Shown here: piece after piece, positions 1-64,000 of the stretch
Position numbering within the stretch: position 1 is the stretch's first letter
Layout: each line of letters opens with the position of its first letter
NCBI GenBank assembly: GCA_963733675.1
Contig: CAVTET010000001.1
Span: forward strand, 576,001 to 640,000
Length of the DNA: 64,000 nt
Reading direction: 5' to 3'
Source: an uncultured Methanosarcinaceae archaeon
GTDB taxonomy: Archaea > Halobacteriota > Methanosarcinia > Methanosarcinales > Methanosarcinaceae
Program-made: the position numbers and the translations under genes
The notes under the pieces: generated by a model
Databases searched by the model: none
What the model was told of the DNA's origin: nothing
Seen by the model: only the letters and a program-made list of their open reading frames with translations

Positions 1-640
1 GGTCTATAATTCTAAGCTCAATTTGAGAATAATCACAAGCTATTATTTTATTACCCAGCGCTGCTGTGTAAAACTGTCTCCATTCGGGATATCTACTTGG
101 CTGCTGTTGCAAATTTGGCTTACTGTTTGTGAATCTACCTGATAAAGTACGATACTGGTTAAACTCTCCCTGCACTCTTTTTATAATTGGATGTGGGCAC
201 TTAGGAGATCTAATCATTATCTTCCCATATTTTTTAACTTGCGTCTTATAAAATCCCGCTATAAAACCAGAGAGCAATTTTTCAGTCTGCCTATATAAAA
301 GCAAATTAGTAATTAATTCATCAAGTTTATACTTCCAAAGCTCTTTTTTCCTGTGCCTTTGAGTTTATCATACCCTTTAGTTTTAAGTGCATCTAACTGT
401 TGGCAGAAAATACTCCAAAACCATTGAAGTTGCAATTTCACTGACTCCAAAGTTATGGTTCTGGAGATTGGTTCTTTCCTATTTCACTTAAAGCTGCTAA
501 TTTTAAAATGTAAATAGAGTACCTGCTCCAAGTAGAACTAATTCATTTTTTGTTTGATTTATGTCTTATTTCACTTTGTGTGTTCAAATCAACATTTCCA
601 TAGTAATCAAAAGCATCTTGATCTACACTCAGAGAGAATG
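1..640 (-). pseudogene. Family A DNA polymerase fragment (thumb/palm), frameshifted, runs off window start
   Basis: Manual translation of the minus strand gives LLLYRQTEKLLSGFI ... RVQGEFNQYRTLSGRFTNSKPNLQQQPSRYPEWRQFYTAALGNKIIACDYSQIELRII, matching the PolA motifs TGRxSSxxPNLQNIP and ADYSQIELR. Absent from the ORF track; upstream boundary is approximate. Confidence 0.85.
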
Positions 641-728
641 CAGGAGATTATCTAAAAAAAATAATATAATTGAGCAGTCAGCTCTTCCAATTTACTGTGC
701 TCTTCAATATCTTTGACTGTTTTGAGAA

Positions 729-1061
729 ATGACAGATTATGATCTTTGTGGAAGTGGAATTCCAATAGTTATACCAGTTTGGGTTTTTCGTCCTCTCCTC
801 AAATTTGCCTATCCAGAAGGTGCATGGAAAGGGCTATGTGAGATGTGTCTCGATTCCGCCGAGAAAACCTATTTGGATATCAACAAAGACGAAATCTCAT
901 GTAGGAAGAACAAATGCTTTCTATGCGGAAGAAGAAACAACGTTTTCTTAATTAAAGTACAGATCCCTTATTACTCAAAAGGGGTGGTAACAAAAGACAA
1001 AAACCTTTGCTCAAAGTTACTGAAAGCAGTTGAAGAAGTTTATCTTAGGGACAATAAATAA
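729..1061 (+). CDS. fpoO: F420H2 dehydrogenase subunit FpoO paralog, probably degenerate (some Cys lost, His-rich tail cut by TAA)
   Basis: MTDxDLCGxGIPxVIPV...PLLKFAYPEGxWKGLCExCLDSA closely resembles Methanosarcina FpoO; no other fpo genes adjacent. Confidence 0.75.
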   Translation: MTDYDLCGSGIPIVIPVWVFRPLLKFAYPEGAWKGLCEMCLDSAEKTYLDINKDEISCRKNKCFLCGRRNNVFLIKVQIPYYSKGVVTKDKNLCSKLLKAVEEVYLRDNK

Positions 1062-1460
1062 GAAAATCCATGAAAAAGGATTCGTAAATGGCTATGGTCA
1101 CGTAAATGAGTATCAATGAACATTGGAAGAAATGAGTAAATTTATTTTGTGGCTTTATGTCCTTATTTTTATTTGGTAAGTGCCTTTATCGAGACATCTG
1201 ATGATTAATTTTTTCCATTATATCTAATTTGACAGTTTTATTTTTATGTTCCAACATTATGCAATGTACGAAGATTCAAAATTTGTTTGCCTATTTGGCC
1301 ATATTAGTCATTGAAAGTTGAATTAAATTTTAAGCTACTTTCATATTGGGAAAATTGATGGTATTTTTGTGCATACCCATGGAAAGAAGGTTCAATGAAA
1401 TCGGAGGAAATTTTCATTATTTTCATAAAAATGGAGAAACCCATGGAAAATTAAAAAGAT

Positions 1461-1667
1461 TCAAATATCTATGCTCGCATGTGCATCATCTTTTTCTCTT
1501 TTTTTGGGTTTCTCTATGGTTTTATATACAAATGCTCCTAAACCTCGAGTAACAGGCGTACATTCATGATTCTCTGGTAATCGGCAATTTACGCAAAGAG
1601 ACCTTTGGCACTGATGACACTTGAACGCTAGCCACTCTATCCTTTCCCCACAGTATTCACAAGGCAT
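1461..1667 (-). CDS. AN1-type zinc-finger small protein
   Basis: CxxC...FKCxxCxxxLCxxCRLPENHEC pattern. Confidence 0.75.
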   Translation of the reverse strand: MPCEYCGERIEWLAFKCHQCQRSLCVNCRLPENHECTPVTRGLGAFVYKTIEKPKKREKDDAHASIDI

Positions 1668-2969
1668 TTAACTCACCATTAACAACTAATGAGTTTAACG
1701 GCTTTATATCCTTTTTCTGTCCAATAATAATTTTAAATTTAGTCAGCTCAGAATCTATTTTTACAAATATAAGCTAATACCACAAAGTTGTTTCAGATAA
1801 TGGAATAATTGATTATAAAAACAAAGACGATCCTATTTTTATCATAGATGAAGTCAATTTACTGTTTGTATCTTCTGAGGAGGATTTCGATAAACTTCTA
1901 ATTTTCACAAGTCGTTTTATGTACCATTTATAAGCATGTGGCATAATTTAGGGATTTATTTCAATCCTCTATACATCTGTGTTGTCGAAATGGGTTTGAA
2001 TCTAATGGGATTTGGAAATATTGACAATACAGATATATGCTAGTATACGAGATATTCTACTGGTATATGAGCAGTTTTTAGGTACTTTCGGAGGGGATAT
2101 GCAAGAAATCAAAGCAAAACCTTCAAGGATTCTCGTAATATTAGGAAATCTTAAAGAATAAGATAACTGATTATCTGGTTCAGAAAGCTTTGAGGGTCGT
2201 AAATGGAAAATAAGATGTTGAGACCTATTAATTGTTCTCAAAAGGGACAAAGATGAAATTATGTATTCACTGTGATTTCTGTGTAAGGGCAAACAAGGTT
2301 TTATTTACAGGGATTCTATTCAGGCTGAGCTATAATACAAAATAATTGGCTTGATGACTGGCTAATAGGAACTTCTGATATCAGAAAACAATTAGTGATC
2401 AGACAAAACCGGTCATGATAATCTACTGGGATGTTGTTGTCAAAGACTATAAGGTATTTCTGAGTAAACTAGTGCTCTAAATATTTAATTATTGATCATT
2501 GGAATAAACTCCTATCCTCTTGCAGATGATAGGCTATCAAGTATTATGTTAGAGAATTAGATTTTCATTATACTTGGGATTGAAATTGCAGATTTATTCG
2601 GTTGAATAGGCTAGAAGCAATTGGTCATCCAGATCATCCTAAATTTTTACTTAATCAATGAAATGAGCCCTGTTGGAGGTAGCTCCTTCAGTGTAAATCT
2701 AGGGGGAAATTATGCTCAAAAGATAACAGGATATCAGGGATTTCGCAGGATCCGAAAGTAATTATAAACTTCAGACAAAAATCTGTAAAAGCTAATCCAG
2801 GCAAGTAATATCTTATAGAAAGGTTTCGAAATCTGAAGTCAAAATGCCTGAAATGGTGAAGGATGTAGATGAGAAGTAAATTTCAGAAAAGCTGCAAAAA
2901 ATCTATGAATTTCAGAAATAGAATTAAAAATCAGATTAATCAGGATAATAAGTCCATCCAAAGTTTAGA

Positions 2970-3629
2970 TTGAGACTTATTAAGGAGAGTGTTATTTTGG
3001 TAGAACCATTAGACAAAAAGATTAAGCGCATAGCATGGGGAATTACAGGTTCAGGAGACCAGATGATTGAGACTTATAGTGTTCTTGTGGATATTAAGGA
3101 AAAAACAGATGTTGATACAATGGTTTTCCTTTCCAAAGAGGGGGAGACTGTTATGAAATGGTATCATCTGTGGGATAAAATCCAGGATGATTTTCCTAAT
3201 TTCAAAGTAGATGCAGGCCCTAACTCCCCATTCATTGCAGGCCCACTGCAGATGGGCCACTACGATTTCTTGCTAATAGCTCCTGCAACCGCTAACACTG
3301 TCGCAAAGATAGTTTACGGAATTGCAGATACTCTTGTTACAAATACCGTTTCTCAGACTGCAAAGGGAAAGACACCTATCTTCATTTTACCTGTAGACCA
3401 GAAGAGGGGTACTGTAAAAACTGCTGCGCCCAGTGGCAGAGCTTTTGAGCTAACTATGCGTGAAGTAGATGTTACAAACTCAGAAAAACTTGCACAGATG
3501 GAAAATATCACAATACTCAAAAATCCCTATGAGATCTACGATATCTTTGGGCTTGAAGGATCTCCTGAAAGCATAAAGGAAAAAATTAGTAAACATTCTG
3601 ACAAAAGGAAAAAGAAGCACGGGAAGTAA
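2970..3629 (+). CDS. afpA: Archaeoflavoprotein (HFCD family); likely start TTG near 2997
   Basis: RIAWGITGSG, LLIAPATANTVAKIVYGIADTLVTN motifs. Confidence 0.85.
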   Translation: MRLIKESVILVEPLDKKIKRIAWGITGSGDQMIETYSVLVDIKEKTDVDTMVFLSKEGETVMKWYHLWDKIQDDFPNFKVDAGPNSPFIAGPLQMGHYDFLLIAPATANTVAKIVYGIADTLVTNTVSQTAKGKTPIFILPVDQKRGTVKTAAPSGRAFELTMREVDVTNSEKLAQMENITILKNPYEIYDIFGLEGSPESIKEKISKHSDKRKKKHGK

Positions 3630-3933
3630 AAATAGTACTAATAAACCTTAATATAAAAAATATTTTGATATCCTCTTGGATCGATAAAATTTACCATTAA
3701 TCTATTGGCAAGTGACTGCAATCGATCAAAAATCCAGAAAATAATAAAACGTCTCTTACTAATAAGAGAATGATTTAGATATAAGTAGAGCATTTTTTCT
3801 AAATGAGAACAGTAGTTTCATGATTCGATAAAATTTTATTGTTCTTTCAAAAGTAGAGAAAAACCGGAACAAAACTAAAAAAATTCTAAATTAGAGGTAG
3901 CCGGTCGGTTAAAAATTTGAGGAGGGTAAAGGT

Positions 3934-4440
3934 ACGAAGAACGTATATCAGGATGTATTAGAGGAATTAAAAAATCTTGAATCTTTTGAAGAGGCTATTG
4001 GTATGGCTATATGTAGGGAAAAAGAGGCAAGGGAGTTCTACCTAAATAAAGCAAATATAATGGGCAACCAAAAGTTTAAGGAACTTTATGAGTATCTGGC
4101 AAATGAGGAATTGAAACACCTCGGTTACCTTGAAAAATATCGCGACACAAAAAAATTACCAATAGTTAGTGCGAAAGTACATAGTGGTCAGTCTTTTACT
4201 CCTGAGTTCAATACAGATCGAGCAAAGGGAAATGAGATCACTTTTGGAGATACAGGTATTCTTCTTGCAGCTATGAGACATGAGAGAAAAAGCGAGTATT
4301 TTTATTCGGAACTGGCAAAAAGGGCCAAAGACGATGTCCAAAGAAATTTTTTCGAAATGCTGGCAGTATTTGAGAGAGGTCACTACGAGTTAATAGATGA
4401 TTATCTTGAAGAAATAACTAGTTTTAGAATGCAGACCTAA
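3934..4440 (+). CDS. Rubrerythrin/ferritin-like protein
   Basis: ExxH pairs (ANEELKH, FERGHY). The frame is open upstream of ATG 4003 to an ACG at 3934, which follows a GGAGG RBS. Confidence 0.8.
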   Translation, partial: TKNVYQDVLEELKNLESFEEAIGMAICREKEAREFYLNKANIMGNQKFKELYEYLANEELKHLGYLEKYRDTKKLPIVSAKVHSGQSFTPEFNTDRAKGNEITFGDTGILLAAMRHERKSEYFYSELAKRAKDDVQRNFFEMLAVFERGHYELIDDYLEEITSFRMQT

Positions 4441-4716
4441 AAAACGAATGACTTGTGAAAGTATTACCCTGTGAAACAATTACAATTTCTATCTTGTTAT
4501 CGGGGAAAAGGCTAAACCTATATATAACATGAAACTTACTTTTGTAGAACAGACGAATGCAAAAATTCTCATTGAAAAACGGAGCATCGGTATTCTCGAT
4601 GGCTACTTAAGGGATATGGAGAGTGAAAGTGAGCTTTGTATGTCTTGGATCTGGATGGATAAGTAGCATCTTGAATCGTTACTGATTTTATTTTCAAACC
4701 TAAGGCAATAATATCG

Positions 4717-4912
4717 GTTTTGCAACTGTCTTCAGATTTATTCTTTTTTGCGATGAAAGAAAAAGGATACAGAGTCCTTCAGAATTCACAAAACTTTTGG
4801 TACCCTGTCCACTGCTAAGTACTTGTATGCAATTTTGAGTCTTCAGATGCTGAATTTTCTACTCAGCAATTTTTTGATATTTGTGATTTTACAGAATTTT
4901 TGGTATCCTATC
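4717..4912. repeat. Cluster of IS/MITE terminal fragments
   Basis: The reverse complement of 4751-4809 (gacagggtaccaaaagttttgtgaattctgaaggactctgtatcc) recurs near 29070 and 43468. Confidence 0.45.
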
Positions 4913-5208
4913 TAAAAAACTAAATGTCAAATTTGCAAGGATCTGCGGGAAAATTAAAACATGACAATCTTTAAATTGTTGTCCTATTTTAAACGATTTT
5001 ATGGATAAGTAAGTTTTGTTCAGTAACTATTTTTCATAGAATTAATTAAAAATAACAACAGTTACACAAATACAGATCATTATGTATGTGTGCTGTCACT
5101 ACATAAAATACGAATAGAGTTTACAACATCACATCCTTTCAGAAACTGCGTATTAATCTTATAGATAAAAAAAACTGTAATCTACATCTAAAAAAGCTAG
5201 GTGATAAA

Positions 5209-5547
5209 CGTGGTAGTAGTTAGACAACGGTATCTTCATTTCGACTGGGGTTGCAGTGGAAACTACACATTCAAGTGACCATAACTTTCAACGACAATGG
5301 CACTTTTATTTCTTCAGACGCGGATTCTGGAAAATGGATGCAAGCCAATGGAATGATACTTTGGCAATATGGCGGTCTGAAAACCACTTATGGAGGATAC
5401 ATTGTTGAAAGCGCAATGGTTGACTCAATGTTTTCCTTCACTGGAGAAAATGGTTGCTAGTATGCGCTAAATACAGGATGCACAACTATGCTGGCCGAAG
5501 AGTGCAAGGCAGAATTTGGTTCATCCGGAAACAAGGCAAAATACTAA
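5209..5547 (+). pseudogene. Small hypothetical protein with a frameshift and an in-frame TAG
   Basis: LHFDWGCSGNY, then a frameshift, then ITFNDNGTF...ENGC*YALNTGCTTMLAEECK; TAG at 5458-5460. Confidence 0.5.
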
Positions 5548-5872
5548 AAAACCATGTCATATTCTATTTTACATACACAAAGATTTGCATACTCAGTTCC
5601 ATTTACATTACAATGTAGCTTAAAATACAAATAAGTTAGTTAATAAATGTTCTCGGAGATATTTCCATCCCCGCAGCAAGATGCAGGCTATTTGAATAAA
5701 ATAATTCCGAATCTATCTAATTCTTTTTGGGAATCACTTTTTAAATAAAAAATCATTTCCAGCCCATACAAAAAAGCTAAAATTATGAACAATATTCAGA
5801 ATCATTGTTTCGAAAAAGATTTAAATCTAAACTACGTGTTTTTTTGTGTTAAGCATTTTGAGGTGATATAGA

Positions 5873-6031
5873 GTGAATTGCGGTGAAATAAAAGAAGGTC
5901 AGCGTCTTTCTTGTGAAGGATGCGGGTTCGAACTTAAGGTAGTAAATGCTTGTGGAGATAATAACTGCTCTACAGAAGCATGCTGTAACGGCGACATACA
6001 ATGTTGTGGCGAGCCTATGAAATTAAAATGA
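5873..6031 (+). CDS. 52-aa Cys-rich desulforedoxin-like small protein (missed by ORF track)
   Basis: GAGGTGA RBS, GTG start; MNCGEIKEGQRLSCEGCGFELKVVNACGDNNCSTEACCNGDIQCCGEPMKLK. Confidence 0.75.
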   Translation: MNCGEIKEGQRLSCEGCGFELKVVNACGDNNCSTEACCNGDIQCCGEPMKLK

Positions 6032-6199
6032 TACTCAGATAAACTAACCGACATTCTCATGTGTACACAAATGTATAATTTGTTTGTCTATTTACTCAAT
6101 ATTAACTCATTGATCCATTGTAGGTTAGATTAATTTTTAAGCTATCGGCTTATTGAGAAAATAGATAGCATTCTTGTGTACATCTGAAACTCAGATCAA

Positions 6200-6390
6200 G
6201 CACTTTATAGCTAGATGAGCATTAAGGACGAGCAGCTGCACGCCACGGACGAACAGAAGAAAAGCTAAATGAGAATAAGCATAAACAGATTATATATTTT
6301 CAAACTTTAATCCAGGAAAATAGCAGGCTAAACATTAAGCTGCTTCCGAAGAATGCAGAAAAAGTAGATCTTGTAGCGATTTTGGTAATT
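6200..6390 (+). pseudogene. Remnant of coiled-coil protein C-terminus, similar to 39318-39528
   Basis: KDEQL...QTLIQENSRLNIKLLP fragments; same position relative to the HTH gene as in the 31-45 kb element. Confidence 0.4.
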
Positions 6391-6529
6391 CGGTTACAAT
6401 TATACCGTATAATAAAAATAAGTAGGAAAGAATGTTCTATTAAAAATTGGTCATATTGGGATGAAAATATTACACAATCGAAGGATCTTGATTTTCTCTA
6501 CCCAACGCAAATGTCTCTAGAATTTTCTC

Positions 6530-6923
6530 CCTTATTCTATCTGCGTCCTTGACGATGATCTCAACAGTCTCATTCTGATTCTTTGAACTAACATTCGTTT
6601 TTTGGTATATTCGCCTGTCGAATTCTTCGGGAAACCTTTTGGACAATATTCACATACATACATGGCAGTTTCCAGCTTCAGTCACTTTATTCAGCTGTTG
6701 CATAAGGGTTTTTTTCAATCAGCATTCTGTTTGATAGCTTGTTGATAAAACTGATAATATTTCCCAGATTTCTCTGTATTCCCTTGTTCATCCATTCGTT
6801 GAACGTCTGATATATGATTTCTACAGATTCAATAACAAATGCATATGGAAGTCCCAAAGAAATACTGTTCCCAATTAACTTGGTTATATAAGGAGTTAGT
6901 TTTGAAGGATGTGATCTGATCAT
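6530..6923 (-). pseudogene. Degenerate HTH/terminase-small-like gene, paralog of 38783-39234
   Basis: PSKLTP..IGNSISLGLPY...ITYQTFNEWMNKG aligns with the 38783 ORF; upstream DNA is also similar. Confidence 0.7.
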
Positions 6924-7785
6924 ACCGTTTTTACTTCTTAGTATTAATATAAGTGAATCTTCTACTTAATATTTTTTTAGTTTTCTTCTACACTAAACCG
7001 GAATTTCGACTAGTTATCTCAAAAATGAGGTGCTCTCATACGTTTTAAGACATTTTTTTGGATAGTTAATGTTATTGGACTCTCAATAAAAGAGCTCTCT
7101 AATAACCCCAGAGGAAGTCATTTTTCCGATCAATCTAAAAACCCATAGAGTTACTGTCATATAGTGATAGGTTGGTTCACGAGATATTATATATATTTTT
7201 ATCACTTTAAACTGATATAACTCAATATATATAATTGATTACTTTTTTCCGATATTATCGCATATAATAATCAAAAATAAATACATTATACATAAAACTT
7301 AACTATGAATCTATAAATTTTTGCTTAAGCGTGATGGCTAGGTTCAGCCTAGTTAAGTCAAAAAACGATTGCGGGGTGATCGAAGGCACTTTTTTGAGTG
7401 ATGTCGGTGTGCTTTATGTTATACTCAAAATGAATTTACTGTAGGGGCCAAGAGTAAGTTGATTTATCGATTGGATTTTTAGCTTTCATTCTTTGTGTTT
7501 CACAGTTTAGAGATGATTTCTAGAATATAGTCCTTAAGAAAGGTTATTTTCGGATTTCTACTTGGTTAAATTCTTTATTTAAAGAACAAAGTTTATATTT
7601 TGGGTCGTTAATCTAAAAATCCCTACTGACAGTCTACCGGCAAACGATAAGAACAATGTAGGGCTTAGAAATTCATTAAAAAAATCATACGCTTAAAACT
7701 CCAAATTATTTAGGTCATAATACTTATGATCCATATGCTAGTGTTTTTGTAACTTACTTAATTTTAATCCTAAGGGGAATTCGAT

Positions 7786-8229
7786 ATGAAAAAATATATT
7801 TTACCGATGGTTTTATTGGTTTTACTTTTAATGCCAGAAGTTTTGGCATCAGGCAATGTAAAAATTAAGGATTTTTCTGCTAACGTTACTAATGGAAAAA
7901 TTCCATTATATACAAGGTTTACTGGTGATGTCACCGGTAAAGTTATGACTTGGCGTTGGGTATTTGAAAATATAGGGACCAGCGCCACTACTTATAGTGG
8001 TTCAAAGATGACAACTCATCATAATTTTAAAAAACCTGGAATTTATAATGTTACATTGAATGTATGGGGCCCTGAAGGCAATGATACACTTATTAAGCCA
8101 GCATATATAACCGCCACGGGAGTAAGCACAAATGCAATATACAAGGCTAAATTGAGTGGTTCCAAAGCTAAAGCTTCTTTAAGCAAACATAAACACAAAC
8201 ACCACTTCAAACATCATGAAGTTGAATAA
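7786..8229 (+). CDS. Secreted PKD-domain protein with Lys/His-rich tail
   Basis: Signal peptide; FSANVTNGKIPL..F, WRWVF, HNFKKPGIYNVTL. Confidence 0.85.
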   Translation: MKKYILPMVLLVLLLMPEVLASGNVKIKDFSANVTNGKIPLYTRFTGDVTGKVMTWRWVFENIGTSATTYSGSKMTTHHNFKKPGIYNVTLNVWGPEGNDTLIKPAYITATGVSTNAIYKAKLSGSKAKASLSKHKHKHHFKHHEVE

Positions 8230-9106
8230 TGAACGATTGTGGGGCTATTTAAGGCTTTTTCTTGAGTAGGTTAAGGTCAATTTTACTTTGAATGAATTAT
8301 GAGCCTATCATAGAGGCTGAAATTAAGTTAATCATTGACTCTCAGGGAAGAGCTTTCAGTTTGTTATAATTTATGAGATTAGGGCAACTATGCTAATACT
8401 AATTAGTCTAAATTAGGACTAGATAACTAGAAGTGTATTATAAATCAAACTCAATTGTGATTAATAAATCTCATCATATATTTAAGTAGATATTTGATCA
8501 AGCTGTAGGTATTTCCCTCCACCTGCAGCTCACAAGATCAACTTTTTGATATCCAAAATCAGCTGGATCACCGATAATTGGGATTATTGAATTAATACAT
8601 ACACGATTCTAATAAATGTTTACGATAGGTATGGCAAGAAATTAATCGAAGGAAATACGCCAGTAAATACAACCAACTAGAAACTGCCAATTTTAAAGAC
8701 TATGGAGATCAATGAAAATTACCTATTTCATAGATAGAAGAATATACATTATTCTAAAAAAATATATATGTTAAGATACTGAATAAGTAAAATTACATAA
8801 ATTACGCATAATTAATAAGATCTATATCTATTTCTTCTATATATAATCTAGAATTAAGATATAGCATTATAGAAATTATTTAATTTATGTAATTTCAGTG
8901 TAATTCCTATATAAGTGTGTGTAAATTAAAAAGATTTTTAAATAATTGGAGTTATATAATTAAGTTTATTATTTAATATAAAAAATATATAGTAGATTAT
9001 CAGAACCATGCATAAAAATTTTAATATATTTCAAAAATTCTCTTTAGTGCGTTTTAAAATTAAGAGAACTAAGATAGTAACGCTACAATAGATATAGTAT
9101 CTATCT

Positions 9107-9256
9107 GATTCCGTTGCAAAAATAATATTTCTGCATTTTGATATTATAATTTTCACCTTTATGTATCATTTTCATTAGAAAGAAAATGATTAACTTTCCT
9201 AATTGTGAAGGTTTTTTCTGATTTTGCAAGAAAGCCAGATTTTTTGCAACGGAACC
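9107..9256 (+). mobile_element. 150-bp MITE with IS6-type TIRs, copy 1
   Basis: Ends gattccgttgcaaaaa / ttttttgcaacggaacc; homologous to 13713-13862 and 39529-39678. Confidence 0.9.
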
Positions 9257-9324
9257 CCCTCTACAGCAATTTCTCACTCAAATATTAATGAATTAAGCAT
9301 AGATTATTTGATCCTTATGGAATT

Positions 9325-9949
9325 TTTATTTCAGTCGAATACCCCGCAGCTCGCTGCAGGGATGGAAAATTTCCCCGATAACCGTTGTTAAATAATAAAT
9401 TTCTATTTTTGCTACATTTGTACTGTAAATGGAACTAAGACGTGCAAACCATTGTGTATATAATATAAGATACCACATGGTTTTTTGTTTGAAGTACCGT
9501 AAAAATCTTTTTTAGGGACAGAACTCATAAACTTTTTGAAAAACGTATGCTTTGAAATTAGTGAAAGATACTGTTTTGAGTTTGATACAATTGGTAGTGA
9601 TGGTGATCATGTACATATTTTTATTGGAGCTGAACCAAAGTATTCTCCTTCAAAAGTCATGCAAATTATAAAAAGTATTATAGCAAGATAAATCTTTAAA
9701 CAATGCCATGAAATCAAAAAACAGCTTTAGGGTGGTGAACTGTAGAGTGATGGAGGTTACATTGGAACTATAGAAGATGGAACAACTTCAGATGTTATCA
9801 AAAACGATGTTGAAAATCAGGGAAACAGGGAAGAAAAAGAAGCATATCAGCAAATGAAAATACTCGATTTTTAATAGCCATTACAACCAGAGTGGTGGCG
9901 CGAACATACCCCGTTGCTTGCAGCGGGGTGCGCCAGCACAACTTTGATT
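9325..9949 (+). mobile_element. tnpA: IS200-type element, tnpA (9429-9874) inactivated by a frameshift and two TAGs
   Basis: YHMVFCLKYRK, HUH motif DHVHIF, QL*GGEL*SDGGY; subterminal hairpins CCCCGCAGCTCGCTGCAGGG and CCCCGTTGCTTGCAGCGGGG. Confidence 0.9.
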
Positions 9950-11005
9950 TAAAAGGATTGAAAAAATGGGAGTTAAAGTGGGAACAGTATACATGGATAG
10001 AATATTTTTTAATACAAGAGTCATCTGAAAACTAAATGAGCCTAAACTGAAATTTGTAATTGCAGCTAAATCTAATAAGAAAAGCAAGGCGATACCTGAA
10101 AAGACCCGAACGAAATATGGATATGCGTCCAATATATTTGAAACTAAATTTCAGGGAGGGGGATCAACTTTCAACGTTGTATTAATTTGGGCTAAGAAGA
10201 AAGTATATCTAATGTTTGCTACAACCAAAGAAGGGATCCAATAGACGCATTTATAAAGCAAATACCTGAAAAATACAAAAAGAGATGGAAACTTTATATA
10301 AGTAATAATTGATTTTGAGATCCGAAACTGCTCTAAGTCAACTGTTGCAAGGACGTTATTCTTTGTAGTACTGCATCATACGCATCATTTTGAATATGCT
10401 AAAGTCAATCCTTAAGATTGCAGCATATCAAATGAAATCAATAATCAAGCCTGATATCATCAAAACATTAACCTGCGTGATTGAATCATTATGCAATGTT
10501 CCAGTCAAATTATTCCTGGATACTTAAATAAATTTAGTCGAGAAAGAAGTTGATGCTATGCGCTCGATTAAGAGAGATATAATTCTCAATAGAATCTCAA
10601 AAATTACTAGATGAGTTAGTAAAGACTATACACAATTTTCACTTTAGAACTTTAAATTACTGAAATTTAGAGAGACTATTATGTGAAATATTATCATTCT
10701 GGACGAAATAAAGCGCTCTTTTGTGACTAGTGCAGAAGAACTGTACAAGAATAAGAATAGTCATTCTGAACTATAGGGTTTTACATCTAAAGTATTTTTT
10801 GCACCTAGAGTCTAGCTAAAATGGGATTTTAGGTGCAAAGCCACAACAAAAATATTTAAATATAATAAATACTAACTAAATGATAGTAATTATATGGTTA
10901 TGTATTCGCTCCTCAATCCAAACGTATGTGAAGAGACTGAAAATAGTGTAGATTAATCTCGAATAAGTTTGTGATCTGGGTAAAAAATATCGGAGGAACG
11001 TATAC

Positions 11006-11464
11006 TTGACACTGTCAGTAAAAAGATCATCTTACGATGCATGCATATGGAACCCTTTTGACGAAATCAGAAGAATGCAGGAATACATGGAACAGATGTT
11101 TAGCTCTTTCACGATGTTGGATAATCGGTTCGGTAGCGAAGTCTTGTTTCCATTTGCCGACGTGGTAGAAGAAGCTGATAAGGTAATTGTCACGACAGAT
11201 TTGCCCGGTATTGATAGAGAAAATATTGAATTGAGCCTAAGAGACAATTTCCTCATAATCAATGCTGGAAAAGGAAAAGAGGAAGAGACTAAAAAGGAAG
11301 GTTACATAAGGAAAGAGCGGGGTCTCATGCGATATTAGCGTGGGATCCCTTTTATGAACGGTGTAACCGAAAGCGGAGCATCTGCTCAGCTTAAAAATGG
11401 GGTCTTGACAGTTACCTTTCCAAAAGTAAGTCAATTGGAAGAAAGAAAAATAATGATTGAATAA
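11006..11464 (+). CDS. Small heat-shock protein Hsp20 with an in-frame TAG (11336-11338)
   Basis: Alpha-crystallin domain continues in frame after the TAG: RGIPFMNGVTESGASAQLKNGVLTVTFPK...KIMIE-TAA. Confidence 0.85.
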
Positions 11465-11789
11465 TGGAGCATCAGGGTATGAAAATGATCCCATATCCTG
11501 AATTAATTATAACTTTTTTGATCATATTGGATTGATTTTCGTATTTCATTGATTAGTATGTCCATATCCACTGATTATTTAAAGGATTCTCATTCCGTCG
11601 CAGTTAGGGTATTAATTGCCATGGTATTAGTGTCGACTGGGATGTAGGTGGTAGTGATACCTGTTGGATAATGGTTTATATAGAATATTGAACCACGTGG
11701 TTATTGTACTTAATTTTAAATCTCAAGTTCTTAAGTCCTAAATATAAATTAGTCAATACCCTATCAGGGTCTAGTTATAATTGATAGTC

Positions 11790-12476
11790 TTAGTCAATCA
11801 ATAGAATAGACATTGGTTCAGGTTGCCCTTTAATGGGAAATTCTATGGGCATCTCTGATTCCGCAGCAGTTTTCTTCATATTGATTCCAACTGCGTGCTC
11901 CGGAATTCTTGCCATATTTGAATGGATACAGATTCCCTTTTCCACGTTGCATTTTTCACAAAGCCTACATGAACCATTCACGAATGCGACTGCAAAGGTA
12001 AAACCTTCATTAAAAGCTGCCTTTTCAAGCTCTAGCATCGCTAAAGCCATTTTTTTGCTGTAATCAAAATAATCTGACCAGAACTTTGCTGCTTTTTCCC
12101 TTGTTTCCTCAGACTCAGTAGGGTCAAGCCATGTTTTGTATGGAGCTTTTGCAATTTCTTCGTCTGCGACTGCAGGAGATCTGAACTTGACAAGCAGCGC
12201 ATACCTGTACTCGTTGAGTATCTCCCGAAACTCATCAACAGTTGGAACATGCGGTGGGCAGGTAAGCTTTTTCCCGTAGCCTATACATCCCCTGCATTTT
12301 AAAACCACCCTTTTCTCTACAAATACCTTGGAAATTGGAATTATCTTTGCATCAATTGCATCCATTTCCAGGGCTTTTTTTACAAGTAAATCACATTTTT
12401 CGGGTTCTATATCTCTGAATGACAAATTCACTCCTCCTAATGACTTTTTCCCAATTAAAAGCGACTTATTAGTCAT
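11790..12476 (-). CDS. DUF2284-type Cys-rich metal-binding protein
   Basis: KCxxCxxYGKKLTCPP, GSCRLCEKC, PEHAVGIN. Confidence 0.8.
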   Translation of the reverse strand: MTNKSLLIGKKSLGGVNLSFRDIEPEKCDLLVKKALEMDAIDAKIIPISKVFVEKRVVLKCRGCIGYGKKLTCPPHVPTVDEFREILNEYRYALLVKFRSPAVADEEIAKAPYKTWLDPTESEETREKAAKFWSDYFDYSKKMALAMLELEKAAFNEGFTFAVAFVNGSCRLCEKCNVEKGICIHSNMARIPEHAVGINMKKTAAESEMPIEFPIKGQPEPMSILLID

Positions 12477-12977
12477 AATTTTATTAGAAAATAGGTACTG
12501 TCAGGCGCAGTATATTATATAATCGTTTGCAAATATCTCTATTTCAGTGCAATTTTTATGAAAGTGGTCAAATCAAGTTCTCCTCATGTAGAATTTTTTA
12601 TCATTTTGTAAAATGTGGATTTGGCGAGTTCACTGATGCATAGATTTTTTTTGTTGCAAATCTATGCATTCTCTTAATTTCAGTCAAAATTTTGTAACAA
12701 TTTTATCTAAATATATATATATATATATATACATTCTTATTAAAATAAATGGATACCTAAAAGCCAAAACGTTTATAAAAACTATACTATTATTTTGACA
12801 AATTCCTAAATTTAATCATGTGAATATAAATAATGTATAAATAATTAGTGAAAACTCAGAGATTTAAAATCATCATAAATATCAATCAGTACACTTTCAG
12901 AATTTAGTGATGATTTGAAATTGAAAACCACTCGATTTTGAGATTGAGCCTCTCATTAAGTACAACTGTCAAAAATA

Positions 12978-13712
12978 ATGCTTAAAAGATGGAATATTAT
13001 GAAACTGAAATATAATATAGTCTTTCTATTAATCAGCATGGTTTTATTTTCGGCGATTGCACTTCCAGCATCCTCAATCATGAAGTTTGCGGCACAGCCG
13101 TATTACATTGATCCACAGCATAATTTGTGGCTCAAAGTCAACATGAATGAAAGTACACAACATTTCAATGTGTACAACACACCTGGCTATTCTTCCAATG
13201 GAGATATAGTCATGGGCATACGATAACTTTAGCTCCGGCAGCTTAAATACATCAAAGTGGGCATCTTACAAAGAAGGAAGCAATAATTCAACAGTAGACA
13301 TACATAATGGACATTTGGTGTTGTCAGGCTCTGGTAACACATCTTCTGCGAATGTTGTATTGAATAAGCCATTCACTAAAGGCATTGAATTAGCGGTCAA
13401 TGAAACACTAACAGGGGGTACTCATAACTTAGGTACATTTTCTGATGTTTCTTTTGGTTCCGGCGCACTCGTATGTGGGATTCGGGGAACGGATTGGTGG
13501 CATACAAGCTTCAATGATGGTGGCTCATTCCAAAATCAAGGAATGGACAAAGCAATTATTTGGGTAAACTCAAACAGTTTGGATATCGAGATACCAACTC
13601 CTGGAATCACACTAGGTGATTATATCAAAGAGAATGTTCCCCACACAGTAACATACGGTTATGATGCTTATGGTAATGCAACTATGTACATGCTAAATGT
13701 AACTCAAAATCG
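12978..13712 (+). pseudogene. Secreted protein gene, frameshifted and truncated by MITE
   Basis: Signal peptide; split ORFs 12978 and 13315; the 3' end of the second ORF runs into the MITE. Confidence 0.6.
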
Positions 13713-13862
13713 GGTTCCGTTGCAAAAAATCTGGCTTTCTTGCAAAATCAGAAAAAACCTTCACAATTAGGAAAGTTAATCATTTTCATTAGAAAGAAAA
13801 TGATACATAAAGGTGAAAATTATAGTGTCAAAATGCAGAAATATTATTTTTTCAACGGAACC
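13713..13862 (-). mobile_element. 150-bp MITE with IS6-type TIRs, copy 2 (opposite orientation)
   Basis: ggttccgttgcaaaaaa...ttttttcaacggaacc; reverse complement of copy 1. Confidence 0.9.
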
Positions 13863-14296
13863 GCATAAAGTGTTTCAAAGCTTATTTGGCATGAAAGTAC
13901 ATGATGTTCTCTTCCTCACGTACACTGTTTCTCATTTTTCCCCATAATTAAGAGTATTCTACGATTTCTTTATATATTTTCATCGATTGAGAATAATCAT
14001 CAAAGATTATATTGGTAATAGAAATACTTTAGACTTACAAATAAGAATAGAGATGAATTGAGATTTCAGTAGTTACTTAGCATTAAGAGATTATTTAATT
14101 AATTACAAAGAAATCTGATTTATTTATTTGTTTATTTATTTATTTATTTCGAAAGGAATATTATATATCTCTTTTATATGCTTATTGTCATATATGATTA
14201 TAGTAGGATAAAGTTCTCAATGTGACAAAAACATCTAACGATCCTTAAGTCAAACACTCTTAATGAGATGAAATTGTTGCGTTTATTCACTCAAAC

Positions 14297-17200
14297 TTGG
14301 ACAAAATTTGGATGAACGAAAAACTACGACAATCTGGCATTTATATTGTTGGAGATATGCTCTGGGGGGAGCATATCTGCCAATTCTATGATTCAAAAGA
14401 AGATTTAGCGGACATTCTGATTCCGTACTTCACATTAGGGTTAGAAAACAATGAGTTATGTCTTTGTGTTACGTCACAACCTCTGGACGTCGAGGATGCA
14501 AAAGAATCTATAAGGAAGGCTGTACCTTATTTTGATTCTTATCCAAACAAAGGGCAAATAGAAATCATATCTTACACTTGCTTGCATGTAACTGGGAGAA
14601 TCTACGATTCTAAAAGGATCATAAATTACTGGATTGAAAAAGTCATTCATGCCTTAGAAAATGGCTATAGCGGGCTGAAGTTGAGTGAAAATACTTCTTG
14701 GCTGGAAAAAAAGGATTGGGATTATTTTGTTGATTATATGGAAAAAATGGACGATATTATCAGTCAATACCAAATAATAGCTTTGGGCTCATATTTTTTC
14801 GACAAGTATATCACAACAAATATTATTGAAGTGGTCTCAAGCCATCAATTTTCTTTGAGCAAAGGGGAAGGAAAATGGAAGAAGGCAGATTATTTAGGGC
14901 GAAAGAGAGCTGAAGAAGTAGTTTTTCGAGCCGTGAAATATTGGGAATATACTTTTGATGCTGTGCCAGACCTGATAGTCACAATAGACACTAAATATCG
15001 GATAACCCGCGCAAACAGAACCATGGCGGTAAAATTGAGGTTTGCAAAAGAAGAGTGTATTGGGTTAACTTGCTGTCGTGCTATCCATGGAACAAGCGGG
15101 CCTCCTTTTTTTTGTCTGCACCAACAGTTGTTTAATGATGGACTCGAACACACTGCTGAGATTTGTGATTATCATCTTGGTGGTTATTTCATAGTAAGCA
15201 CCTCTCAACTACATGATTCAGAAGGAAAACTCATTGGGGGTATTTAAATCGCCCATGATATAAGTGAACGCAAAGTCGCTGAAGATGAGCTGCGCCAGAG
15301 TGAACATTGTATCGAGCAGAAGTTGGTGTATATCCCCTCATCGTCTCTAAAGATGGAGAATTTGCTTGCTGATATAATTGATATCCAGGTTATTCAGTCT
15401 CTCGTGAATGATTTCTATAAGCTCACTAGCATGCCTATAGGCATAAACGATCTCAAAGGCAATGTTCTGGTAAGCGCTGGATGGCAGGATATCTGCACTA
15501 AATTCCATAGGGTTCATCCACAAGTTTCCAAGTACTGCGTAGAAAGCGATACAAAACTAGCATCTGCTGCTACCCCTAGAGAACTTAAGATGTACAAGTG
15601 TAAGAACAATATGTGGGACATAGTGACTCCTATCATGTTGAATGACCAGCATGTCGGCTATATCTTCTCAGGACAGTTCTTTTTTGATGATGAGCCTCTG
15701 GACTATGAATTTTTTAGATCCCAAGCTAGAAAATACGGTTTCAATGAGGGAGAATACATGGCAGCGCTTAATAACGTTCCAAGGTTGAGTAGAGAGGCTG
15801 TGAAAACGGGCATGTCCTTCCTCATGGCATTTGCCAATACACTCTCACAACTAAGCTACAGCAATTTCACGCAGGCTCAATTGCTGACGGAACGCAATAC
15901 CCTGTTGAATGCGCTGCAGGAGAGTGAAGAACGTTTTCATACGATGGCAAATGCGATTCCACAATTGGCATGGATCTCCCGTCCAGATGGCTATATCTGC
16001 TGGTTTAATGAACGCTGGTACTCTTACACCGGTACCACTCCGGAGCAGATGGAAGGTTGGGGCTGGCAGATTGTTCACGACCCAGAAGTGCTGCCAAAAG
16101 TACTGGAGCAGTGGAAGGCTTCGATTTCGACGGGGCAAATGTTTGATATGGAGCTTCCTTTGCGCGGTACCGATGGTATTTTTCGCTCGTTTCTCACGCG
16201 TATTTTACCCCTGAAAGATGCAGCAGGAAACATCCTTTGGTGGTTTGGAACAAGTACAGATGTCACCGAGCGCAAAAAAACTGAAGAAGCCCTTAAAAAA
16301 GCACGTGACAGTTTAGAAGAAAAAGTCAAAGAGCGCACAACGGAGCTAGATAAAGCTTATAACTCGCTAAAAGAAAGTGAAAAAAGGCTCGCTGAAGCTC
16401 AAAAAATGTCTCATATTGGGAATTGGGAATTGGATCTTATAACTAACAAAATATATTTATCTGACGAATTGTATCTTATTTTTAACCACACTTTACGAGA
16501 ATTAGTCTCACCTTACAATGACTATTTAAGTTATGTAAGCCCCAAAGATCGAGACCATGTGGATAAGGCCTTTAAGGCAGCTATTGATGGAAAACCCTGC
16601 AGTATTGATCATAGAATTATCTTAGCTAATGGGGAAGAACGCACAGTCCATTTACAATCCGAAGCTATTTTTGATGAAAAAAAGATCCCTATTCGATTGA
16701 AGGGAATAGTTCAGGATATTACTGAACGTAAAAAAACTGAAGAGAAAATTCAGAGCTTAGCGAATGTTGTAGAATCATCAAATGATGCTATCCTTACTAT
16801 ATCTCTTGATGGTATTATTACTAGCTGGAATAGGGGTGCAGAGCAGATTTATGGTCATTCATCGGAAGAAATTATAGGAAAAAGCGTATCAATACTCTCA
16901 CCAGATGATCTCAAAGATGAAACAAAAAAGCTAATTGAAAAGGTTAAACTGGGAGACAGAATCCAACGTTACAGAACTTCAAGGTTAAGAAAAGATGGTA
17001 AGTTAATCTATGTTTCAATAGCTCTTTCTCCGGTTTTTGATTCATCTGGAGAGCTGGTGGCTATCTCAGCTATTACTAGAGATATCACTGAAAGCAAAAA
17101 AGCTGACGAAGTTTTAAAGTTGAAATTAGAAGAACTTGCCCGTTCAAATGAAGAGTTAGAACAATTTGCTTACGTTTCATCTCACGATTTACAAGAGCCT

Positions 17201-17848
17201 TTGTGGATGATAACAGGTTATTTGCAGCTTTTAAAACGGAGATATCAAGGCGAACTTGATGATAAAGCTGATAAATACATAAACTGTGCTGTTGAGGGGG
17301 CCTTCAGTATGCAAAACCTGATAAATGATCTTCTAGAATTCTCTCGAGTGACTACAATTACTAGAGAACCTGAATTTACGGATTGTGAATTTATTTTGAA
17401 TCAAATATTATCGAATTTAAAATTATTTATAATCGAAAGTAAAGCTACTGTTTCATATGGCTCTTTACCTAAGATAATGGCAGATTCTATCCAGCTAGTT
17501 CAGGTATTTCAGAATCTGATCATCAACGGAATAAAATTCCACGGTGAAAAGGCGCCAAAAATTCATATTTCTGCAGAGAAAAAAGCTAATGAATGGTTAT
17601 TTTCAGTTCAGGATAATGGAATTGGAATTGATCCTCGATGTTTTAAGAAAATCTTTGAAATTTTTAAAAGACTGCATAAAAGGGAAGAATATCCTGGAAC
17701 AGGAATAGGGCTTGCAATTTGTAAGAAAATTATAGAAAAACAGGGTGGACGTATATGGGTAGAATCTGAACCGAGTAAAGGTTCAACTTTTTATTTCACT
17801 TTACCAATTAATCCTATAAAAGTTCAAAAACTAAGTTTTAACACGTAA
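14297..17848 (+). pseudogene. MEDS-PAS-PocR-PAS(x3)-histidine kinase split by a single in-frame TAA (15245-15247); downstream part may still be expressed
   Basis: WGEHICQFY (MEDS), CKNNMWDIVTPI (PocR), SHDLQEPL H-box, GTGIGLAICKKI. The two ORFs are in the same frame, joined by IAHDISERK. Confidence 0.85.
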
Positions 17849-18559
17849 GAAAAAACGTTCAAATTGTTATTGAAATTCATTTATTAAAGAAGTCTCACTA
17901 ATTAATTTCTAACAACGTTTCCCATTTCTTTTGCTTTGAATAGAAAAGAAATCCTTAAAATATTTTGGTGTACTTTTTATATTAATGTATATGAATATAC
18001 GTGTAATAACAAGCTTTCATTTCAAAAAGTTCTTATTATGGTTCGTGGTGTCAGACTACATACAATGATGCTGATGAACTAAAGTTATTGCCATAGAAAA
18101 TATATGCAAAAACTTTATATTATATAATTGATAGTTAATCTATAGTAGTACATAACTACTCTATAGCAAACATTCTAAAAAGAAATGTTACATTGTAGTT
18201 ATGTATCTATAAGTGATAAATTGTCGGCGAACTCTCCAACAGATGGTCTACGCAGCTGCAGGTATCTCTTACCGTTTTAGTGTAGTTATGTGTCTGGCAG
18301 TGAAATTATCACTGGGCTCTCCGACAGATAGTCTCCCACGCTGCAGGTATTTCTTTCCTGCAGCTTATAATATATACTTTTGTTGGTACATCGTTGATGA
18401 CCATAAGACATCAGTTATTCACTGCTGTTGCCATGGTCAAGAATTAAAATTTCGGATCTCTAGGATAACCCTGCGGGATCAGAGAACTGTAGGGTCTCAA
18501 GAATCAACAATGACAGTAATCTTTTTAGATAAACCATTTCTGTTTCTCAGATTTTACAT

Positions 18560-18905
18560 TTAATTTTGCTAATAAGATTTCATGTTATTGCGGTAATTTT
18601 CCTTGCCAGGGCAATAATTCTTTTGAATGTCAATTGATTCCTTCTTCCAATTTAAAAACTCTTTTAGCTTGTTATTTTATTTCTTGCTGTTGCATGAGCA
18701 ATTTGTGTTAGAATCCATTTGCGTTATTTTATCCTCTTTTTTTGGTTTTATGGTTGTATCTATTTATCTATATATTGGTATACATTCAGAAATATTCCCA
18801 GCTAATAAGCAAGCTTATTCCTGAAGAAGAATCTTTCAAATTATCGATACCAGCAGTTAGAGTTACTACACCAATTTCTCCAACACCAGGAACAGACATT
18901 AAAAT
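18560..18905 (-). mobile_element. IS110-family transposase remnant
   Basis: VPGVGEIGVVTL...KLAY*LGIF..VYQ...KRG fragments. Confidence 0.6.
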
Positions 18906-18906
18906 T

Positions 18907-19677
18907 TTAATTTACGTTCTTTGTATGCAAACAGAGGAGACCTTTTTTGATTATATCTCGTTCTTTTTGGAAATAACTTTCTTTTATAAAGGTCATGCTT
19001 TTACAATAATAGTCAAGCCCTCTAATAATAACCACCGGAATTCCGCCTGCTCCCTCACCCATCAGAAGGTTTGCAGCACCTGCAAGTTCATCTGCAACTG
19101 CCTCTTCTGTGATCTCAAGGGTTTTACCAAATAGGTCTTTTTCTCCAATCCAGCTTTTTATAGGTTTTATTTTATAAATCCCGATGGCAACACCAGTTTG
19201 CCCCATCTTAAAAGCTCTACCGTTTGTGTCAGTGACGATGACACTTAATCTTTTGCCACTCAGCCTTTCAATTCCATTCCCTATTTTTGAGGCACTAAAA
19301 TCCGGATTTTTTGGAGGGTAAAGCAAAAATCCATTTTCGATATTAGATTCATCAATTCCTGCATTTACACAGGTATGTCCTGTAAGAGTTGTTACAAGCA
19401 TGAAAGGTATTTCTACAAGGACTTCCCTGCTTCGGGTCAGTATAGCCTGGATAAATCTTGCATCTTTCCCGTTTCTAGCTGAAATATCAAGTGCTTTTTC
19501 TCCCGGCTTGATATCTTCAAGCCTGAAGGTATCACCTTCAGCTTTAGCAACAACTGTAGAGGCAATGATCACAATGTCCCTGTCATGAAGTTCGATATTC
19601 TCACATATAATCGAGGGCAGATCGTCTCCATTATGTATCAGGGGGATGTTTTCTATGGCTATGGCTTCGAATTTCAA
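18907..19677 (-). CDS. cofE: Coenzyme F420-0:L-glutamate ligase
   Basis: IASTVVAKAEG, CVNAGIDESN, VIVTDTNGRAFK.G, ADELAGAANLLMGE. Confidence 0.93.
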   Translation of the reverse strand: MKFEAIAIENIPLIHNGDDLPSIICENIELHDRDIVIIASTVVAKAEGDTFRLEDIKPGEKALDISARNGKDARFIQAILTRSREVLVEIPFMLVTTLTGHTCVNAGIDESNIENGFLLYPPKNPDFSASKIGNGIERLSGKRLSVIVTDTNGRAFKMGQTGVAIGIYKIKPIKSWIGEKDLFGKTLEITEEAVADELAGAANLLMGEGAGGIPVVIIRGLDYYCKSMTFIKESYFQKERDIIKKGLLCLHTKNVN

Positions 19678-19824
19678 ATGTCTTCCTCATAAATCTTTGA
19701 ACTCGCAATGTAGAGTAATATGATTTTGATTTTTTCAAACGCGGAAAAAATAGCTCCGTGCAAACAAAATTTCAGAAATAAAGGCAGTAACCATAAATAA
19801 GACCACCGATATAATGGACCTTGT

Positions 19825-19883
19825 GGCGATGATGAGAGTTACCCCAACTGAGCAAAAGATGATGAGAACAATTTTCTGATGCC
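19825..19883 (+). ncRNA. Archaeal C/D-box methylation guide sRNA
   Basis: C ATGATGA 19829-19835, D' CTGA 19848-19851, C' ATGATGA 19859-19865, D CTGA 19876-19879; terminal GGC/GCC stem. Confidence 0.85.
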
Positions 19884-20024
19884 GCCTTTTATATCATTTA
19901 TTCACTTTGCTATGTTTCCTTCTTTCCTTATTTTTCCGATACTTTTTTCTTTTCTTGGCGCATTTAAGAATTTCTATTCAATCTTTAAACCAAATCTCTT
20001 TAGGGGTGTTAATTACGAGCCAGT

Positions 20025-20407
20025 ATGACATGAATGAAATTCTACAAAAAATAAAGAATAAGAGCCCTTTTGAGTTAAAAGATAATGAAAGAAGCAGGCC
20101 CTCGAGTTTGAGGGTTATCGTCAGCAAACTGTACTACTCCCTAGACTATGAAAACGAGCCTCAGGCTTCAAGGGAAAAAGTGACTCAACTTCTTCTTTAC
20201 CATGGCCAGTTTAGTCTGGAAGAGATCGAGGAGATATTCCGATCATCTGCAAAAGAAACTACTTCTTATTCAATTGAATTTCTAAAACAGCACCCTGAAG
20301 TTGCAAAGGCCGAATCCCTGAAAAGTAAAGAGTTTCCGGATGAAACAGAATGGGAGGGAGTTGAAAAACCCACGGAAATAAAATACATTTTTCCCCACTA
20401 TCGATGA
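20025..20407 (+). CDS. Hypothetical protein
   Basis: C-terminal part of ORF 19907..20407 has protein-like composition; start uncertain. Confidence 0.55.
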
Positions 20408-20639
20408 GTTTCCATCTGAGAGGGCTCAACTTAATAGAATGGTCAAAAAAGCTCAAAATATTGTTTATGTGAATAAATTTGGGATTATTCATCTGGTAAA
20501 ATAGCATATTAACAATATCCTCTAATACCTAAAATTTTTCATTCACTTTTAACTATTCCTTTTACCTCTCTATATTCTACAAATATCCCCGTCTTGAACT
20601 TTTTCTCATCCATAGCTTTAGTTAAATATGTATACTTTG

Positions 20640-21840
20640 AAATTTTTAAAAGGTACTGTTTTGAGTTTGATGCAATGGTAATAATGGTGATAATGTACAT
20701 TTTTATGTTGTTGCTGAACCAAAAAACTCTCCTTCAAACTTGATGTGGATTACACAAAATATAAGAGCAAGAAAAATCTTTAAAAAATATTATGAAATCT
20801 AAAAAACAATTAAAAAGGATAAATTTTGAAGAGATAAATGTTGCATTGATACTGTGAATAATTGTACAATTTCCGGTTCCGTTGCAAAAACTTCAACAAA
20901 ATATGTAAATCTATAAGTGATTAATAAAAATCAAAATATTCAAGGAAAATGTACTAACATTATAAAGCTATACCAAACAAGTGATTAATGTATTTGACTT
21001 CATTAAGAACAGAGTAATTTAGATCGATTACTTGTCCTTTTTTGATCATATTTATAGCTTCAATTCCTTTTAAAGTCTTATTAGCAGATCGAAAAGACTG
21101 AAATCCTAACATTGGATTAACGATTCTCTTTATAGATCTGTGATCTTGTTCTATAATGTTATTCAAATACTTGATTTGTCGAATGCCTACGTTTTTAGGT
21201 AGTATTTTATCAATTTTTAGTTTATCTATAGCAGGTGGATAAGCTGGATTCTTATCAACGGTTATTAATCTTGGAATTTGATTATGATTAGAACTTAAAG
21301 CTTTCTTAAAGAATCTCTTCGCTGCCTTTCTATCTCGTTTTGAACTTAACATGAAATCAATTGTATCTCCATTTGAGTCAACTGCTCGGTAAAAATATTT
21401 CCATTTACCTTTTACTTTGATATAGGTTTCATCAACTCTCTACGAATCATTTGTTGGTCTTAAATGTCTTCTTATCTTCTTTTCTATTTCAGGGGAATAT
21501 TGATGTACCCATCTCATGATTGTTGTATGGTCGACTTTTACTCCCCTTTCTGCCATCATTTCCTTTAAATTTCTATAACTTAATGCATATTTTAAGTACC
21601 ATCTTACATTCAATAAGATAATTTCCCCTTCATAATGCTTCCATTTAAAGGAATTAGATAGCATGTTACTATCTTTGGTTTTCTTTTTATTCTATTGTAT
21701 CATTAGAAAGGATTTTTTGCAACGGAACCATTAAAAACGCTGTTAAAAATCAGGGGAACAATAAAGTAAAAAAATCATATAAGTAAATGAAAATATTTGA
21801 TTTGGAATAATTTCTTTATTTCCAAAGCTGGAGGCGAATA
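20640..21840 (+). mobile_element. Old IS200 remnant interrupted by IS6
   Basis: 20650-20874 and 21730-21810 align with consecutive parts of the 9.4-9.9 kb tnpA. Confidence 0.7.
20875..21729 (-). mobile_element. IS6-family element, copy A; 234-codon transposase (21664-20960) with a single in-frame TAG
   Basis: TIRs GGTTCCGTTGCAAAAA; NDS*RVDETYIKVKGKWKY, NNIIEQDHR motifs. Confidence 0.95.
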
Positions 21841-21882
21841 GATTCAGTTGCCTATGGTAGGTTCCGAAACAGAGACTTGATT

Positions 21883-23046
21883 TTAATTCTCTTTACCGAT
21901 CTCCTTAATTTCAGATGAATTCTGTTTTTTTTCTCTTTTTTTTCGTTTCCAGTTTTCATCAGCCTTATTTGATACGGAATATTTTATGCCTGCAAGAGCA
22001 ATAAGAACTGCAATAATGGTCGAGTATACAAAATATTGAAGTGCTAGAGATGTCTCATTAGTGCCCCCTGTTGAAAGTGAAAATGCTGCTAAAATATACG
22101 TGGTTGCACCCCAAAAAAGTAACCCAGTTGCGATGATAAAAAGAGAGATTGAAACATTCTTATATATCGGTTTACCCTCCATCCTTAGATCGAATATTTT
22201 CCCTAGGTCTGCAAGTATTAGGGCTCCTGCATACCACCAGACAGAGGCATGGGCGAAAACTGAGACAAGAGTAAGGGTTCCATGGTACCATATTCCTTCT
22301 CTCGAATAAAGTTTCCATACTTCCATGGCACCATATGAAGTTGCTATAAGACTGGTAAGTATGGCAGCCATATAGCTTATAAAAACCATTTTTTGTTCAA
22401 GAAAAGCATCCATCAACCTTTCTTCTTCAAGGGCAACAATATCATCCAGCCCAAATCCCCTATACAACATGTAAAGTCCAACAGCTGCAAGAATTCCTAC
22501 AATTGCACCTTCGGGATAATGAGCAAGCAGAAATATGGAATAAATAAGAAAAGCAAGTCCTAAAGGCACAAAAAAAGTCTGGGATATTTTCGGGTTGCTG
22601 AATGCATGTTTCAGGATATAATAAGTACTTTCTAGGTTTTCGCTTTGCATTACCACAATTCTTTTTACAGAATCGATTTTCATGCGGGATTGGACAATAG
22701 GAACTAGGGTTTCATCTTCTGCTCCATCCGAGACAAAGATCGATCTCTGCACTTCATTAGTCTGGAGGAAGTTTTCGAGCTGTTCCGCTATTTTCTGGTC
22801 TGAAATAACTCCTACATTTTTGTCTCCTGCAAAAGAGATTATCTCCACGTCAGCTCCCTTTGCTCGCAGTTCATCAAGTATCCGGATTCCGCCGAAAATT
22901 GTATTGGTATCCGAGTCCTCCGGATCTGCGATCCCAAGTGCAACAGCAGCTTGAATGTTTGCTTCCCTTCCTATTATAGGGGTTTTTAAATTTGCTTTTT
23001 CTCCAAGGTCATTATCTCGGTCTATGCATATAATTAGGGTCTGCAT
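21883..23046 (-). CDS. DUF373-family membrane protein
   Basis: CIDRDNDLGEK, DPEDSDTN, SDGAEDE, VVMQS plus C-terminal TM helices. Confidence 0.9.
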   Translation of the reverse strand: MQTLIICIDRDNDLGEKANLKTPIIGREANIQAAVALGIADPEDSDTNTIFGGIRILDELRAKGADVEIISFAGDKNVGVISDQKIAEQLENFLQTNEVQRSIFVSDGAEDETLVPIVQSRMKIDSVKRIVVMQSENLESTYYILKHAFSNPKISQTFFVPLGLAFLIYSIFLLAHYPEGAIVGILAAVGLYMLYRGFGLDDIVALEEERLMDAFLEQKMVFISYMAAILTSLIATSYGAMEVWKLYSREGIWYHGTLTLVSVFAHASVWWYAGALILADLGKIFDLRMEGKPIYKNVSISLFIIATGLLFWGATTYILAAFSLSTGGTNETSLALQYFVYSTIIAVLIALAGIKYSVSNKADENWKRKKREKKQNSSEIKEIGKEN

Positions 23047-23789
23047 GGCTCCTCTATAACTTTAAAAGCTTACTCAATGCAGAGAATTGATTTTTCCTGA
23101 ATACTATCTTTGAGTTTGGCATTTATTAGTTTCTGATCGGAGTTTTCGATAGACTTCTGTAATCAGTTAAGTGTGCTTATTTTACAACAATAGTATCTTC
23201 ATTAATACTTTATAAGCTTGTATTGTGATGAAACCACTTTTGTAACCATTTCTCATTTTCAAATTCAATTTTAGCTTTAGTGAATATGGGTTGCCATATA
23301 GTATATAATTTTTATTATATCTTGTAAATTATTTAGGTATGCTCCTATGCATTTGAGTCTTGGAGAGTTTAAATCTCTGAACAATAATTTCTACTTACTA
23401 AAACTCTTACTTTTACGTTCTAAAAAAATGTTAAAGTTTCCAGTCAATAGAGATTTATTTGGTGAAATTGATTCCTTTTAATGGACTGGATATCTTTTTG
23501 TATACCGGATAGTCAATCTATTTTAACAGATACAGTCTTTAATAGACAAAATTTTGAAGTAATAATGATGCTTGTAATATTTGTTTTACAGAGAGAGCAT
23601 GATCTTTCAGACTTTAAACTTGAGAAACAATCTATTGATTGAATTTCTTTAAGAAAATTTCTTGATTTTCCTGAGTACATACCATACAGACCACGGTTTA
23701 GTAATTCAGGAAAAAATATTGATAACTGCAAAGAAAAAGAAATATGGAGACAGTTGCAAAGATAACTTAATTGCCTTAATTTGAAAAAA

Positions 23790-24330
23790 AATGTGACTGA
23801 TCCCGGAAGCTACCTTTGTCCATCCAGATGCTGGGCCTGCAAGCATGGATAAAAATCGAGAAACTAGGGCAAAAATAACATGGCAAGGTGGGATCTAGAT
23901 CAAAAAGAGTGTTAAGTCACATCTTGGACATAAACTTCATAGCATAATAAACAGGGATTATGAGCTGATCAGAAGCTTCAAACCAACAACTTCATAACTT
24001 CATGATTCTAAAGTAAATTTATCAGAAAAAAATTGAGTGATTTATAGAGACTGAGGATACTACGAGAAAAAAAATTAACAGTTTAAGATGTAAAAATTAA
24101 AAGAGCTTTAAAAGAAAATCCTCTGGGCATGAGTGATATATTATTAAACAAGAGGATCAGCTTAAAAGGATTCAAAGAAATGAGTTTATACCATAAATTG
24201 AAAGACATTCAAAGTGGAAAAATTCTTGTCACCATTGTTTAAAAAGTAAATCTAAAGATTTTGGATACAGTTTTTGTGATAATCTATATTAATTAATGAC
24301 ATGGAAAATAAATGGAATATTCTTTTAAGA
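23790..24330 (+). mobile_element. IS5-family transposase remnant
   Basis: KSHLGHKLHSIINRDYELIR...LHDSKVNLSEK...IYRD.GY fragments with many stops. Confidence 0.65.
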
Positions 24331-25188
24331 TAGTGTGAGCTATCTTTAATATCAAAGAATTATAAACTAGAAGAGGAACAATGAGATCAAATATCGAAAT
24401 TAGCTGGAAAGATTTGGACAGGATTCTCATGAAGAAAAAAAATAAGAAGTTAATCTGAATCCTCTATGGAGGATTTCTCTAAACTTAAATTTTTGGCTTT
24501 TTATCTATAAAGCTCATATAAGCAATTTTTTGAATCGGAGTTTAATCGAGATTATCTTGAATTTATCTGTAAAATTCACAGAAAAATATTCCAAAAAACT
24601 TTATTGAATCAGTCACAAGATTCAGACATTGGTTATAAATATTTATATATAGTAATATAACTAAAGATAATCTGCTAAGAATTGGATTAAAAATTTTGAT
24701 AAAAAGATAAAATTATAATTAATTGATAAGTTGACAATAAATTGCAATCTTCTCCTAAATATCAAATGATTAATAAGGGAACGCCTTAGTTTCTTCTATT
24801 CTTGAATATTATTTTATAGTTTATGACCGTCATTTCTATATTTTCCAATTAATATACTTCAAATAGATCGGTAAATGGTTCATGAAGGGGTTCTCGATGC
24901 AGAACTTTCAGATGGGTACGAAATAAAGCTCTTATAAGAATATTCTATATTTTCAGCAGATATTGCAGGAAAAATGGGAATTCACAGACTATGCATTACA
25001 AATAAATCTTGAATTGGGAAATACTAGGTCAGAATGGGTATCTGAGCATCGATTGAATTTTCAGTCACTTAATTAAGTTCCCAGCTCGGCTATTGGGACA
25101 TGTGTTAAAATGTAAAATTAAGAGATATACAATGAAGATTTCATCCTAAATTTTGCCAGTAGATGATCTCTTTTTCCTTTAAAATCTT

Positions 25189-25953
25189 TTAATCCAGAAC
25201 TATCTTCAAAAGTGGACATTTTGTTGTACAGCTACCTTTTTTTAGATAATATCTTTTGGCATGCTCCACCATCAGGGCGTGGTACTCCTGATAAATCACC
25301 GGATTATGAGGCAAGCTTTCTTCAAAAAGTGTTTTTATTTCATCATAATTTGCTTTTTCATCAACAAGTTTGAGGTTTGTTACTATTCTTCTTGTATAGG
25401 CATCAACAACAAAAAAAGGCTGTTTGAAAGCGTACAGTAGGATCGAATCTGCAGTTTCGGGTCCTATTCCTTTTAAAGAAAGCAGTTCTTCGCGTGTTGG
25501 GATTCTAGACTTCAGTTCCCGAAACCAGATGGCAAGGGTCTTGAGGCGTATAGCCTTCTGGTTGTAATAGCCTGCTGGTTTGATTGCTTTTTTTAAAGCT
25601 TCCATGTTAAGGGGTATAATGATTTCAGGGGAGAGGGCATCCAGATGGTTCAGGTTTAAAAGAGTTTTTTCAACCTGAATCCAACTTGTATTTTGAGTAA
25701 GCAAGGCTCCAGCTATAATCTCAAATCGTTGATCACCTGTTTGTGGATAAGTATAGTTCCCAGGATGATATCCCTGAGTATACCTTTTTTCTGAATGTAT
25801 CCCCCAGTTAGTTTCATGGAGGTCTATTAAAGGCCACCAGCCCTGAGGGCCGTATGAGTCAAATAGGTGATCATAGATCATTCTGATAATATGCTCGATA
25901 CCTGGTTTTTCGAAATAGGTATTGTGAATATATTTTGCCATTTCAATCCTCAC
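25189..25953 (-). CDS. HhH-GPD endonuclease III-like DNA repair protein
   Basis: GALLTQNTSW, LLSLKGIGPETADSILLYA, VVDAYTRR. Confidence 0.9.
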   Translation of the reverse strand: MRIEMAKYIHNTYFEKPGIEHIIRMIYDHLFDSYGPQGWWPLIDLHETNWGIHSEKRYTQGYHPGNYTYPQTGDQRFEIIAGALLTQNTSWIQVEKTLLNLNHLDALSPEIIIPLNMEALKKAIKPAGYYNQKAIRLKTLAIWFRELKSRIPTREELLSLKGIGPETADSILLYAFKQPFFVVDAYTRRIVTNLKLVDEKANYDEIKTLFEESLPHNPVIYQEYHALMVEHAKRYYLKKGSCTTKCPLLKIVLD

Positions 25954-26204
25954 TGAAGTTTTGAGAAAATCTAAAATTTACCTCTCTGATTTGCAGAATT
26001 CCATGTAGCTACCTGAAAATGATGCTGTCTTTCTCAAATAGTGAGTATTCGCCTTCTATTTGTGGGAAACAGATATTTATACAAAAAATGTTTAATTATT
26101 TAAAATTATGATTGTAGAATCTAAAGCAATAAGGAGTTAAAACATTAAATATGAGATTAATGAGAAAATAAAATGGAATCGTAAAAAACTGATAAAGACC
26201 TATT

Positions 26205-26915
26205 ATGAATTGTAAAACCTTAGTTTTGCGTAGTTTCATTGATTGTGACTATAGCTGCTCAAGGATGTTTCTCACAACCAGATAGTTCATAAACAAATAG
26301 TTCACAAACAAATAGTTCATAACCAAAGAGTATAAATGATAACAATATCGAGGATATCAAGGATATCAAAGGTTTCTGGACGAAAAATCTGAAAGTCCCA
26401 GGTGGAGTGGATAAGAATTTTGGTTAATATTTCCACTAAACCTGATGGTTCAACCGCTGCCTCAATGAACAGTCTTGATCAGGGAGTAAGTGGCATACCT
26501 GTGGAAACAGTTACTTATAAAGATGGCAACTTAGCCTTGAAGTAAAATCCATCATGGATATTTTTGAAGGGACAATTAAAGAAGGCTGTAAAACTATCGA
26601 AGGGAAAATGGAAACAGGCCGGGTCAATTTTTCTGCTCGTGTTTAACCGCATTGATAAATAACCTAATCTACGAGAGAGCAAGATCCTGTAAAACCTGAT
26701 CCCTATGCTGAAGAAGAAGTTGTTTATGGAAATAAAGAAACAGGTGTCAAGCTGGTAGGTACTTTAACTTTTCCAAGATCAGAAGGGCCGTTTCAGTTTT
26801 ATTGCTCATAACCGGTTCTGGCCAGCAAAACCGTGATGAAGAGATCTTAGGTCCCCCTCTATTCCTTTTACTTTCGGATGATCTGACACGGTGGGGGTAT
26901 TGCTGTGCTCGGGTC
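26205..26915 (+). pseudogene. Alpha/beta-hydrolase lipoprotein remnant, with a 15-bp tandem repeat at about 26282-26326
   Basis: PYAEEEVVYGNKETGVKLVGTLTFP, ITGSGQQNRDEEI fragments. Confidence 0.65.
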
Positions 26916-26916
26916 T

Positions 26917-27290
26917 AGAAAAATTAGGTAGATTTGTTCAATTTTTGACCTATAAAGCAAAACTTGTAGGTAAAAGTGTAATAAAGAATTGACGAAAAAC
27001 ACATAACTAAAAAATGTTGTTATTGTGGGAAATTTCGTGATATGCCTTCTTGGAAGAGCGTTATGGTTTATGATTGCTGGAACAATATTGGTGGGGATCG
27101 AAATGGTTCTATCAATATTATGTTACGTTTCCTATTGCAAAATGCCTTGTAGACAGGCTATCAAAAATTTGTTGATAATCTTCGACAATATAGAATTTCC
27201 ACTGAATCTCAAATTTGATAACAGATGAAGGAATTCCTCGAAGGAAGCCCCTTCCTCGGAGGGTATAAACTTACAGGGAGGAGTCGTTCA
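26917..27290 (+). mobile_element. tnpB: IS605-family tnpB 3' remnant with right-end region
   Basis: LGRFVQFLTYKAKLVG, TKKCCYCG, DRNGSINI fragments; ends ...gaagccccttcc...ggggaggagtcgttca. Confidence 0.65.
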
Positions 27291-27299
27291 TTTCATCGA

Positions 27300-27550
27300 T
27301 AAGGTACTAGCTTATTGAAGCTTCAGTAAGCAAATCTATCTTTACGCCAATAAAATCTAACTGTTCCCTCTCAATCCTGATAATGGTTAGCAGACTTTTC
27401 GTTTTGGAAAATGCTATAAGAATATCTATATCACTATCAGCTTTTCTTCTCCTCTTCATAAGAGCCAAAAATTGCTACTTTGTTTTTCCTTCTTTTTCAA
27501 GGAATTAAGATCTTTTTTCAAACAATTCTTTGTGCTGGGAAACATTCTCC
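27300..27550 (-). pseudogene. Minimal nucleotidyltransferase (MNT) remnant
   Basis: FGSY..GEEKADSDIDIL and KIDLLTEASIS fragments. Confidence 0.6.
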
Positions 27551-27829
27551 ATATTGGTGTAATTTCATTTGTTATACTTTAAATGTATCCTGATTTAAAA
27601 AGCAGAAAAAGGATGGAGATGTATGACTCAAAAAGAAAAGTACTATGATGGCGGTCAAATGGTCCAAAATAGGTAAATGTACGCATATTATGTATAAGAA
27701 CATATACATAAAAAAACTATATCTGTCTATTTGATAATAATTATGTGGATGAATACTTTTATAACCATATTTAAAGATCAGTATAGCTAATGTTTAATCA
27801 AATATTATTCTAAAAAACGGAGATAATAA

Positions 27830-28921
27830 ATGCCAAATAAAATTAAGTTGTACTCAATGGTCCTAGTGTCAACAGCTATGATTTTAATGCTGGGGAGTAT
27901 AGCATATTCGGCTCCATTTACAGATATTTCGACGTGCAACAACACTGATGATGTAATTGATACCGTAGTCAACACTGTTGCAACCACGGTGAATGTAGGA
28001 AACGATCTTTGGAAAGTTGCCATCACTTCAGATGGGTCAAAAGTATATGTGACGACCGACGGCAACAAAAATGTATCTGTGATTGACACTACCAAAGACA
28101 CAGTTACAGCCATGTTAAATGCAGGAAACTATCCTATTGAATTTGCGCTCAGCCCAAGTGGAACAAGAGTATATTCAGCGAACAGATTAGACAAAAATGT
28201 ATCTGTAATTAACACAGGGAATAATAATGTTGTAGGCACAGTAGATTTAGGAGTGAATCCTTATGCTCTCGGGCAGTTTATAGGGAAATTAGTTCCTACG
28301 ATTTATTGGAATAATCCTGCTAATATAACCTACGGAACAGCATTGAACAAAACTCAACTAGATGCATATGTTTCAATAAATGGAAATTTTATATACACTC
28401 CACCCAATGGCACTGTATTGGGTGCAGGTCAGCAACAGATATTAAGTATCACTTTCACACCAAATGATACTGTCAACTATACTCAAACATATGCAACTGC
28501 TTTGATCAATGTAGCACAAGCGGCTCCAATAATTACCTGGAGTAATCCTGATGACATATTCTATGGGATACCAGTAAGCAGTGTTCAGCTAGATGCAAAT
28601 TCTTCAGTAAATGGAACATTTAGTTATAATCCTCCCTTAGGGACCGTATTGAGTGACGGTAATCAAACATTGCATGTTAATTTCATACCTGATGATGCTA
28701 TGAATTATACTACAGCATCAGCGAGTGTTACAATCAATGTACTGACCCCTGTGCAGAAAATTTATCAAATGATTACTTTTGTAGAAGGTTTAGTTACTTC
28801 AGATGAATTGAATCGTCAATCTGGCGTTGAATTGATCTATGAACTACATGATACAATTGGAGATCTGATTCAGAGGTATACAAATTTAGCGATTATTGAA
28901 ATTAAAAATTTTATTTACTAG
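27830..28921 (+). CDS. Cell-surface protein: YVTN-type beta-propeller repeats plus two Ig-like repeats; possibly degenerate
   Basis: Signal peptide, DGSKVYVT / VSVID repeats, duplicated ITWSNP..I.YG..L...QLDA. Confidence 0.8.
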   Translation: MPNKIKLYSMVLVSTAMILMLGSIAYSAPFTDISTCNNTDDVIDTVVNTVATTVNVGNDLWKVAITSDGSKVYVTTDGNKNVSVIDTTKDTVTAMLNAGNYPIEFALSPSGTRVYSANRLDKNVSVINTGNNNVVGTVDLGVNPYALGQFIGKLVPTIYWNNPANITYGTALNKTQLDAYVSINGNFIYTPPNGTVLGAGQQQILSITFTPNDTVNYTQTYATALINVAQAAPIITWSNPDDIFYGIPVSSVQLDANSSVNGTFSYNPPLGTVLSDGNQTLHVNFIPDDAMNYTTASASVTINVLTPVQKIYQMITFVEGLVTSDELNRQSGVELIYELHDTIGDLIQRYTNLAIIEIKNFIY

Positions 28922-29840
28922 ATATAAACTGAATCAATTTTGGGGTGCTTTCGCCAACAAAAAGCTAGGGGAAAGATAATCACTATGCTGAGATGTAATT
29001 TTGTTATAAATGGGGTTTTACACAAAAACTATGTATTTCTTTCGGTTTTTTTTCACATTAAATCAGCAATGTACCGAAAGTTCTGTAAAATCTGATTGAC
29101 TCTGTATCCTTTTTCTTTCAGCATAATAAAGGTGAGAAGTCAATTGTTAATATCAAAAAAGATCCGTCATGCGAGACATCTGCTGCATGGGCAATCTGCA
29201 AAAAGGAAATGTGTAATCATTACCCCAAGCGAAGAATATGAGTAAATGAAAATATTTGATTTTGAATAATTCCTTTATATTTAGAGCGCCATACACTTTG
29301 ATTTTGAAAAATGGAATATTTGTCGTCAGCTTTTCTTAAATATAAGTTCCGTATTTATTATTCTCTTTGTTTTATATTCATTGAATAATAATATATGGTT
29401 GATACAACTTGAAATCACTTTTCATTGGCATATCTAGCTTATTCCAAAATTGAGTGATTTTTAAATTTTTTGATTGAAAATCTGAACTCATAAAAAGAAT
29501 TCAGCCTCCGATCAAAATTAACATTCGATATTTAGAAGTCTCAATCCAGAAGTATAATTCGAGTGTTGGAGCAAATTTCAAAACCGAGTGATTTTAATTT
29601 TACGTCAATCACTAAATTTTGGTGCTGAGCAGGTATGTATATGAAATTAGAGAAGATTTTAATAAACTTCTGATTTTTCACTAGTTGTATGTAAACCAGT
29701 TATACACATGTGATAAAATTCGGTAGGTTATTGAAATTTCAGAACTTACACATTTAACAGCCCTTTTTTTGCTGTTCAACTACGTAAGTCCTAAGCCGAT
29801 TTACATTGTATCAAATTGAATAAAGTGGGAGTGTAAACAA

Positions 29841-30182
29841 ATGTTGAAACTTGGAATGAAAAAGGTACTCACAGTTTTGCTGTCAGTCCTTTTTGTAGTA
29901 TCGTTGACTGCAGCGGCAGCAAGTGCACATGATGGTAATCGTGGTAATCGTGGTCACGGTGGCTTTGGTGACGGCTTTGGCTTTGGCGGCTATGGTATGG
30001 GCTGCGGCGGCTGTGGCGGCTTTGGCGGCTGTGGCGGCTTTGGCGGCTGTGGCGGCTTTGGCGGCTGTGGAGGATATGGAATGGGTTATGGAGGATATGG
30101 AATAGGTTGTGGATATCCTTGTGGACTTGGCATGAACTATCCTTTCTACCCTTACTACCCCCCAATTAATATTATACTCTAA
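29841..30182 (+). CDS. Secreted Gly/Cys/aromatic-rich small protein with (GGCGGF)n repeats
   Basis: Signal peptide ending ASA; 18-bp tandem repeat ggcggctgtggcggcttt at about 30006-30070. Confidence 0.8.
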   Translation: MLKLGMKKVLTVLLSVLFVVSLTAAAASAHDGNRGNRGHGGFGDGFGFGGYGMGCGGCGGFGGCGGFGGCGGFGGCGGYGMGYGGYGIGCGYPCGLGMNYPFYPYYPPINIIL

Positions 30183-30944
30183 TTAATATATATTAGGGAA
30201 AATTCCGATATATATTTGCTTTAAACAACCAGCATAAATTATGATTTATCGGAATTTTCTATAGTTTTTTTGTTGCTTTATAACTCATTTTTGCTCTATA
30301 AATTGTTTTTATTGTTATTGCTAAGCCTTTTGCGATATCTGTACTGACATTATGTTTTGTAAGTCATCTATGTGAATATCACGAACATCAAAGGAAACAT
30401 TTATAGATATTTTTGTTTGATTTTTTTTATGGGTGTTATTGGCGATGAAATTTTCTATAGATTATTGGTAATAAGGTGGTGGTTTATGTGTTTGATGCCT
30501 ATTTTTTAAATAAAGAAAATCAGAGAAATATTTTTATAAAAATTGTGATATGACTAATTTAAAGTAAAGTAAAAACATTGCTGACTTCAGCTAAAACTGA
30601 TAAAAGAGGTGGATTTGTTATATAAAACTTGTGCATAGACAAAAATTGAAAAGTTCCTTTTCTGGTTGGATTAGATTTATAAGAGCCGTTTATTTGTGTT
30701 TTGCATTCGATTCGATTTCTTTTTTATGATCTCGGTATCTTTTTTTCTTTAATTTGTTATTAGTTTCAGTGTTTTTTCGGTTTCTTCTTTTTCCCTTTTC
30801 TCCCGTCCATCAGTAAAAACAGTGTCATCAGATGTTTTGTCAGTAATACTATTGGCTCTGCATCCTACTTTTTGCAGTGAAAGAAAAGGATAATGGAAAG
30901 GTCTTATTTTACAGAACTTCATCTACCCTGTTTCCACAAATCGG

Positions 30945-31259
30945 ATTTATTTCAGTCGAATACCCCGCAGCTTGCTGCGGGGATGGAAAACTTCCCCGAT
31001 AACCGTTGTTAAATAATAAATTTATATTTTTTGCTACATTTGTACTGTAAATGTAACTAAGACGTGCAAACCATTGTGTATATAAAATAAGATCTCACAT
31101 GGTTTTTTTGTTTGAAGTACCGTAAAAATCTTTTTTTAGGGACAGAACTCATCAACTTTTTGAAAAACGTATGCTTTGAAATTAGTGAAAGATACTATTT
31201 TGAGTTTGATGCAATTGGTAGTGATGGTGACCATGTACATCTTTTTGTTGGAGCTGAAC
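30945..31259 (+). mobile_element. tnpA: IS200 element, left half (interrupted at att core)
   Basis: Near-identical to 9325-9634; similarity stops after GTTGGAGCTGAAC. Confidence 0.92.
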
Positions 31260-31284
31260 TAACATAAATAACTGTATTGTTTAT
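31247..31284. other. attL (core plus element arm)
   Basis: GTTGGAGCTGAAC-taacataaataactgtattgtttat; arm is an inverted repeat of the attR arm. Confidence 0.88.
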
Positions 31285-31309
31285 CTAGGATAAATTCTAT
31301 TAAGTTAGT

Positions 31310-32445
31310 ATGAGTAATTCGAAGATCTTAAATGATTACTTAAGGAAGTGCCAAGCAGATGGACTTACGGAAGAGACAATTGCAACTGCTGAATATACAC
31401 TTATAAAGTTCATATAATGGTGTGGAGATCGAGAATTAAAGGAGTTTACAACAGACGATGTTTACGATTATCTGGATTTTATAAATGCCTATACATACAT
31501 CAAAGCTGGTAAGGCCGTTAAATACTCACCTGGTACACAGCAACGAATTAGAACTGTTTTGAAAAAATTCTTGACCTTTATAAATCATGAACTAGGAGCC
31601 GTAATAAAGTTACGAACGCTAAAAAATGGGAAAATCCCCGAAGATATTTTGACTCGCGAAGAAATTGAAAAATTAATTGATTCATGTCGAAGTAACAGAG
31701 ATCGGGCTATAATTGCTACTTTTTATGAAAGCGGAGCTAGAAGGGGGGAATTACTAACAGTTCAACTTAAACATGTGACTTTTGACGAGAATGGGGCAAT
31801 CCTCAATATCCAAAAAGGGAAAACAGGAAGTCGACGCGTTAGGCTTGTATTAGCTTCATCTTACCTTAAACAGTGGATTGACACGCATCCATTAAAGAAT
31901 GATCTTGATGCTTACTTATTCTGTTCGACTAATTCTCCTTTTGGAGTTATCACATTTGTAGGACTTGCAGATCAACTACACAAAATAGCAAGTAGAGCAG
32001 CTATCCAGCCAAAAAGAGTTTATCACATGCTTTTAGACATGCCAGAGCAACCCACTTAGCCGAACAATTACCTGAACAACTTTTGAAAGAATATTTAGGC
32101 TGGACAAAATCAAGTAATATGGCGAGTATATATGTGCATATGTCAGGCCGAGATGTGGATAATGCTATACTTAAGTTGCATGGAATCGAGACTGGAGAAG
32201 CTACCAAAAAATTCATTGTTAATAAATGCCCACGTTGTAAGGAAATGAATCCAGAAAATGCTTTATTTTGTTTTAAATGTGGGCTGCCACTTACGCAGGA
32301 AACTGCAACAACAGTAGAATTCGTAAAAACCGATTATATGCAACTCGCAAATCTAGACGAAATTAGAGAAATGAAAAATACATTAAAACAGGAGCTAGAA
32401 GAAATCTCTAAGCTGAAAGAGATAATGCTTAAAGCTGGAAAATGA
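31310..32445 (+). pseudogene. Tyrosine integrase with C-terminal zinc ribbon; TAA at 31415 and frameshift near 32025
   Basis: ESGARRGE, KGKTG, reconstructed HAFRHARATHLA, LGW...YVH, CPRC/CFKC. Confidence 0.9.
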
Positions 32446-32475
32446 TTTATATATAATTTATAAGGAATTATAATT

Positions 32476-33666
32476 TTAAGGAGTCCTTACTTTTGCTATA
32501 CATTTTTCAAAGAAATTATTTAAAAAAACACCATAATCTTCTGATGAAGGCGACCTGTATTTATCCGGCTTCGCATCCATTATATTAAAAAATTTACTAT
32601 TTTCTTGCACGAATTCTTCTTCTTCGATGGAAATTGTTCCGTCTAGAATATCTCTCTGAAAGCAGTGGTCGAAAAGTAGCTCAATACCTATTATTTTTCT
32701 GTCGTGCTCAAAAGTTATTATTTGCAGTATTTCACGACACGTCTCTTTCCAATTTTTATCCACTAAGATTCTGTTAAATATCTCTTCCGACATTTTTTTT
32801 ACCAAATTAGCCTGGTCTACTAGCATTTCATTAGGTTTTTCTAGTAACTCTGTATGCATATCTTTAAGCACGTTCAGAGCTATTATTTTAGATGCCATTT
32901 TAAATGATATATTTGCTATCATTAATTTATAAAGTTCTTCAATTGATATTTTTCCATATTCTGTCGGCAATGACACTTCTACTATTTTCTGAAACGTTTC
33001 TTCTAACATCTCAATATCTGCGGATAATTTCAAAGATTTTTGACAAATCTTCGATTTCAGTGAATCGTTTATGCATTCATTATAAACATCCAGCCAAATA
33101 TTTGGGTTGGCTATAATCTTTTTCATGAATTTAACGTAAAGTTTATTAGTCGGATTTTTGACAGTTAATACGGATGTCCAGTAAGTAGCGCCTATGGATA
33201 ACCTACAAATTTCGTCAGCTTTGTTATATAAAGTTTCAACCTCGTTTTTTAAGCATATATCAAAAAAGGAAACCGATAAAAGCAACTGGATACTGTACTT
33301 CTTAGCAATAGTAGTATCTAGATTTAAACCGCGTTGTTTGCTGATTATATTTAACGATTTTTTATATATGTTTAATCGTATGTCAGGGAACTGAATTCTG
33401 ATATTTTTTAAATTTTCAATTCTTTTTATGTCCCACCTATTAGCTAATCCAGGCTTCGCTGGGATTTTTTCTATACACGAATAAGGGCGGTATTGCAAAT
33501 CTCTAAGATGCTTTTTTATGTTCCCTTGATCTTTTATCTCGTATTCTCTCGCCAGAAATTCTCTTATTTCTGGCTCTGGAACAGGTCCATCACTACTTAT
33601 AATAAATTCAAGTATTCCAGCTTTGGCCTCATTCCATTTGAGGTGATCTCCTTGACTTCTTCTCAT
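32476..33666 (-). CDS. Hypothetical protein with probable N-terminal winged-HTH (element regulator)
   Basis: ILEFII...EPEIREFL...IKKHLRDL; divergent from the AbrB-like gene. Confidence 0.6.
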   Translation of the reverse strand: MRRSQGDHLKWNEAKAGILEFIISSDGPVPEPEIREFLAREYEIKDQGNIKKHLRDLQYRPYSCIEKIPAKPGLANRWDIKRIENLKNIRIQFPDIRLNIYKKSLNIISKQRGLNLDTTIAKKYSIQLLLSVSFFDICLKNEVETLYNKADEICRLSIGATYWTSVLTVKNPTNKLYVKFMKKIIANPNIWLDVYNECINDSLKSKICQKSLKLSADIEMLEETFQKIVEVSLPTEYGKISIEELYKLMIANISFKMASKIIALNVLKDMHTELLEKPNEMLVDQANLVKKMSEEIFNRILVDKNWKETCREILQIITFEHDRKIIGIELLFDHCFQRDILDGTISIEEEEFVQENSKFFNIMDAKPDKYRSPSSEDYGVFLNNFFEKCIAKVRTP

Positions 33667-33810
33667 ATGCTATAAAATATGCTATATGGTATAATAAATC
33701 TATGTATTATTTCTTTATTGCAATTACTGCTCATTTTTTAATAAAAACCATATGGTATTATTATTCTAATATTTTTACGGTATGTTTAAATATTAAAATT
33801 AACATGTTGT

Positions 33811-33996
33811 TTGACGGTGATGAAAATCAATTTCAATTTCGGAAAAAGAAAAATTCAAAAAGTTAGGTATTCCTTCTTAATTCCTTTGCCTATTGATTGG
33901 GTCAACAGCATGAAACTTGGTAAAGGTAATTTGCTGGAAATTGAAATGCAAGAAGACTATAGTTTGAAGATAACCCCGGTTCCACAGGCCCGGTAA
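33811..33996 (+). CDS. AbrB/MazE-like DNA-binding protein
   Basis: RKIQKVRYSFLIPLPIDWVNSMKLGKG..LEIE. Confidence 0.75.
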   Translation: MTVMKINFNFGKRKIQKVRYSFLIPLPIDWVNSMKLGKGNLLEIEMQEDYSLKITPVPQAR

Positions 33997-34052
33997 GACT
34001 CTGAAGGAACCAGGAGCACAACACCAACCAACCAAAAGAAGGAGATGTCGGC

Positions 34053-34202
34053 ATGAATAATATGACACCAAAAGATATATCTTTTACCTCATGGGCGAAA
34101 CAAATCTGCATCAAACATACTGAAATTTTAGATCGCATGAGAAAAAGTACTGATCCACTGGGAAGGGCAATAGCAGTTAGAATTATAAAAACGCAGGAGT
34201 AA
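34053..34202 (+). CDS. 49-aa hypothetical protein (missed by ORF track)
   Basis: GGAGA RBS; MNNMTPKDISFTSWAKQICIKHTEILDRMRKSTDPLGRAIAVRIIKTQE. Confidence 0.6.
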   Translation: MNNMTPKDISFTSWAKQICIKHTEILDRMRKSTDPLGRAIAVRIIKTQE

Positions 34203-34716
34203 TTGAGCTTTAAAAAGAGAAATAGGGTATGTAGATTACCCTGGATCACACAAAGGGAAGGAAACTGATTGAAAAAGTCTTACAGTAGATAATATCATTT
34301 TACCTTATTTAATCCTTCTATGTGTGATTTTCTCTTCTTTTTGCTACTGCGGGAGTTGAAAATATGTCATTCAACCCAGACGAGTTTTTCTGTAAACGTT
34401 TGTATATTTTATTTAGTGTCCGGATGAAAGGAAATAAAATCCAGCTCAATATAAATTATTATAATAAGTTTATTCTTTATAAAGCTTTCACTAAAGTAAA
34501 CTGGTTGCCGTCCTATATATGGATCACACGTTCTGCATTTTCAAAGCTCAGGTGGTTCTGAATGACTGCCCGAACCTTCATTAAACCTTGCAAGAAACAG
34601 TCTTCTTCTATCTGCAGTATAAAACTCTGCTCTGAATGTTGTGAAGCGCGGGAAAAGGAGAATTTTATGAGGGCTTTATTCATTTTAAGCCTAATTTTAC
34701 CCCAGGAAGTTTGACA

Positions 34717-36452
34717 ATGTCTTCGGATTCTATTTTCGCTCAAATGGATATTGTCAAAATAATTAGATCTTATGGGATTAACCTAATCCGAGAAGGTAAT
34801 ATGTATTACGGATCAATTCCACCTGTGGGGCAAACCGGTAAAAGTTTACATGTTTGGGCTAATGCAAATACCTGGTTTTGCAACAAAAACCATGTAGGTG
34901 GGGGTATTCTTGATTTTATTCAATATATAGAGAGAGGACTTACTAAACGGCAAGCACTTGAAAAAGCGGCAGAAATTTCAGGAGTTCAACTTGAGCCATT
35001 CTCTGATGAGCAAATTAATAAGCTTGAAGAAAAAGAAGATGTTTATAACACTCTTACTGCACCTGCAAATATCTACCACACAAATTTGACTAATGATCGG
35101 TACAGTTTCATTTTCAATCGATGGGGAATTACCAGAGAATCAGTGGATGATTGGAACTTGGGATATGCTTCCACTGAACGAAATCTTGAAGGCATGGATC
35201 CTAAAAACTTGATCAAAGCTGGCTTAGTGAATATTACTGATACTGGAAATATGGGGAGAATTCTATAGAGGTAGAATAATTTTTCCTTACCTTATCGATG
35301 GCACGATTCAATATATGGCAGGCAGAGTAACTCCTGATACTCCAGATCATGATAAAGGAGCGAAATACAAATATCTGCGAATTAAATCTGAAACAAAAAA
35401 TGAACAGATATCTGAATTTATCAACAAAAAGGGATTTTTTTGGGGAAGATCGAATAAAGAGTGCAGATTTCTGCTTTATTACTGAAGGACTTGCGGATTG
35501 TATTGTAGCCAATCAATTTGGCTTTCCTTGCCTAGCTTTAGGTTCTACGGGGATATCAAAAGAATGCCAGGAACATTTGATTCATTTACTAGGCGAAAAA
35601 AAATGTGTCTACCTATGCTTTGATAACGACGAAAACAAAGCAGGGCAGAAGGGAGCCATAACAATAGGACAAATTCTTTTCGATGCCTGTATTCAAATTA
35701 AAATTATTGATCTCCCTTCTGGATCAAAAAAAATGGATATTGCAGAATTTATGAAAGATAGAGAAGCTAAAGACTTTGAATTATTAAAAAAAGAGGCTTT
35801 TAGCTTCATAAAATATACATTAAACCTCTGTTCTGTATCTGACTCTTTGCCAGAAAATTACAAAACTGCTGAGTCTTTTGTGTGTGATAGACTTCTTAAT
35901 ATCCAAAATCTATATAGAGATGCCTATATTTCCGATGAGATAAAACAGCACTTCAATTTCCAAAATAAACAAAGAGATAACCTTATTAAGCAAGCTAATG
36001 GGTGGGTGCAAAATGGAAAAGAAAATAATAAAGTCGTAGAAGACGACAATGGAGTCGAAGAAATAGACCATCTTACGTTAGATTTGATTACATCCCTTGA
36101 AATTCAGAAAGAAACAGGATTGTTAGCTTGTGAAAAATGGGTTAGTAATAATAAGATCAGTATTGCAAAAGTCCCTCCAGAATTATTAGCCAAAAAGTTG
36201 GTGGGCCTAAGGGAAAAAAGATATAACTACAGCAATTTTATCCATTCAATTAAAGAAACGTTTCTGTTACAGTCGTATGAAATAGAAGAAATTTACCAGA
36301 AAATACTTGGAATTAATAAAGGGTATTATAACGAAAAAAAACGATTAAATAAAATCTTAATCCGGATTCAAAATTATTCTTCACATATAAGAGCGAAAGC
36401 TCAAGATTTATTAAAGTATGGGGACCCCCAAAATTTCATCTATCAAACTTTT
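34717..36452 (+). pseudogene. Bacterial-type DnaG primase (Zn-binding-like + Toprim), frameshifts near 35250 and 35430
   Basis: WFC...GGGILDFI, LGYA, EFYRGRIIFPY...YMAGR (alternate frame), ITEGLAD, LCFDNDENKAG, KMDIAEF. Confidence 0.85.
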
Positions 36453-37239
36453 AGGGCGATTCAGTTGTAAATATCCAAATCTTCAGCAGCAGCCTAGTAA
36501 ATACCAAAAATGGAGAACCATATTTACAGCTGAGCCTGGAAATAAAATAATATCTTTTGACCACTCTCAAATAGAGCTTAGGATATTAGGAGACAAAGCA
36601 GTTGAGCTTGCTTTTATAGAAGCTTTTGCTGCAGGTATGAATATTCATACCCTTACTGCTTCTAAGATCTTTAACAAGCCATTTGATAGTATTCAAAAAA
36701 CTGACAAAGAACGCAGTATAGCAAAAACGATTAATTTTGGTTTACTTTACGGGATGTCCGCTAAAGGTCTGATGAAAAAGTTAAAAACAGACGCTGGGAT
36801 TGAACTAACAGAAAATCAGGCTAAAGAGTACATTCGTACTTTTAAGGTAGCTTATCCTTTCATAAGTAGTTATATGGAAAGAATAAGTCAAGAAGGCATA
36901 CAAAATAGAGAATTAAGAAATGCTGCAGGTAGGCTATTAATTATCGATGACGATATAGATGAGAGTGCTGCCGGTAGGGAAGCAATGAATCTACCTATTC
37001 AATCACTATGTGCAGATATGATTAAGGAAGCTCTTCCCCAAATCCAAGCTAAACTTGAGCCTTTAGGTGTAAAATTCATTAATATCGTTCATGATGAGCT
37101 CGTATTTGAGTGTAAAGATGATCAGGCTGAGGAAGTCTGTACTTTTGTAAAAACAATAATGGAAAAAGTAGGGAATAATTACTTAAAGCATATTCCTTGT
37201 GTAGTTGATGTTAAATCCTCAGATTATTGGCAGAAATAA
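36453..37239 (+). pseudogene. Family A DNA polymerase palm/fingers domain, N-terminally truncated
   Basis: GRFSCKYPNLQQQP, FDHSQIELR, RSIAKTINFGLLYG, NLPIQSLCAD, VHDELV. Confidence 0.9.
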
Positions 37240-37606
37240 ACAACATCTAGTCTTTTGATAATGTCTACTTCATCTTTTTCTATTTCTGGTTCTAACTGAT
37301 ATTTCATGTGGAAACAAGTAATCTATCTTACATAATTAAATTTAAAAATGTTGTTTTTTAACGTCAATTTTATTAGTTTTACCCAAAAATAGGAAACTAT
37401 ATTGAGAAAAAAATAGTTCGTTTTAAATATCTTTTATAAAAATTCAAATTTATTCCATCGAGATTTTCTCCATAACCAACTATTCAAGTGTTAAAATGTT
37501 ATTGTTTACCATTACCATTTTGCATTGATGATAACGTATAAGTACTAATAAATAGTATATAGTAGCGTCGTTTCTTGAAAATTGACGGGCTGGTAGATCG
37601 CATAAC

Positions 37607-37831
37607 ATGAAAGGTGATAACACAAGATTTCAACAGAAATTTACAGAAGATATGTTCCTGAATGCTCTATCAATTGACAGCATCAAGTCCAGTGCGACTA
37701 TTATGAATCTAGTAGGATGTAGCAGGTCCACAGCTAAAAACATGCTTTACAAGCTTGTAACTGAAGGGAAAGTGAAAAAAATAGGAATTGAAGGCGACGG
37801 TTACGGTTGGCAGAAAGTAAAAGATGATTAA
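37607..37831 (+). CDS. Small winged-HTH protein
   Basis: IMNLVGCSRSTAKNMLYKLVTEGKVKK. Confidence 0.7.
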   Translation: MKGDNTRFQQKFTEDMFLNALSIDSIKSSATIMNLVGCSRSTAKNMLYKLVTEGKVKKIGIEGDGYGWQKVKDD

Positions 37832-38117
37832 AATGAGTTTTATTGACAACAAGAAGCAAGAAAGCGATCCGGAATTTGTGTTGCAAATAATGCCGGAATT
37901 AAAAGAAGATTATCTCAAAGATCGTCCGTGCAAGTTGGAAAAAGATTCGATAGAGATTTGGAAAGTCGTAAGTGTACTTAATGGAGATTGTGACCTACCA
38001 ATCGAGCAACAATCTTTTTCATGCACTCAGGTACTTTTTGATAAAGAAGGCGAAGATAGATATTTAAATTTATGCGAACAAGCAATGCAAGAGAAAGGAG
38101 TTGCGTTTGATCAATAA
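37824..38117 (+). CDS. Hypothetical protein
   Basis: Overlaps the stop of the previous gene; operon-like. Confidence 0.55.
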   Translation: MIKMSFIDNKKQESDPEFVLQIMPELKEDYLKDRPCKLEKDSIEIWKVVSVLNGDCDLPIEQQSFSCTQVLFDKEGEDRYLNLCEQAMQEKGVAFDQ

Positions 38118-38782
38118 TTGGGTACTATTCATAAATTGGATTGCACTATAGTCAATGAAGGTGGTGATACAGAAGTAAAACCTGTGTTTTTGCTGATTGA
38201 TTCAAAAATTTATCATGAGATAGATTGTAGACATCTACCTGAAGAGTTGTTAAATAAGTTGCTATAAATTGTATGTACCTTGTTTTAATAGAATTGTGGG
38301 GAAAATCAAAATCTTCCTTACTCATTTAGTATTTTAGTATCATTTCTTTGATTATGTGATCAACATTAACATTATTTAGCTTAAGTTATCCTAACTACTC
38401 TAAATACCCTAGACTAAAGAATATGAAATTTATGTGAAAACATTATCCTAAAATTTAAGTACTATATAGCAAATATAAGTTATATATTTTTTATGTGATA
38501 AAAGTGTATGCCAAATATCTCGTGGTTAGTTACCGTGCATGTCAGTAAAGATCATGGGAAATAAAAAAGGTCAAAAAAATGACTTATTATGAGATCAGTG
38601 GTGAGACTTTTATTTAAAGTTTGGTTTGTGAATTATTGCCATACTCAAAACAATCGCTCTTAGAGCCGGAGACCGGCTCAGATTTGATAGCTGTGAACCT
38701 CACTTCTATACAAAACAAAACGAACTAAATATTCAAATACAATACTAGTTAATATTAATTAAAAAGTAAACAAGGTGATAAT

Positions 38783-39234
38783 ATGACTCGTCCTTCTAAA
38801 CTCACTCCGGAAATACAAAAAAGAATCGGTGATAATATTGCACTCGGTTTGACTTATAGATTGGCTGCCGAGTCGGTTGGTATAACCTATAAAACGTTAA
38901 ACGAATGGAATCAGAAGGGGCAGACTGAGAAATCTGGGAAATACTATAAGTTTGCACAATATATCCAAAAATACAATGCTAATGCCGCAAAAGCTCTTTT
39001 GGAACGCATAAATGAATCAGCAAAAGCTGGTGATACGCAAATGTGTACTTGGGGATACTTGAACGCCGTTTTGCGTCAGACTTTGGACGTCGGGTATATA
39101 AGAAAACGAATGTTGTTGCAGAAAATTTGAATCAGAATGTTGAGATAATAGTTCAGGACACAGATGCAATTCGAGAAGAAATTCTAGCAAAGTTTGATCG
39201 GGTTGAAGAAAGTAATGAGTTATTAACTAGTTAA
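38783..39234 (+). pseudogene. HTH/terminase-small-subunit-like protein with frameshift near 39050
   Basis: RPSKLTPE...AAESVGITYKTLNEW; WILERRF motif split across frames; AGGTGA RBS. Confidence 0.65.
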
Positions 39235-39317
39235 GGTTTTTCATTCTAACTTAATCCATTTTTAATAGAAAATATTTTACTATTTATTCTTATCAATGGG
39301 CATAATTGTAGTCGAAC

Positions 39318-39528
39318 TTACCAAAATCTCAACCAAGGTTTCTTAGCTCTCGGAGCTTCAATTGACTTCTGAGTGATGAGTGTTTGAACTTGCATCATAT
39401 AATTCGTGTGCATGTTCTTGATATCTTCAAGTTCTTTTTTAATGTTGCAATATGATCATTCAAAAATCTGTTTTCAGCATCCATGGACTCAAATTCTTTT
39501 TTGTATCCTGATGTCTCACAACTATCAT
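39318..39528 (-). pseudogene. Coiled-coil protein C-terminus truncated by MITE
   Basis: KELEDIKNMHTNYMMQVQTLITQKSIEAPRAKKPWLRFW-TAA. Confidence 0.65.
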
Positions 39529-39678
39529 GGTTCAGTTGCAAAAATAATATTTCTGCATTTTGACACTAGAATTCTCACCTTTAAGTGCCATTTTCTTTCT
39601 AATGAAAATGATTAGTTATCCTAATTATAATGTTTTTCACTGGTTTTGTAAAATAGTCAGATTTTTTGCAACAGAACC
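39529..39678 (+). mobile_element. 150-bp MITE with IS6-type TIRs, copy 3 (more diverged)
   Basis: ggttcagttgcaaaaa...ttttttgcaacagaacc. Confidence 0.88.
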
Positions 39679-39769
39679 TATTTTGCTTACATTACTTCAA
39701 AAAATTTATATTCACGCAATTTTTCCCTACGGCCCTATAAGTTCCCAAAGTCTTATCCAGTAGCAAGCT

Positions 39770-41098
39770 ATTGGGTATTTGACTAAAATAAAGAAAGTAT
39801 TAGGTTTTTCTCTTTACTAGAAGTACTTCCTTTTCTTTTCCAATAATTTCAACTTTTTCTTTAATTCCTATTTCCTCCTCAGACTAGCTTGCCAGTATTC
39901 TCCATTATACCGGACAAGTCCTGACTTTCCTTGTCCCAGAGGATCTATTGTTTGGGCTGTATCACCGATGATTGTTCCTATAACTGGCTTTTTCTTTCGG
40001 ATCTCGGTTACTTTATAAATTGCGAAGACAAGGAAGAGCCCGAAGACAATCGTAGGGATGATAACTGTCAAAGTCATAAGTCTTATGAATTCGCGAGTAT
40101 AGATGTTTTCAGCTCCCGTAGGTACAAAGAGTACACTTCCTATTATAAGACTGATGAAACCGGCAAACCCGAAAATTCCGAAGCCTGGAATTTTAATTTC
40201 CAGGATAAGAAGCCCTATCCCTATAATTATGAGAAAGATTGCACCCACATTTATATTAAACCCTGTACCTATCAACCCAAGTACTATCGCAATGATTCCA
40301 AAAACTTCTACCCCTGATCCAAGATTTGAAATTCCAAAGATAATCCCAGAAAGCCCAATGATTAGGAGAAGAGAGAATTGGATTTGAGATTAGCTCCAAG
40401 AAAGCAAGAGAAAGAGAAGGTTCATAGTTTTCAATGCTGAAGCTTTCAGTTCTGAAAATCTTTCCTTTCACAACCTTTCCGTTGATCTGGATCAACAAAT
40501 CGGAGATAGAAGGAGCTATATATTCTATTACACCTGTGTCTAGTGCTTCTTGCGCGCCAAGATTTTTGTTTTTGGTTATAACTTCTTCTGCAAAGGTCTC
40601 ATTTCTTCCGTGTTTACTGGCGATTGTAACCGAATATTTGACAAGGGCATTTATTATCTTTTCGTCTTCTATTGGTTTTGTCCCTTCTGCAGATATCTAC
40701 ACTGGCTGCGCTGAACCAATTACAGTGAAAGGAGCCATTGCAGCAATATCAGTCCCCATCAAAATAAAAGTACCAGCTGACTAAGCTTTCCCACCCTCAG
40801 GCACATATCCAATAACAGGAACCGTTGTATTCCCAATTCTCTTTATGATTGCCTGTGTTTCTTCCACCCCTCCTCCAGGTGTGTCAAGGCTAATTACAAG
40901 AGCTTCAAAGCCTTCATTTTCAATTTTCGCTATTGCATTAGCTATGATATCATCTGAAGCCGGGATGATGGCTCCTGAAATTTTAAGCACAAGCATCTTA
41001 TTGTTAGATCCTGTCGCAACAATGGAACCAAAATTGGCTATAAGAATGGAGCATAAGAATAAAACAAAGAGGAAACGTGTAACCCTTTCCATAAGCAT
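39770..41098 (-). pseudogene. nfeD: NfeD membrane-bound serine protease with two in-frame TAGs and frameshifts
   Basis: LDTPGG, GKA*SAGTFILM, GSAQPV*ISAEG, GEYWQA; adjacent to stomatin. Confidence 0.85.
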
Positions 41099-41151
41099 GT
41101 TTGTAGGTCCTTTCTTGCCCTTTACTTTTCTTCAGACTCTTGTTTTCATCT

Positions 41152-41931
41152 TTATTGTTCTTTCTTTCTAGAAATAGTCTGAGATAAGGCTGCTATGTTT
41201 CCGGTTTCAAGAGCTTGAGACTGAGTAACCACTATTAAATTCTTTTCACTAGCAATCTCGACAAGAGTCTGCAATTCCCTAAGTTTGATCGCTGTCGGTA
41301 ATTCCTGATAGAAAGCTGCTGCTTCCGACATTTTCTGTGCAGCTTGAGATTCTCCTTCTGCAAGGATTATTCTTGAACGTTTTTCTCTTTCAGCTTCAGC
41401 TTGTTTGGCAATAGCTCTTTTCATCGTATCGGGCAACGATACATCTCTAATAGTAACCGCTGTAACCTTAATTCCCCATGGGTAGGTGTACGCATCCAAG
41501 AGTTCCTGAATTCGCTTGTCGATACGTTCTCTCTCAGAAAGCAGTTCGTCGAGTTCCATCTGACCCAGCACATCCCTAAGTGTTGTCTGTGAAAGCGTGA
41601 ATGTTGCAAACTTATAATTCTCAACCTGAGTTACAGCGGCTCCCGGCTCAATTATCTTATAATAAACAACGGCATCGACATCAACCGTAACGTTGTCTCG
41701 CGTAATTACTGCCTGTTTAGGAATATCAATAGTAACAACTCTAAGGTCTACTTTAATCACTTTATCGACAATCGGAATAATTAGAAAAATACCAGGTCCC
41801 TTTACTCCACTAAGACGACCTAGCCTAAAAATAACTACTCTCTCATATTCGTTAACCATTTTTATGGATTGTGAGAGTATTAAAAATACAACTATTAATG
41901 CTGGAAACAACAAGGCACTAAAGCCAACCAT
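41152..41931 (-). CDS. SPFH/band-7 stomatin-like protein
   Basis: EYERVVIFRLGR, QTTLRDVLG, AKQAEAERE, LRELQTL. Confidence 0.93.
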   Translation of the reverse strand: MVGFSALLFPALIVVFLILSQSIKMVNEYERVVIFRLGRLSGVKGPGIFLIIPIVDKVIKVDLRVVTIDIPKQAVITRDNVTVDVDAVVYYKIIEPGAAVTQVENYKFATFTLSQTTLRDVLGQMELDELLSERERIDKRIQELLDAYTYPWGIKVTAVTIRDVSLPDTMKRAIAKQAEAEREKRSRIILAEGESQAAQKMSEAAAFYQELPTAIKLRELQTLVEIASEKNLIVVTQSQALETGNIAALSQTISRKKEQ

Positions 41932-41986
41932 AATCTACCACATCCAGTTTCATAACCTTTAGTTTCGTGTTTTATAACATCTAGTT

Positions 41987-42475
41987 TTATAATACTTGAC
42001 TGAGATTTAATAATACATTTTCAGCAGTTTCTTTCCTTACAACAAGGACCGCTATTTTCGAGTGTTTGACCACCTTTTCTGCTACGCTTCCAATAAGGAA
42101 TCTCTGAATTGCGGATTTCCCGTGTGAACCCACAACGATAAGATCAATATCGTTTTTTTCTGCAAAGTCAATAATCTCAACTGCAGGGCTTCCTTCTAGA
42201 ATAATGGATTCGACCTCAACATTTGTGGCTCTACCAGCGTTTTCGACATAAGTCGTTGCTTCCTGACCTTCTTGCCTGAGGTGCTCTCTCATTGCTTTTT
42301 CCCATTCTGCATCTATATATGGAGATATTGAATAACCCCCTACTGCAATCACATATGTAGCATACAGCTTTGCCTCGCTAAACTTTGAAATTTCAATTGC
42401 AGAATCAACTGCTTTTCGAACTAGTTCCGAGCCGTCGGTTGCAATCATTATCTTCTTGTAAACAGTACTTTTCAT
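41987..42475 (-). CDS. Universal stress protein
   Basis: KKIMIATDGS, DLIVVGSHG, IGSVAEKVV. Confidence 0.93.
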   Translation of the reverse strand: MKSTVYKKIMIATDGSELVRKAVDSAIEISKFSEAKLYATYVIAVGGYSISPYIDAEWEKAMREHLRQEGQEATTYVENAGRATNVEVESIILEGSPAVEIIDFAEKNDIDLIVVGSHGKSAIQRFLIGSVAEKVVKHSKIAVLVVRKETAENVLLNLSQVL

Positions 42476-42710
42476 ACCTGATTCTCCTTTTCTCTTTTTT
42501 GTTTCTTTCTTCCGGTTCTCAGTTTTATTTATCAGATAACTGCTCCAATTTCACCAATAAAGAAAAATCCAAAAATACATGAGTGTACTCGAGAAGATTA
42601 CACCAAAAATAAGCACTAATATGAATAGCAGTTTTTAAAACATTTAAATAAATATTTATAAAAATAATTGCGGTGCGAAACAAAGTTCTCTACGCACCTT
42701 TGGAAAGGCC

Positions 42711-43088
42711 TTACTTTTTCGCTACAACTATTACAGTTCCTTTCATATAAGGATGAATAGAGCATTCATAATTATAGGCTCCGGGTTCGGTAAACATATA
42801 TTCATAATTTTGTCCTTTGGATATTATTCCAGAAGTGAATATGGTCCCGCTTACTGCATGGTCAGCTGAGTCCATATTAGTCCATTTTACTGTATCCCCT
42901 ACAAATATTTTGACCGATTCAGGCTTAAAAGCAAAGTTCTGAATGATCACATCTACAATCTGACCACTGCTAGATATGCCACCATTGCCTTGTGCACTCA
43001 TTGCTATGCCTATCAACGATACCACAAAAAAGACTAACAGCAAAAGAATCAGTACATTTTTCATTATACTAGATAATTGTTTAAACAT
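42711..43088 (-). CDS. Secreted cupredoxin (plastocyanin/amicyanin-like)
   Basis: GDTVKWTN...H; YECSIHPYMKG type-1 Cu ligands. Confidence 0.9.
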   Translation of the reverse strand: MFKQLSSIMKNVLILLLLVFFVVSLIGIAMSAQGNGGISSSGQIVDVIIQNFAFKPESVKIFVGDTVKWTNMDSADHAVSGTIFTSGIISKGQNYEYMFTEPGAYNYECSIHPYMKGTVIVVAKK

Positions 43089-43772
43089 TCATTTCACCAG
43101 TTTGTTAAAATAAATAATTTTAATGGATTTTGTCTTCTGTGACCTATTAGATCTACCACAAATCAATTGGTTGATAAAGTACATAACCAAAATTTAATCA
43201 TTTCCTGAAACTTTTAAATGTCAAGTATAAATTCTTTTTATTTAGATCGTTTTTTCTACTAATTCTATATAAAATTTAGAAGCATCTGATAAAATTGAGG
43301 TGGGTCTCAAAATTTTTTAGGCTAAAGTATACAAATATTTTCTTTGAATTATTTAAATTTAATTCTAAAAAAAATAGTATTCAAATAAAACTTACTTTCC
43401 CATGAAATATTTTAATATTGAACAACAATTTGATATTAATGAATTTTTATACTTTACCTTTCTAATGACAGGGTACCTAAAAATCTTGTAGGGAAAATCT
43501 GATCGACTCTGCACACTTTTTATTTGTCACAAATTATCAATCAATCACCAAAGAAGTACTAAATTAATATGCTATTTATTGCTTTTTAATTACCTTAAAT
43601 AAGACTTACTCATCCAAACTTCCACATCAAACAATTTTGTCAATATGATACAAGTTTAATTAATTTTTATTACATCCTTCCAATAGATACGATTTTAATT
43701 TGTATTAACAATATTAGGACTTACTCATTTGAAGCACAAAATAAATAGCATTAAACCAATTATTTTATAAAA

Positions 43773-44474
43773 TTAAAATTTTAACTGCGACGTTAAAGAT
43801 ATACCTTGGGAACCTTTATCTCGGAAACCCTTATTTTGACAATTTTTAAATCCGTCAATGTATCCTTGTTTATACTTCACATTGTATCCGTCAGCATACC
43901 CTTTATCGTAGGGAATATTGCTCTTCGATGCCATATTTATATTTGTGTTTCCTCCGTTATTAGGTAATCCAGTCCTACAATCTTTAACTCCGGCGGTATT
44001 TCCGTCGTTATATCCTACATTTTTTGCTTCAGTTGTTCCAACTATGTATCCGTCCGAATAAGTTGTAGTTATGGGAGTGAAAACCTGAAGACCTTCGCTT
44101 TGACAATTTTTGTATCCGTCAATATATCCTTGTTTGTACTCTAGCTTGTATTTAATATTGTGGCCATCAGCGTATCCTATATCATAGGCAGCATCGCTCT
44201 TAGGTGCCATGTTGATGTTTGTGTTTCCTCCATTATTAGGTAATCCACTCTCACAATCATTAAATCCAGCGGTATTTCCGGCGTTGTATCCAGCAGTATT
44301 TGCATCATTTTCTCCGATTGCGTATGCGTAATTATAATTTTGTTTCGACTCGGGCCCCCACCGCAGGTTCAATGATGCACTTATCGATGCAGCTGTCAAT
44401 GACATTACAAAAAAAACTAATAGCAAAATAAACAGTAATTTTTTTACTCTGGCAAATGTTTCCTTATCCATCAT
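43773..44474 (-). CDS. Secreted protein with two tandem GYxxG-rich Cys-containing repeats
   Basis: Signal peptide; GYNxGNTAGxxDCxxGLPNNGGNTNINMA...YKQGYIDGxKNCQ occurs twice; start uncertain. Confidence 0.7.
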   Translation of the reverse strand: MMDKETFARVKKLLFILLLVFFVMSLTAASISASLNLRWGPESKQNYNYAYAIGENDANTAGYNAGNTAGFNDCESGLPNNGGNTNINMAPKSDAAYDIGYADGHNIKYKLEYKQGYIDGYKNCQSEGLQVFTPITTTYSDGYIVGTTEAKNVGYNDGNTAGVKDCRTGLPNNGGNTNINMASKSNIPYDKGYADGYNVKYKQGYIDGFKNCQNKGFRDKGSQGISLTSQLKF

Positions 44475-45526
44475 TAGATCTCCGTGTGTTTGCAAAATTA
44501 GATATGTTTCTACAACAACTTGTTTGCTTACCGACTGTTTACTATTAAGTAAACTTTTCATCTTCAGATCTACTACAAGAATGTATAATTACCATCGAAT
44601 CGTGAAGGATGGATGGTTCAGTAGTCATTTATAGAGTTAGCAATATTCCTTAAAACAGTATTTTTTTGATTTTAAGAATATAAGTTATCAAATGTACTAT
44701 TCATCTTATATACAATTACTATAATATTTTTACTTCATTCTAATTTTTGATATGAAAAAATATATGTAAGCAAAAATTACATTCACAAATTAAATATGAT
44801 AAAGGCCTATAATTCTTGGGATTAGTGCCAATTTACCTACTTTGATCAAAATTAATTCCCAAATAAATAATACTTTTAAGCACAAATTGAAGAATACATC
44901 CTAACATTAATTCGAGTTATTCAAACAAAGTTTCAAAGCATAGTAAAATAAACTAATGTATAAACATAATTACATCACAGTTAACGAAAAATTGTCAAAT
45001 AAATTACCGAGTTGAAACATTTCATGGAAATCATCCTTTTCTCTTTCTGGTCTCGATTTTGATAAAGATCGTACTACGGTTTCTTCCAGAATAATTATAC
45101 CCGCTAAACCATCTACGAAGTATGCGATCTAAACCCTCCTTAGCAACTCTAAAATCATTTAAGGGAGCAAATATCTATTTATGTAACCGGTTGAGAACCT
45201 TACATCACGCCTATCAGTAGCCAATCCGTTGGTCATATTTATGTGCACAAGATTTGATACTACATCTGAATTCACGTGTCTGAGAAAATACCAAGAGATA
45301 TATTCCTCACATGGAGATAAAAGTGAAATCAATCCTATAGTTTTGGTATCAGAAACCGTAACCAGACTGAAACTAGGTACATAAAGTCAAACATAAATTC
45401 ATAAATCAGAAAGATATTGGATGGATATATTCTACTTGCGGTCTTGCAAAGTCACCGAATAAATATATGTTTATTATTTTACTGAAGAAATATTATTTAA
45501 TCTTCAAGCAATAATAAACGAAAGCT

Positions 45527-45564
45527 GTAAACAATATAGGTATTTATGGTAGTTGGAGCTGAAC
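45527..45564. other. attR (element arm plus core)
   Basis: gtaaacaatataggtatttatggta-GTTGGAGCTGAAC. Confidence 0.88.
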
Positions 45565-45878
45565 CAAAGTATTCTCCTTCAAAAGTCATGCAAATTATAA
45601 AAAGTATTATAGCAAGATAAATCTTTAAACAATACCCAGAAATCAAAAAACAGCTTTAGGGTGGTGAACTGTGGAGTGATGGAGGTTACATTGGAACTAT
45701 AGAAGATGGAACAACTTCAGATGTTATCAAAAACGATGTTGAAAATCAGGGAAACAGGGAAGAAAAAGAAGCATATCAGCAAATGAAAATACTCGATTTT
45801 TAATAGTCATTACAACCAGAGCGGTGGCGCGAACATACCCAGTTGCTTGCTGCGGGGTGCGCCAGCGCAACTTTGATT
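45552..45878 (+). mobile_element. tnpA: IS200 element, right half
   Basis: Near-identical to 9623-9949, including the right-end hairpin. Confidence 0.92.
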
Positions 45879-45950
45879 GAATCTATTTATAAAGTTCCTT
45901 TATTGTACCATGCATATGTTATCAGATTTACTTATTTAGATAAAATACTT

Positions 45951-46697
45951 TTATTGTGCCAAGCTTTTGAATTGTGGGTTAATTTCAATCGCTTTATCAT
46001 ATGCTTTTTTTGCTTCATCGGATTTATTCAAATTATCAAGAGCGGCTCCTTTATTATACCAAGCCATTGGATTCTGTGGGCTGATTTCAATTGCTTTATC
46101 ATATGCTTTTATTGCTTCATCAGATTTATTTAAATCATTTAGAGCAATGCCTTTGCCTGTCCAAGCCATCGAATCCTGCGTGTTGATTTCAATTGCCTTG
46201 TCAAATGCTTTTATTGCTTCATCTGATTTTCCTAAATTCCCTAGAGTGTATCCTTTACTGCCCCAAGCAATTGGATCCTGTGGGTTAATTTCAATTGCTT
46301 TATCATATGCTTTTATTGCTTCATCTGATTTATTTAATTCATTTAGAGCAAATCCTTTATTTTTCCAAACCGTTGAATTCTGCGGATTAATTTCAATTGC
46401 TTTGTCAAATGCTTTTATTGCTTCATCTGATTTGCCTGATAGGCCTAAATCAATTCCTTTAATATTCCAAGCCGTTGAATTATGCGGGTTAATTTCAATC
46501 GCTTTATCCTGCATTTTTATGTCATTTTCAATTGCTTTATTTAAATCAGAGACATTGTTGCTGCTGGAGTTCGGAACATCTGTAAGTTGTGCTGCACCTG
46601 CTATACTAACAAGGATCAAAAACGCCAGTGTAGTGATCCCTAGAACTTTCAGAATTGTATGCTTTCTACTTATTTTATCATATTTAGTTTCGTTCAT
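45951..46697 (-). CDS. Secreted TPR-repeat protein
   Basis: Five or more 34-aa repeats W..KG..L..L.KSDEAIKAYDKAIEINP. Confidence 0.9.
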   Translation of the reverse strand: MNETKYDKISRKHTILKVLGITTLAFLILVSIAGAAQLTDVPNSSSNNVSDLNKAIENDIKMQDKAIEINPHNSTAWNIKGIDLGLSGKSDEAIKAFDKAIEINPQNSTVWKNKGFALNELNKSDEAIKAYDKAIEINPQDPIAWGSKGYTLGNLGKSDEAIKAFDKAIEINTQDSMAWTGKGIALNDLNKSDEAIKAYDKAIEISPQNPMAWYNKGAALDNLNKSDEAKKAYDKAIEINPQFKSLAQ

Positions 46698-48095
46698 TTT
46701 CAGTCTCTCGATGTTTGTTCAGATATTAATGCTGAAAAATAACTACAAATTGCATATCCATAGAAAATTTCGATAAACCATTAATTTTCACGGGATATTT
46801 ATAGACATTTATAAGCATATGACGAAATTTATGTATTTATCGAAATCTGCTATAATTATCGCTGATTAATTATAAAATCTTTTGCATATTATATCTTAAA
46901 TTCTGTACAACAGTTGTAACTACTTCGATACATTGAACCTTTATTTATATTCTTTCATCATGAACTGTATTGAGTGTATTTCCACAAATGTTGAATTTTT
47001 TGTTCATACCAACTTACCTTGTAGGTTATAATATAACATCAGCTATTGTTTCAATCAATGTCGCAAAGTCCTGTAATTCTTCACGATAGGAGCTAGAAGC
47101 AATCGCTTAAACTGTTTCCTGAAGAACTAGGGCAGAACGGATTGGAAACAATAAACACGAAGAGCATAGGCTGATTCTAAAAAAAGCAAAATTAATCCAT
47201 AGTTGAGACGTATGAGGCACATCCAAATGACAGATTTAGAGTATAGAGCCAAGGTTTATGAAATTCTTAATATGTGAGAAATGGATTATGGAACCGAATA
47301 AACTTATAAATGTATTGATTAGAAACAAGTCAAATGCCATAATTAGAGAATGACTAGCCACATAAAGCCTGAGAACTCAGAAAAATGTGATTATAAATAT
47401 GCCAGAGTTGAACAGCAAATATATTCATGGTAATAGAACTCAAAGCAGGAAAAAAGGTGGCTCAGGTCACCAAAAGAAGAATCATTACAGATTTTACACA
47501 ATTCTTGAAAATTATCACTATCATAAAATATCATGAATCCTAATTAATCTGGTTGGTTATGTATAATCTCAGATCTACAAAGAGAGATCATTTTATGAAA
47601 CATTCAGCGAGGGTGGAGCAAAACAGATTTTTGACAAAATTTAATTTCATTACACTACTGAATCAGAGGTCAATGAACTAGCAATCAAAGTGATGTATAT
47701 GAATGTACTGATAGATTGGTAACATGGCGACATTTACCCATTAAGTGGTTACATGGACAAATAGAATCAATAGCAATAACAAAATAAACTGGAAGTTTAC
47801 AATTAATCATGCTAATAGAAAACTATTGGAGTATTATTTGATTATTCATCATAAAATAAGCAATGGGTATCTTCAAGTTGATTAGAAGATACCCAAGTAT
47901 CATGTTCAATGGTTAAATTGCCCTGATGCTAGTAATGCGATTCCAAATTATTTTCACAAGCATGGCTTTGGAATATATCCCAAATCAATTAATTTACCCT
48001 TAAACAAAGGATTTATTTTGAAATCGACTCACTAGTTTTTCAGTTAAATCTCACAGGACTATATAAATTACTATAGATAAAACGAACATATATTA

Positions 48096-49118
48096 ATGGG
48101 GTTTATAATGGAAAAAATTGAAGTTAGAGAATTAGCGCCATCTGAATACAAAGAATGGGATATGCTTGTAGAAAAAGCTCAATCTGGTACACTCTTTCAC
48201 ACAAGTCAATGGCTTGAAATCTGCAGGGACTTTCTTTTCAGGGATCTCAGGATTTATGGTTGTTTCAGAAATGATGAACTTGTTGGAGGATGCCCCCTCT
48301 TTGTTAAGAACCTAAAAGGGATACTGAAAGTAGGATCCTCCACCTGTAACATGACTGACTATTGTGGGCCCCTTATTAAGGAGAGTATGATCTCCAAAAA
48401 AAGCAAAAGAGTACAGGAAACTCATGAAATTCTTAATTCACTTAGAGAATTCCTATGTAGACAGGGTTTTGATAGTATTCACCTAGTGTTTTCTCCAGGT
48501 CTTGAGGACATCAGACCATTTACATGGAATGGATGGGACTCAAAGGTTCACTATACCAATCATCTAAATCTGAAAGAAAATGTTGATAATAATATTTCAA
48601 GGAAAATTCGGAGAGAACTTAAATCTGCAGCTGATGCGGGACTAAAGACAAGGATAAGAAATGATTCTGAAACCTATTATGGTCTACTTTCTATGGTCTA
48701 TGAAAAACAGAAAATGGAACCTCCAGTTCCCAGGACGTTTTTCGATAGAATTTTCAATCTGATTCGGGAGAAATCTGTTGGTTATATGTTTGTTTCCGAA
48801 ACTCCAAACGGAGAGGCAGTTGCAGCACATTTGAACCTCTACGGAAAGAGATGCACTGTTACCTGGTCTTCTGCCCTTAACCCATCCTTTAGCCGAATGG
48901 GCGCTAATACTCTTCTATATTATAATGAATTTCTTGACTTGCAATCCAAAAATTTTGAATATATGAATGTCATGGCAGGAAACGTTTCCAGATTTGCGGA
49001 CTTTATCATTGGCTTTTCTCCTGAAGTAGTACCTTATTACAGTGTAACCCTAGATAGCAAAAAGTGTTCAATACTTAAAACACTATACAAAAGTACTCAT
49101 GTGGGAACTGAATACTAA
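48096..49118 (+). CDS. GNAT/FemAB-like protein of glycan cluster
   Basis: WDMLV...GTLFHTSQWL; context. Confidence 0.75.
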   Translation: MGFIMEKIEVRELAPSEYKEWDMLVEKAQSGTLFHTSQWLEICRDFLFRDLRIYGCFRNDELVGGCPLFVKNLKGILKVGSSTCNMTDYCGPLIKESMISKKSKRVQETHEILNSLREFLCRQGFDSIHLVFSPGLEDIRPFTWNGWDSKVHYTNHLNLKENVDNNISRKIRRELKSAADAGLKTRIRNDSETYYGLLSMVYEKQKMEPPVPRTFFDRIFNLIREKSVGYMFVSETPNGEAVAAHLNLYGKRCTVTWSSALNPSFSRMGANTLLYYNEFLDLQSKNFEYMNVMAGNVSRFADFIIGFSPEVVPYYSVTLDSKKCSILKTLYKSTHVGTEY

Positions 49119-49239
49119 AATAAATATTCTTAAAAATATATAAAATTGGATTTCCCTAAAAATAATCTATTCAATTATTAATTTATTGTTTTTTTCGGAT
49201 GAAACTCTGAAGCCCTTTTTATAAGATCTCTACAAATTT

Positions 49240-50730
49240 TTATAATTTTCCCATGTTTTTTTTCTTTACGTTCACAAGGAAAGACGAAAATATTTTATTG
49301 AATGTTGGGTCATCATGTAAGGTTACAACATAGTATATAGGTGTTATAATCACTGCTGCAAGGAGGAGAATATAAAAGTTCGCAGAGAGTACTTCCAGCA
49401 GAATTAACGGGATCGAAACGACTATGCCGATTGCCGTATACTTACAAAGTATCTTTACACTTTCCATTTTATTAATCCCTGCAAGGTTCAGCAAATATGC
49501 ATTGTTCCAGAGCCAGAATAAAATTCCTGTAAAACTAAAAAGGCCAAGGGCAAATTCAGCGCTTCCATAAGTCCCACCTATAACCAGTGCCATGACTCTT
49601 GAGATTAAGAGAAATATACTGAAGGTTAGCCAAACTCCCTGTTTATCGAATACACTGTAAAGAGTTGAAATGGGCGAGGAAAGGAAGACCAGGAATATCC
49701 ACGGCACAAGAATCTTTATATATACACCAGATGTATACCAGCTTTTTCCGAAAGCAAAGGTAAATATCTCACCTCCAAGAATCAGCAAGAGTATCATCGG
49801 GAATACTCCTATTAGAATTAGCTTTTTGTAAACCTCGCTAACTATTACTTTCATATTTTCAGGATCGTTTCCATTTTTAATTTCACTTATTTTCTGAAAA
49901 AAAACTTGTTGTATAGCGGTTCCGAGAAGTCCCATAGGCATATTTACTACCTGATTAGCAAGTGAAAAATATCCTACAACGCTCGTTCCGTAATAATATG
50001 CAAGCAAAAATGTAGGTACTTGTGGAGAAATCGTGTTTGCAAGTGTAGACCAAGAACTAAACAAAGGAAAATTTTTGTATTTAATAGCCATATCTTTCAT
50101 TTTTTTAAATGATATTCTCTTGAAAACCCACAAGTCATTTTTTGCGCCTTTTAGCATGAATAAGTCTGCAAATCCATATCCTGCAACGTATCCGGCTATC
50201 AGGCCCAAAGGAGATACATTCCAGATAGGGATAACTAACTGAAAAGCTTTAGTTGAAACTGTATTTAATATTCTGGATCCTGCTATAACTCCAAAACGGA
50301 TCTTTCTTGAAAGCCAGTAATTCTGCACGAAAAAAATGCCATTAAAGAAAGTTATTGCTGGGATGTAAATTAAATATTTTGAAATTCCTGGAGCATTGAG
50401 CATGTGCTCAACATCTTTTGGAAGGAATAACACAGCTACAGCTGTGAGTAAAGAAGTAAGGGTTACCAATATTGCACAGAGAAAAGCAACGTTTGCAGAG
50501 TCTTCCTCTGTTTTTGGTAACATTATAGCAAACTGATATGAAAAAGTAGAAAAGATTATCAATATACCTGATATTGAGAGAAAAAGCTGAAAAATTCCTA
50601 AATCTTCAGGGCTGTAAATCCTGGTAAGTAAAGGTACCAGGAGTATACCCAGAATCTGTGCAGTAACACTCCCAGATACGAGTTTTAATACGTTGGCGAT
50701 AAAATTTGACGCCTTGTTAGGTTCTAACAT
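49240..50730 (-). CDS. Oligosaccharide flippase (Wzx-like)
   Basis: Multi-TM; LLTRIYSPEDLG, VGYFSLANQVV..P. Confidence 0.85.
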   Translation of the reverse strand: MLEPNKASNFIANVLKLVSGSVTAQILGILLVPLLTRIYSPEDLGIFQLFLSISGILIIFSTFSYQFAIMLPKTEEDSANVAFLCAILVTLTSLLTAVAVLFLPKDVEHMLNAPGISKYLIYIPAITFFNGIFFVQNYWLSRKIRFGVIAGSRILNTVSTKAFQLVIPIWNVSPLGLIAGYVAGYGFADLFMLKGAKNDLWVFKRISFKKMKDMAIKYKNFPLFSSWSTLANTISPQVPTFLLAYYYGTSVVGYFSLANQVVNMPMGLLGTAIQQVFFQKISEIKNGNDPENMKVIVSEVYKKLILIGVFPMILLLILGGEIFTFAFGKSWYTSGVYIKILVPWIFLVFLSSPISTLYSVFDKQGVWLTFSIFLLISRVMALVIGGTYGSAEFALGLFSFTGILFWLWNNAYLLNLAGINKMESVKILCKYTAIGIVVSIPLILLEVLSANFYILLLAAVIITPIYYVVTLHDDPTFNKIFSSFLVNVKKKNMGKL

Positions 50731-50825
50731 GTAATTTACAACCTTGAAATATAACTCAAAAATTTAAGTATGTTTTTTAAGTCAGATGATCAATAAGTAA
50801 ACAAAGTTTTCTATGGATTTAATAT

Positions 50826-52775
50826 CTATCTTCTATTTTTCTCTTTTAAATAGGCAAATACCTCTTCATTATCATATACCAATGCATAATCCCTTGCTTC
50901 GAACTTTCTGAAAAATTCTTTTGGCAGTGTCTGGATAATATTTACCCCATAACGGCTAGGATCGTTGATGGAAATCGGTTCATTCAGAGTTGATTTTCTC
51001 AGCAGGACCATTGAATTCCCATCAATTTCTTTTGTCTGTACATTATGAATGTTAAAATAGGTTGCGTTACTTGGATTATATCCAGAATCGCTGTAAAAAA
51101 TACAACTGTCATAAGGAGAATCCATTAATATTTTCCCAGAGTAGGTTTTAGATACTGTTTTAATAGCCTGGATTTCAATATCTTTGAATTGATTTCTTAT
51201 GGTCTGATCCTTTGCCACAAGAGGATTGTCTTTATTGATTCCCGGTGTTGTAACCATAAAAAATGAAAACAATAGAATTATTGTGAAGATCGCGAAAATC
51301 CTTGTTTTTCTAAGGTTAAAAAGGCTTACTAGTTTCAGTATATATGAGGCAGCTACGAGCACCAGAAATACTGATATCAAGGGAAACCATCTGCTTGTCA
51401 GAAGATTCCTCATCCCGAGTAAGGGAATCCCATAAGCAAAACTATACAGAATTACAACCACTAAAGCAACTGAAAATTTGTTGATTTTATTGACATTTTC
51501 TCGAGAAAACCACTCTAAAACTCCTCCAATAGCAAAAAAAGGTAGAATTAGGTAGCTTATGTGGAGTAGAATAACTTCTAGTGTTCCTTGGTTGGTTATG
51601 GAGCCTAAAATTAGTTCATCTCTTGAGTAATTTGTTCCTGCATGAAATACTTCCATGAGAGGCTTCAAAATCATCTCAAAAAAAGAGGTATTCGGGTTGA
51701 CGTATGTAAACATCCAGTAAGTCTGCATACTAACTATATAAAAAAGAATATAATTAAAACCGATTATCTTGGAAGGGGAATTCTTATACAGGTGGTTATG
51801 GAGGTATTTGGCCAGATATATTGTGACCAAACCAAAAAGTACCACAAAGGTAGTCAGTTGGTGAGTCAAAATCATCAAAATAGTAATTAATAGTATGAAT
51901 CCTGTATACTTCAATTCTTGTTTCTCGCTGTAAATTGCATATATCACAAATATAAAGTAGCAAAGAACTAGGGAACCCGGAGTTATGTTTGCAATTCCTG
52001 CAACAATATTTTGGTTATTTAAATTTATTAGTAAAGCTGCCAGCAAGCCCATTTTAGGGCCTTCAAGTTTCTTTCCTATGAGGTAAATGCCTGTTGTAAT
52101 GAAAATATTGGCAAATCCTATGGAATAAAAAAATGCGTCTTTTATATCCGCTTTGCCTATTATCTGAGTAGCTGAAATGAATATATGAGCAAGAGGGTAA
52201 TAGAAATACTTATCACTTATTTGAAAAGGAGCAACAAATCCAGTATTAGTAATTATACGTGCCATATTTGCATGAAAATAGGCATCATAACCCATGAGAC
52301 TCGGAAAATTATAAAAAATCCCGGCTCTTATGAGGATTGAAAGCAACAATATCTGCAACAATATAGAGTTTACCCTATCTCCATCTCTAACATAAAGAAT
52401 CTCTGAGGCTATAATACCTGCTAAGATACATATTAGTATAAAATAAGATATAGGTCTATAATAAATATTCATGCTGTATATTAATATGCATATAAGGAAA
52501 AAGACATAATATGAGAAATTCAATACATTTTTTAGTCTGTCTTTTCCTAAAGATATATAATCCTCATTTTTAAATTTATTTCTAAAGAAAGTGTAGATTA
52601 AACAGGAAGATAAAATAGCAAGCCCAATATCTTTTTGGTTTAACTTGACTAGATAATATAAAGAAATAATCAATAATCCTAAACCAATCCCCATAAAACT
52701 GAGAATTACGTCAAAGTTTTGAGTAAATATCTCTGAATATTTTCTGACAGTTTCCATACATCCCCACATAATCAT
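50826..52775 (-). CDS. Polytopic membrane protein (GT-C/polymerase-like)
   Basis: More than 12 TM segments; GYDAYFH and YFYYPLAH motifs. Confidence 0.7.
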   Translation of the reverse strand: MIMWGCMETVRKYSEIFTQNFDVILSFMGIGLGLLIISLYYLVKLNQKDIGLAILSSCLIYTFFRNKFKNEDYISLGKDRLKNVLNFSYYVFFLICILIYSMNIYYRPISYFILICILAGIIASEILYVRDGDRVNSILLQILLLSILIRAGIFYNFPSLMGYDAYFHANMARIITNTGFVAPFQISDKYFYYPLAHIFISATQIIGKADIKDAFFYSIGFANIFITTGIYLIGKKLEGPKMGLLAALLINLNNQNIVAGIANITPGSLVLCYFIFVIYAIYSEKQELKYTGFILLITILMILTHQLTTFVVLFGLVTIYLAKYLHNHLYKNSPSKIIGFNYILFYIVSMQTYWMFTYVNPNTSFFEMILKPLMEVFHAGTNYSRDELILGSITNQGTLEVILLHISYLILPFFAIGGVLEWFSRENVNKINKFSVALVVVILYSFAYGIPLLGMRNLLTSRWFPLISVFLVLVAASYILKLVSLFNLRKTRIFAIFTIILLFSFFMVTTPGINKDNPLVAKDQTIRNQFKDIEIQAIKTVSKTYSGKILMDSPYDSCIFYSDSGYNPSNATYFNIHNVQTKEIDGNSMVLLRKSTLNEPISINDPSRYGVNIIQTLPKEFFRKFEARDYALVYDNEEVFAYLKEKNRR

Positions 52776-52814
52776 AAATTTTTATATACAAATTACTTAC
52801 CAATTAAATAATCT

Positions 52815-53400
52815 TCTTTTTTAAGGCAGATTATATTTATTGCAGATCATACTTTTTCCTTGAACTTATTCTTTTGACTCGTTATGTCTGTAGTATTCGC
52901 AATTTTTCTTCTATTAGAAGAAGGTCTGAGTTCTAGATGCCATTCAGGCACCCTTTTGGCCAAAATATTGCAAAATTGTTATATAAGATCTCAGGCAGGT
53001 CTACTGCATAGATGTTTTATGTAAGATGACGGTAAGCGCTCTTCTGTGACTTTCAACTGTAAAGATAAGCTTTTCTGTGAGTTCCAATGCTTGCTTGAAG
53101 TCTAGATACATCTGGCTGAAAAGATTTGTATCCATTATGTTTATGGGGATTTAGAGATACCAATTTCTTCTCCTGTGTTAAGGTTATATATACTGAAGGT
53201 TGGAGTATTCAGTTCCTGAATCCTGAACAATAATGATAACTGAAAGTAAAATCATAAATAAACCTGCTTTTGCCAGCAATTCACAGATTTTCGGGTCTTT
53301 AAACTGCAAATAATGATTTCTGTAACTAATATTTTTTTGAGCACTTTTTCTAGCGTTTATTTTTTTTCTTTTGATTTCCATTGGGTTGTTATATCCACAT
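52815..53400 (-). pseudogene. Remnant of membrane protein (DUF1616-like)
   Basis: Fragmented frames, KLIFTV...DLHL-like C-terminus. Confidence 0.35.
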
Positions 53401-54661
53401 ATCTGCCGTGAAATTTTACTTTCCCTCCATCACCTAAAATATGGCTCATTTCTCTATCCAGTGCTTCAATTCTGAAGGTAAAATCTCCATTCACTGAATC
53501 ACGAGTCAAGAAATAAAAAGTTGATGTCGCTTTGTATTTCTTCTTCTAGATCTATAATTTATCTGAAATTCAATATACAGATCCATTTTTTTTGTATATA
53601 CTTGATAATAGAAGCATAGAAGCTACTATAAACTGACATTTTTTTTAGAATTTGTAAATTTTTGATCCCAGTTTCTCACATTCTAGTGAATAAAAAATCT
53701 ATGCAGTGAGTCTGCCATAGATAAAATTTTATGATATCTAGATATTTGAAAGTCAGTCTATTTTTGATCATACTGTACTCAATTTCACGCTTCAAAACAT
53801 TCTTTGACTGACAAGACAATGAAAAACCTTTTATATGCATCTAAAAGGATAGGGGTATATTCTCAGTTATTATAAATACTTTTAATTTTTTTATACTTTA
53901 TTATGTTTTTTAATACTATGTCCTTCTTATCCTTACCATTTGAACTTCTAACTTTATTAAATATTTGGTTGACTCCCCGTGTTAAAGAATTAGAATCGAA
54001 ATAGATGCTTATAGATTGAAATCCAAGACTGAAAATTGAAAGTAAACTAAAAATTGAAATTTAATGACTCAGAGCTCATAAGAATCTGAAATTGAGTGCC
54101 TCAAACATTTAACATTGTTAGTATAGATGAGGTTTTATCGATATACAAGAACGTACCCAAAAAACCGAAAAATGACTAAATTATTTAGTTCTACTTTTAT
54201 ATATTTAAATTTCAGTTAGCAAGTTTATTGAGAGAAAATTCTAAACAGAAAAATACAGCTTATATCTCCTAAAATGTCTTAGTTGCGGCAACTTTGAGAT
54301 TAAATGTGATATTCTTTTATATATATCTCCAAAGCCAAAGATAGTTTAAACCTGCACCTTTTACATAATCTCATTATTCCAATTTTCTAAAGCTTAGAAG
54401 TATGTCGTGATTACCTGCATACCTTTAGACGGGTATTTCAGTGATTAGATTATTATGTCTTATAATATTTTTTAGTCGTAAGTTGCTAGGCAAAAGATCA
54501 GGGGCGGGCATTGCATGATTTTTAAATAGTTCCGACTATCACTTTTTTCTGCAGACTCTTTGGTCTCTGGGTCTGCACTAATTTTGAGGAATGTTTGGTT
54601 ATTCATGTCCCTCATCTCAAATTCGAGCGTGGCGGTCTCTCACCCATAACTTTCATCAGTC

Positions 54662-54886
54662 TCAATTCTTGTTTTTAAGCTTCTCAAGCAGTGCTGAAAC
54701 TCTTTCTTTTGCGGCCTCTGTCTCTTGCAAATCCCTAGTGATGGCAATATCTAGAATGTCGCCTTCCTTACTTCCAGAAGGTAATAAAATGAGAGGGACG
54801 TTGATATTAATTTCTTCTTCATCCCTTACAAGCAATACGGCCTCACATCCTTCAATTATATCAAAAGTAATTTTGAAGCTCTCCAT
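54662..54886 (-). CDS. DUF3006-family protein
   Basis: LLPSGSKEGDILDI; follows the MBL lipoprotein. Confidence 0.8.
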   Translation of the reverse strand: MESFKITFDIIEGCEAVLLVRDEEEININVPLILLPSGSKEGDILDIAITRDLQETEAAKERVSALLEKLKNKN

Positions 54887-54890
54887 AACA

Positions 54891-55872
54891 TCAATTCTCC
54901 GTACTCACTGAATAGGAAGATCCATCCGTTGTTATAGTGATTGTGCCGTCCAAGTCGGTTCGATATACCTTGGAAACCTGATGCAATCTATCTAGAGTAT
55001 TTTGATGCGGATGTCCGTAGTCATTTCCCGCACCAACTTCGATACCACTTATATCGGGACTTACTGCACTAATAAAAGGAACTCCACTTGCTGTCTTGCT
55101 TCCATGGTGCCCGACTTTCAGGATATCAGCATCAACATTGTAGCCATCTTTCATTATCTCATTTTCTGTTTCAATCCCCGCGTCACCCATCAATAAGAAA
55201 GTTACATTTCCGTCAGTAACTTTTAGCACAATCGAGTTCTGGTTGATGTCATCGGTAAAGTATGTACTCCCTGGGTTCAGAACCTGGACGTCGACACCAG
55301 ATATGAAGTTAATTTTGTCCCCTCTCTTGGAGTCTCAAATGGAATATTCTTCTTATCGATTGTAGTCAACATATTCTCATAGGTTTTGGAGGAATGAGCG
55401 TAGCCACTATCTACAAAATGGCCTATTGGGAAATCATTAAGAATAGTGTACATCCTCCAATGTGGTCGCTGTGGGGGTGCGTAGCTACAACGTAATCAAG
55501 CGACTTGATACCTTCGCTCTTTATATATGTGGCTACCTCATTACCTTTGCCTATTTCACCAGAATCAATAAGCATAGTATCATCACCGTGTTCGAGTAAA
55601 ATAGAATCTCCCTGGCCAACATCGAGAAAGTGAACAGTAAGGTTCTCTCCTGCAGATGAAAGCTCTTTACTTTGACTTTCTATTGTAGGATTCTGCTGTT
55701 TAGCTGTAGACCCTGGCATGGGATGTTCAGTTGGCTGTGTTGGCTGTTCGGAAGCTGCTGCTTTTTCTGTAGACACTTTTTCTGGAGTATTCGATTTTGA
55801 ATCACTACATCCAGCTGCAAAGATCACAAATAATAAACAGATAATGATGATAAGAATTCGTGAAAGTTTCAT
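54891..55872 (-). pseudogene. ComEC/Rec2-like metallo-beta-lactamase lipoprotein, frameshifted
   Basis: Lipobox AAGC, DVGQGDS, THPHSDHIGG, GDA, KVGHHGS, YGHP, YRTD. Confidence 0.85.
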
Positions 55873-56106
55873 GAGAATAGCAATGCTATAAAGGTATTAT
55901 AAGGATTAGATTTTATTGAGGCTGTTCACATGCTGACAGGCCACAAAGTAAAACAATGTAAATAAACTTTAAATTTGAGAAGCACTTCAAAAATTGATAT
56001 AAATAAAACACTCTATATTATAAATTTTAAAGTTTTGGTTATATTAACAATTCTGTTTCGTAGAGCTATACAACTAATTTGTTTGGGAATAGCGCCTTGA
56101 AAAAAG

Positions 56107-56971
56107 GGTTCCGTTGCAAAAAATTCAAAAAAATATGTAAATCTATAAGTAATGAATAAAAATCAAAATATTCAAGGAAAATGTACTAACATTATAAAAC
56201 CATACCAAACAATTGATTAATGTATTTGACTTCATTACGAACCGAGTAATTGAGATTATTGACTTGTCCTTTTTTGACCATATTCATAGCTTCAATTCCT
56301 TTTAAGGTTTTATTAGCAGATCGAAAAGACTGAAATCCTAACATTGGATTAACTATCCGCTTTATAGATCTATGATCTTGTTCTATAATGTTATTCAAAT
56401 ACTTGATTTGTCTAATGCCTACGTTTTTAGGTAGTATTTTATCATTTTTCAGTTTATCTATAGCAGGTGGATAAGCTGGATTCTTATCAACTGTTATTAC
56501 TCTTGGAATTTGATTATGATTAGAACTCAAAGCTTTCTTAAAGAATCTATTCGCTGCTATTCTATTTCGTTTTGCACTTAACATGAAATCAATTGTATCT
56601 CCATTTGAATCAACTGCTCGGTAAAGATATTTCCATTTACCATTTACTTTGATATAGGTTTCATCAACTCTCTACGAATCATTTGTGGGTCTTAAATGTC
56701 TTCTTATTCTTCGTTTCTATTTCAGGAAAATATTGATGTACCCATCTCATTATAGTACTGTGATCAACTTGAATTCCTCTTTCTATCATCATTTCCTTTA
56801 AACTTCTATAGCTCAATGGGTATTTTAAGTACCATCTTACATTCAATAAGATAATTTCTCCTTCATAATGCTTCCATTTAAAGGAATGAGATAGCATGAT
56901 AGCATATTACTACCTTTGGTTTTCTTTTTATTTTATTATATCATTAGAAAGGATTTTTTTGCAACGGAACC
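56107..56971 (-). mobile_element. IS6 copy B (865 bp), transposase with +1 frameshift and TAG
   Basis: TIRs; appears to be the exact reverse complement of copy C. Confidence 0.95.
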
Positions 56972-57160
56972 GATATTTCTATGTCCATGGTTTTCAGTAC
57001 CTATGGCCATAAATGAAAATTACCCGTTTATCGGATTTATATCTTCAATACATCAGTACTCATTCATATATTTAAATAGTTTAACTGTTTAATGTATTAT
57101 AGAGTTAGCATATAGTATATGCTCTGACAACTCCTTTATAGAAACTTAGGGGTATTTATA

Positions 57161-57439
57161 ATGCTTTCAATTTTTTCCATAGGTACTGAAGGATTTTCAG
57201 CAGTTAGTTCTTTTCCAGGAATAGGTATCTGTTTTCTCTATACCTATTTTGGAGTTCCTGTATATTACAAGATTACGATCTTGGGGCTCATCGCTCTTTT
57301 TGGAATGAAGGAAATGCTAACTGTCTCCACCAAAAAGGACAACCTTTCAACTGACTCCATGGACATGGGTATTTACCCTCTGCTGATATGTTTTATTGCC
57401 ACTTTTCTCACCATGGCATTTGGAAGAATTTCTTCATAG
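57161..57439 (+). CDS. Small membrane protein
   Basis: Three hydrophobic segments. Confidence 0.55.
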   Translation: MLSIFSIGTEGFSAVSSFPGIGICFLYTYFGVPVYYKITILGLIALFGMKEMLTVSTKKDNLSTDSMDMGIYPLLICFIATFLTMAFGRISS

Positions 57440-58012
57440 TTACCATCTTAAAATTAGCTAATTTTTGTACTTTTAAAAAGTTTGTTTCTTGATGTTATGT
57501 ATATTTTTTGTTAAATTTCTGAGTTATAATAACACTTATTTTTTCATTTTAGAGATTTTAATAGCCTATAATTAATATATTTTATAAATATTGATAATCT
57601 TAGTTAAGAAACTTTGTTCCCATAACTATTTATTATGGAAATAGTCATCTTCTTATAAGAATTATATTAGTTAATTATCTTATATTAAGAAAAAATTTAG
57701 GCTTTATAAGTAACATTATTATGAAAACGACTTTTTCCGATGAACCGAAGTAATTTTCTCCATCTGTAAGATAAGGGGAGATGTAATTAAATTGTAAATA
57801 TAGTAAAGAAACTGATGTAAATTGGAAGTCGACAATATACTTCTTAATAATATAGAATAGATAGATTTTCTGATTTGTTGAAATTACCTTATCTAATACA
57901 CTTTCGCATTGGCTTTTTAGCTGATTTTATTCCTTGGTTCTTCGAGAATCTGTCATACAAACAGACTGTTTGTCTCATTAGGTACATTGTAATTATGATA
58001 AGATTATAGGGA

Positions 58013-59095
58013 GTGAAAATATTGAGAGTCCTTATTGATGTAGGCCATCCAGCCCATGTTCATTTTTTTAAAAACACGATATGGAGTCTTGAGAAGAAAG
58101 GACACAAAGTAATGGTGGTCTCGCGGGATAAAGATGTAGTATTGGAACTACTGACAGCCTACAAAATTCCACATACAGTTTTAAGTAAAGTGAAACCTGG
58201 AAAAGTTCATTTGCTTGAAGAGTTGTTTATAAGGGAGTATAAAATTCTCAAAATAGCCAAACAATTTGACCCTGACGTTTTAATGGGTATACTTTCTCCA
58301 AATATAGCTCAGATAGCATGGATTCTGCGAAAAAAATCCATAATTTTCAACGATACAGAGCACGCAGTACTTGTCCAGAAAATAACTTATCCTTTCTGTG
58401 ATATAATCTGTACCCCTTCATGCCATTTAAAATATGAAGGAAAAAAACAAATAAATTATAGTGGTTATCATGAACTAGCTTACCTTCATCCATCTTATTT
58501 TAATCCGCACAATGAGATTATTAAGGAGCTTGGGGTAGAGATGGGTGAGCCCTTCATTATCCTTCGTTTCATCACATGGAACGCGCATCACGATGTAGGA
58601 CAGCGGGGAATCGAAAATAAATTGCGGCTTGTTCAAGAACTTGAGAAATTTGGGAAAGTATTTATTACCTCAGAAGGGCCACTGGTAGAGGAGTTTAAAA
58701 AATATAAGATAAGAGTCCCCTCCGAAAAAATTCATCATCTGCTTTATTATGCTACACTGTATGTGGGTGAGGGAGCTACTATGGCTGTTGAAAGTGCGAT
58801 ACTGGGGACTCCTTCAATATACGTTTCTACTCTTGCAGGAACTATGGGAAATTTCTCTGAACTCGAAGAGCATTACAGTTTGCTATTCAACTACAGCGAT
58901 TCTGAAGCTGCTCTTGCAAAAGCCTTAGAGCTTCTGAAAAATCCAGAACTTAAGAAAACTTGGAGCCTTAAAAGAGCCGTTCTCCTAAGAGATAAGATCG
59001 ATGTGACTGAATTCATTGTTAAGCTCATAGAAAGCCTTCCTGTAAAGAAATCTAGGATATCTTTGCCTGCAGTCTCGGATGAGAGTTATGCATGA
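58013..59095 (+). CDS. DUF354-family (GT-B-like) protein
   Basis: DVGHPAHVHFFK, GYHELAYLHP, GATMAVESAILGTP. Confidence 0.88.
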   Translation: MKILRVLIDVGHPAHVHFFKNTIWSLEKKGHKVMVVSRDKDVVLELLTAYKIPHTVLSKVKPGKVHLLEELFIREYKILKIAKQFDPDVLMGILSPNIAQIAWILRKKSIIFNDTEHAVLVQKITYPFCDIICTPSCHLKYEGKKQINYSGYHELAYLHPSYFNPHNEIIKELGVEMGEPFIILRFITWNAHHDVGQRGIENKLRLVQELEKFGKVFITSEGPLVEEFKKYKIRVPSEKIHHLLYYATLYVGEGATMAVESAILGTPSIYVSTLAGTMGNFSELEEHYSLLFNYSDSEAALAKALELLKNPELKKTWSLKRAVLLRDKIDVTEFIVKLIESLPVKKSRISLPAVSDESYA

Positions 59096-60128
59096 GCTAT
59101 TGAAACAAAATCAAAAGATATGGGATCTTTTCACCCGAAAAGAAGAGTATTATCCCAACAATTTGGATGAACACGACCGTTTCCTCTACGTTGAAAGCGA
59201 CCTTGAACAAGCCTTTGAGCCGGAGGTTTCTAGATATCTAGTTGATAAAGGGATGGAGATTGAGTATCCTGAGAATAAAACCTTTGCCGTTTGTTTGACT
59301 CATGATGTAGATGATATTTATCCACCGCTTTCCCATAGCTTACTTTCCTCAGTCAATTGCTTGAAAAATTTGAATTTTCAAGATTCTGTAGCCCATATAC
59401 TGTGGAAGTTCAGGGGAAAAGAACATTCTCCTTATGTTAACCTTTCGGAAATCATGGATCTTGAAGCTAGATTTGGAGCCAAGTCCTCTTTTTATTTCAT
59501 TGCTGCAGAAGATGACCCTATAAGATTCAGATATTATATCGAGGATATGGAACACCATCTAGGAGAGATTTCAGATAAAGGATGGGAAGTTGGCCTTCAT
59601 GGGGGTTATTATTCATATAATAATCCAGAAGCAATAAAAAAAGAAAAAAAAAGACTTGAAGCTGTTCTGGGAAAAGAACTCATGGGTTTTCGCAACCATT
59701 ATCTGAGATTTAGAACTCCAGATTCTTGGGAAATACTGGCAGATGTTGGTTTCAGATATGATTCCACTTTTGGACTCCAAAATTCAGTCGGCTTTAGGAA
59801 CGGCATGTGTCACCCTTTCATACCATATAATCTAAAAAAAAACCGGGAAATAAAGATTCTCGAAATTCCGCTTGTTATAATGGATGTTGCTCTTTTTTCA
59901 GTTTCAAAATCTTATGAGGAAGCTTGGGAATGCACAAGGAACCTGATTGATAACACAGCAAAGCTTAATGGTGTTATTACACTATTATGGCACAATTTTG
60001 TTTTCGGTTGCAGTTTCCGAAAGGATTGGGTAAGACTATATGTGAAGGTGCTGCAGTACTGCTTTGGAAAAGGAGCCTGGATGACAAGCGGGGACGAAAT
60101 TTACAGGTGGTGGGAAGATAGATCCTGA
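59079..60128 (+). CDS. Polysaccharide deacetylase family protein
   Basis: LTHDVD, EVGLHG, RNHYLRF, YDST. Confidence 0.88.
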   Translation: MRVMHELLKQNQKIWDLFTRKEEYYPNNLDEHDRFLYVESDLEQAFEPEVSRYLVDKGMEIEYPENKTFAVCLTHDVDDIYPPLSHSLLSSVNCLKNLNFQDSVAHILWKFRGKEHSPYVNLSEIMDLEARFGAKSSFYFIAAEDDPIRFRYYIEDMEHHLGEISDKGWEVGLHGGYYSYNNPEAIKKEKKRLEAVLGKELMGFRNHYLRFRTPDSWEILADVGFRYDSTFGLQNSVGFRNGMCHPFIPYNLKKNREIKILEIPLVIMDVALFSVSKSYEEAWECTRNLIDNTAKLNGVITLLWHNFVFGCSFRKDWVRLYVKVLQYCFGKGAWMTSGDEIYRWWEDRS

Positions 60129-60144
60129 GTTTGGAGGAAAATAC

Positions 60145-61044
60145 TTGCTGATTACGCCTGCAAAGAATGAGGAACAAAATTTGCTTGAGGTTTCGAGGTC
60201 TGTAACTGGACAGAAAATAAAACCTGAGCTATGGGTGCTAGTTGACGACGGTAGTACAGATAAGACCCCCTATATTATCAAAAACCTCATGACCAGGCAC
60301 TCCTGGATTCAGAGCATAAGACTGCCCCCAAGACCAAGAGACATAACTTTCCACTACAGCTATGTCTGCAAGCAGGGCTTTGATTATGCACTTGAGTACT
60401 GTAGAGAGAAGAACATCAAATTCGAATACATAGGCCTTCTTGATGCTGATACGGTGCTGGAAGGAAACTATTTTGGGAAACTTCTAACTAAGTTCAAAAA
60501 AGATAATTCTCTCGGAATTGCTAGTGGAGGTGTGTATTACAATACTGGCGGGAAGCTTTCGTTGGAAAAGACTGATAAAAACCTTCCTCGTGGTACAGGA
60601 CGATTTTGGAAAAAAAAATGCTTCATCGAGACAGGCGGTTACCAAGTGGAGCCATCACCAGATTCGATTTCAAATATAAAAGCTCTCTTGCGAGGCTGGA
60701 AACTCATGCAATATCCTGATATTATTCAGATTCAGATGCGCGAGACAAGCGCAGCAAATGGGCTATGGAGTGGATATGTCAAAAATGGATGGATGGCTTA
60801 TTATCTTGGCAAAAATCCTCTTGTAGCTCTACTAAACATACTTTACCACTCCGTAAAATACCCTTACTATACAGGAGCTGCGTACTTCTGGGGATACATT
60901 AGTTCTGCCATCAGAAGGGAGAAAAAAATCCAAGATCCTGAAATAAGAGCCTACTACCACACTTTCACGTTCTCAAAGCTGTCTTCCAGAATTTCTGGAA
61001 TTTTTGGCCGAAACTCCAAAGATCCACATAATGTAGAGCATTGA
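60145..61044 (+). CDS. Glycosyltransferase family 2
   Basis: ITPAKNEE, VDDGSTD, LDAD. Confidence 0.9.
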   Translation: MLITPAKNEEQNLLEVSRSVTGQKIKPELWVLVDDGSTDKTPYIIKNLMTRHSWIQSIRLPPRPRDITFHYSYVCKQGFDYALEYCREKNIKFEYIGLLDADTVLEGNYFGKLLTKFKKDNSLGIASGGVYYNTGGKLSLEKTDKNLPRGTGRFWKKKCFIETGGYQVEPSPDSISNIKALLRGWKLMQYPDIIQIQMRETSAANGLWSGYVKNGWMAYYLGKNPLVALLNILYHSVKYPYYTGAAYFWGYISSAIRREKKIQDPEIRAYYHTFTFSKLSSRISGIFGRNSKDPHNVEH

Positions 61045-61090
61045 TTGTTATTGACCATTCAAAAAGAAAGATCTCTAAGAAGATGATATT

Positions 61091-62338
61091 TTGAAGATGC
61101 TTTTTCTGGACATAGTATGGCCTCTTTCTCTGGCTGATGGCTCGCTTATTCACAGATATGAGCTTGTATGCAATCTGGCTCGGCTGAATAATGATATCCA
61201 TATATTTACTACTGACAAAGCTTTTCTTTCAAATATAGCTAACATTCACCATCATTATGTATCACCTGGAAGCTTTTTTTCTCTTACTGTTAGTTATTTA
61301 ATTAATTCTTCAAACCTTCTCAGAACCGAAACTTTTGATGTACTGTATACCCGCAATCCAAACTTCGGCTTTCTTTCGGGAATATTCTGCAAAAGCAGAT
61401 TCAAAAAGATGGTTTACGAATTAAACGGGATTCCTGAGGATGAAAGCAGTCTTTTCAGGACAAAATTTAAAAAGAAAAATCCGTCTCAGAAAAAAAAGAG
61501 TGAGGAGTTCTCATTTTCAAAAATTTACTTCTCTGCTAACGCAAAGCTCAAATTATTTATTCTCAAAAAGACTCTCGGATTTTCTGACAAAATAATTGCT
61601 GTGACTCCCGGAATAAAAGCAAATGTTGAGAAAGTCTATAACATCCCTGGAAGAAAAATAGTAGTGGTTTCAAATGGGGCAAACACCTCTCTGTTCAGAC
61701 CACTTAAACAAGAAACCTGCAGAAAGGAACTTGGATTAGACGCTGAAATTTCTTATGTATCCTTTGTGGGAAATTTCGCTCCTTGGCAGGGAGTTGAATA
61801 TTTGGTAAAAGCAGCTCCCTTTATACTTTCCCAGTTCCCAAAATGCCGTTTTCTAATTGTTGGAGATGGTATCATGAAAAATGAGCTTATAAAGCTCTCC
61901 AGAGAACTTGGAGTTGAAGACAGATTCATTTTCACAGGTGTAGTGGAATATTTTCGCGTTCCTCTTTACATCAATGCGAGTGATGCCTGTGTTGCTCCCT
62001 TTATATTTGCCAGAAATGCAAAAATAGGCCTTTCTCCATTGAAATTATATGAATATATGGCCTGTGGGAAGCCAGTTGTTGCAAGTGGCATAGATGGCGT
62101 TTCAGATATACTTGAGGCTTCTGAAGGAGGAATATCTGTTATTCCTGAAAATTCAAGTGCTCTTGCAGAAGCTATCTTAAAGCTGCTTGGAAATCCGAAT
62201 TTAAGGATAAAAATGGGTTCGAAAGGATTAAGATATGTTACTGAAAATTGCAGCTGGTACAGTGTTGCTAAACAGGTTGACAGAGTCTGCAAATCAGGAC
62301 TTGAGAATGAAATCCTGAATCTATATCCCTTTGTATAA
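61091..62338 (+). CDS. Glycosyltransferase family 4
   Basis: NGAN, FVGNFAPWQG, SPLKLYEYMACGKPVV. Confidence 0.92.
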   Translation: MKMLFLDIVWPLSLADGSLIHRYELVCNLARLNNDIHIFTTDKAFLSNIANIHHHYVSPGSFFSLTVSYLINSSNLLRTETFDVLYTRNPNFGFLSGIFCKSRFKKMVYELNGIPEDESSLFRTKFKKKNPSQKKKSEEFSFSKIYFSANAKLKLFILKKTLGFSDKIIAVTPGIKANVEKVYNIPGRKIVVVSNGANTSLFRPLKQETCRKELGLDAEISYVSFVGNFAPWQGVEYLVKAAPFILSQFPKCRFLIVGDGIMKNELIKLSRELGVEDRFIFTGVVEYFRVPLYINASDACVAPFIFARNAKIGLSPLKLYEYMACGKPVVASGIDGVSDILEASEGGISVIPENSSALAEAILKLLGNPNLRIKMGSKGLRYVTENCSWYSVAKQVDRVCKSGLENEILNLYPFV

Positions 62339-62790
62339 AAAATCTATGCTTAAATATAAACTCAAGCACACTATACTTTGTAAACAGCTATATATTCTAG
62401 ATAATTTGAAGTTTTTTTCGATTCTTTAAAGTCCTGAGGACAAAATATTGATATGAAATATGTGAAAAATCGAATTTCTTAGCTAACTTCTTTGTTGCAA
62501 AAATCAACTATTATAGAAATCAAAATTCATGATGAATTGGAGAGGAAGATACTGTTGGCGATGTGCACACCAGCAGTATCTAAGTTACTTAAAGAAGTTT
62601 CATAATCTGTCCTGCGAAAGTGTATTAACCGTCGTACTTTAGAAATTTTTTCATTTATTCTTTTTTTAAATATGATATCCAGATTTACCAGATTTGGGGA
62701 AATGCAAATACTATACAGTTATTTAAACTAAAAAATATCCCATACAAATTTTAGTCTCACTTAAATATTACCCACTTGTATTTTAGGAGT

Positions 62791-63655
62791 GGTTCCGTTG
62801 CAAAAAAATCCTTTCTAATGATATAATAAAATAAAAAGAAAACCAAAGGTAGTAATATGCTATCATGCTATCTCATTCCTTTAAATGGAAGCATTATGAA
62901 GGAGAAATTATCTTATTGAATGTAAGATGGTACTTAAAATACCCATTGAGCTATAGAAGTTTAAAGGAAATGATGATAGAAAGAGGAATTCAAGTTGATC
63001 ACAGTACTATAATGAGATGGGTACATCAATATTTTCCTGAAATAGAAACGAAGAATAAGAAGACATTTAAGACCCACAAATGATTCGTAGAGAGTTGATG
63101 AAACCTATATCAAAGTAAATGGTAAATGGAAATATCTTTACCGAGCAGTTGATTCAAATGGAGATACAATTGATTTCATGTTAAGTGCAAAACGAAATAG
63201 AATAGCAGCGAATAGATTCTTTAAGAAAGCTTTGAGTTCTAATCATAATCAAATTCCAAGAGTAATAACAGTTGATAAGAATCCAGCTTATCCACCTGCT
63301 ATAGATAAACTGAAAAATGATAAAATACTACCTAAAAACGTAGGCATTAGACAAATCAAGTATTTGAATAACATTATAGAACAAGATCATAGATCTATAA
63401 AGCGGATAGTTAATCCAATGTTAGGATTTCAGTCTTTTCGATCTGCTAATAAAACCTTAAAAGGAATTGAAGCTATGAATATGGTCAAAAAAGGACAAGT
63501 CAATAATCTCAATTACTCGGTTCGTAATGAAGTCAAATACATTAATCAATTGTTTGGTATGGTTTTATAATGTTAGTACATTTTCCTTGAATATTTTGAT
63601 TTTTATTCATTACTTATAGATTTACATATTTTTTTGAATTTTTTGCAACGGAACC
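62791..63655 (+). mobile_element. IS6 copy C (865 bp), transposase with +1 frameshift and TAG
   Basis: TIRs GGTTCCGTTGCAAAAAA / TTTTTTGCAACGGAACC. Confidence 0.95.
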
Positions 63656-64000
63656 ACATTTTGTGATTTACTTTTCTAATAGCTTTAAGTCTGTGTTTTT
63701 TCAGACGAAGGTTCAAAAACTTTTAAGTTTGTTTTTGGACCATAATTTGAATTGGATGCATGATGACTTTTAGGTAGCCATCCATTTCAAAATCGCGAAA
63801 AAAGCTTAGTATGCAATTTCGAAAGAATAAAAATTGGGATTTTTTGTATATGTGTTGTCACAACAGGGTTATAAGCATTTAACCCCATTTGAAGTAAATG
63901 CGCCAAAGTGTTGTGATTCGTGTTTAATTCTAGGTATAACTCTTAAATAAGTTTATACATATATATGTCCACATATCCCTTATATAGCTAATATATTTAC

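Follow-up and report, generated by a model that had tools for sequence, protein, structure and literature searches.

In the window, a 64-kb stretch of DNA analysed as a whole, a 14.3-kb insert (31260-45551) with a perfect 13-bp direct repeat on either side divides an IS200 copy at 31259/45552 (Table 1). The uninterrupted IS200 copy of the window (625 nt) was used as a BLAST query against the whole genome and gave two partial matches within the window, the left one (30946-31262) covering IS positions 1-314 at 94.3% identity and the right one (45553-45878) covering positions 300-625 at 97.2%. Since the halves match consecutive segments, deleting 31260-45564 gives back a colinear IS200. Translated, the left half reads ...SDGDHVHLFVGAELT followed by a stop, which places the break directly past the HUH motif. 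The first-pass annotation of this locus had described two IS200 halves sharing a short repeat and together reproducing the uninterrupted copy, a site right after the HUH motif, and a tyrosine integrase starting 50 bp inside attL; it was accurate in each respect, the repeat being exact at both junctions and the integrase ATG lying 50 nt past the core. Base composition predicts 0.05 occurrences of the core 13-mer in the 3.92-Mb assembly; 16 were counted, far above chance, and all 16 are in an IS200 context: eight uninterrupted copies, five left junctions and three right junctions. Eight exact sites are thus left unoccupied in the genome. The insert is flanked by IS200 on both sides rather than seated in a tRNA gene, and no tRNA genes or Rfam families were found in the 64-kb window.

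Table 1. Features of the insert, its borders and the IS200 copies in the window.
Feature	Position	Strand	Remarks
Uninterrupted IS200 reference copy	9325..9949	+	Unoccupied site reads ATTGGAGCTGAAC
IS200 left half	30946..31259	+	Left-end hairpin and 5' part of degenerate tnpA to ...DHVHLFVGAE; ends with att core
attL copy of 13-bp core GTTGGAGCTGAAC	31247..31259	+	GTT, 7-nt overlap, AAC
Left (P') arm	31260..31299	+	TATTGTTTA at 31275-31283, mirror of right-arm TAAACAATA
Tyrosine integrase pseudogene	31310..32445	+	TAA at 31415-31417; 1-nt deletion near 32023
396-aa ORF	32476..33666	-	No Pfam match
Small AbrB/MazE-fold DNA-binding protein	33811..33996	+	PF04014, E 3.8e-05, slightly below curated cut-off
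DnaG-type primase in two ORFs	34711..36470	+	CHC2 zinc finger 34711-35268; Toprim 35349-36470
Family A DNA polymerase domain protein, 273 aa	36418..37239	+	PF00476, E 2.7e-63
Small helix-turn-helix protein resembling terminase small subunit	38783..39130	+	phrog_4102, E 1.2e-15
NfeD gene, fragmented	39868..41098	-	
Cargo: SPFH/Band 7 protein, universal stress protein	41152..42475	-	41152-41931; 41987-42475
Cargo: cupredoxin, 262-aa repeat protein	42711..44561	-	42711-43088; 43773-44561
Conserved non-coding right (P) arm	45192..45551	+	TAAACAATA at 45528-45536
attR copy of 13-bp core GTTGGAGCTGAAC	45552..45564	+	
IS200 right half	45552..45878	+	3' portion of tnpA, bearing inherited TAA and TAG stops; right-end hairpin

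The tnpA genes of both the split copy and the reference copy, whose site is a 12/13 match to the core, carry stops or frameshifts. PF01797 (Y1 HUH transposase) matches both halves and the reference copy, every match being partial or interrupted by stops; that of the left half lies at C1:607106-607258, with DHVH as the HUH motif. None of the ~70 Y1_Tnp matches in the genome is both full-length and stop-free, and every IS200 tnpA found there is a pseudogene. The stops in the right half are common to most uninterrupted copies and hence predate the insertion. The earlier proposal that the element parasitises a multicopy IS is borne out by repeated use of the site (see below), but the accompanying idea of a transposase knock-out is not: as all tnpA genes found were already pseudogenes, no working transposase was lost in this genome. 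The IS ends are still recognisable, with a left-end hairpin of -11.7 kcal/mol (z -3.7) and right-end hairpins at z -2.3 (split copy) and z -5.0 (reference copy). Retention of both hairpins at the outer borders would suit a scenario in which the 14 kb is a passenger between IS ends, moved as a unit by a Y1 transposase. We regard this as highly improbable given the lack of an intact transposase gene among the matches, the finding that the IS halves at different junctions derive from different IS lineages, and the occurrence of the same element ends outside IS200. Nor is IS200/IS605 transposition known to leave 13-bp direct repeats at one fixed codon inside the gene.

The interior of the insert encodes a primase, a polymerase and cargo proteins, and the small AbrB/MazE-fold protein is a candidate regulator. 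The family A polymerase protein is probably not truncated, as its counterpart in the copy on contig C8 is equally long (273 aa, E 1.3e-62). That copy also has a 399-aa ORF at the position and on the strand of the 396-aa ORF. The helix-turn-helix gene lies in the sole interior stretch common to elements of another genome of the genus, G082 (67.9-68.3% DNA identity to L143 and L144). Paralogues of the fragmented NfeD gene are intact (442 aa) on C6 and at C1:947730-949058, and the module of SPFH/Band 7 and universal stress proteins recurs in the C6 family member with 91% identity. The left arm is conserved in all relatives, and ~19 right ends related to the right arm were found in the genome. Arsenic-resistance genes are present on one island of this genome, which is at least 43 kb long.

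The integrase gene of the window is interrupted by a stop and a frameshift. The remaining fragment at 31559-32059 is still recognised by PF00589 (E 9.9e-11; score 42.2 bits, cut-off 27.1), a domain borne by the integrase homologues with or without PF13495. The TAA codon is GAA in all four other copies of the genome. The contigs of four runs have an extra C at 32023, and the 1-nt deletion may thus be a minor variant or an assembly error; the T at 31415 was seen in run X4 only. With its integrase broken, the window copy cannot move by itself; it is a decayed relic rather than an active element. The intact paralogues are 378 aa long with a C-terminal zinc ribbon, and in four of five copies the gene is whole and begins 50 nt from the core, unsplit by integration. 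Alignment of one intact paralogue (P0001) with XerA (4a8e) identified R (ARRGEL), K (GKTGSRR), HxxR (HAFRHARATH), W in place of H (LGWTKSS) and Y (SIYVHMS). When ten intact genes from the wider family, of which six are IS-flanked, were compared in all 45 pairs, dN/dS was 0.08-0.23, indicating that the integrase in other copies is under purifying selection. Judged from these residues and ratios, the enzyme looks functional.

The same junction recurs in this genome (G000), with five attL (C1:607259, C1:1159502, C3:665293, C8:278 and C4:2424, the last on the minus strand) and four attR (C1:621552, C5:39991, C5:327966 and C12:236438), all at IS positions 300-314. Eight outer flanks of 400-700 nt, four left and four right, have no mutual similarity, and C8 has no outer flank. 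The C3 and C8 copies are 99.7% identical over 3142 nt and C8 may be a strain variant of C3, so that at least four clearly separate left junctions, instead of five, should be counted. The C3, C8 and C4 junctions share ~63 nt of identical IS sequence beside the core, beyond which the IS copies diverge. This identity is not predicted by an exchange within a 7-nt overlap and therefore counts against site-specific integration as the best explanation; it resembles co-conversion, as if homologous recombination or gene conversion between IS200 copies had spread a first insertion, with the IS halves as homology arms and no need for the integrase. All three junctions, however, lie at contig ends in a collapsed repeat, where the identical stretch may be a polishing artefact. 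Furthermore, the identity of the C4 copy to each of the other IS200 copies of the genome reaches only ~70-77% and that of target copies in G082 is as low as ~50% at the protein level, making them poor substrates for homologous recombination, the integrase is under purifying selection, and the same element ends are found at sites without IS homology. Spread by gene conversion is accordingly given only a slim chance.

A 321-nt junction probe was searched against 59 genus genomes, and junction-crossing matches outside G000 numbered seven (two in G080 and five in G082). These two genomes together hold at least eight attL and seven attR at the same IS200 site. The homologue search proposed in the first-pass annotation was thus positive, with integrases repeatedly flanked by split IS200 tnpA at the same codons, and of the 15 regions retrieved, six had TnpA homology immediately before the integrase. 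Two complete elements in G082, on C18 (17.1 kb) and C21 (13.3 kb), are bordered by a 13/13 repeat of GTTGGTTCTGAAC, and all three complete IS-borne elements have an identical 13-mer at both ends. The genomes with IS-flanked copies are draft assemblies with completeness of 76-92%. Among public metagenome contigs, 8 of 11 attL are in IS200 at the same tnpA codons (seven by tblastn, one by eye), corresponding to ~6 distinct loci when two pairs with identical flanks are each counted once. Repeats abound in the region and several other copies sit at contig ends, as would be expected if an assembler had chimerically joined an IS200 repeat to an unrelated island. However, both window junctions lie inside a single 1.16-Mb contig, and the same junction sequences recur in further genomes as well as in metagenome contigs of separate collections; an assembly artefact is thus hardly credible.

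Integrases 75-92% identical to the intact paralogue were found at non-IS sites in G032, G019, G029 and G080, and IS200 is therefore not the sole target of the family. There is no tRNA gene at these sites. The concern that close homologues would turn up at unrelated sites, tRNA genes for instance, was in this way justified for non-IS sites and unfounded for tRNA genes. The non-IS cores have the form GT(T)-N7-AAC: among 13 non-IS attL, the host side opens with GTT precisely 13 nt ahead of the element in eight and with GT in all 13; a 20-kb element on G032:C33 has a 12/13 repeat at such a site. The family mechanism thus appears to operate without IS homology. Beside the core, the left and right arms are reverse-complementary at 21 of 24 positions, and the chromosomal partner matches the element arms at only 8/24 and 9/24 positions, besides GTT/AAC and the overlap. 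The close relatives at many different cores suggest an integrase of relaxed specificity that accepts any GTT-N7-AAC-like site and often hits IS200 merely because it is multicopy, without dedicated targeting. Of the 19 family right ends in the genome only six adjoin an IS200 right half, and 3 of the 11 metagenome attL are non-IS, in keeping with this. Nevertheless, the seven IS-flanked integrases (93-97% identical) group together in the tree, with the non-IS-site integrases falling outside, although the support is only moderate (ultrafast bootstrap 81, SH-aLRT 95) and the group is drawn as an open fork. The IS-flanked enzymes have held to one site over a synonymous divergence (dS) of 0.17-0.40 between genomes, their complete elements have identical terminal 13-mers, the core 13-mer is confined to IS200 in this genome, and IS200 makes up a tiny share of the genome yet receives all five left junctions of this integrase type. 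Relaxed specificity without dedicated targeting is for these reasons considered improbable, and IS200 targeting is a trait of an integrase sub-clade, probably set by the 7-nt overlap. In different genomes the overlap reads GGAGCTG, GTTGCTG, GGTTCTG or GGTGCTG.

The combined results make it likely that the insert is a decayed member of a Methanosarcina-type family of integrative elements in which the integrase of one sub-clade docks in IS200 tnpA codons. The family would move by conservative site-specific recombination, presumably through a circular intermediate and catalysed by a classical tyrosine integrase that is not split by integration. Among the contigs searched, no circular (attP) junction was found in the assembly. 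The attachment site of the element would be a near-palindrome of two mirrored ~24-nt arms around GTT-N7-AAC, and exchange within the 7-nt overlap would duplicate the 13-bp core at both ends. For one integrase sub-clade, the core corresponds to codons V-G-A-E-(P) of IS200 tnpA, just past the HUH motif, such that any IS200 copy keeping these 13 bases would be a docking site. As intact relatives reuse the same site in several genomes, the multicopy IS would act as a landing pad, and the likely benefit is a plentiful supply of near-neutral sites, which in this genome lie in IS copies that were dead beforehand. That the targeting clade uses the IS as more than a parking place, with the element hitch-hiking on a transposon family, is a speculative and rather unlikely extension. 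The overlap tracks the local IS200 lineage, and specificity would accordingly be re-set by a change of the overlap alone. Integration is co-oriented with tnpA in every case, which puts the integrase gene ~50 nt behind the truncated tnpA ORF, where an IS promoter could drive it; likewise, as the composite retains both IS end hairpins, a trans-acting Y1 transposase or an IS-bearing replicon could move or spread the element.

The system illustrates how near-neutral landing pads dispersed over a genome can arise in nature. Since closely related enzymes use different cores, it is a simple system in which to study how the overlap sets and shifts integrase specificity. A probe containing the IS left half matched 36 of the 59 genus genomes; as Methanosarcina genomes commonly carry this IS200 type, the system could yield an integration tool for these archaea. 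For annotation, the findings call for caution, since in these genomes a 'broken IS200' fragment can be the edge of a large island. In the full-text literature, as far as it was accessible, no description was found of an integrase clade that uses a conserved block of codons in a multicopy IS200 transposase gene as its att site.

In architecture, the site proposed for the element is similar to loxP and FRT, in which inverted arms surround a short asymmetric spacer that sets the orientation. Unlike these, the integrative reaction would join unlike sites, given how few arm positions the chromosomal partner shares. Methanosarcina group II introns home into the ORFs of other mobile introns, and in this same host genus nesting in selfish DNA would likewise make insertions near-neutral, by tyrosine recombination here and by retrohoming there. 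According to PMC8371274, archaeal integrases are directed mainly to tRNA genes and in some cases to intergenic sites or protein genes. Like the classical (non-suicidal) tyrosine-integrase elements of archaea and bacteria outlined there, the family has the recombinase gene at one junction, whole after integration, short direct repeats at the borders, and an interior with variable cargo and replication genes; it differs in targeting a codon block of the IS200 transposase instead of a tRNA gene, in its short 13-bp core, and in that docking in IS200 leaves the interrupted gene unrestored. As the target is multicopy, several insertions of one element type can be present per genome. Helper-embedded satellites, as portrayed in parts of PMC10111431, have an integrase clade that repeatedly targets prophage late genes, and are similar in that the attB of an integrase lineage lies within a gene of another mobile element; those systems are bacterial, with a helper prophage gene and a proposed regulatory link, whereas here an archaeon and an insertion sequence are involved. 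Further archaeal cases of one mobile element integrated in another are the thaumarchaeal elements treated in the relevant portions of PMC6563490. These are single cases in large elements and, the target list of Table S2 aside, are described there without a dedicated att site in a transposase gene, and their authors suggest that such piggybacking aids spread.

Reading of the window at 30800-31500, 45400-46000 and 9200-10100 bore out the first-pass description of an IS200 copy split by the insert, with a direct repeat at the two junctions. The 13-bp core, GTTGGAGCTGAAC, of the form GTT-N7-AAC, was read at both, and a BLAST search with the uninterrupted 625-nt copy (9325-9949, whose numbering gives the IS positions) against the whole assembly assigned the two halves as listed in the table. 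The break lies just after the HUH motif, as had been claimed: the translated left half ends in DHVHLFVGAELT and then a stop, directly past it. The integrase start is likewise 50 nt inside the left junction, and the subterminal hairpins are retained at both IS ends of the split copy. The assembly (3.92 Mb) has 16 occurrences of the core 13-mer where 0.05 would be expected, every one in an IS200 context. A tRNA or structured-RNA target was ruled out, no tRNA gene and no match to an Rfam family being found in the 64-kb window.

Coordinates and composition of the features discussed (contigs named without a genome prefix belong to the genome of the window)
Feature	Location	Remark
Left outer flank	window 29841-30182	ORF for Gly/Cys-rich repetitive secreted protein
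IS200 left half	window 30946-31262	IS positions 1-314
Core, left and right	window 31247-31259 and 45552-45564	
Tyrosine integrase gene	window, starts 31310	broken: TAA 31415-31417 and 1-nt deletion near 32023
Integrase C-terminus	window 32083-32445	zinc ribbon, then likely coiled coil
396-aa ORF	downstream of integrase	minus strand
Small AbrB/MazE-fold protein	next after 396-aa ORF	
DnaG-type primase	after AbrB/MazE-fold gene	split over two ORFs
Family A polymerase domain protein	after primase	273 aa
Small helix-turn-helix proteins	after polymerase	one like terminase small subunit
Terminase-small-subunit-like region	window 38400-39350	
Cargo block		minus strand; NfeD (fragments), SPFH, Usp, cupredoxin, 262-aa repeat protein
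IS200 right half	window 45553-45878	IS positions 300-625
Right outer flank	window 45951-46697	TPR-repeat gene; genome has very many diverged paralogous stretches
Insertion of at least 43 kb	C1:1158788-1162445 (left junction, C1 end); C5:39991 (right junction, C5:1-40717)	
Deleted IS200 derivatives	C3:261712-262187; C3:313804-314280	
Related right ends (~19), examples	C11:13767; C1:119308; C6:22528; C4:487930 (outside the window)	adjoining, all ~19: 4 window's IS200 type; 2 divergent IS200, same tnpA codon; 2 IS200-like left-end hairpin region, reverse orientation; rest other sequences
IS200 left half with 93-94% integrase	G080:C13; G082:C8 (x2); G082:C6; G082:C1; G082:C18	
Clean full-length Y1 genes, DHFHMIFTSKP lineage	G080:C13:90134-90499; G019:C109:59297-59662; G032:C18:14133-14498	

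The same junction recurs within the genome of the window (15 contigs, C1 and so on; 92% complete). At 88% identity or more, the window's IS200 subfamily comprises 10 uninterrupted or almost full copies, two derivatives with an internal deletion, four left halves stopping at position 314 and four right halves beginning at position 300-302; C4 adds a fifth left junction, in a divergent copy only ~70-77% identical to the others. All five left junctions run into one integrase module, 97-98% identical across ~1.24 kb and encoding an intact 378-aa integrase in four of the five, and the eight outer flanks compared have no mutual similarity. Since C3 and C8 are 99.7% identical across 3142 nt, and C3, C8 and C4 meet the repeat at contig ends, at least four of the left junctions are counted as clearly separate. 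The ~63 nt of IS200 beside the core are identical at C3:665293, C8:278 and C4:2424, the copies diverging further out; candidate explanations of this identity are co-conversion, repeat polishing or conservation, and it counts against our main reading of an element directed at this IS200 site. Two of the junctions, the left one at the C1 end and the right one on C5, delimit a single insertion of at least 43 kb, as the left flank and the right flank (C5:40318) are contiguous in paralogous, uninterrupted ACR3-like genes. The IS200 that hosts this insertion is itself located within an ACR3-like gene, and the cargo includes ArsA, an ArsP-type permease, ACR3, thioredoxin/DsbD, ABC and redox genes.

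A search of 59 genomes of the genus with a 321-nt probe that spans the left junction gave at least seven junction-crossing matches outside the genome of the window, at least two in G080 and at least five in G082, and 15 regions were retrieved for inspection. At the loci in the table, an integrase with 93-94% identity to the intact paralogue directly follows an IS200 left half; at G082:C21 the same junction falls at the end of a contig, and the IS-like flank at G080:C4 is just ~30 nt. At non-IS sites, four of the 15 regions contain remnants of decayed integrases and one, G080:C16, an intact integrase of 88% identity; two could not be classified. G080 and G082 also yielded seven right junctions that border IS200 right halves. 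The complete elements at G082:C18 (17.1 kb) and G082:C21 (13.3 kb) have GTTGGTTCTGAAC at either end; what they share with the window element is limited to the integrase module, the terminase-small-subunit-like region and the right arm. The genomes with IS-borne copies are all draft assemblies. The 7-nt overlap within the core varies by IS lineage (GGAGCTG, GTTGCTG, GGTTCTG, GGTGCTG), and these cores are identical at both ends wherever two ends are known. Among public metagenome contigs, an IUPAC left-arm pattern matched 11 loci, in eight of which the element adjoins IS200 at the same site (seven by tblastn to TnpA, one by eye); identical flanks in two pairs reduce these to ~6 distinct loci. 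The other three lie at non-IS sites, and no right end of the 11 fell within the contig stretches examined. The left-arm pattern had no match in a viral contig collection, and its 13 matches in a genome contig collection were all on contigs equal in length to those already found in G080, G082 and G032, adding no new genomes.

The first-pass annotation had held that close integrase homologues at unrelated sites would make this a one-off secondary insertion. The homologues are divided: the 93-94% integrases are IS200-flanked, but no IS200 adjoins those of 75-92% identity, found in G032 (three), G019 and G029. An IS200 location for the 75-92% and the 46-51% relatives was rejected, as blastn detected IS200 beside 0 of 15 such regions and tblastn with the TnpA read-through gave a best E value of 0.87. 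In relatives the element side is conserved as far as the AAC. On the host side, 8 of 13 non-IS left junctions have GTT exactly 13 nt upstream, and all 13 have at least the GT; the 20-kb element at a non-IS site on G032:C33 has a 12/13 repeat. Every one of the ~19 related right ends in the genome of the window stops at the same base, and the two element arms are mirror images at 21 of the 24 positions beside the core. The att site would be a near-palindrome, arm-GTT-N7-AAC-arm, with the overlap setting the orientation and, through a required identity with the target, the specificity as well. The core of the two reverse-orientation right ends at an IS200-like left-end hairpin is GTTAGTTAATAAC, a hint that there may be another docking site associated with IS200.

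The intact paralogue, aligned to XerA, has all catalytic residues, and we infer catalysis by the integrase, excision and a circular form. Among 10 intact integrase genes, dN/dS was 0.08-0.23 in all 45 pairs, and the gene has therefore been maintained; dS between IS-flanked genes of different genomes was 0.17-0.40, which argues that the IS site was retained across considerable divergence. In a tree from which one 36-aa row was left out, the seven IS-flanked proteins cluster together, with moderate support (81/95). The C-terminal zinc ribbon, a fold whose Pfam families were also present in many integrase homologues in a protein search, perhaps serves in DNA binding or multimerisation.

The proposal that the insertion knocks out the IS transposase was not borne out. 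None of the ~70 Y1_Tnp (PF01797) matches in the genome of the window (92% complete) is both full-length and stop-free, and the TAA and TAG of the split copy's right half are common to most uninterrupted copies. These stops are thus older than the insertion, and no working transposase was inactivated by it; since several stops are shared among copies, IS200 went on multiplying or was homogenised after losing its own transposase. The clean full-length Y1 genes of G080, G019 and G032 belong only to another IS200 lineage (DHFHMIFTSKP), which is without the core. In G080, one copy from the targeted lineage has the exact core and, as its sole defect, a frameshift in a T-run. The two derivatives on C3 share one internal deletion (IS positions 354-502), keep both ends and the exact core, and are MITE-like, non-autonomous copies.

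The insert looks like an integrative, self-replicating, plasmid-like element carrying cargo, and no capsid, portal or large terminase genes were seen in it. The window copy is decaying, given that NfeD is fragmented here and whole (442 aa) in paralogues elsewhere in the genome. The polymerase ORF had been a candidate for truncation, a reading rejected because its C8 counterpart is also 273 aa, with a separate exonuclease ORF adjoining. A family member on C6 that ends in a divergent IS200 also has the NfeD-SPFH-Usp module and the 262-aa gene, and captured host DNA was rejected on this ground as the sole reading of the cargo. Some 30 diverged matches to the terminase-small-subunit-like region (66-77% identity) are spread over the contigs of the genome; the region belongs to a mobile-element population much larger than the IS200-targeting elements.

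Contigs of four public sequencing runs (X1-X4; 20 runs listed, all kept as contigs) were compared with window 29500-47000. Several showed no differences in the element interior, and the integrase module was present as the intact variant at ~4x the depth of the interior. Contigs of four runs have the intact-type C at 32023, and the window frameshift there could reflect either a minor variant or an error of assembly; the T at 31415 was found in X4 only among the four, which gives the stop some independent support. No joint from ~45551 back to ~31260 was present among the joints listed for these contigs, which cannot reveal rare circles. The loose end of 17 letters that precedes 45552 consists of IS-left sequence that may stem from any uninterrupted IS copy, and is no evidence for an empty site at this locus. 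A regex search of the assembly for right arm-core-left arm found no circle junction (attP), the single match, at C4:528898, being without the family arms and taken as chance.

In the portions of the literature available, tRNA genes are the main sites of archaeal tyrosine recombinases, with some intergenic and protein-gene sites (PMC8371274), and a thaumarchaeal survey describes elements integrated within other elements (PMC6563490). No integrase dedicated to the transposase gene of an IS200 was found in the accessible portions of the literature searched, including PMC4158269, supplementary target tables aside; Table S2 of PMC6563490 lists integration targets, and such supplements might include a transposase gene. 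The nearest bacterial concept, as far as the accessible part of its source goes, is an integrase clade aimed at prophage late genes (PMC10111431). The window-type element resembles classical tyrosine-integrase integrative elements in its working, and its integrase has the sequence hallmarks of the family; what sets it apart from them is its target site.

Follow-up and report, generated by a model that had tools for sequence, protein, structure and literature searches.

Probable relic of an integrative element with a DnaG-type primase and a family-A DNA polymerase in a methanogen of the Methanosarcina group

Introduction

Archaeal chromosomes are replicated by the polymerases PolB and PolD, the primase PriSL and the helicase MCM. 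In phage T7, the gp4 helicase belongs to the SF4 class, and the C-terminal tail of the helicase contacts the polymerase. Satellites of the SaPI/PICI type carry an integrase, their own primase or replication module and a small-terminase homologue, and they are devoid of capsid genes.

Family-A polymerases (PolA) have already been reported in Methanomicrobia. In the available portion of the classification by Czernecki et al. [quoted passage not shown] Neither Methanosarcina nor Methanolobus occurs in the accessible part of its supplement. The same portion describes CCPol, which lacks most of the exonuclease domain and has primase activity together with MP. In phages, divergent SF6 helicases (MCM-like, DUF3987) are found fused to or beside AEP or DnaG primases, and the accompanying survey of dsDNA viruses, as far as its available text goes, describes DnaG-like primases as confined to bacteriophages and PolA as largely limited to them (Kazlauskas et al. 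2016, PMC4889955). No description of the element type or gene context of such a PolA was found in the open literature searched, which included the accessible parts of PMC4158269, PMC4104785, PMC3984812, PMC9796341 and PMC11724360.

Here, a broken primase-PolA locus is analysed that lies in a 64-kb stretch of archaeal DNA, referred to below as the window. A first-pass annotation had proposed that it belongs to a family of self-replicating integrative elements with a T7-like primase(-helicase)-PolA module, or that it encodes a single fusion protein.

The element as a whole

Positions 31205–39404 of the window (about 8.2 kb) are best read, with a probability of roughly 85%, as the dead relic of a small integrative element in an archaeon of the Methanosarcina group. 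The host is a methanogen, since McrA is encoded on the same contig. The extent of the element is given by the limits of its DNA homology (blastn) to an undeleted relative, L015, which sits between flanking genes other than those of the window (ORF comparison). More generally, the same backbone is found beside different flanking genes in the window, in a second copy of the same genome (copy 2), in L014 and in L015. The ends are approximate because no tRNA was detected in the 64-kb window by a tRNA scan and no convincing flanking att direct repeats were found at the homology limits. A fragment that by eye resembles an IS200/IS605-type transposase, with no tool match, lies at the left end (30929–31267), and a similar-looking fragment flanks the element on both sides in L015.

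Upstream of the replication genes, the element carries a tyrosine integrase pseudogene with a C-terminal zinc ribbon (31316–32445, + strand; PF00589, E = 9.9e-11, plus zinc-ribbon matches). The loss of 1 nt at about 32024, placed against L015, splits it into ORFs 31559–32059 and 32083–32445, and a tblastn search with the intact 384-aa integrase of copy 2 likewise falls in two frames. Beside it lies a divergent 396-aa ORF (32476–33666, − strand) without a match in Pfam, PHROG or NCBIfam, whose homologues occupy the same position in L014, L015, L012 and C8. An AbrB/MazE-like small DNA-binding protein follows (33811–33996, + strand); its PF04014 match (E = 3.8e-5, 24.0 bits) is just below the cut-off of 24.7, and the gene keeps its position in L014. 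Downstream of the polymerase are a 74-aa helix-turn-helix (HTH) protein (37607–37831, + strand; PF22168, E = 4.3e-6), which is 83% identical to its homologue in copy 2, and a broken homologue (37824–38267, + strand) of a conserved ORF of 131–159 aa. The latter is a single 159-aa ORF in L015 and is interrupted in the window by a base substitution that creates an in-frame stop at 38115–38117. The last gene, similar to terminase small subunits, is discussed below. Pfam searches at lenient thresholds gave nothing usable for this protein, for the 396/381-aa ORF or for the 159-aa ORF.

In total, the primase is broken twice, and the integrase, the small ORF and the terminase-like gene are each broken once. 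Consequently, the window copy cannot replicate or move by itself. Its best relatives in the same genome, copy 2 included, are broken as well. The earlier proposal of a self-replicating family is sound in that the locus is one of several related integrase-borne elements that share a primase-helicase and PolA module, and it fails for this particular copy.

The terminase-like gene

The terminase-small-subunit-like (TerS-like) gene at 38783–39234 (+ strand) is split over two frames (38783–39130 and 39043–39234, from a two-piece tblastn match) and is assigned by phrog_4102, 'terminase small subunit', with E = 1.2e-15 in the window and 1.4e-21 in L015. Its presence qualifies the earlier remark that no capsid or conjugation genes are visible, which is true of the window but overlooks a homologue of a gene found in the small-terminase position. 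Among 50,697 phage records, it matches a single protein, ORF8 of Methanobacterium virus PhiF3, whose gene immediately precedes an annotated large terminase and portal, and in L052, a genome of the same genus, a homologue (36–38% identity, E = 4e-26) stands directly upstream of a Terminase_6N gene. In the host genome, which is 92% complete, 27 tblastn matches to PhiF3 ORF8 were found, with none to the TerL, portal or ORF11 of PhiF3 and no PF03354, PF03237 or PF04466 match.

These observations make it conceivable, at odds of perhaps one in four, that the elements are satellites of head-tailed methanogen viruses, that is, an archaeal analogue of phage-inducible chromosomal islands. Each would replicate by means of its own module, and the small-terminase homologue would have its DNA packaged by the large terminase and capsids of a helper. 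The gene content is that of a satellite: an integrase, replication genes and, at the right end, the TerS-like gene are present, and no large terminase or recognizable capsid gene is. Nevertheless, the TerS label comes from one PHROG family and from synteny at two loci, no Pfam terminase family matches the protein, and a small HTH-type protein could equally be a regulator or an excisionase. Moreover, of the 12 large-terminase loci in the genus, a single one has a homologue beside it, and a helper provirus could have escaped detection in a genome of this completeness. A satellite lifestyle would extend the interpretation as an integrative element rather than exclude it, with the window copy as a dead member.

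The broken replication module

The first-pass annotation described a CHC2-like/Toprim primase that runs into a PolA with motifs A, B and C, and the Pfam matches and motif coordinates agree with this. The primase is spread over three frames of the + strand. The first piece (frame 1, 34711–35268) comprises a ligand-poor zinc-ribbon-like segment and the start of the DnaG catalytic core; it matches PF01807, Zn_ribbon_DnaG (E = 1.8e-8, 34.5 bits, cut-off 24.9), and shares 87% identity with the intact copy 2 primase. It is ended by a frameshift at 35253–35256, where the window has four G and L015 has six (2 nt lost). The second piece (frame 2, 35257–35441, within the open frame 35231–35485) is a catalytic-core segment with a KYKYL motif, and it runs into a second frameshift at 35435–35441, where seven T replace six (1-nt gain). 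Both sites were located by alignment to L015 and copy 2. The third piece (frame 3, 35442–36452, within the open frame 35331–36470) holds the Toprim domain and a linker. Its ORF 35349–36470 matches PF13155, Toprim_2, over the cut-off (E = 2.7e-8), and a script placed the Toprim Glu motif ITEGLADC at 35478–35501 and the DxD motif CFDNDEN at 35616–35636. The linker is 84% identical to that of P0005 and leads into a helicase in intact relatives; here, homology stops at YQTF (36441–36452) and the frame ends six codons further on.

The canonical CHC2 zinc ribbon has four zinc ligands. By contrast, the window and its relatives retain a single Cys plus His residues; the corresponding segment of more distant helicase-linked primases has no Cys, and CxxC pairs are present in primase-PolA single-ORF fusions from elsewhere. 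The intact protein P0004 matches Zn_ribbon_DnaG, DNAG_N and Toprim_2 (Pfam/NCBIfam), the DNAG_N core (PF08275) with E = 1.3e-7 and 32.2 bits against a cut-off of 26. With TIGR01391 (dnaG), it scores 123 bits (E = 1.2e-35), far under the equivalog cut-off of 283.6; thus, P0004 is a DnaG-family primase and not a cellular DnaG.

The end of the linker homology coincides with a clean deletion at 36452–36454, as seen in colinear blastn alignment to L015 and in the junction alignment. Window positions 31205–36453 correspond to L015 4499–9737, and 36453–37451 to L015 12351–13345, so that L015 9738–12350, or about 2,613 bp, is absent. YQTF ends at 36452 and GRFSC begins at 36454, with a microhomology of at most 1–2 nt. 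Protein alignments with P0004, P0005 and P0003 also break at YQTF, shortly ahead of the Walker A region in these proteins. The helicase core and C-terminus were lost, and with them residues 1–310 of the 570 of PolA, which comprise its exonuclease domain and the thumb-side beginning of the polymerase domain. The suspicion that a deletion at about 36452 had removed a helicase and the exonuclease and thumb domains was therefore correct. Across the junction, the primase side is in frame 3 (stop at 36470) and the PolA side in frame 1.

Authenticity of the broken sequence

It might be argued that the junction and the frameshifts are artefacts of assembly or sequencing and that the locus is really an intact primase-helicase followed by PolA. 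In effect, both primase frameshifts and that of the integrase are run-length changes, which are typical errors of long-read assemblies, and the many related copies in the genome might mislead an assembler. However, an independently built Logan contig of run X1 (1,405 nt, 35193–36597) is identical over both primase frameshifts and the junction, and contigs of X2 (36385–36597 over the junction) and X5 span the T-run site as well as the junction with no difference. The three runs come from two studies, X2 and X5 from the second, and cover of the stretch is incomplete in X2, X4 and X5. As X1 may be the source sample, a shared sequencing bias may remain at the two homopolymer sites of the primase. 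Another X2 contig runs on at 36453 into PolA sequence that is not deleted, but this loose-end contig differs elsewhere across 36489–36567 and thus derives from another copy. Furthermore, five separate genes are broken, one of them by a base substitution to a stop codon, and neither this in-frame stop nor the deletion is a change of the homopolymer type. An artefact is therefore very improbable, and the locus is taken below as a genuinely decayed one.

Fate of the polymerase remnant

What is left of PolA is a C-terminal stretch of 262 residues with the fingers and palm (36454–37239, + strand, frame 1; residues 311–570 of 570). An ATG that happens to lie in frame at 36418, within what was the primase linker, opens a 273-aa ORF over this remnant (36418–37239), which matches PF00476, DNA_pol_A, with E = 2.7e-63 over profile positions 118–380 of 381. 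A script located motif A (DHSQIELR) at 36559–36582, motif B (RSIAKTINFGLLYG) at 36712–36753 and motif C (VHDE) at 37087–37098; a TGR-like motif is present as well. PF01612 is not matched in the remnant, and the window copy lacks the complete set of exonuclease, thumb, palm and fingers. The remnant is 96% identical in amino acids to residues 311–570 of the L015 PolA, with a DNA identity of 92.7%.

The uninterrupted ORF, its three catalytic motifs and the excess of protein over DNA identity could suggest that the remnant has been retained for a function, for instance as a fingers/palm fragment that interferes with incoming related elements. Nevertheless, a recent deletion that came after most of the divergence would by itself account for the high protein identity, the start codon is fortuitous, and all neighbouring genes are decaying. 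In addition, the exonuclease domain is reportedly needed for the stability of the family-A fold, according to the portion of PMC10201439 available. Retention for function is thus very unlikely.

Still harder to believe is that the junction makes a functional single chain of DnaG primase and PolA catalytic domain: 32 of 120 listed long homologues do join PF13155, PF13362, PF13662, PF01807 or PF08273 with PF00476 (counted by hand from the listed Pfam columns; exonuclease-plus-polymerase PolAs with 26–36% identity to that of the window), and the apicoplast enzyme PREX has been described as a Toprim primase-helicase-PolA polyprotein (PMC10201439, available portion), but here the frames differ across the junction, the primase alone would require two frame changes, residues 1–310 of PolA are missing, and all close relatives (PolA 74–96% identical) have two genes.

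Intact relatives and linkage

The dead element acquires its meaning from undeleted relatives. In L014 (Methanosarcina sp. UBA289), an integrase (4309–5424), a 381-aa ORF on the − strand and an AbrB-like gene precede a primase-helicase of 1242 aa (7995–11723) and a PolA of 571 aa (11720–13435), and the last two overlap by 4 bp in different frames. A similar abutting of stop and start is observed in L028, L029, L030 and L032. All intact close relatives encode the primase-helicase and PolA as two genes with overlapping or abutting ends, not as one PREX-type frame, which disposes of the single fusion protein proposed earlier. The intact PolA carries both PF01612 and PF00476, and its best NCBIfam model, NF011539, is matched with E = 1.2e-108, below the cut-off of that model.

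In eight of nine distinct close loci, the PolA gene begins where the primase-helicase ends or no more than 80 nt away (L014, L015, L028, L029, L030, L032, L034 and L035, with L033 as the miss; the duplicates L027 and L044 were left out). The association is thus no chance fusion, as it would have been if primase homologues were never linked to PolA. No PolA was found beside the more distant primase-helicases, so that PolA is an optional module. P0004-like proteins occur in 22 of 59 genomes of the genus, and PolA in 5 of 25 sampled ones, the genome of the window included. The latter has 19 PolA matches of two types, which differ at position B3 of motif B: the type found in the window has Phe, and therefore does not belong to the Leu-bearing CHEAP cluster #15, and the second type has Leu. 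The helicase also varies: its core is D5-like in copy 2, and in sister elements of the same genus DUF3987 helicases stand before PolA. L019, part of a 59.7-kb IMG/VR contig, encodes a DnaG-D5 helicase and a PolA.

The helicase of intact relatives

The helicase core that the window has lost is, by its predicted fold, an MCM-like AAA+ domain and does not resemble that of T7 gp4. It was modelled with AlphaFold2 at a pLDDT of 94.7 and a pTM of 0.93. With this model, the 40 best Foldseek matches are all MCM chains or MCM-containing complexes (E from 1.5e-9, TMq 0.45–0.55). In a wide structure search, MCMs take ranks 1–10 and 12 (Z 21.5–16.8, rmsd 2.9–3.6 Å over 240–284 residues). Yeast Mcm5 is the best match (Z 21.5, rmsd 2.9 Å, 270 residues), archaeal MCMs reach Z 20.8–20.5, and RavA (16.9), BchI (16.1) and generic AAA+ proteins (11.5 or less) come next after a marked drop. 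No SF4 helicase appears among the best 50 matches of this search or the best Foldseek matches. In an alignment of 65 helicase sequences, D108, R168 and R238 are invariant and the GxxGxGK P-loop nearly so.

At the sequence level, the picture is different. The core has no PHROG, NCBIfam or local Pfam match, a precomputed match to PF27228.1 being the only one, and searching solved structures with a profile of the aligned helicases returned no MCM, only P-loop and HTH noise. Comparison by hhalign of the family with one DUF3987 protein gave a probability of 0.05, which, with a single-sequence target, is a weak test. The OB-fold/zinc domain of the MCM N-terminus is absent, and a DnaG primase and linker stand in its place; long representatives of the helicase family have DnaG-type (11 of 51) or AEP-type (17 of 51) N-termini. 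Given this N-terminus and the lack of a sequence-level MCM match, the protein is MCM-like in fold without being a member of the MCM family proper. Helicase function is likewise suggested by the modelled fold. The polarity of unwinding cannot be guessed from it, as a DUF3987 'SF6' helicase is reported to move 5′-3′ (PMC11724360, accessible text).

A proposed replisome

Taken together, intact members are organized as follows. The replication module is preceded by a tyrosine integrase that ends in a zinc ribbon, by a divergently oriented ORF of some 380–410 aa and by an AbrB-like protein, and it is followed by a small HTH protein, a small ORF and the TerS-like protein. In the lineage of the window copy, the large protein of about 1240 aa consists of a DnaG-type primase (ligand-poor zinc ribbon, core and Toprim), a linker, the MCM-like AAA+ helicase and, C-terminal to the helicase core, a helical/winged-helix part and a long tail. 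The separate PolA gene, of 570 aa and with an active-looking 3′-5′ exonuclease domain, starts in overlap with the upstream stop codon. Once the element has been excised, the helicase ring would unwind it, the fused primase would make RNA primers, and the co-translated PolA would elongate these with proofreading. Such a two-protein replisome would be analogous to T7 gp4 plus gp5, with a non-homologous helicase. In the window, a non-homologous deletion of about 2.6 kb placed the linker out of frame onto the polymerase fingers, and frameshifts or stops broke the primase and the other genes named above.

A short amphipathic helix at the C-terminus of the helicase protein (KKGIxILKxAL) probably docks PolA, judging from co-occurrence. 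The motif KKGIxIL..L.A is invariant in all seven tails that lie upstream of a PolA, including that of copy 2 with its D5-like core, and it is absent from all six intact distant primase-helicases without a PolA found downstream (L037 and L039–L043). The AEP-helicase of L046 has an acidic tail like the PolA-linked ones, yet no PolA within 5.8 kb.

If the satellite lifestyle outlined above is tentatively accepted, the elements might form a Methanosarcina satellite family with an integrase, a swappable replisome cassette and a TerS homologue that would commandeer the DNA packaging motor of head-tailed methanogen viruses. In the cassette, a DnaG or AEP primase would be fused to a helicase of the MCM-like, DUF3987 or D5-like kind, and one of two family-A polymerases might or might not accompany them; its DnaG::MCM-like plus PolA version might be a minimal chimeric replisome docked via the C-terminal helicase peptide. 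This broader picture is speculative, and we would sooner bet against it than on it.

The window copy is a fossil, and its value is that its deletion pointed to the family. A DnaG-type primase and PolA emerge as the replication machinery of integrase-borne elements, which are widespread within one archaeal genus. This supplies a genetic context for the PolAs of Methanomicrobia that the published PolA classification had left open. The module would be a natural two-protein replisome of bacterial-type and archaeal-type parts, small enough for reconstitution, and a possible source of mesophilic archaeal-host polymerases and primase-helicases. A satellite lifestyle in methanogens is also flagged as possible.

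Comparison with known systems

Like SaPI/PICI satellites, the elements combine an integrase, a replication module and a small-terminase homologue, and many copies share a single genome that yielded no large terminase. In contrast to those satellites, the likeness here comes from genes alone, with TerS assigned by one PHROG family and synteny. As in SCCmec of staphylococci (Cch; CCPol-MP-Cch2), a site-specifically integrating island uses an MCM-like helicase or a relative of family-A polymerases as replication gear (PMC10201439, available portion). The structure of Cch matches the helicase model with Z 10.4, weaker than cellular MCMs, and unlike CCPol, the polymerase is a full exonuclease-plus-polymerase PolA paired with a DnaG-type primase.

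The primase-helicase shares with the phage proteins described in the available text of PMC4889955 the union of a primase with an MCM-like AAA+ helicase and a C-terminal winged-helix part. It differs from DUF3987 helicases in that its core has no local Pfam match and no profile similarity to the one DUF3987 protein compared. In PREX, too, PolA forms a module with a Toprim primase and a helicase, although as a polyprotein and not as two genes. PREX polymerase chains match the intact PolA relative from end to end (198 bits, E = 2.6e-57), and Klenow scores equally well.

A functional parallel is T7 gp4 plus gp5, in which a Toprim/DnaG-type primase is also N-terminal to a ring helicase and an exonuclease-plus-polymerase family-A enzyme is separate. 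The label 'T7-like' given initially holds only as such an analogy. The helicase is modelled as MCM-clade AAA+ rather than SF4, and the primase, unlike that of gp4, has a DNAG_N core and a zinc ribbon short of ligands. The best solved-structure matches of PolA are those of Pol I (Taq, Klenow) and PREX, with no T7 chain among the best 60 of 74. The contact between helicase tail and polymerase is a feature of T7 that is only hypothesized for the archaeal element. Finally, host and carrier differ, as the module is borne by an integrase-carrying element in an archaeon. Compared with the archaeal PolAs in the accessible part of PMC10201439, the context is that of an integrase-borne mobile element, and compared with the virus survey in the available text of PMC4889955, a DnaG-type primase and PolA are both found here on archaeal elements.

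Deletion at the primase-polymerase junction

When the + strand of the window is read in all frames, positions 34711-37239 hold three open pieces rather than a single gene: a primase piece matching the DnaG zinc ribbon (PF01807, E 1.8e-8) at 34711-35268 in frame 1, a Toprim_2 piece (E 2.7e-8) at 35331-36470 in frame 3, and a family A polymerase piece (PF00476, DNA_pol_A, E 2.7e-63) at 36415-37239 in frame 1. The primase core segment with the motif KYKYL is carried by a short open piece at 35231-35485 in frame 2, and the primase is interrupted at two points. The polymerase match covers only profile positions 118-380 of 381, and motifs A (36559-36582), B (36712-36753) and C (37087-37098) can be located in the translation of the same strand. 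Thus, these Pfam matches and motif coordinates confirm the first-pass annotation, which had a primase running directly into PolA with all three motifs; the junction YQTF / GRFSC, which it placed at about 36452, falls at 36452/36454. Its two sides are in different reading frames.

The nature of this junction is best seen by comparison with undeleted relatives. L015, from a metagenome-assembled genome labelled uncultured Methanosarcinaceae, is a closer relative than the second copy of the element in the host genome (copy 2, L009; C1:1027650-1035218, on the same contig), in which about 3.2 kb separate the Toprim region from the GRFSC motif. At the DNA level, window 31205-36453 is colinear with L015 at 83% identity and 36453-37451 at 92.7%, and L015 9738-12350 has no counterpart, so that 2,613 bp are missing; microhomology at the junction is at most 1-2 nt. 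The frame-3 piece aligns with P0004, a 1240-aa primase-helicase, and with its relatives up to just before their Walker A region and then ends, and the PolA piece corresponds to residues 311-570 of the 570-aa L015 polymerase (96% identity). Together, the colinearity and the protein alignments indicate that the deletion stripped a primase-helicase of its helicase core and tail, and PolA of its exonuclease domain and the N-terminal, thumb-side part of its polymerase domain, as had been proposed for the missing middle.

Other breaks were called by comparison with L015 and copy 2. Both primase frameshifts lie in homopolymers, with 2 nt absent from a G run at 35253 and one T too many in the run at 35435-35441 (+ strand). 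On the same strand, the integrase is 1 nt short at 32024, an in-frame stop (38115-38117) interrupts the small ORF that follows PolA, and the gene resembling a terminase small subunit (TerS-like, 38783-39234) is split across two frames. Because homopolymer indels can be assembly errors, public contigs of four sequencing runs were compared over 34600-37300. A 1,405-nt contig of run X1 spans 35193-36597 with zero differences and zero gaps. In X2, contigs at 35350-35634 and 36385-36597 cross the T-run site and the junction, and so do those of X5 at 35325-35491 and 36392-36858. One study produced X1 and X2, another X5; since X1 may be the source sample and the records do not give library types, a small caveat applies to the two primase homopolymer sites, not to the deletion. 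With this caveat, the window copy is a dead fossil rather than an assembly artefact.

In addition, the window's primase zinc ribbon (34843-34893) lacks most of its ligands. The same is observed in other helicase-linked DnaG primases (P0011, P0020, P0036, P0043 and P0107), where the Cys ligands are gone and the fold-level Pfam match is kept, unlike primase-PolA single-ORF fusions, which keep the canonical CxxC pairs.

The intact element

Every gene is whole in L014, from Methanosarcina sp. UBA289. It encodes an integrase (4309-5424) that ends in a zinc ribbon, a 381-aa ORF in divergent orientation (5637-6782), an AbrB/MazE-like protein (6912-7163), a 1242-aa primase-helicase (7995-11723) and a 571-aa PolA (11720-13435), which is in a different frame from the preceding gene and overlaps it by 4 nt. 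An intact pair from this organism has the accessions WP_292379182.1 and WP_292379179.1. The first ~350 residues of the large protein match Zn_ribbon_DnaG, DNAG_N and Toprim_2, and it scores 123 bits against TIGR01391 (dnaG), under the equivalog cut-off; the PolA matches PF01612 and PF00476, with NF011539 as the best model (E 1.2e-108). This backbone is shared gene for gene with window 31205-39404. McrA is found on the window's contig, so the host is a methanogen; the named relatives of the element genes are Methanosarcina in all cases.

A fragment with a DGDHVHL motif (30929-31267), which resembles an IS200/IS605-type transposase by eye without a tool match, adjoins the left end of the element; in L015 the fragment is in two parts (4499-4560 and 17612-17886) on opposite sides of the element, which could reflect a target site, circular permutation or coincidence. 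At 29841-30182 lies a 113-aa secreted-looking protein made mostly of GGC/GGF/GGY repeats (DNA repeat period 9 nt), and a similar Gly-rich ORF sits near copy 2 (L009 4407-4649).

Linkage of primase and polymerase

Genome and metagenome collections were searched with a primase-helicase alignment, and modules were mapped by tblastn. PolA starts at, or at most 80 nt from, the end of the primase-helicase in eight of nine distinct close loci (L014, L015, L028, L029, L030, L032, L034 and L035; L027 and L044 are duplicates). The junction would be a chance fusion if primase homologues were never linked to PolA, and these loci speak against it. At L033, no PolA is present in the 1.8 kb downstream of the primase-helicase. 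PolA also follows a version of the same helicase with the other primase type, AEP (L011 = L016 = L031), and in copy 2 and the IMG/VR contig L019 it accompanies a DnaG primase that is either joined to a D5-like SF3 helicase or encoded beside one. More distantly related DnaG::helicase fusions in the genus (L037, L039, L040, L043 and L045; 28-36% identity) lack PolA over the 1.7-7 kb that follow; none was found downstream of L046, an AEP version, or within 1.75 kb of L041, where DnaG occurs with a D5-like SF3 helicase. Judged from these gene neighborhoods, the primase-PolA link is real and conserved in one lineage, with PolA as an optional cassette within a modular family.

The first-pass annotation had also considered a single fusion protein, and this does not hold, as the junction is out of frame and close relatives have two genes. 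Single-ORF primase-PolA fusions occur among distant homologues only (26-36% identity); counting from Pfam columns, 32 of the 120 long PolA homologues listed carry Toprim/DnaG domains and about 36 the AEP domain PF09250.

Downstream of the AEP-helicase and PolA module, L011 (G018:C37) has a 1196-aa Lys/Thr-rich ORF without obvious family (13338-16928), and this element may be a larger virus-like entity.

The helicase and its tail

Searches of the local Pfam, PHROGs and NCBIfam give no match to the helicase core, which spans 406 aa of P0004 and for which a precomputed PF27228.1 label exists. Its family is large: a threshold of E <= 1e-3 gives 1,144 representative clusters and one of E <= 1e-30 gives 202. 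The N-termini of 51 long members are DnaG-type in 11 and AEP-type in 17, with nothing at E <= 1e-5 in 23. An AlphaFold2 model built from a 65-sequence alignment is confident (pLDDT 94.7, pTM 0.93). Against the PDB, the best 40 Foldseek matches listed are all to MCM chains or to complexes that include MCM (E from 1.5e-9, TMq 0.45-0.55). In a VIA search, which is independent of Foldseek, MCMs rank 1-10 and 12 (Z 21.5-16.8, rmsd 2.9-3.6 Å, 240-284 residues); RavA comes next (Z 16.9), then BchI (16.1), BrxL (14.1), ComM (12.6) and ordinary AAA+ proteins (at most 11.5). By these structure matches, the helicase has an MCM-like fold. An SF4 helicase of the T7 gp4 type was rejected, as the matches point to MCM, and so was membership of the MCM family by sequence, as profile searches show none. 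Polarity cannot be inferred from the fold, since a DUF3987 'SF6' helicase has been measured as 5'-3' in the available text of PMC11724360.

Proteins directly upstream of the window's type of PolA end in a short helix, KKGIxILKxAL, that is invariant in seven of seven sequences, among them copy 2 with its D5-type helicase core. Where PolA is preceded by a helicase of another type, the C-terminal tail is comparably amphipathic and acidic. Six intact distant primase-helicases without PolA found downstream (L037, L039-L043; L042 has almost no downstream sequence to inspect) end differently, in ..PEY..LG..KL..RGW, and L046 is a partial exception to the co-occurrence of tail and PolA. KKGIxILKxAL is possibly a PolA-docking peptide.

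Copies in the host genome and the TerS-like gene

The host genome has 19 PF00476 matches, 17 of them above the cut-off, in two types. Type 1, that of the window, has Phe at motif-B position B3; type 2 has Leu and is intact (682 aa) at C4:169207-171255. In the available text of a published classification (PMC10201439), Methanomicrobia are represented in exactly two PolA clusters, #8 and #15, the latter of which bears Leu. A census with 15 module queries gave 49 hit clusters. Backbone A, int-ORF(-)-[primase/helicase]-PolA1-HTH-ORF-TerS-like, is found at the window, copy 2 and C8; C9 and C10, which are short contigs, hold partial copies, and C5, C6 and C11 begin with fragments of it. Four loci have backbone B, int-PolA2-TerS-like, and there are about twenty solitary TerS-like copies. 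The DnaG module is present only in the window and copy 2, broken in both. Among the relatives sampled, PolA occurs in 4 of 24 other genus genomes, and 1 of 16 genomes from the order's other families has a weak match; P0004-like proteins occur in 22 of 59 genus genomes, the window's own included.

C8, C9 and C10, all short contigs (4.5-9.8 kb), are backbone copies, as are the first parts of C5, C6 and C11, in the form AEP-DUF3987-PolA1-HTH-ORF-TerS-like; evidently, element copies break the assembly. An apparently intact second type (L022, C4:167561-174789) adjoins a nif gene cluster and combines a 428-aa integrase and a TerS-like gene with a 682-aa PolA that has Leu at B3 and diverges in its N-terminal region. 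The window itself begins within another decayed element (1-340, - strand, and about 6560-6914), with a PolA fragment at C1:575894-576340 (one TAG inside), DUF3987 helicase pieces and a TerS-like gene at C1:582559-582914.

The gene at the right end of the element (window 38783-39234) matches phrog_4102, 'terminase small subunit'. When 50,697 phage records were searched, it matched only ORF8 of Methanobacterium virus PhiF3 (E 3e-8), which directly precedes the genes annotated as large terminase and portal. A homologue (E 4e-26) in another genome of the genus lies immediately upstream of a Terminase_6N gene at L052, a provirus-like locus of Methanosarcina, the one case among 12 large-terminase loci examined. 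The host genome, 92% complete, has 27 matches to PhiF3 ORF8 (e.g., C12:289938-290339 and C4:167561-167971) and none to PhiF3 TerL, portal or ORF11, or to PF03354, PF03237 or PF04466. Phage satellites typically combine an integrase, a replication module and a small-terminase homologue without capsid genes. By analogy, the elements might be virus satellites, an unproven reading and the boldest that the data allow; the TerS-like family, highly multiplied with no large terminase found, is possibly a marker of such satellites.

Comparison with known systems

PolA in Methanomicrobia (PMC10201439) and primase::SF6-helicase fusions in phages (PMC4889955) are already known from the available text of these sources. 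SCCmec likewise provides known cases of integrating islands that carry MCM-like helicases and relatives of PolA. In the literature searched, we found neither a DnaG::MCM-like helicase plus exo/pol PolA cassette of archaeal integrase-borne elements nor its modular swapping or TerS-like gene. Finally, the first-pass annotation had proposed a T7-like primase(-helicase)-PolA module. This stands as far as function goes, as the intact module would be a two-protein replisome comparable to T7 gp4 and gp5, but its helicase is MCM-like in fold and not SF4.

Follow-up and report, generated by a model that had tools for sequence, protein, structure and literature searches.

The question raised by this locus is how an element came to sit exactly between the two halves of an IS200-like copy, and what selected that position. 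The window, as we call the whole stretch of 64,000 nucleotides that was analysed, belongs to a 3.92-Mb assembly of 15 contigs from an uncultured Methanosarcinaceae archaeon, referred to below as the element's own genome.

Anatomy of the element and its integrase

The integrated element is a decayed copy of 14,298 bp (31257..45554, + strand), and BLAST against its own genome detected related copies and fragments. The left half of the interrupted IS copy, which forms the B side of attL (30946..31256, + strand), is 93-95% identical to 9325-9638 and ends with TTTTTGTT-GGAGCTG. The right half, on the B' side of attR (45555..45885, + strand), is 96% identical to 9611-9910, and repeat matching within the window also gave 96% identity for 45540-45839 against 9611-9910. 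An uninterrupted paralogous copy lies at 9325..9960 (+ strand). The first-pass annotation had taken the GGAGCTG at 9626-9632 for an unoccupied site, and a three-way alignment bore this out, as this copy is uninterrupted and contains ATT-GGAGCTG-AAC once (9623-9635). The disrupted host repeat was found to be IS200-like (Pfam Y1_Tnp, E 8.1e-9, 36.1 bits compared to a cutoff of 23). Its transposase frame is decayed, with in-frame stops, and the insertion point lies just past the HUH motif, between HVHIFI and GAEPK. No tRNA gene was found in the window.

The element ends in a left (P') arm of 28 bp, AACTAACATAAATAACTGTATTGTTTAT (31257..31284, + strand), and a right (P) arm of 28 bp, GTAAACAATATAGGTATTTATGGTAGTT (45527..45554, + strand), which are complementary at 24 of 28 positions. 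The annotation had described the joined ends as a long palindrome with arms matching at 24 of 27 nucleotides; the inverted repeat stood, and its length had to be corrected. By inspection, the repeat ends at 28 bp and the sequences further inward are not complementary. An inverted repeat of 24/28 has a chance probability of 2.2e-10 at two given places; taken over every pair of positions in 64 kb, this amounts to an expected number of 0.46. The arms are considered non-random because they lie exactly at both IS breakpoints and recur at the ends of related elements.

A 13-bp repeat, GTTGGAGCTGAAC, spans both junctions, at attL (31247..31259) and at attR (45552..45564), and contains the 7-mer GGAGCTG at 31250-31256 and at 45555-45561. 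The proposed 7-bp core was therefore present at both junctions, but the identity between the junctions was measured at 13 bp and not at 7 bp only. Taken alone, the 7-mer is nothing special; with 2.95 occurrences expected, it is present 7 times in the window, a count that was also reached in 3 of 100 shuffles.

The tyrosine recombinase that the annotation had postulated was found in the element. Its gene (31310..32445, + strand) begins 26 bp inside the left arm and carries two lesions, a TAA at codon 36 (31415) and a frameshift near 32023-32060; at 31415 the public contigs of four runs read G, and they have one additional C after 32023. Since its own integrase is broken, the window copy of the element is dead. 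Four other integrase copies in the own genome are open and encode 377 aa. Three of these four are at a contig start or end, which shows that the element breaks the assembly. An alternative genetic code was considered for the in-frame stops and rejected, as the statistics for open reading frames with reassigned stops showed no clear gain. The stops are damage, because the other integrase copies are open under table 11.

An intact integrase, P0001, matched Phage_integrase in Pfam (PF00589) with 82 bits compared to a cutoff of 27.1 (E 5.7e-23), and had an N-terminal SAM-like domain and a C-terminal zinc ribbon as further domains. The window's own N-terminal fragment scored 42.2 bits for Phage_integrase. 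The best NCBIfam match of P0001 was archaeal XerA (NF040815, E 1.2e-33), with 116.9 bits compared to an equivalog cutoff of 220; by these scores, the integrase is classed as a relative of XerA and not as an XerA orthologue. Among solved structures, its best relative was the archaeal XerC-like recombinase 4a8e (E 4e-13), with which the RHxxR and Tyr regions align. The motifs sgaRrge, pHafRHarath and siYvh of P0001 align with the corresponding motifs of 4a8e, and we take their R...HxxR...Y to be the catalytic residues of tyrosine recombinases.

At E <= 1e-10, 684 proteins match P0001, and 66 of the 121 Methanosarcinaceae genomes searched, the own genome included, have a match at E <= 1e-40. The cultured relatives named by NCBI include Methanosarcina vacuolata at 75% identity and M. 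acetivorans and M. thermophila at 46-48%. A split of the integrase gene through an attP inside it, as with the 'suicidal' integrases of the SSV type, was not seen, and integrated copies retain an open integrase frame of 377-378 aa beside attL.

Other genes of the element were detected with Pfam. Remains of a replication module (34711..37239, + strand) comprise a CHC2 zinc-finger primase, a Toprim domain and a fragment of a family-A polymerase, and further matches were to NfeD/SPFH, a universal stress protein and a cupredoxin. The scan for other recombinases covered 20 ORFs of at least 90 aa, two of them just outside the element, and 8 unexplained ORFs of at least 65 aa in the window copy. Neither a second recombinase family nor a DDE transposase or Cas1 was found in these ORFs with Pfam, PHROGs and NCBIfam. 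None of the 8 unexplained ORFs was transposase-like, and one of them resembles a small terminase subunit or an HTH protein. The Pfam results for the window copy included no conjugation genes.

Arm conservation and target sites

The annotation had staked its reading on arms that are conserved at the ends of related elements around a core that varies. This pattern was found at 69 related ends in four genomes, where the arms were kept while the 7-mer varied. In the own genome, BLAST located the first 200 bp of the element at 6 places and the last 200 bp at 21. A search with the 28-mer arm, which allowed up to 7 mismatches, gave 29 ends, 7 of the left type and 22 of the right type. The left-type ends are followed by the integrase gene or its remains. 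Six of them were the copies in which BLAST placed the left arm upstream of the integrase, and the seventh, at C1:75977, is more diverged.

Ends were also collected by way of the integrase protein, without regard to the arms. Twenty loci were found in this manner: 14 were readable with an integrase of at least 85% identity, two were cut by contig ends and four had integrases of 47-58% identity. The left arm was upstream of the integrase in all 14 readable loci (the fragment L036 counted), and the sequence upstream of the four more distant integrases differed. The left arm was also present in both of two loci with integrases at 75% and 70% identity. In these relatives the inner 13-14 bp were best kept, with the block CCTATA(T/C)TGTTTAT, and the outer part, by the crossover, had drifted towards the local target.

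On the right side, the last 200 bp of the element matched 38, 29 and 23 places in three related genomes, and the arm was present in 29 of the 30 right-end loci retrieved from them. The part common to most right-end BLAST matches is a module of about 115 bp including the arm (45440..45526, + strand, inward of the arm), which was aligned in 22 of 23 right ends of the own genome. In the exception among the 23, at C12:80898, no more than about 25 nt of the arm remain. The module had no Rfam match at E <= 1, and a promoter and terminator scan gave nothing above shuffles with models of bacterial type, whose coverage leaves archaeal promoters outside. For the pooled ends, conservation was high along the full arm; this figure is partly circular, as ends were gathered by arm similarity (at most 7 mismatches), and kin copies of the element are not independent events. 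Independent support for arm conservation comes from the integrase-anchored left ends and the 200-bp BLAST matches.

Right ends outnumber left ends by about 3:1. For the orphan right ends, no left partner with the same 7-mer was found within 120 kb, and a left boundary was not reached in the upstream DNA from two related genomes. Some of these orphans must be old, because one site is occupied in two genomes (L060 and own C1:778373) whose flanks have diverged by 10%.

The 69 pooled ends represent 59 distinct flanks, of which 18 are of the IS200 type and 41 are other sequences. They contain 51 distinct 7-mers, and 38 of these spacers are among the 41 non-IS flanks. As the annotation had suggested from a single site, the targets have only a short dyad in common, GTT-N7-AAC. 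AAC was present at +8..+10 in 22 of the 41 non-IS flanks compared to a background of 1.6% (P of 4e-29); by position, A was found at +8 in 28, A at +9 in 33 and C at +10 in 36. The edges of the spacer were biased as well, with T at +1 in 24 and A at +7 in 30 of these flanks. On the other side, GTT was present at -10..-8 in 13 of 14 attL flanks. The target dyad is the mirror of the innermost arm bases.

Among the targets, a single fixed position within IS200-like transposase pseudogenes is preferred. The orientation of the element relative to the IS was identical in 20 of 21 distinct junctions (P of 2e-5). Flanks in IS copies resemble the arms further out as well, and several attR sites fit the joined-ends pattern within 3 mismatches. 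Every one of the recent element copies in the own genome is in an IS copy with the spacer GGAGCTG. This spacer is present in only 8 of 23 empty GTT-N7-AAC sites in IS copies (P of about 0.03 for 4 independent copies), a preference in which the effect of the spacer is not isolated, as IS copies that have GGAGCTG in common also have common flanks. The spacers in IS copies form a chain of single-base steps: GGAGCTG, GGTGCTG, GGTTCTG, GTTGCTG, GATTCTG and GATTCTA.

Junction spacers and empty sites

Of 10 end pairs, 8 had one and the same 7-mer at their two junctions. In addition to the window pair (GGAGCTG), these were L026/L042 (TCCATAA), which lies inside a second multi-copy family; L023/L051 and L028/L054 (both GGTTCTG); L017/L046 (GTTGCTG), for which a single empty IS copy of the own genome is the orthologue of both halves; L029/L116 (GATTCTA), which is now inverted with its ends 73 kb apart; G119 (GGAAGAA), an 18,480-bp element with arms pairing at 18/28; and G101 (TTCAGCT), with arms at 19/28. 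The ends L018/L061 agreed over the 5 bases visible ahead of a contig end. In L025/L038, a single base of the 7 separates attL (GGTGTTA) from attR (GTTGTTA), and it is attR that agrees with the empty site. The ends of one 22.8-kb element, L020/L050, have unrelated 7-mers (TAAAGTA and GATACAG). This pair was considered as a test of heterology and found uninformative, as its flanks are repeats that are neither contiguous nor syntenic in the own genome.

Empty orthologous sites contained the spacer once. One of them, at own C1:460136-460142, reads GTA-GTTGTTA-AAC and is occupied in another genome, G002; the two flanks of the G002 element overlap by exactly 7 bp at these coordinates. Another, at own C4:689722, reads TAGTT-TATACCA-AAC and corresponds to an insertion in G001 with a flank identity of 97.9%. 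Over 11 comparisons of occupied with empty sites, 13 mismatches were counted in 77 spacer positions, and the flanks had diverged by 2-17%. The junction 7-mer is thus the target's own, since its mismatch rate is close to the flank divergence. At one host site that is occupied in two genomes, the spacers are CTAATAT and TCATTCA, which differ at 5 of 7 positions in a flank that is 94% identical (P 1e-5 to 5e-3).

Identity between the junctions extended beyond the 7-mer. In the window it covered 13 bp; for the four other pairs compared the range was 10-16 bp, with 16 bp for L023/L051 and 15 bp for G119. Arm bases that are specific to a lineage equal the bases of its target, as seen with AACC... 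in the IS-borne lineages of G003 and with AACAAAAA in G119. The cleavage positions could be spaced by 5 to 13 bp because of this 10-16 bp identity and the biased positions +1 and +7.

These results bear on what the annotation had called transposon-like target flexibility. The element family does use many different targets, but single events need not have been promiscuous, with equal 7-mers in 8 of 10 pairs. Site-specific integration with a matched spacer fits better, because of these equal pairs and because recent copies are only in IS copies with the same spacer. The observation that started this work is confirmed with the corrections given above. Its interpretation is largely right but supported in part, as it goes further than the data on the length of the overlap and on transposon-like behaviour.

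Mechanism of integration

We consider it reasonably likely that the element integrates through conservative site-specific recombination of the lox/dif kind, catalysed by its own XerA-like integrase, that the spacer must match the target and that a change of spacer re-targets a lineage. Conservative recombination is favoured because the tyrosine integrase is the sole recombinase detected in the ORFs scanned, and no other gene has a fixed place by an end. It is also favoured because the target half-sites copy the arm termini, as if one protein binds all four, and because the junction identity exceeds 7 bp and arm bases equal those of the target. Further reasons are the same orientation of 20 of 21 junctions in IS copies and the confinement of recent copies to IS copies with GGAGCTG. 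Three observations fit this explanation poorly: the one-base difference in L025/L038, the unrelated 7-mers of L020/L050 and the shared host site at which two genomes have different spacers, CTAATAT and TCATTCA. The 38 spacers among the 41 non-IS flanks would require many spacer switches if identity is needed.

In the free circle, the two 28-bp ends would lie opposite each other on either side of an asymmetric spacer of about 7 bp, which gives a putative attP of about 63 bp. Integrase protomers would bind the arms. The chromosomal partner would need only the innermost bases of each arm, GTT and AAC, and a spacer matched to the element's, at whose edges T and A are favoured. Strand exchange within the shared 7-13 bp would leave one copy of the spacer at each junction and fix the orientation. 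IS200-like pseudogenes may serve as a multi-copy, dispensable 'safe harbour', whose flanks are also similar to the arm ends. Lineages would have moved to dozens of other GTT-N7-AAC sites through changes of spacer; tolerance of a single mismatch would be enough for moves between IS subfamilies, and the one-base difference in L025/L038 may be a spacer step caught in the act.

The length of the arms could be explained in two ways. They may each hold two adjacent binding sites, or contacts of the zinc-ribbon tail may offset a weak attB. Arm length and arm conservation would be compatible with two binding sites per arm. The predicted arrangement is a high-affinity site at 15-28 bp from the crossover, with a weaker site of the core type next to the crossover, and the extra contacts, from a second protomer or from the zinc-ribbon tail, would offset the minimal attB. 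A reading of each arm as two tandem 13-bp sites was rejected, as the similarity (8 of 13 positions alike) is weak and was noticed post hoc.

Several searches were made for the free attP. No circular junction was found in the own assembly, where the pattern search gave one spurious AT-rich match. In five related genomes, the attP pattern matched only attR sites in IS copies, and viral contigs gave 0 matches. A metagenome candidate, two loci of one sequence, was rejected as a palindrome between bacterial housekeeping genes that is unrelated to the element. The contigs of four public runs contained neither a 45554-31257 joint nor a skip of the element; a loose end at 45552 in these contigs was traced to other, empty IS copies. 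All these searches either needed near-exact matches or used contigs that drop rare forms, and the lack of a circle joint in the public-run contigs is no evidence against excision.

A competing explanation draws on the bacterial elements Tn916, CTnDOT and Tn554, which have a tyrosine recombinase, many end-like insertion sites and a staggered exchange region of 6-7 bp. If the present element were a tyrosine transposon of the Tn916/CTnDOT kind, it would cut with a stagger of about 7 bp, tolerate heterology and enter any GTT-N7-AAC site, and the 7-mers would be partly carried-over 'coupling sequences'. The many loosely end-like insertion sites (41 non-IS flanks with 38 spacers and only the short GTT/AAC dyad in common) are indeed a likeness to Tn916 and CTnDOT. 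The attL of L025/L038, one base off both attR and the empty site, could also be expected from such an element. The same is true of the shared host site whose 7-mers differ at 5 of 7 positions in a 94% identical flank, which repeated use of the site would also give. The unrelated 7-mers at the two ends of L020/L050 would fit as well, but their flanks are repeats without synteny in the own genome, which makes a later rearrangement likely. In the available text of one study, IntDOT is reported to depart from the rule of strict identity (PMC2817482). On the other hand, heterologous exchange should leave unequal 7-mers, and 8 of 10 pairs have equal ones. Moreover, the agreement of occupied 7-mers with orthologous empty sites (13/77 mismatches) is about as close as that of the flanks, and recent copies are confined to one spacer. 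The equal junction 7-mers, their identity with the empty site, the lack of conjugation genes among the Pfam results for the window copy and the archaeal host all differ from Tn916 and CTnDOT. We therefore regard this explanation as unlikely, though it deserves to be kept in mind.

Another possible explanation takes the 28-bp ends for terminal inverted repeats and the 7-mer for a genuine target-site duplication. This duplication would arise from a staggered cut followed by fill-in, in the manner of DDE transposons and casposons, through an enzyme other than the integrase or an activity yet to be described. The inverted ends and the fixed 7-bp repeat at both junctions, which is single-copy in empty sites at many unrelated targets, would suit this. 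A repeat of 7 bp that is single in the empty site also has the look of a target-site duplication under conservative recombination. The element has its own primase and polymerase genes, as self-synthesising transposons do (PMC4779613 for casposons, in the part available). However, no DDE, Cas1 or other transposase family was found in the ORFs scanned, and the sole gene kept by an end in all copies is the tyrosine integrase. Target half-sites that mimic the arm termini, junction identity of more than 7 bp with arm bases matching the target and an orientation bias of 20:1 in IS targets also stand against it. This makes a target-site duplication quite improbable. A chance origin of the inverted repeat, or a structural role outside recombination (as a hairpin or terminator, for instance), would be in line with a predicted fold of the joined 63-nt site at -17.1 kcal/mol as single-stranded DNA and with the 0.46 or so repeats of this quality expected in 64 kb. 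It is next to impossible all the same, as the arms coincide exactly with the IS breakpoints, are found again at 69 related ends and are always beside the integrase gene on the left.

Conservative recombination of the lox/dif kind would place the element beside several well-known systems. With Xer/dif, Cre/loxP and Flp/FRT it would share inverted recombinase-binding arms around a short asymmetric spacer that sets the orientation, and partners that are matched; by sequence, the integrase is closest to XerA. Cre and Flp require spacer identity between the partners. The TTATG/CATAA in the arms presumably resembles bacterial dif arms; this likeness was rejected, as the orientation is opposite. A review, in the text available, gives dif as a pair of 11-nt inverted repeats around a 6-nt spacer and the core of lambda-type sites as having a 7-bp overlap (PMC8371274). 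The element differs from lox and dif in its arms (28 bp compared to 11-13 bp) and its spacer (7 nt compared to 6), and in its unequal partners, a long attP and a minimal attB of GTT-N7-AAC. It differs from Xer in that the integrase is on a mobile element, has a C-terminal zinc ribbon and integrates rather than resolves dimers. XerA/dif is a single chromosomal copy, whereas sites of the element-end type are at 29 places in the own genome.

Among archaeal elements, those of the pNOB8 and XerA-like, non-suicidal kind are similar in that an intact integrase gene adjoins attL after integration, in the direct repeats at the junctions and in the cryptic cargo with a replication module. More generally, an integrase by one junction, a short identity at both junctions and its single presence in the empty site are as in classical elements that integrate by attP x attB. 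The archaeal integrative elements reviewed in the available part of PMC8371274 mostly use tRNA genes as targets. This family differs from them in using an IS200 transposase pseudogene and many other sites, and in having a variable 7-mer between conserved arms instead of a long tRNA-derived identity. The word 'zinc' is absent from the main text of that review. The casposon of Methanosarcina shares the host group, inverted ends, a short junction repeat and a polymerase gene of its own (PMC4779613, in the part available); the present element differs in the lack of a detected Cas1, and in its family-A polymerase with a DnaG-type primase, its 7-bp repeat and its tyrosine integrase. Among the Methanosarcina mobile elements listed in the available text of PMC4158269, none is like the present element. 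No description of this element family or of IS200-targeted integration in archaea was found in the full-text literature, a search that has subscription journals outside its coverage.

According to the accessible portion of the review on archaeal integrases, nearly all of those characterised to date target tRNA genes, and in some of them integration disrupts the integrase gene itself (PMC8371274). This integrase family does neither. What appears new is the combination of a long, palindromic, lox/dif-like attP with a minimal attB, a spacer that would often have been re-set and a liking for dead IS200 genes. The favoured landing place is inside another mobile element, and the spacer has changed many times among close relatives. 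More tentatively, the integrase may read its target mainly through the 7-bp spacer, so that swapping the spacer would re-aim it. The family could then be a naturally re-targetable one with a minimal attB and a safe harbour in dead IS200 genes, and, in evolutionary terms, something like a first archaeal tyrosine-recombinase 'transposon'. The architecture of the att site is simple, symmetric and readable directly from genomes. If spacer identity sets the target, it would make an easy model for changes of integrase specificity and possibly a tool for Methanosarcina genetics. Relatives at 46-75% identity are present in cultured Methanosarcina, which makes bench tests feasible. The element family also explains part of the heavy repeat load of its own genome and of the breaks between its contigs.

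Element ends and their junctions

Right-type ends of the 14,298-bp integrated element outnumber left-type ends in its own genome (22 vs 7). Across this genome and three related genomes (G001-G003), left ends and integrase genes are about three times rarer than right ends, which consist of the arm and an approximately 115-bp conserved module. Some right ends occupy the same site in two genomes and are, therefore, old. One host site carries a right end in both our genome (C12:54202) and a related one (locus L053, G001:C10:~12017). The flanks of the two copies are 94% identical, but the 7-mers abutting the arm mismatch at 5 of 7 positions (CTAATAT vs TCATTCA). Another 7-mer, GATTCTA, is rare and was found to be common to the left end at locus L029 (G003:C8:~399.4 kb) and a right end on the same contig (G003:C8:326389-326418). 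These two ends are separated by 73 kb in inverted orientation, a layout that suggests a chromosomal inversion after integration.

Target families

The IS200-like family represented at window positions 9446-9889 gave 123 BLAST hits in the genome and about 76 sites that reach across the point of insertion. In-frame TAA and TAG stops are common to the copies read here, which are also without a start. Because of these features of the reading frame, the family's spread may have been that of a non-autonomous derivative. At loci L026 and L042, the target belongs to a second multi-copy family, whose gene is interrupted close to its 5' end; 72 matches to the right flank of this insertion were found in our genome. 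Other right ends (among the sites listed with this target are C1:805415, C4:601466 and others in our genome) adjoin a different IS200-type subfamily at its hairpin end, with the flank AGTTAAT-AAC.

Related integrases and a bacterial palindrome

Integrases about 43-51% identical to that of the element were retrieved from seven genomes (L076-L082) and have a different conserved upstream boundary. Similarity begins at GTGCCTGTGATG, which is preceded by TCAATT in most copies. These loci may represent a sister family of elements that uses a site of its own. The search with the joined ends returned two metagenome contigs (L067, at 2411-2439, and L068) with a palindrome in bacterial DNA unrelated to the element, where it lies between genes for a conserved hypothetical protein and a malic-enzyme-like protein. 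The palindrome agrees with each arm end over 14-15 nt, with a 6-nt gap in between, and is most likely a chance resemblance, given the very large collection.

Other genes and repeats in the window

At 38783-39130, a 115-aa ORF has a hit to phrog_4102, a family of phage small terminase subunits, with E 1.2e-15. It is one member of a gene family whose diverged copies number in the dozens genome-wide. Directly outside the interrupted IS, a gene for a TPR-repeat protein lies on the minus strand (45951-46697) and contains five tandem units of 102 nt at 45973-46584. A 150-bp MITE-like repeat is located inside the element (39529-39678) and also at 9102-9257 and 13712-13867. Its copies across the genome exceed 60 by a good margin, at 70-88% identity, and word depth in public contigs peaks at this repeat. 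Lastly, a perfect inverted repeat of 872 bp (56100-56971 and 62791-63662) flanks 5.8 kb. The pair looks like either a composite-transposon arrangement or the product of recent gene conversion. Relatives of this repeat with 87-93% identity are seen at 20866-21675.
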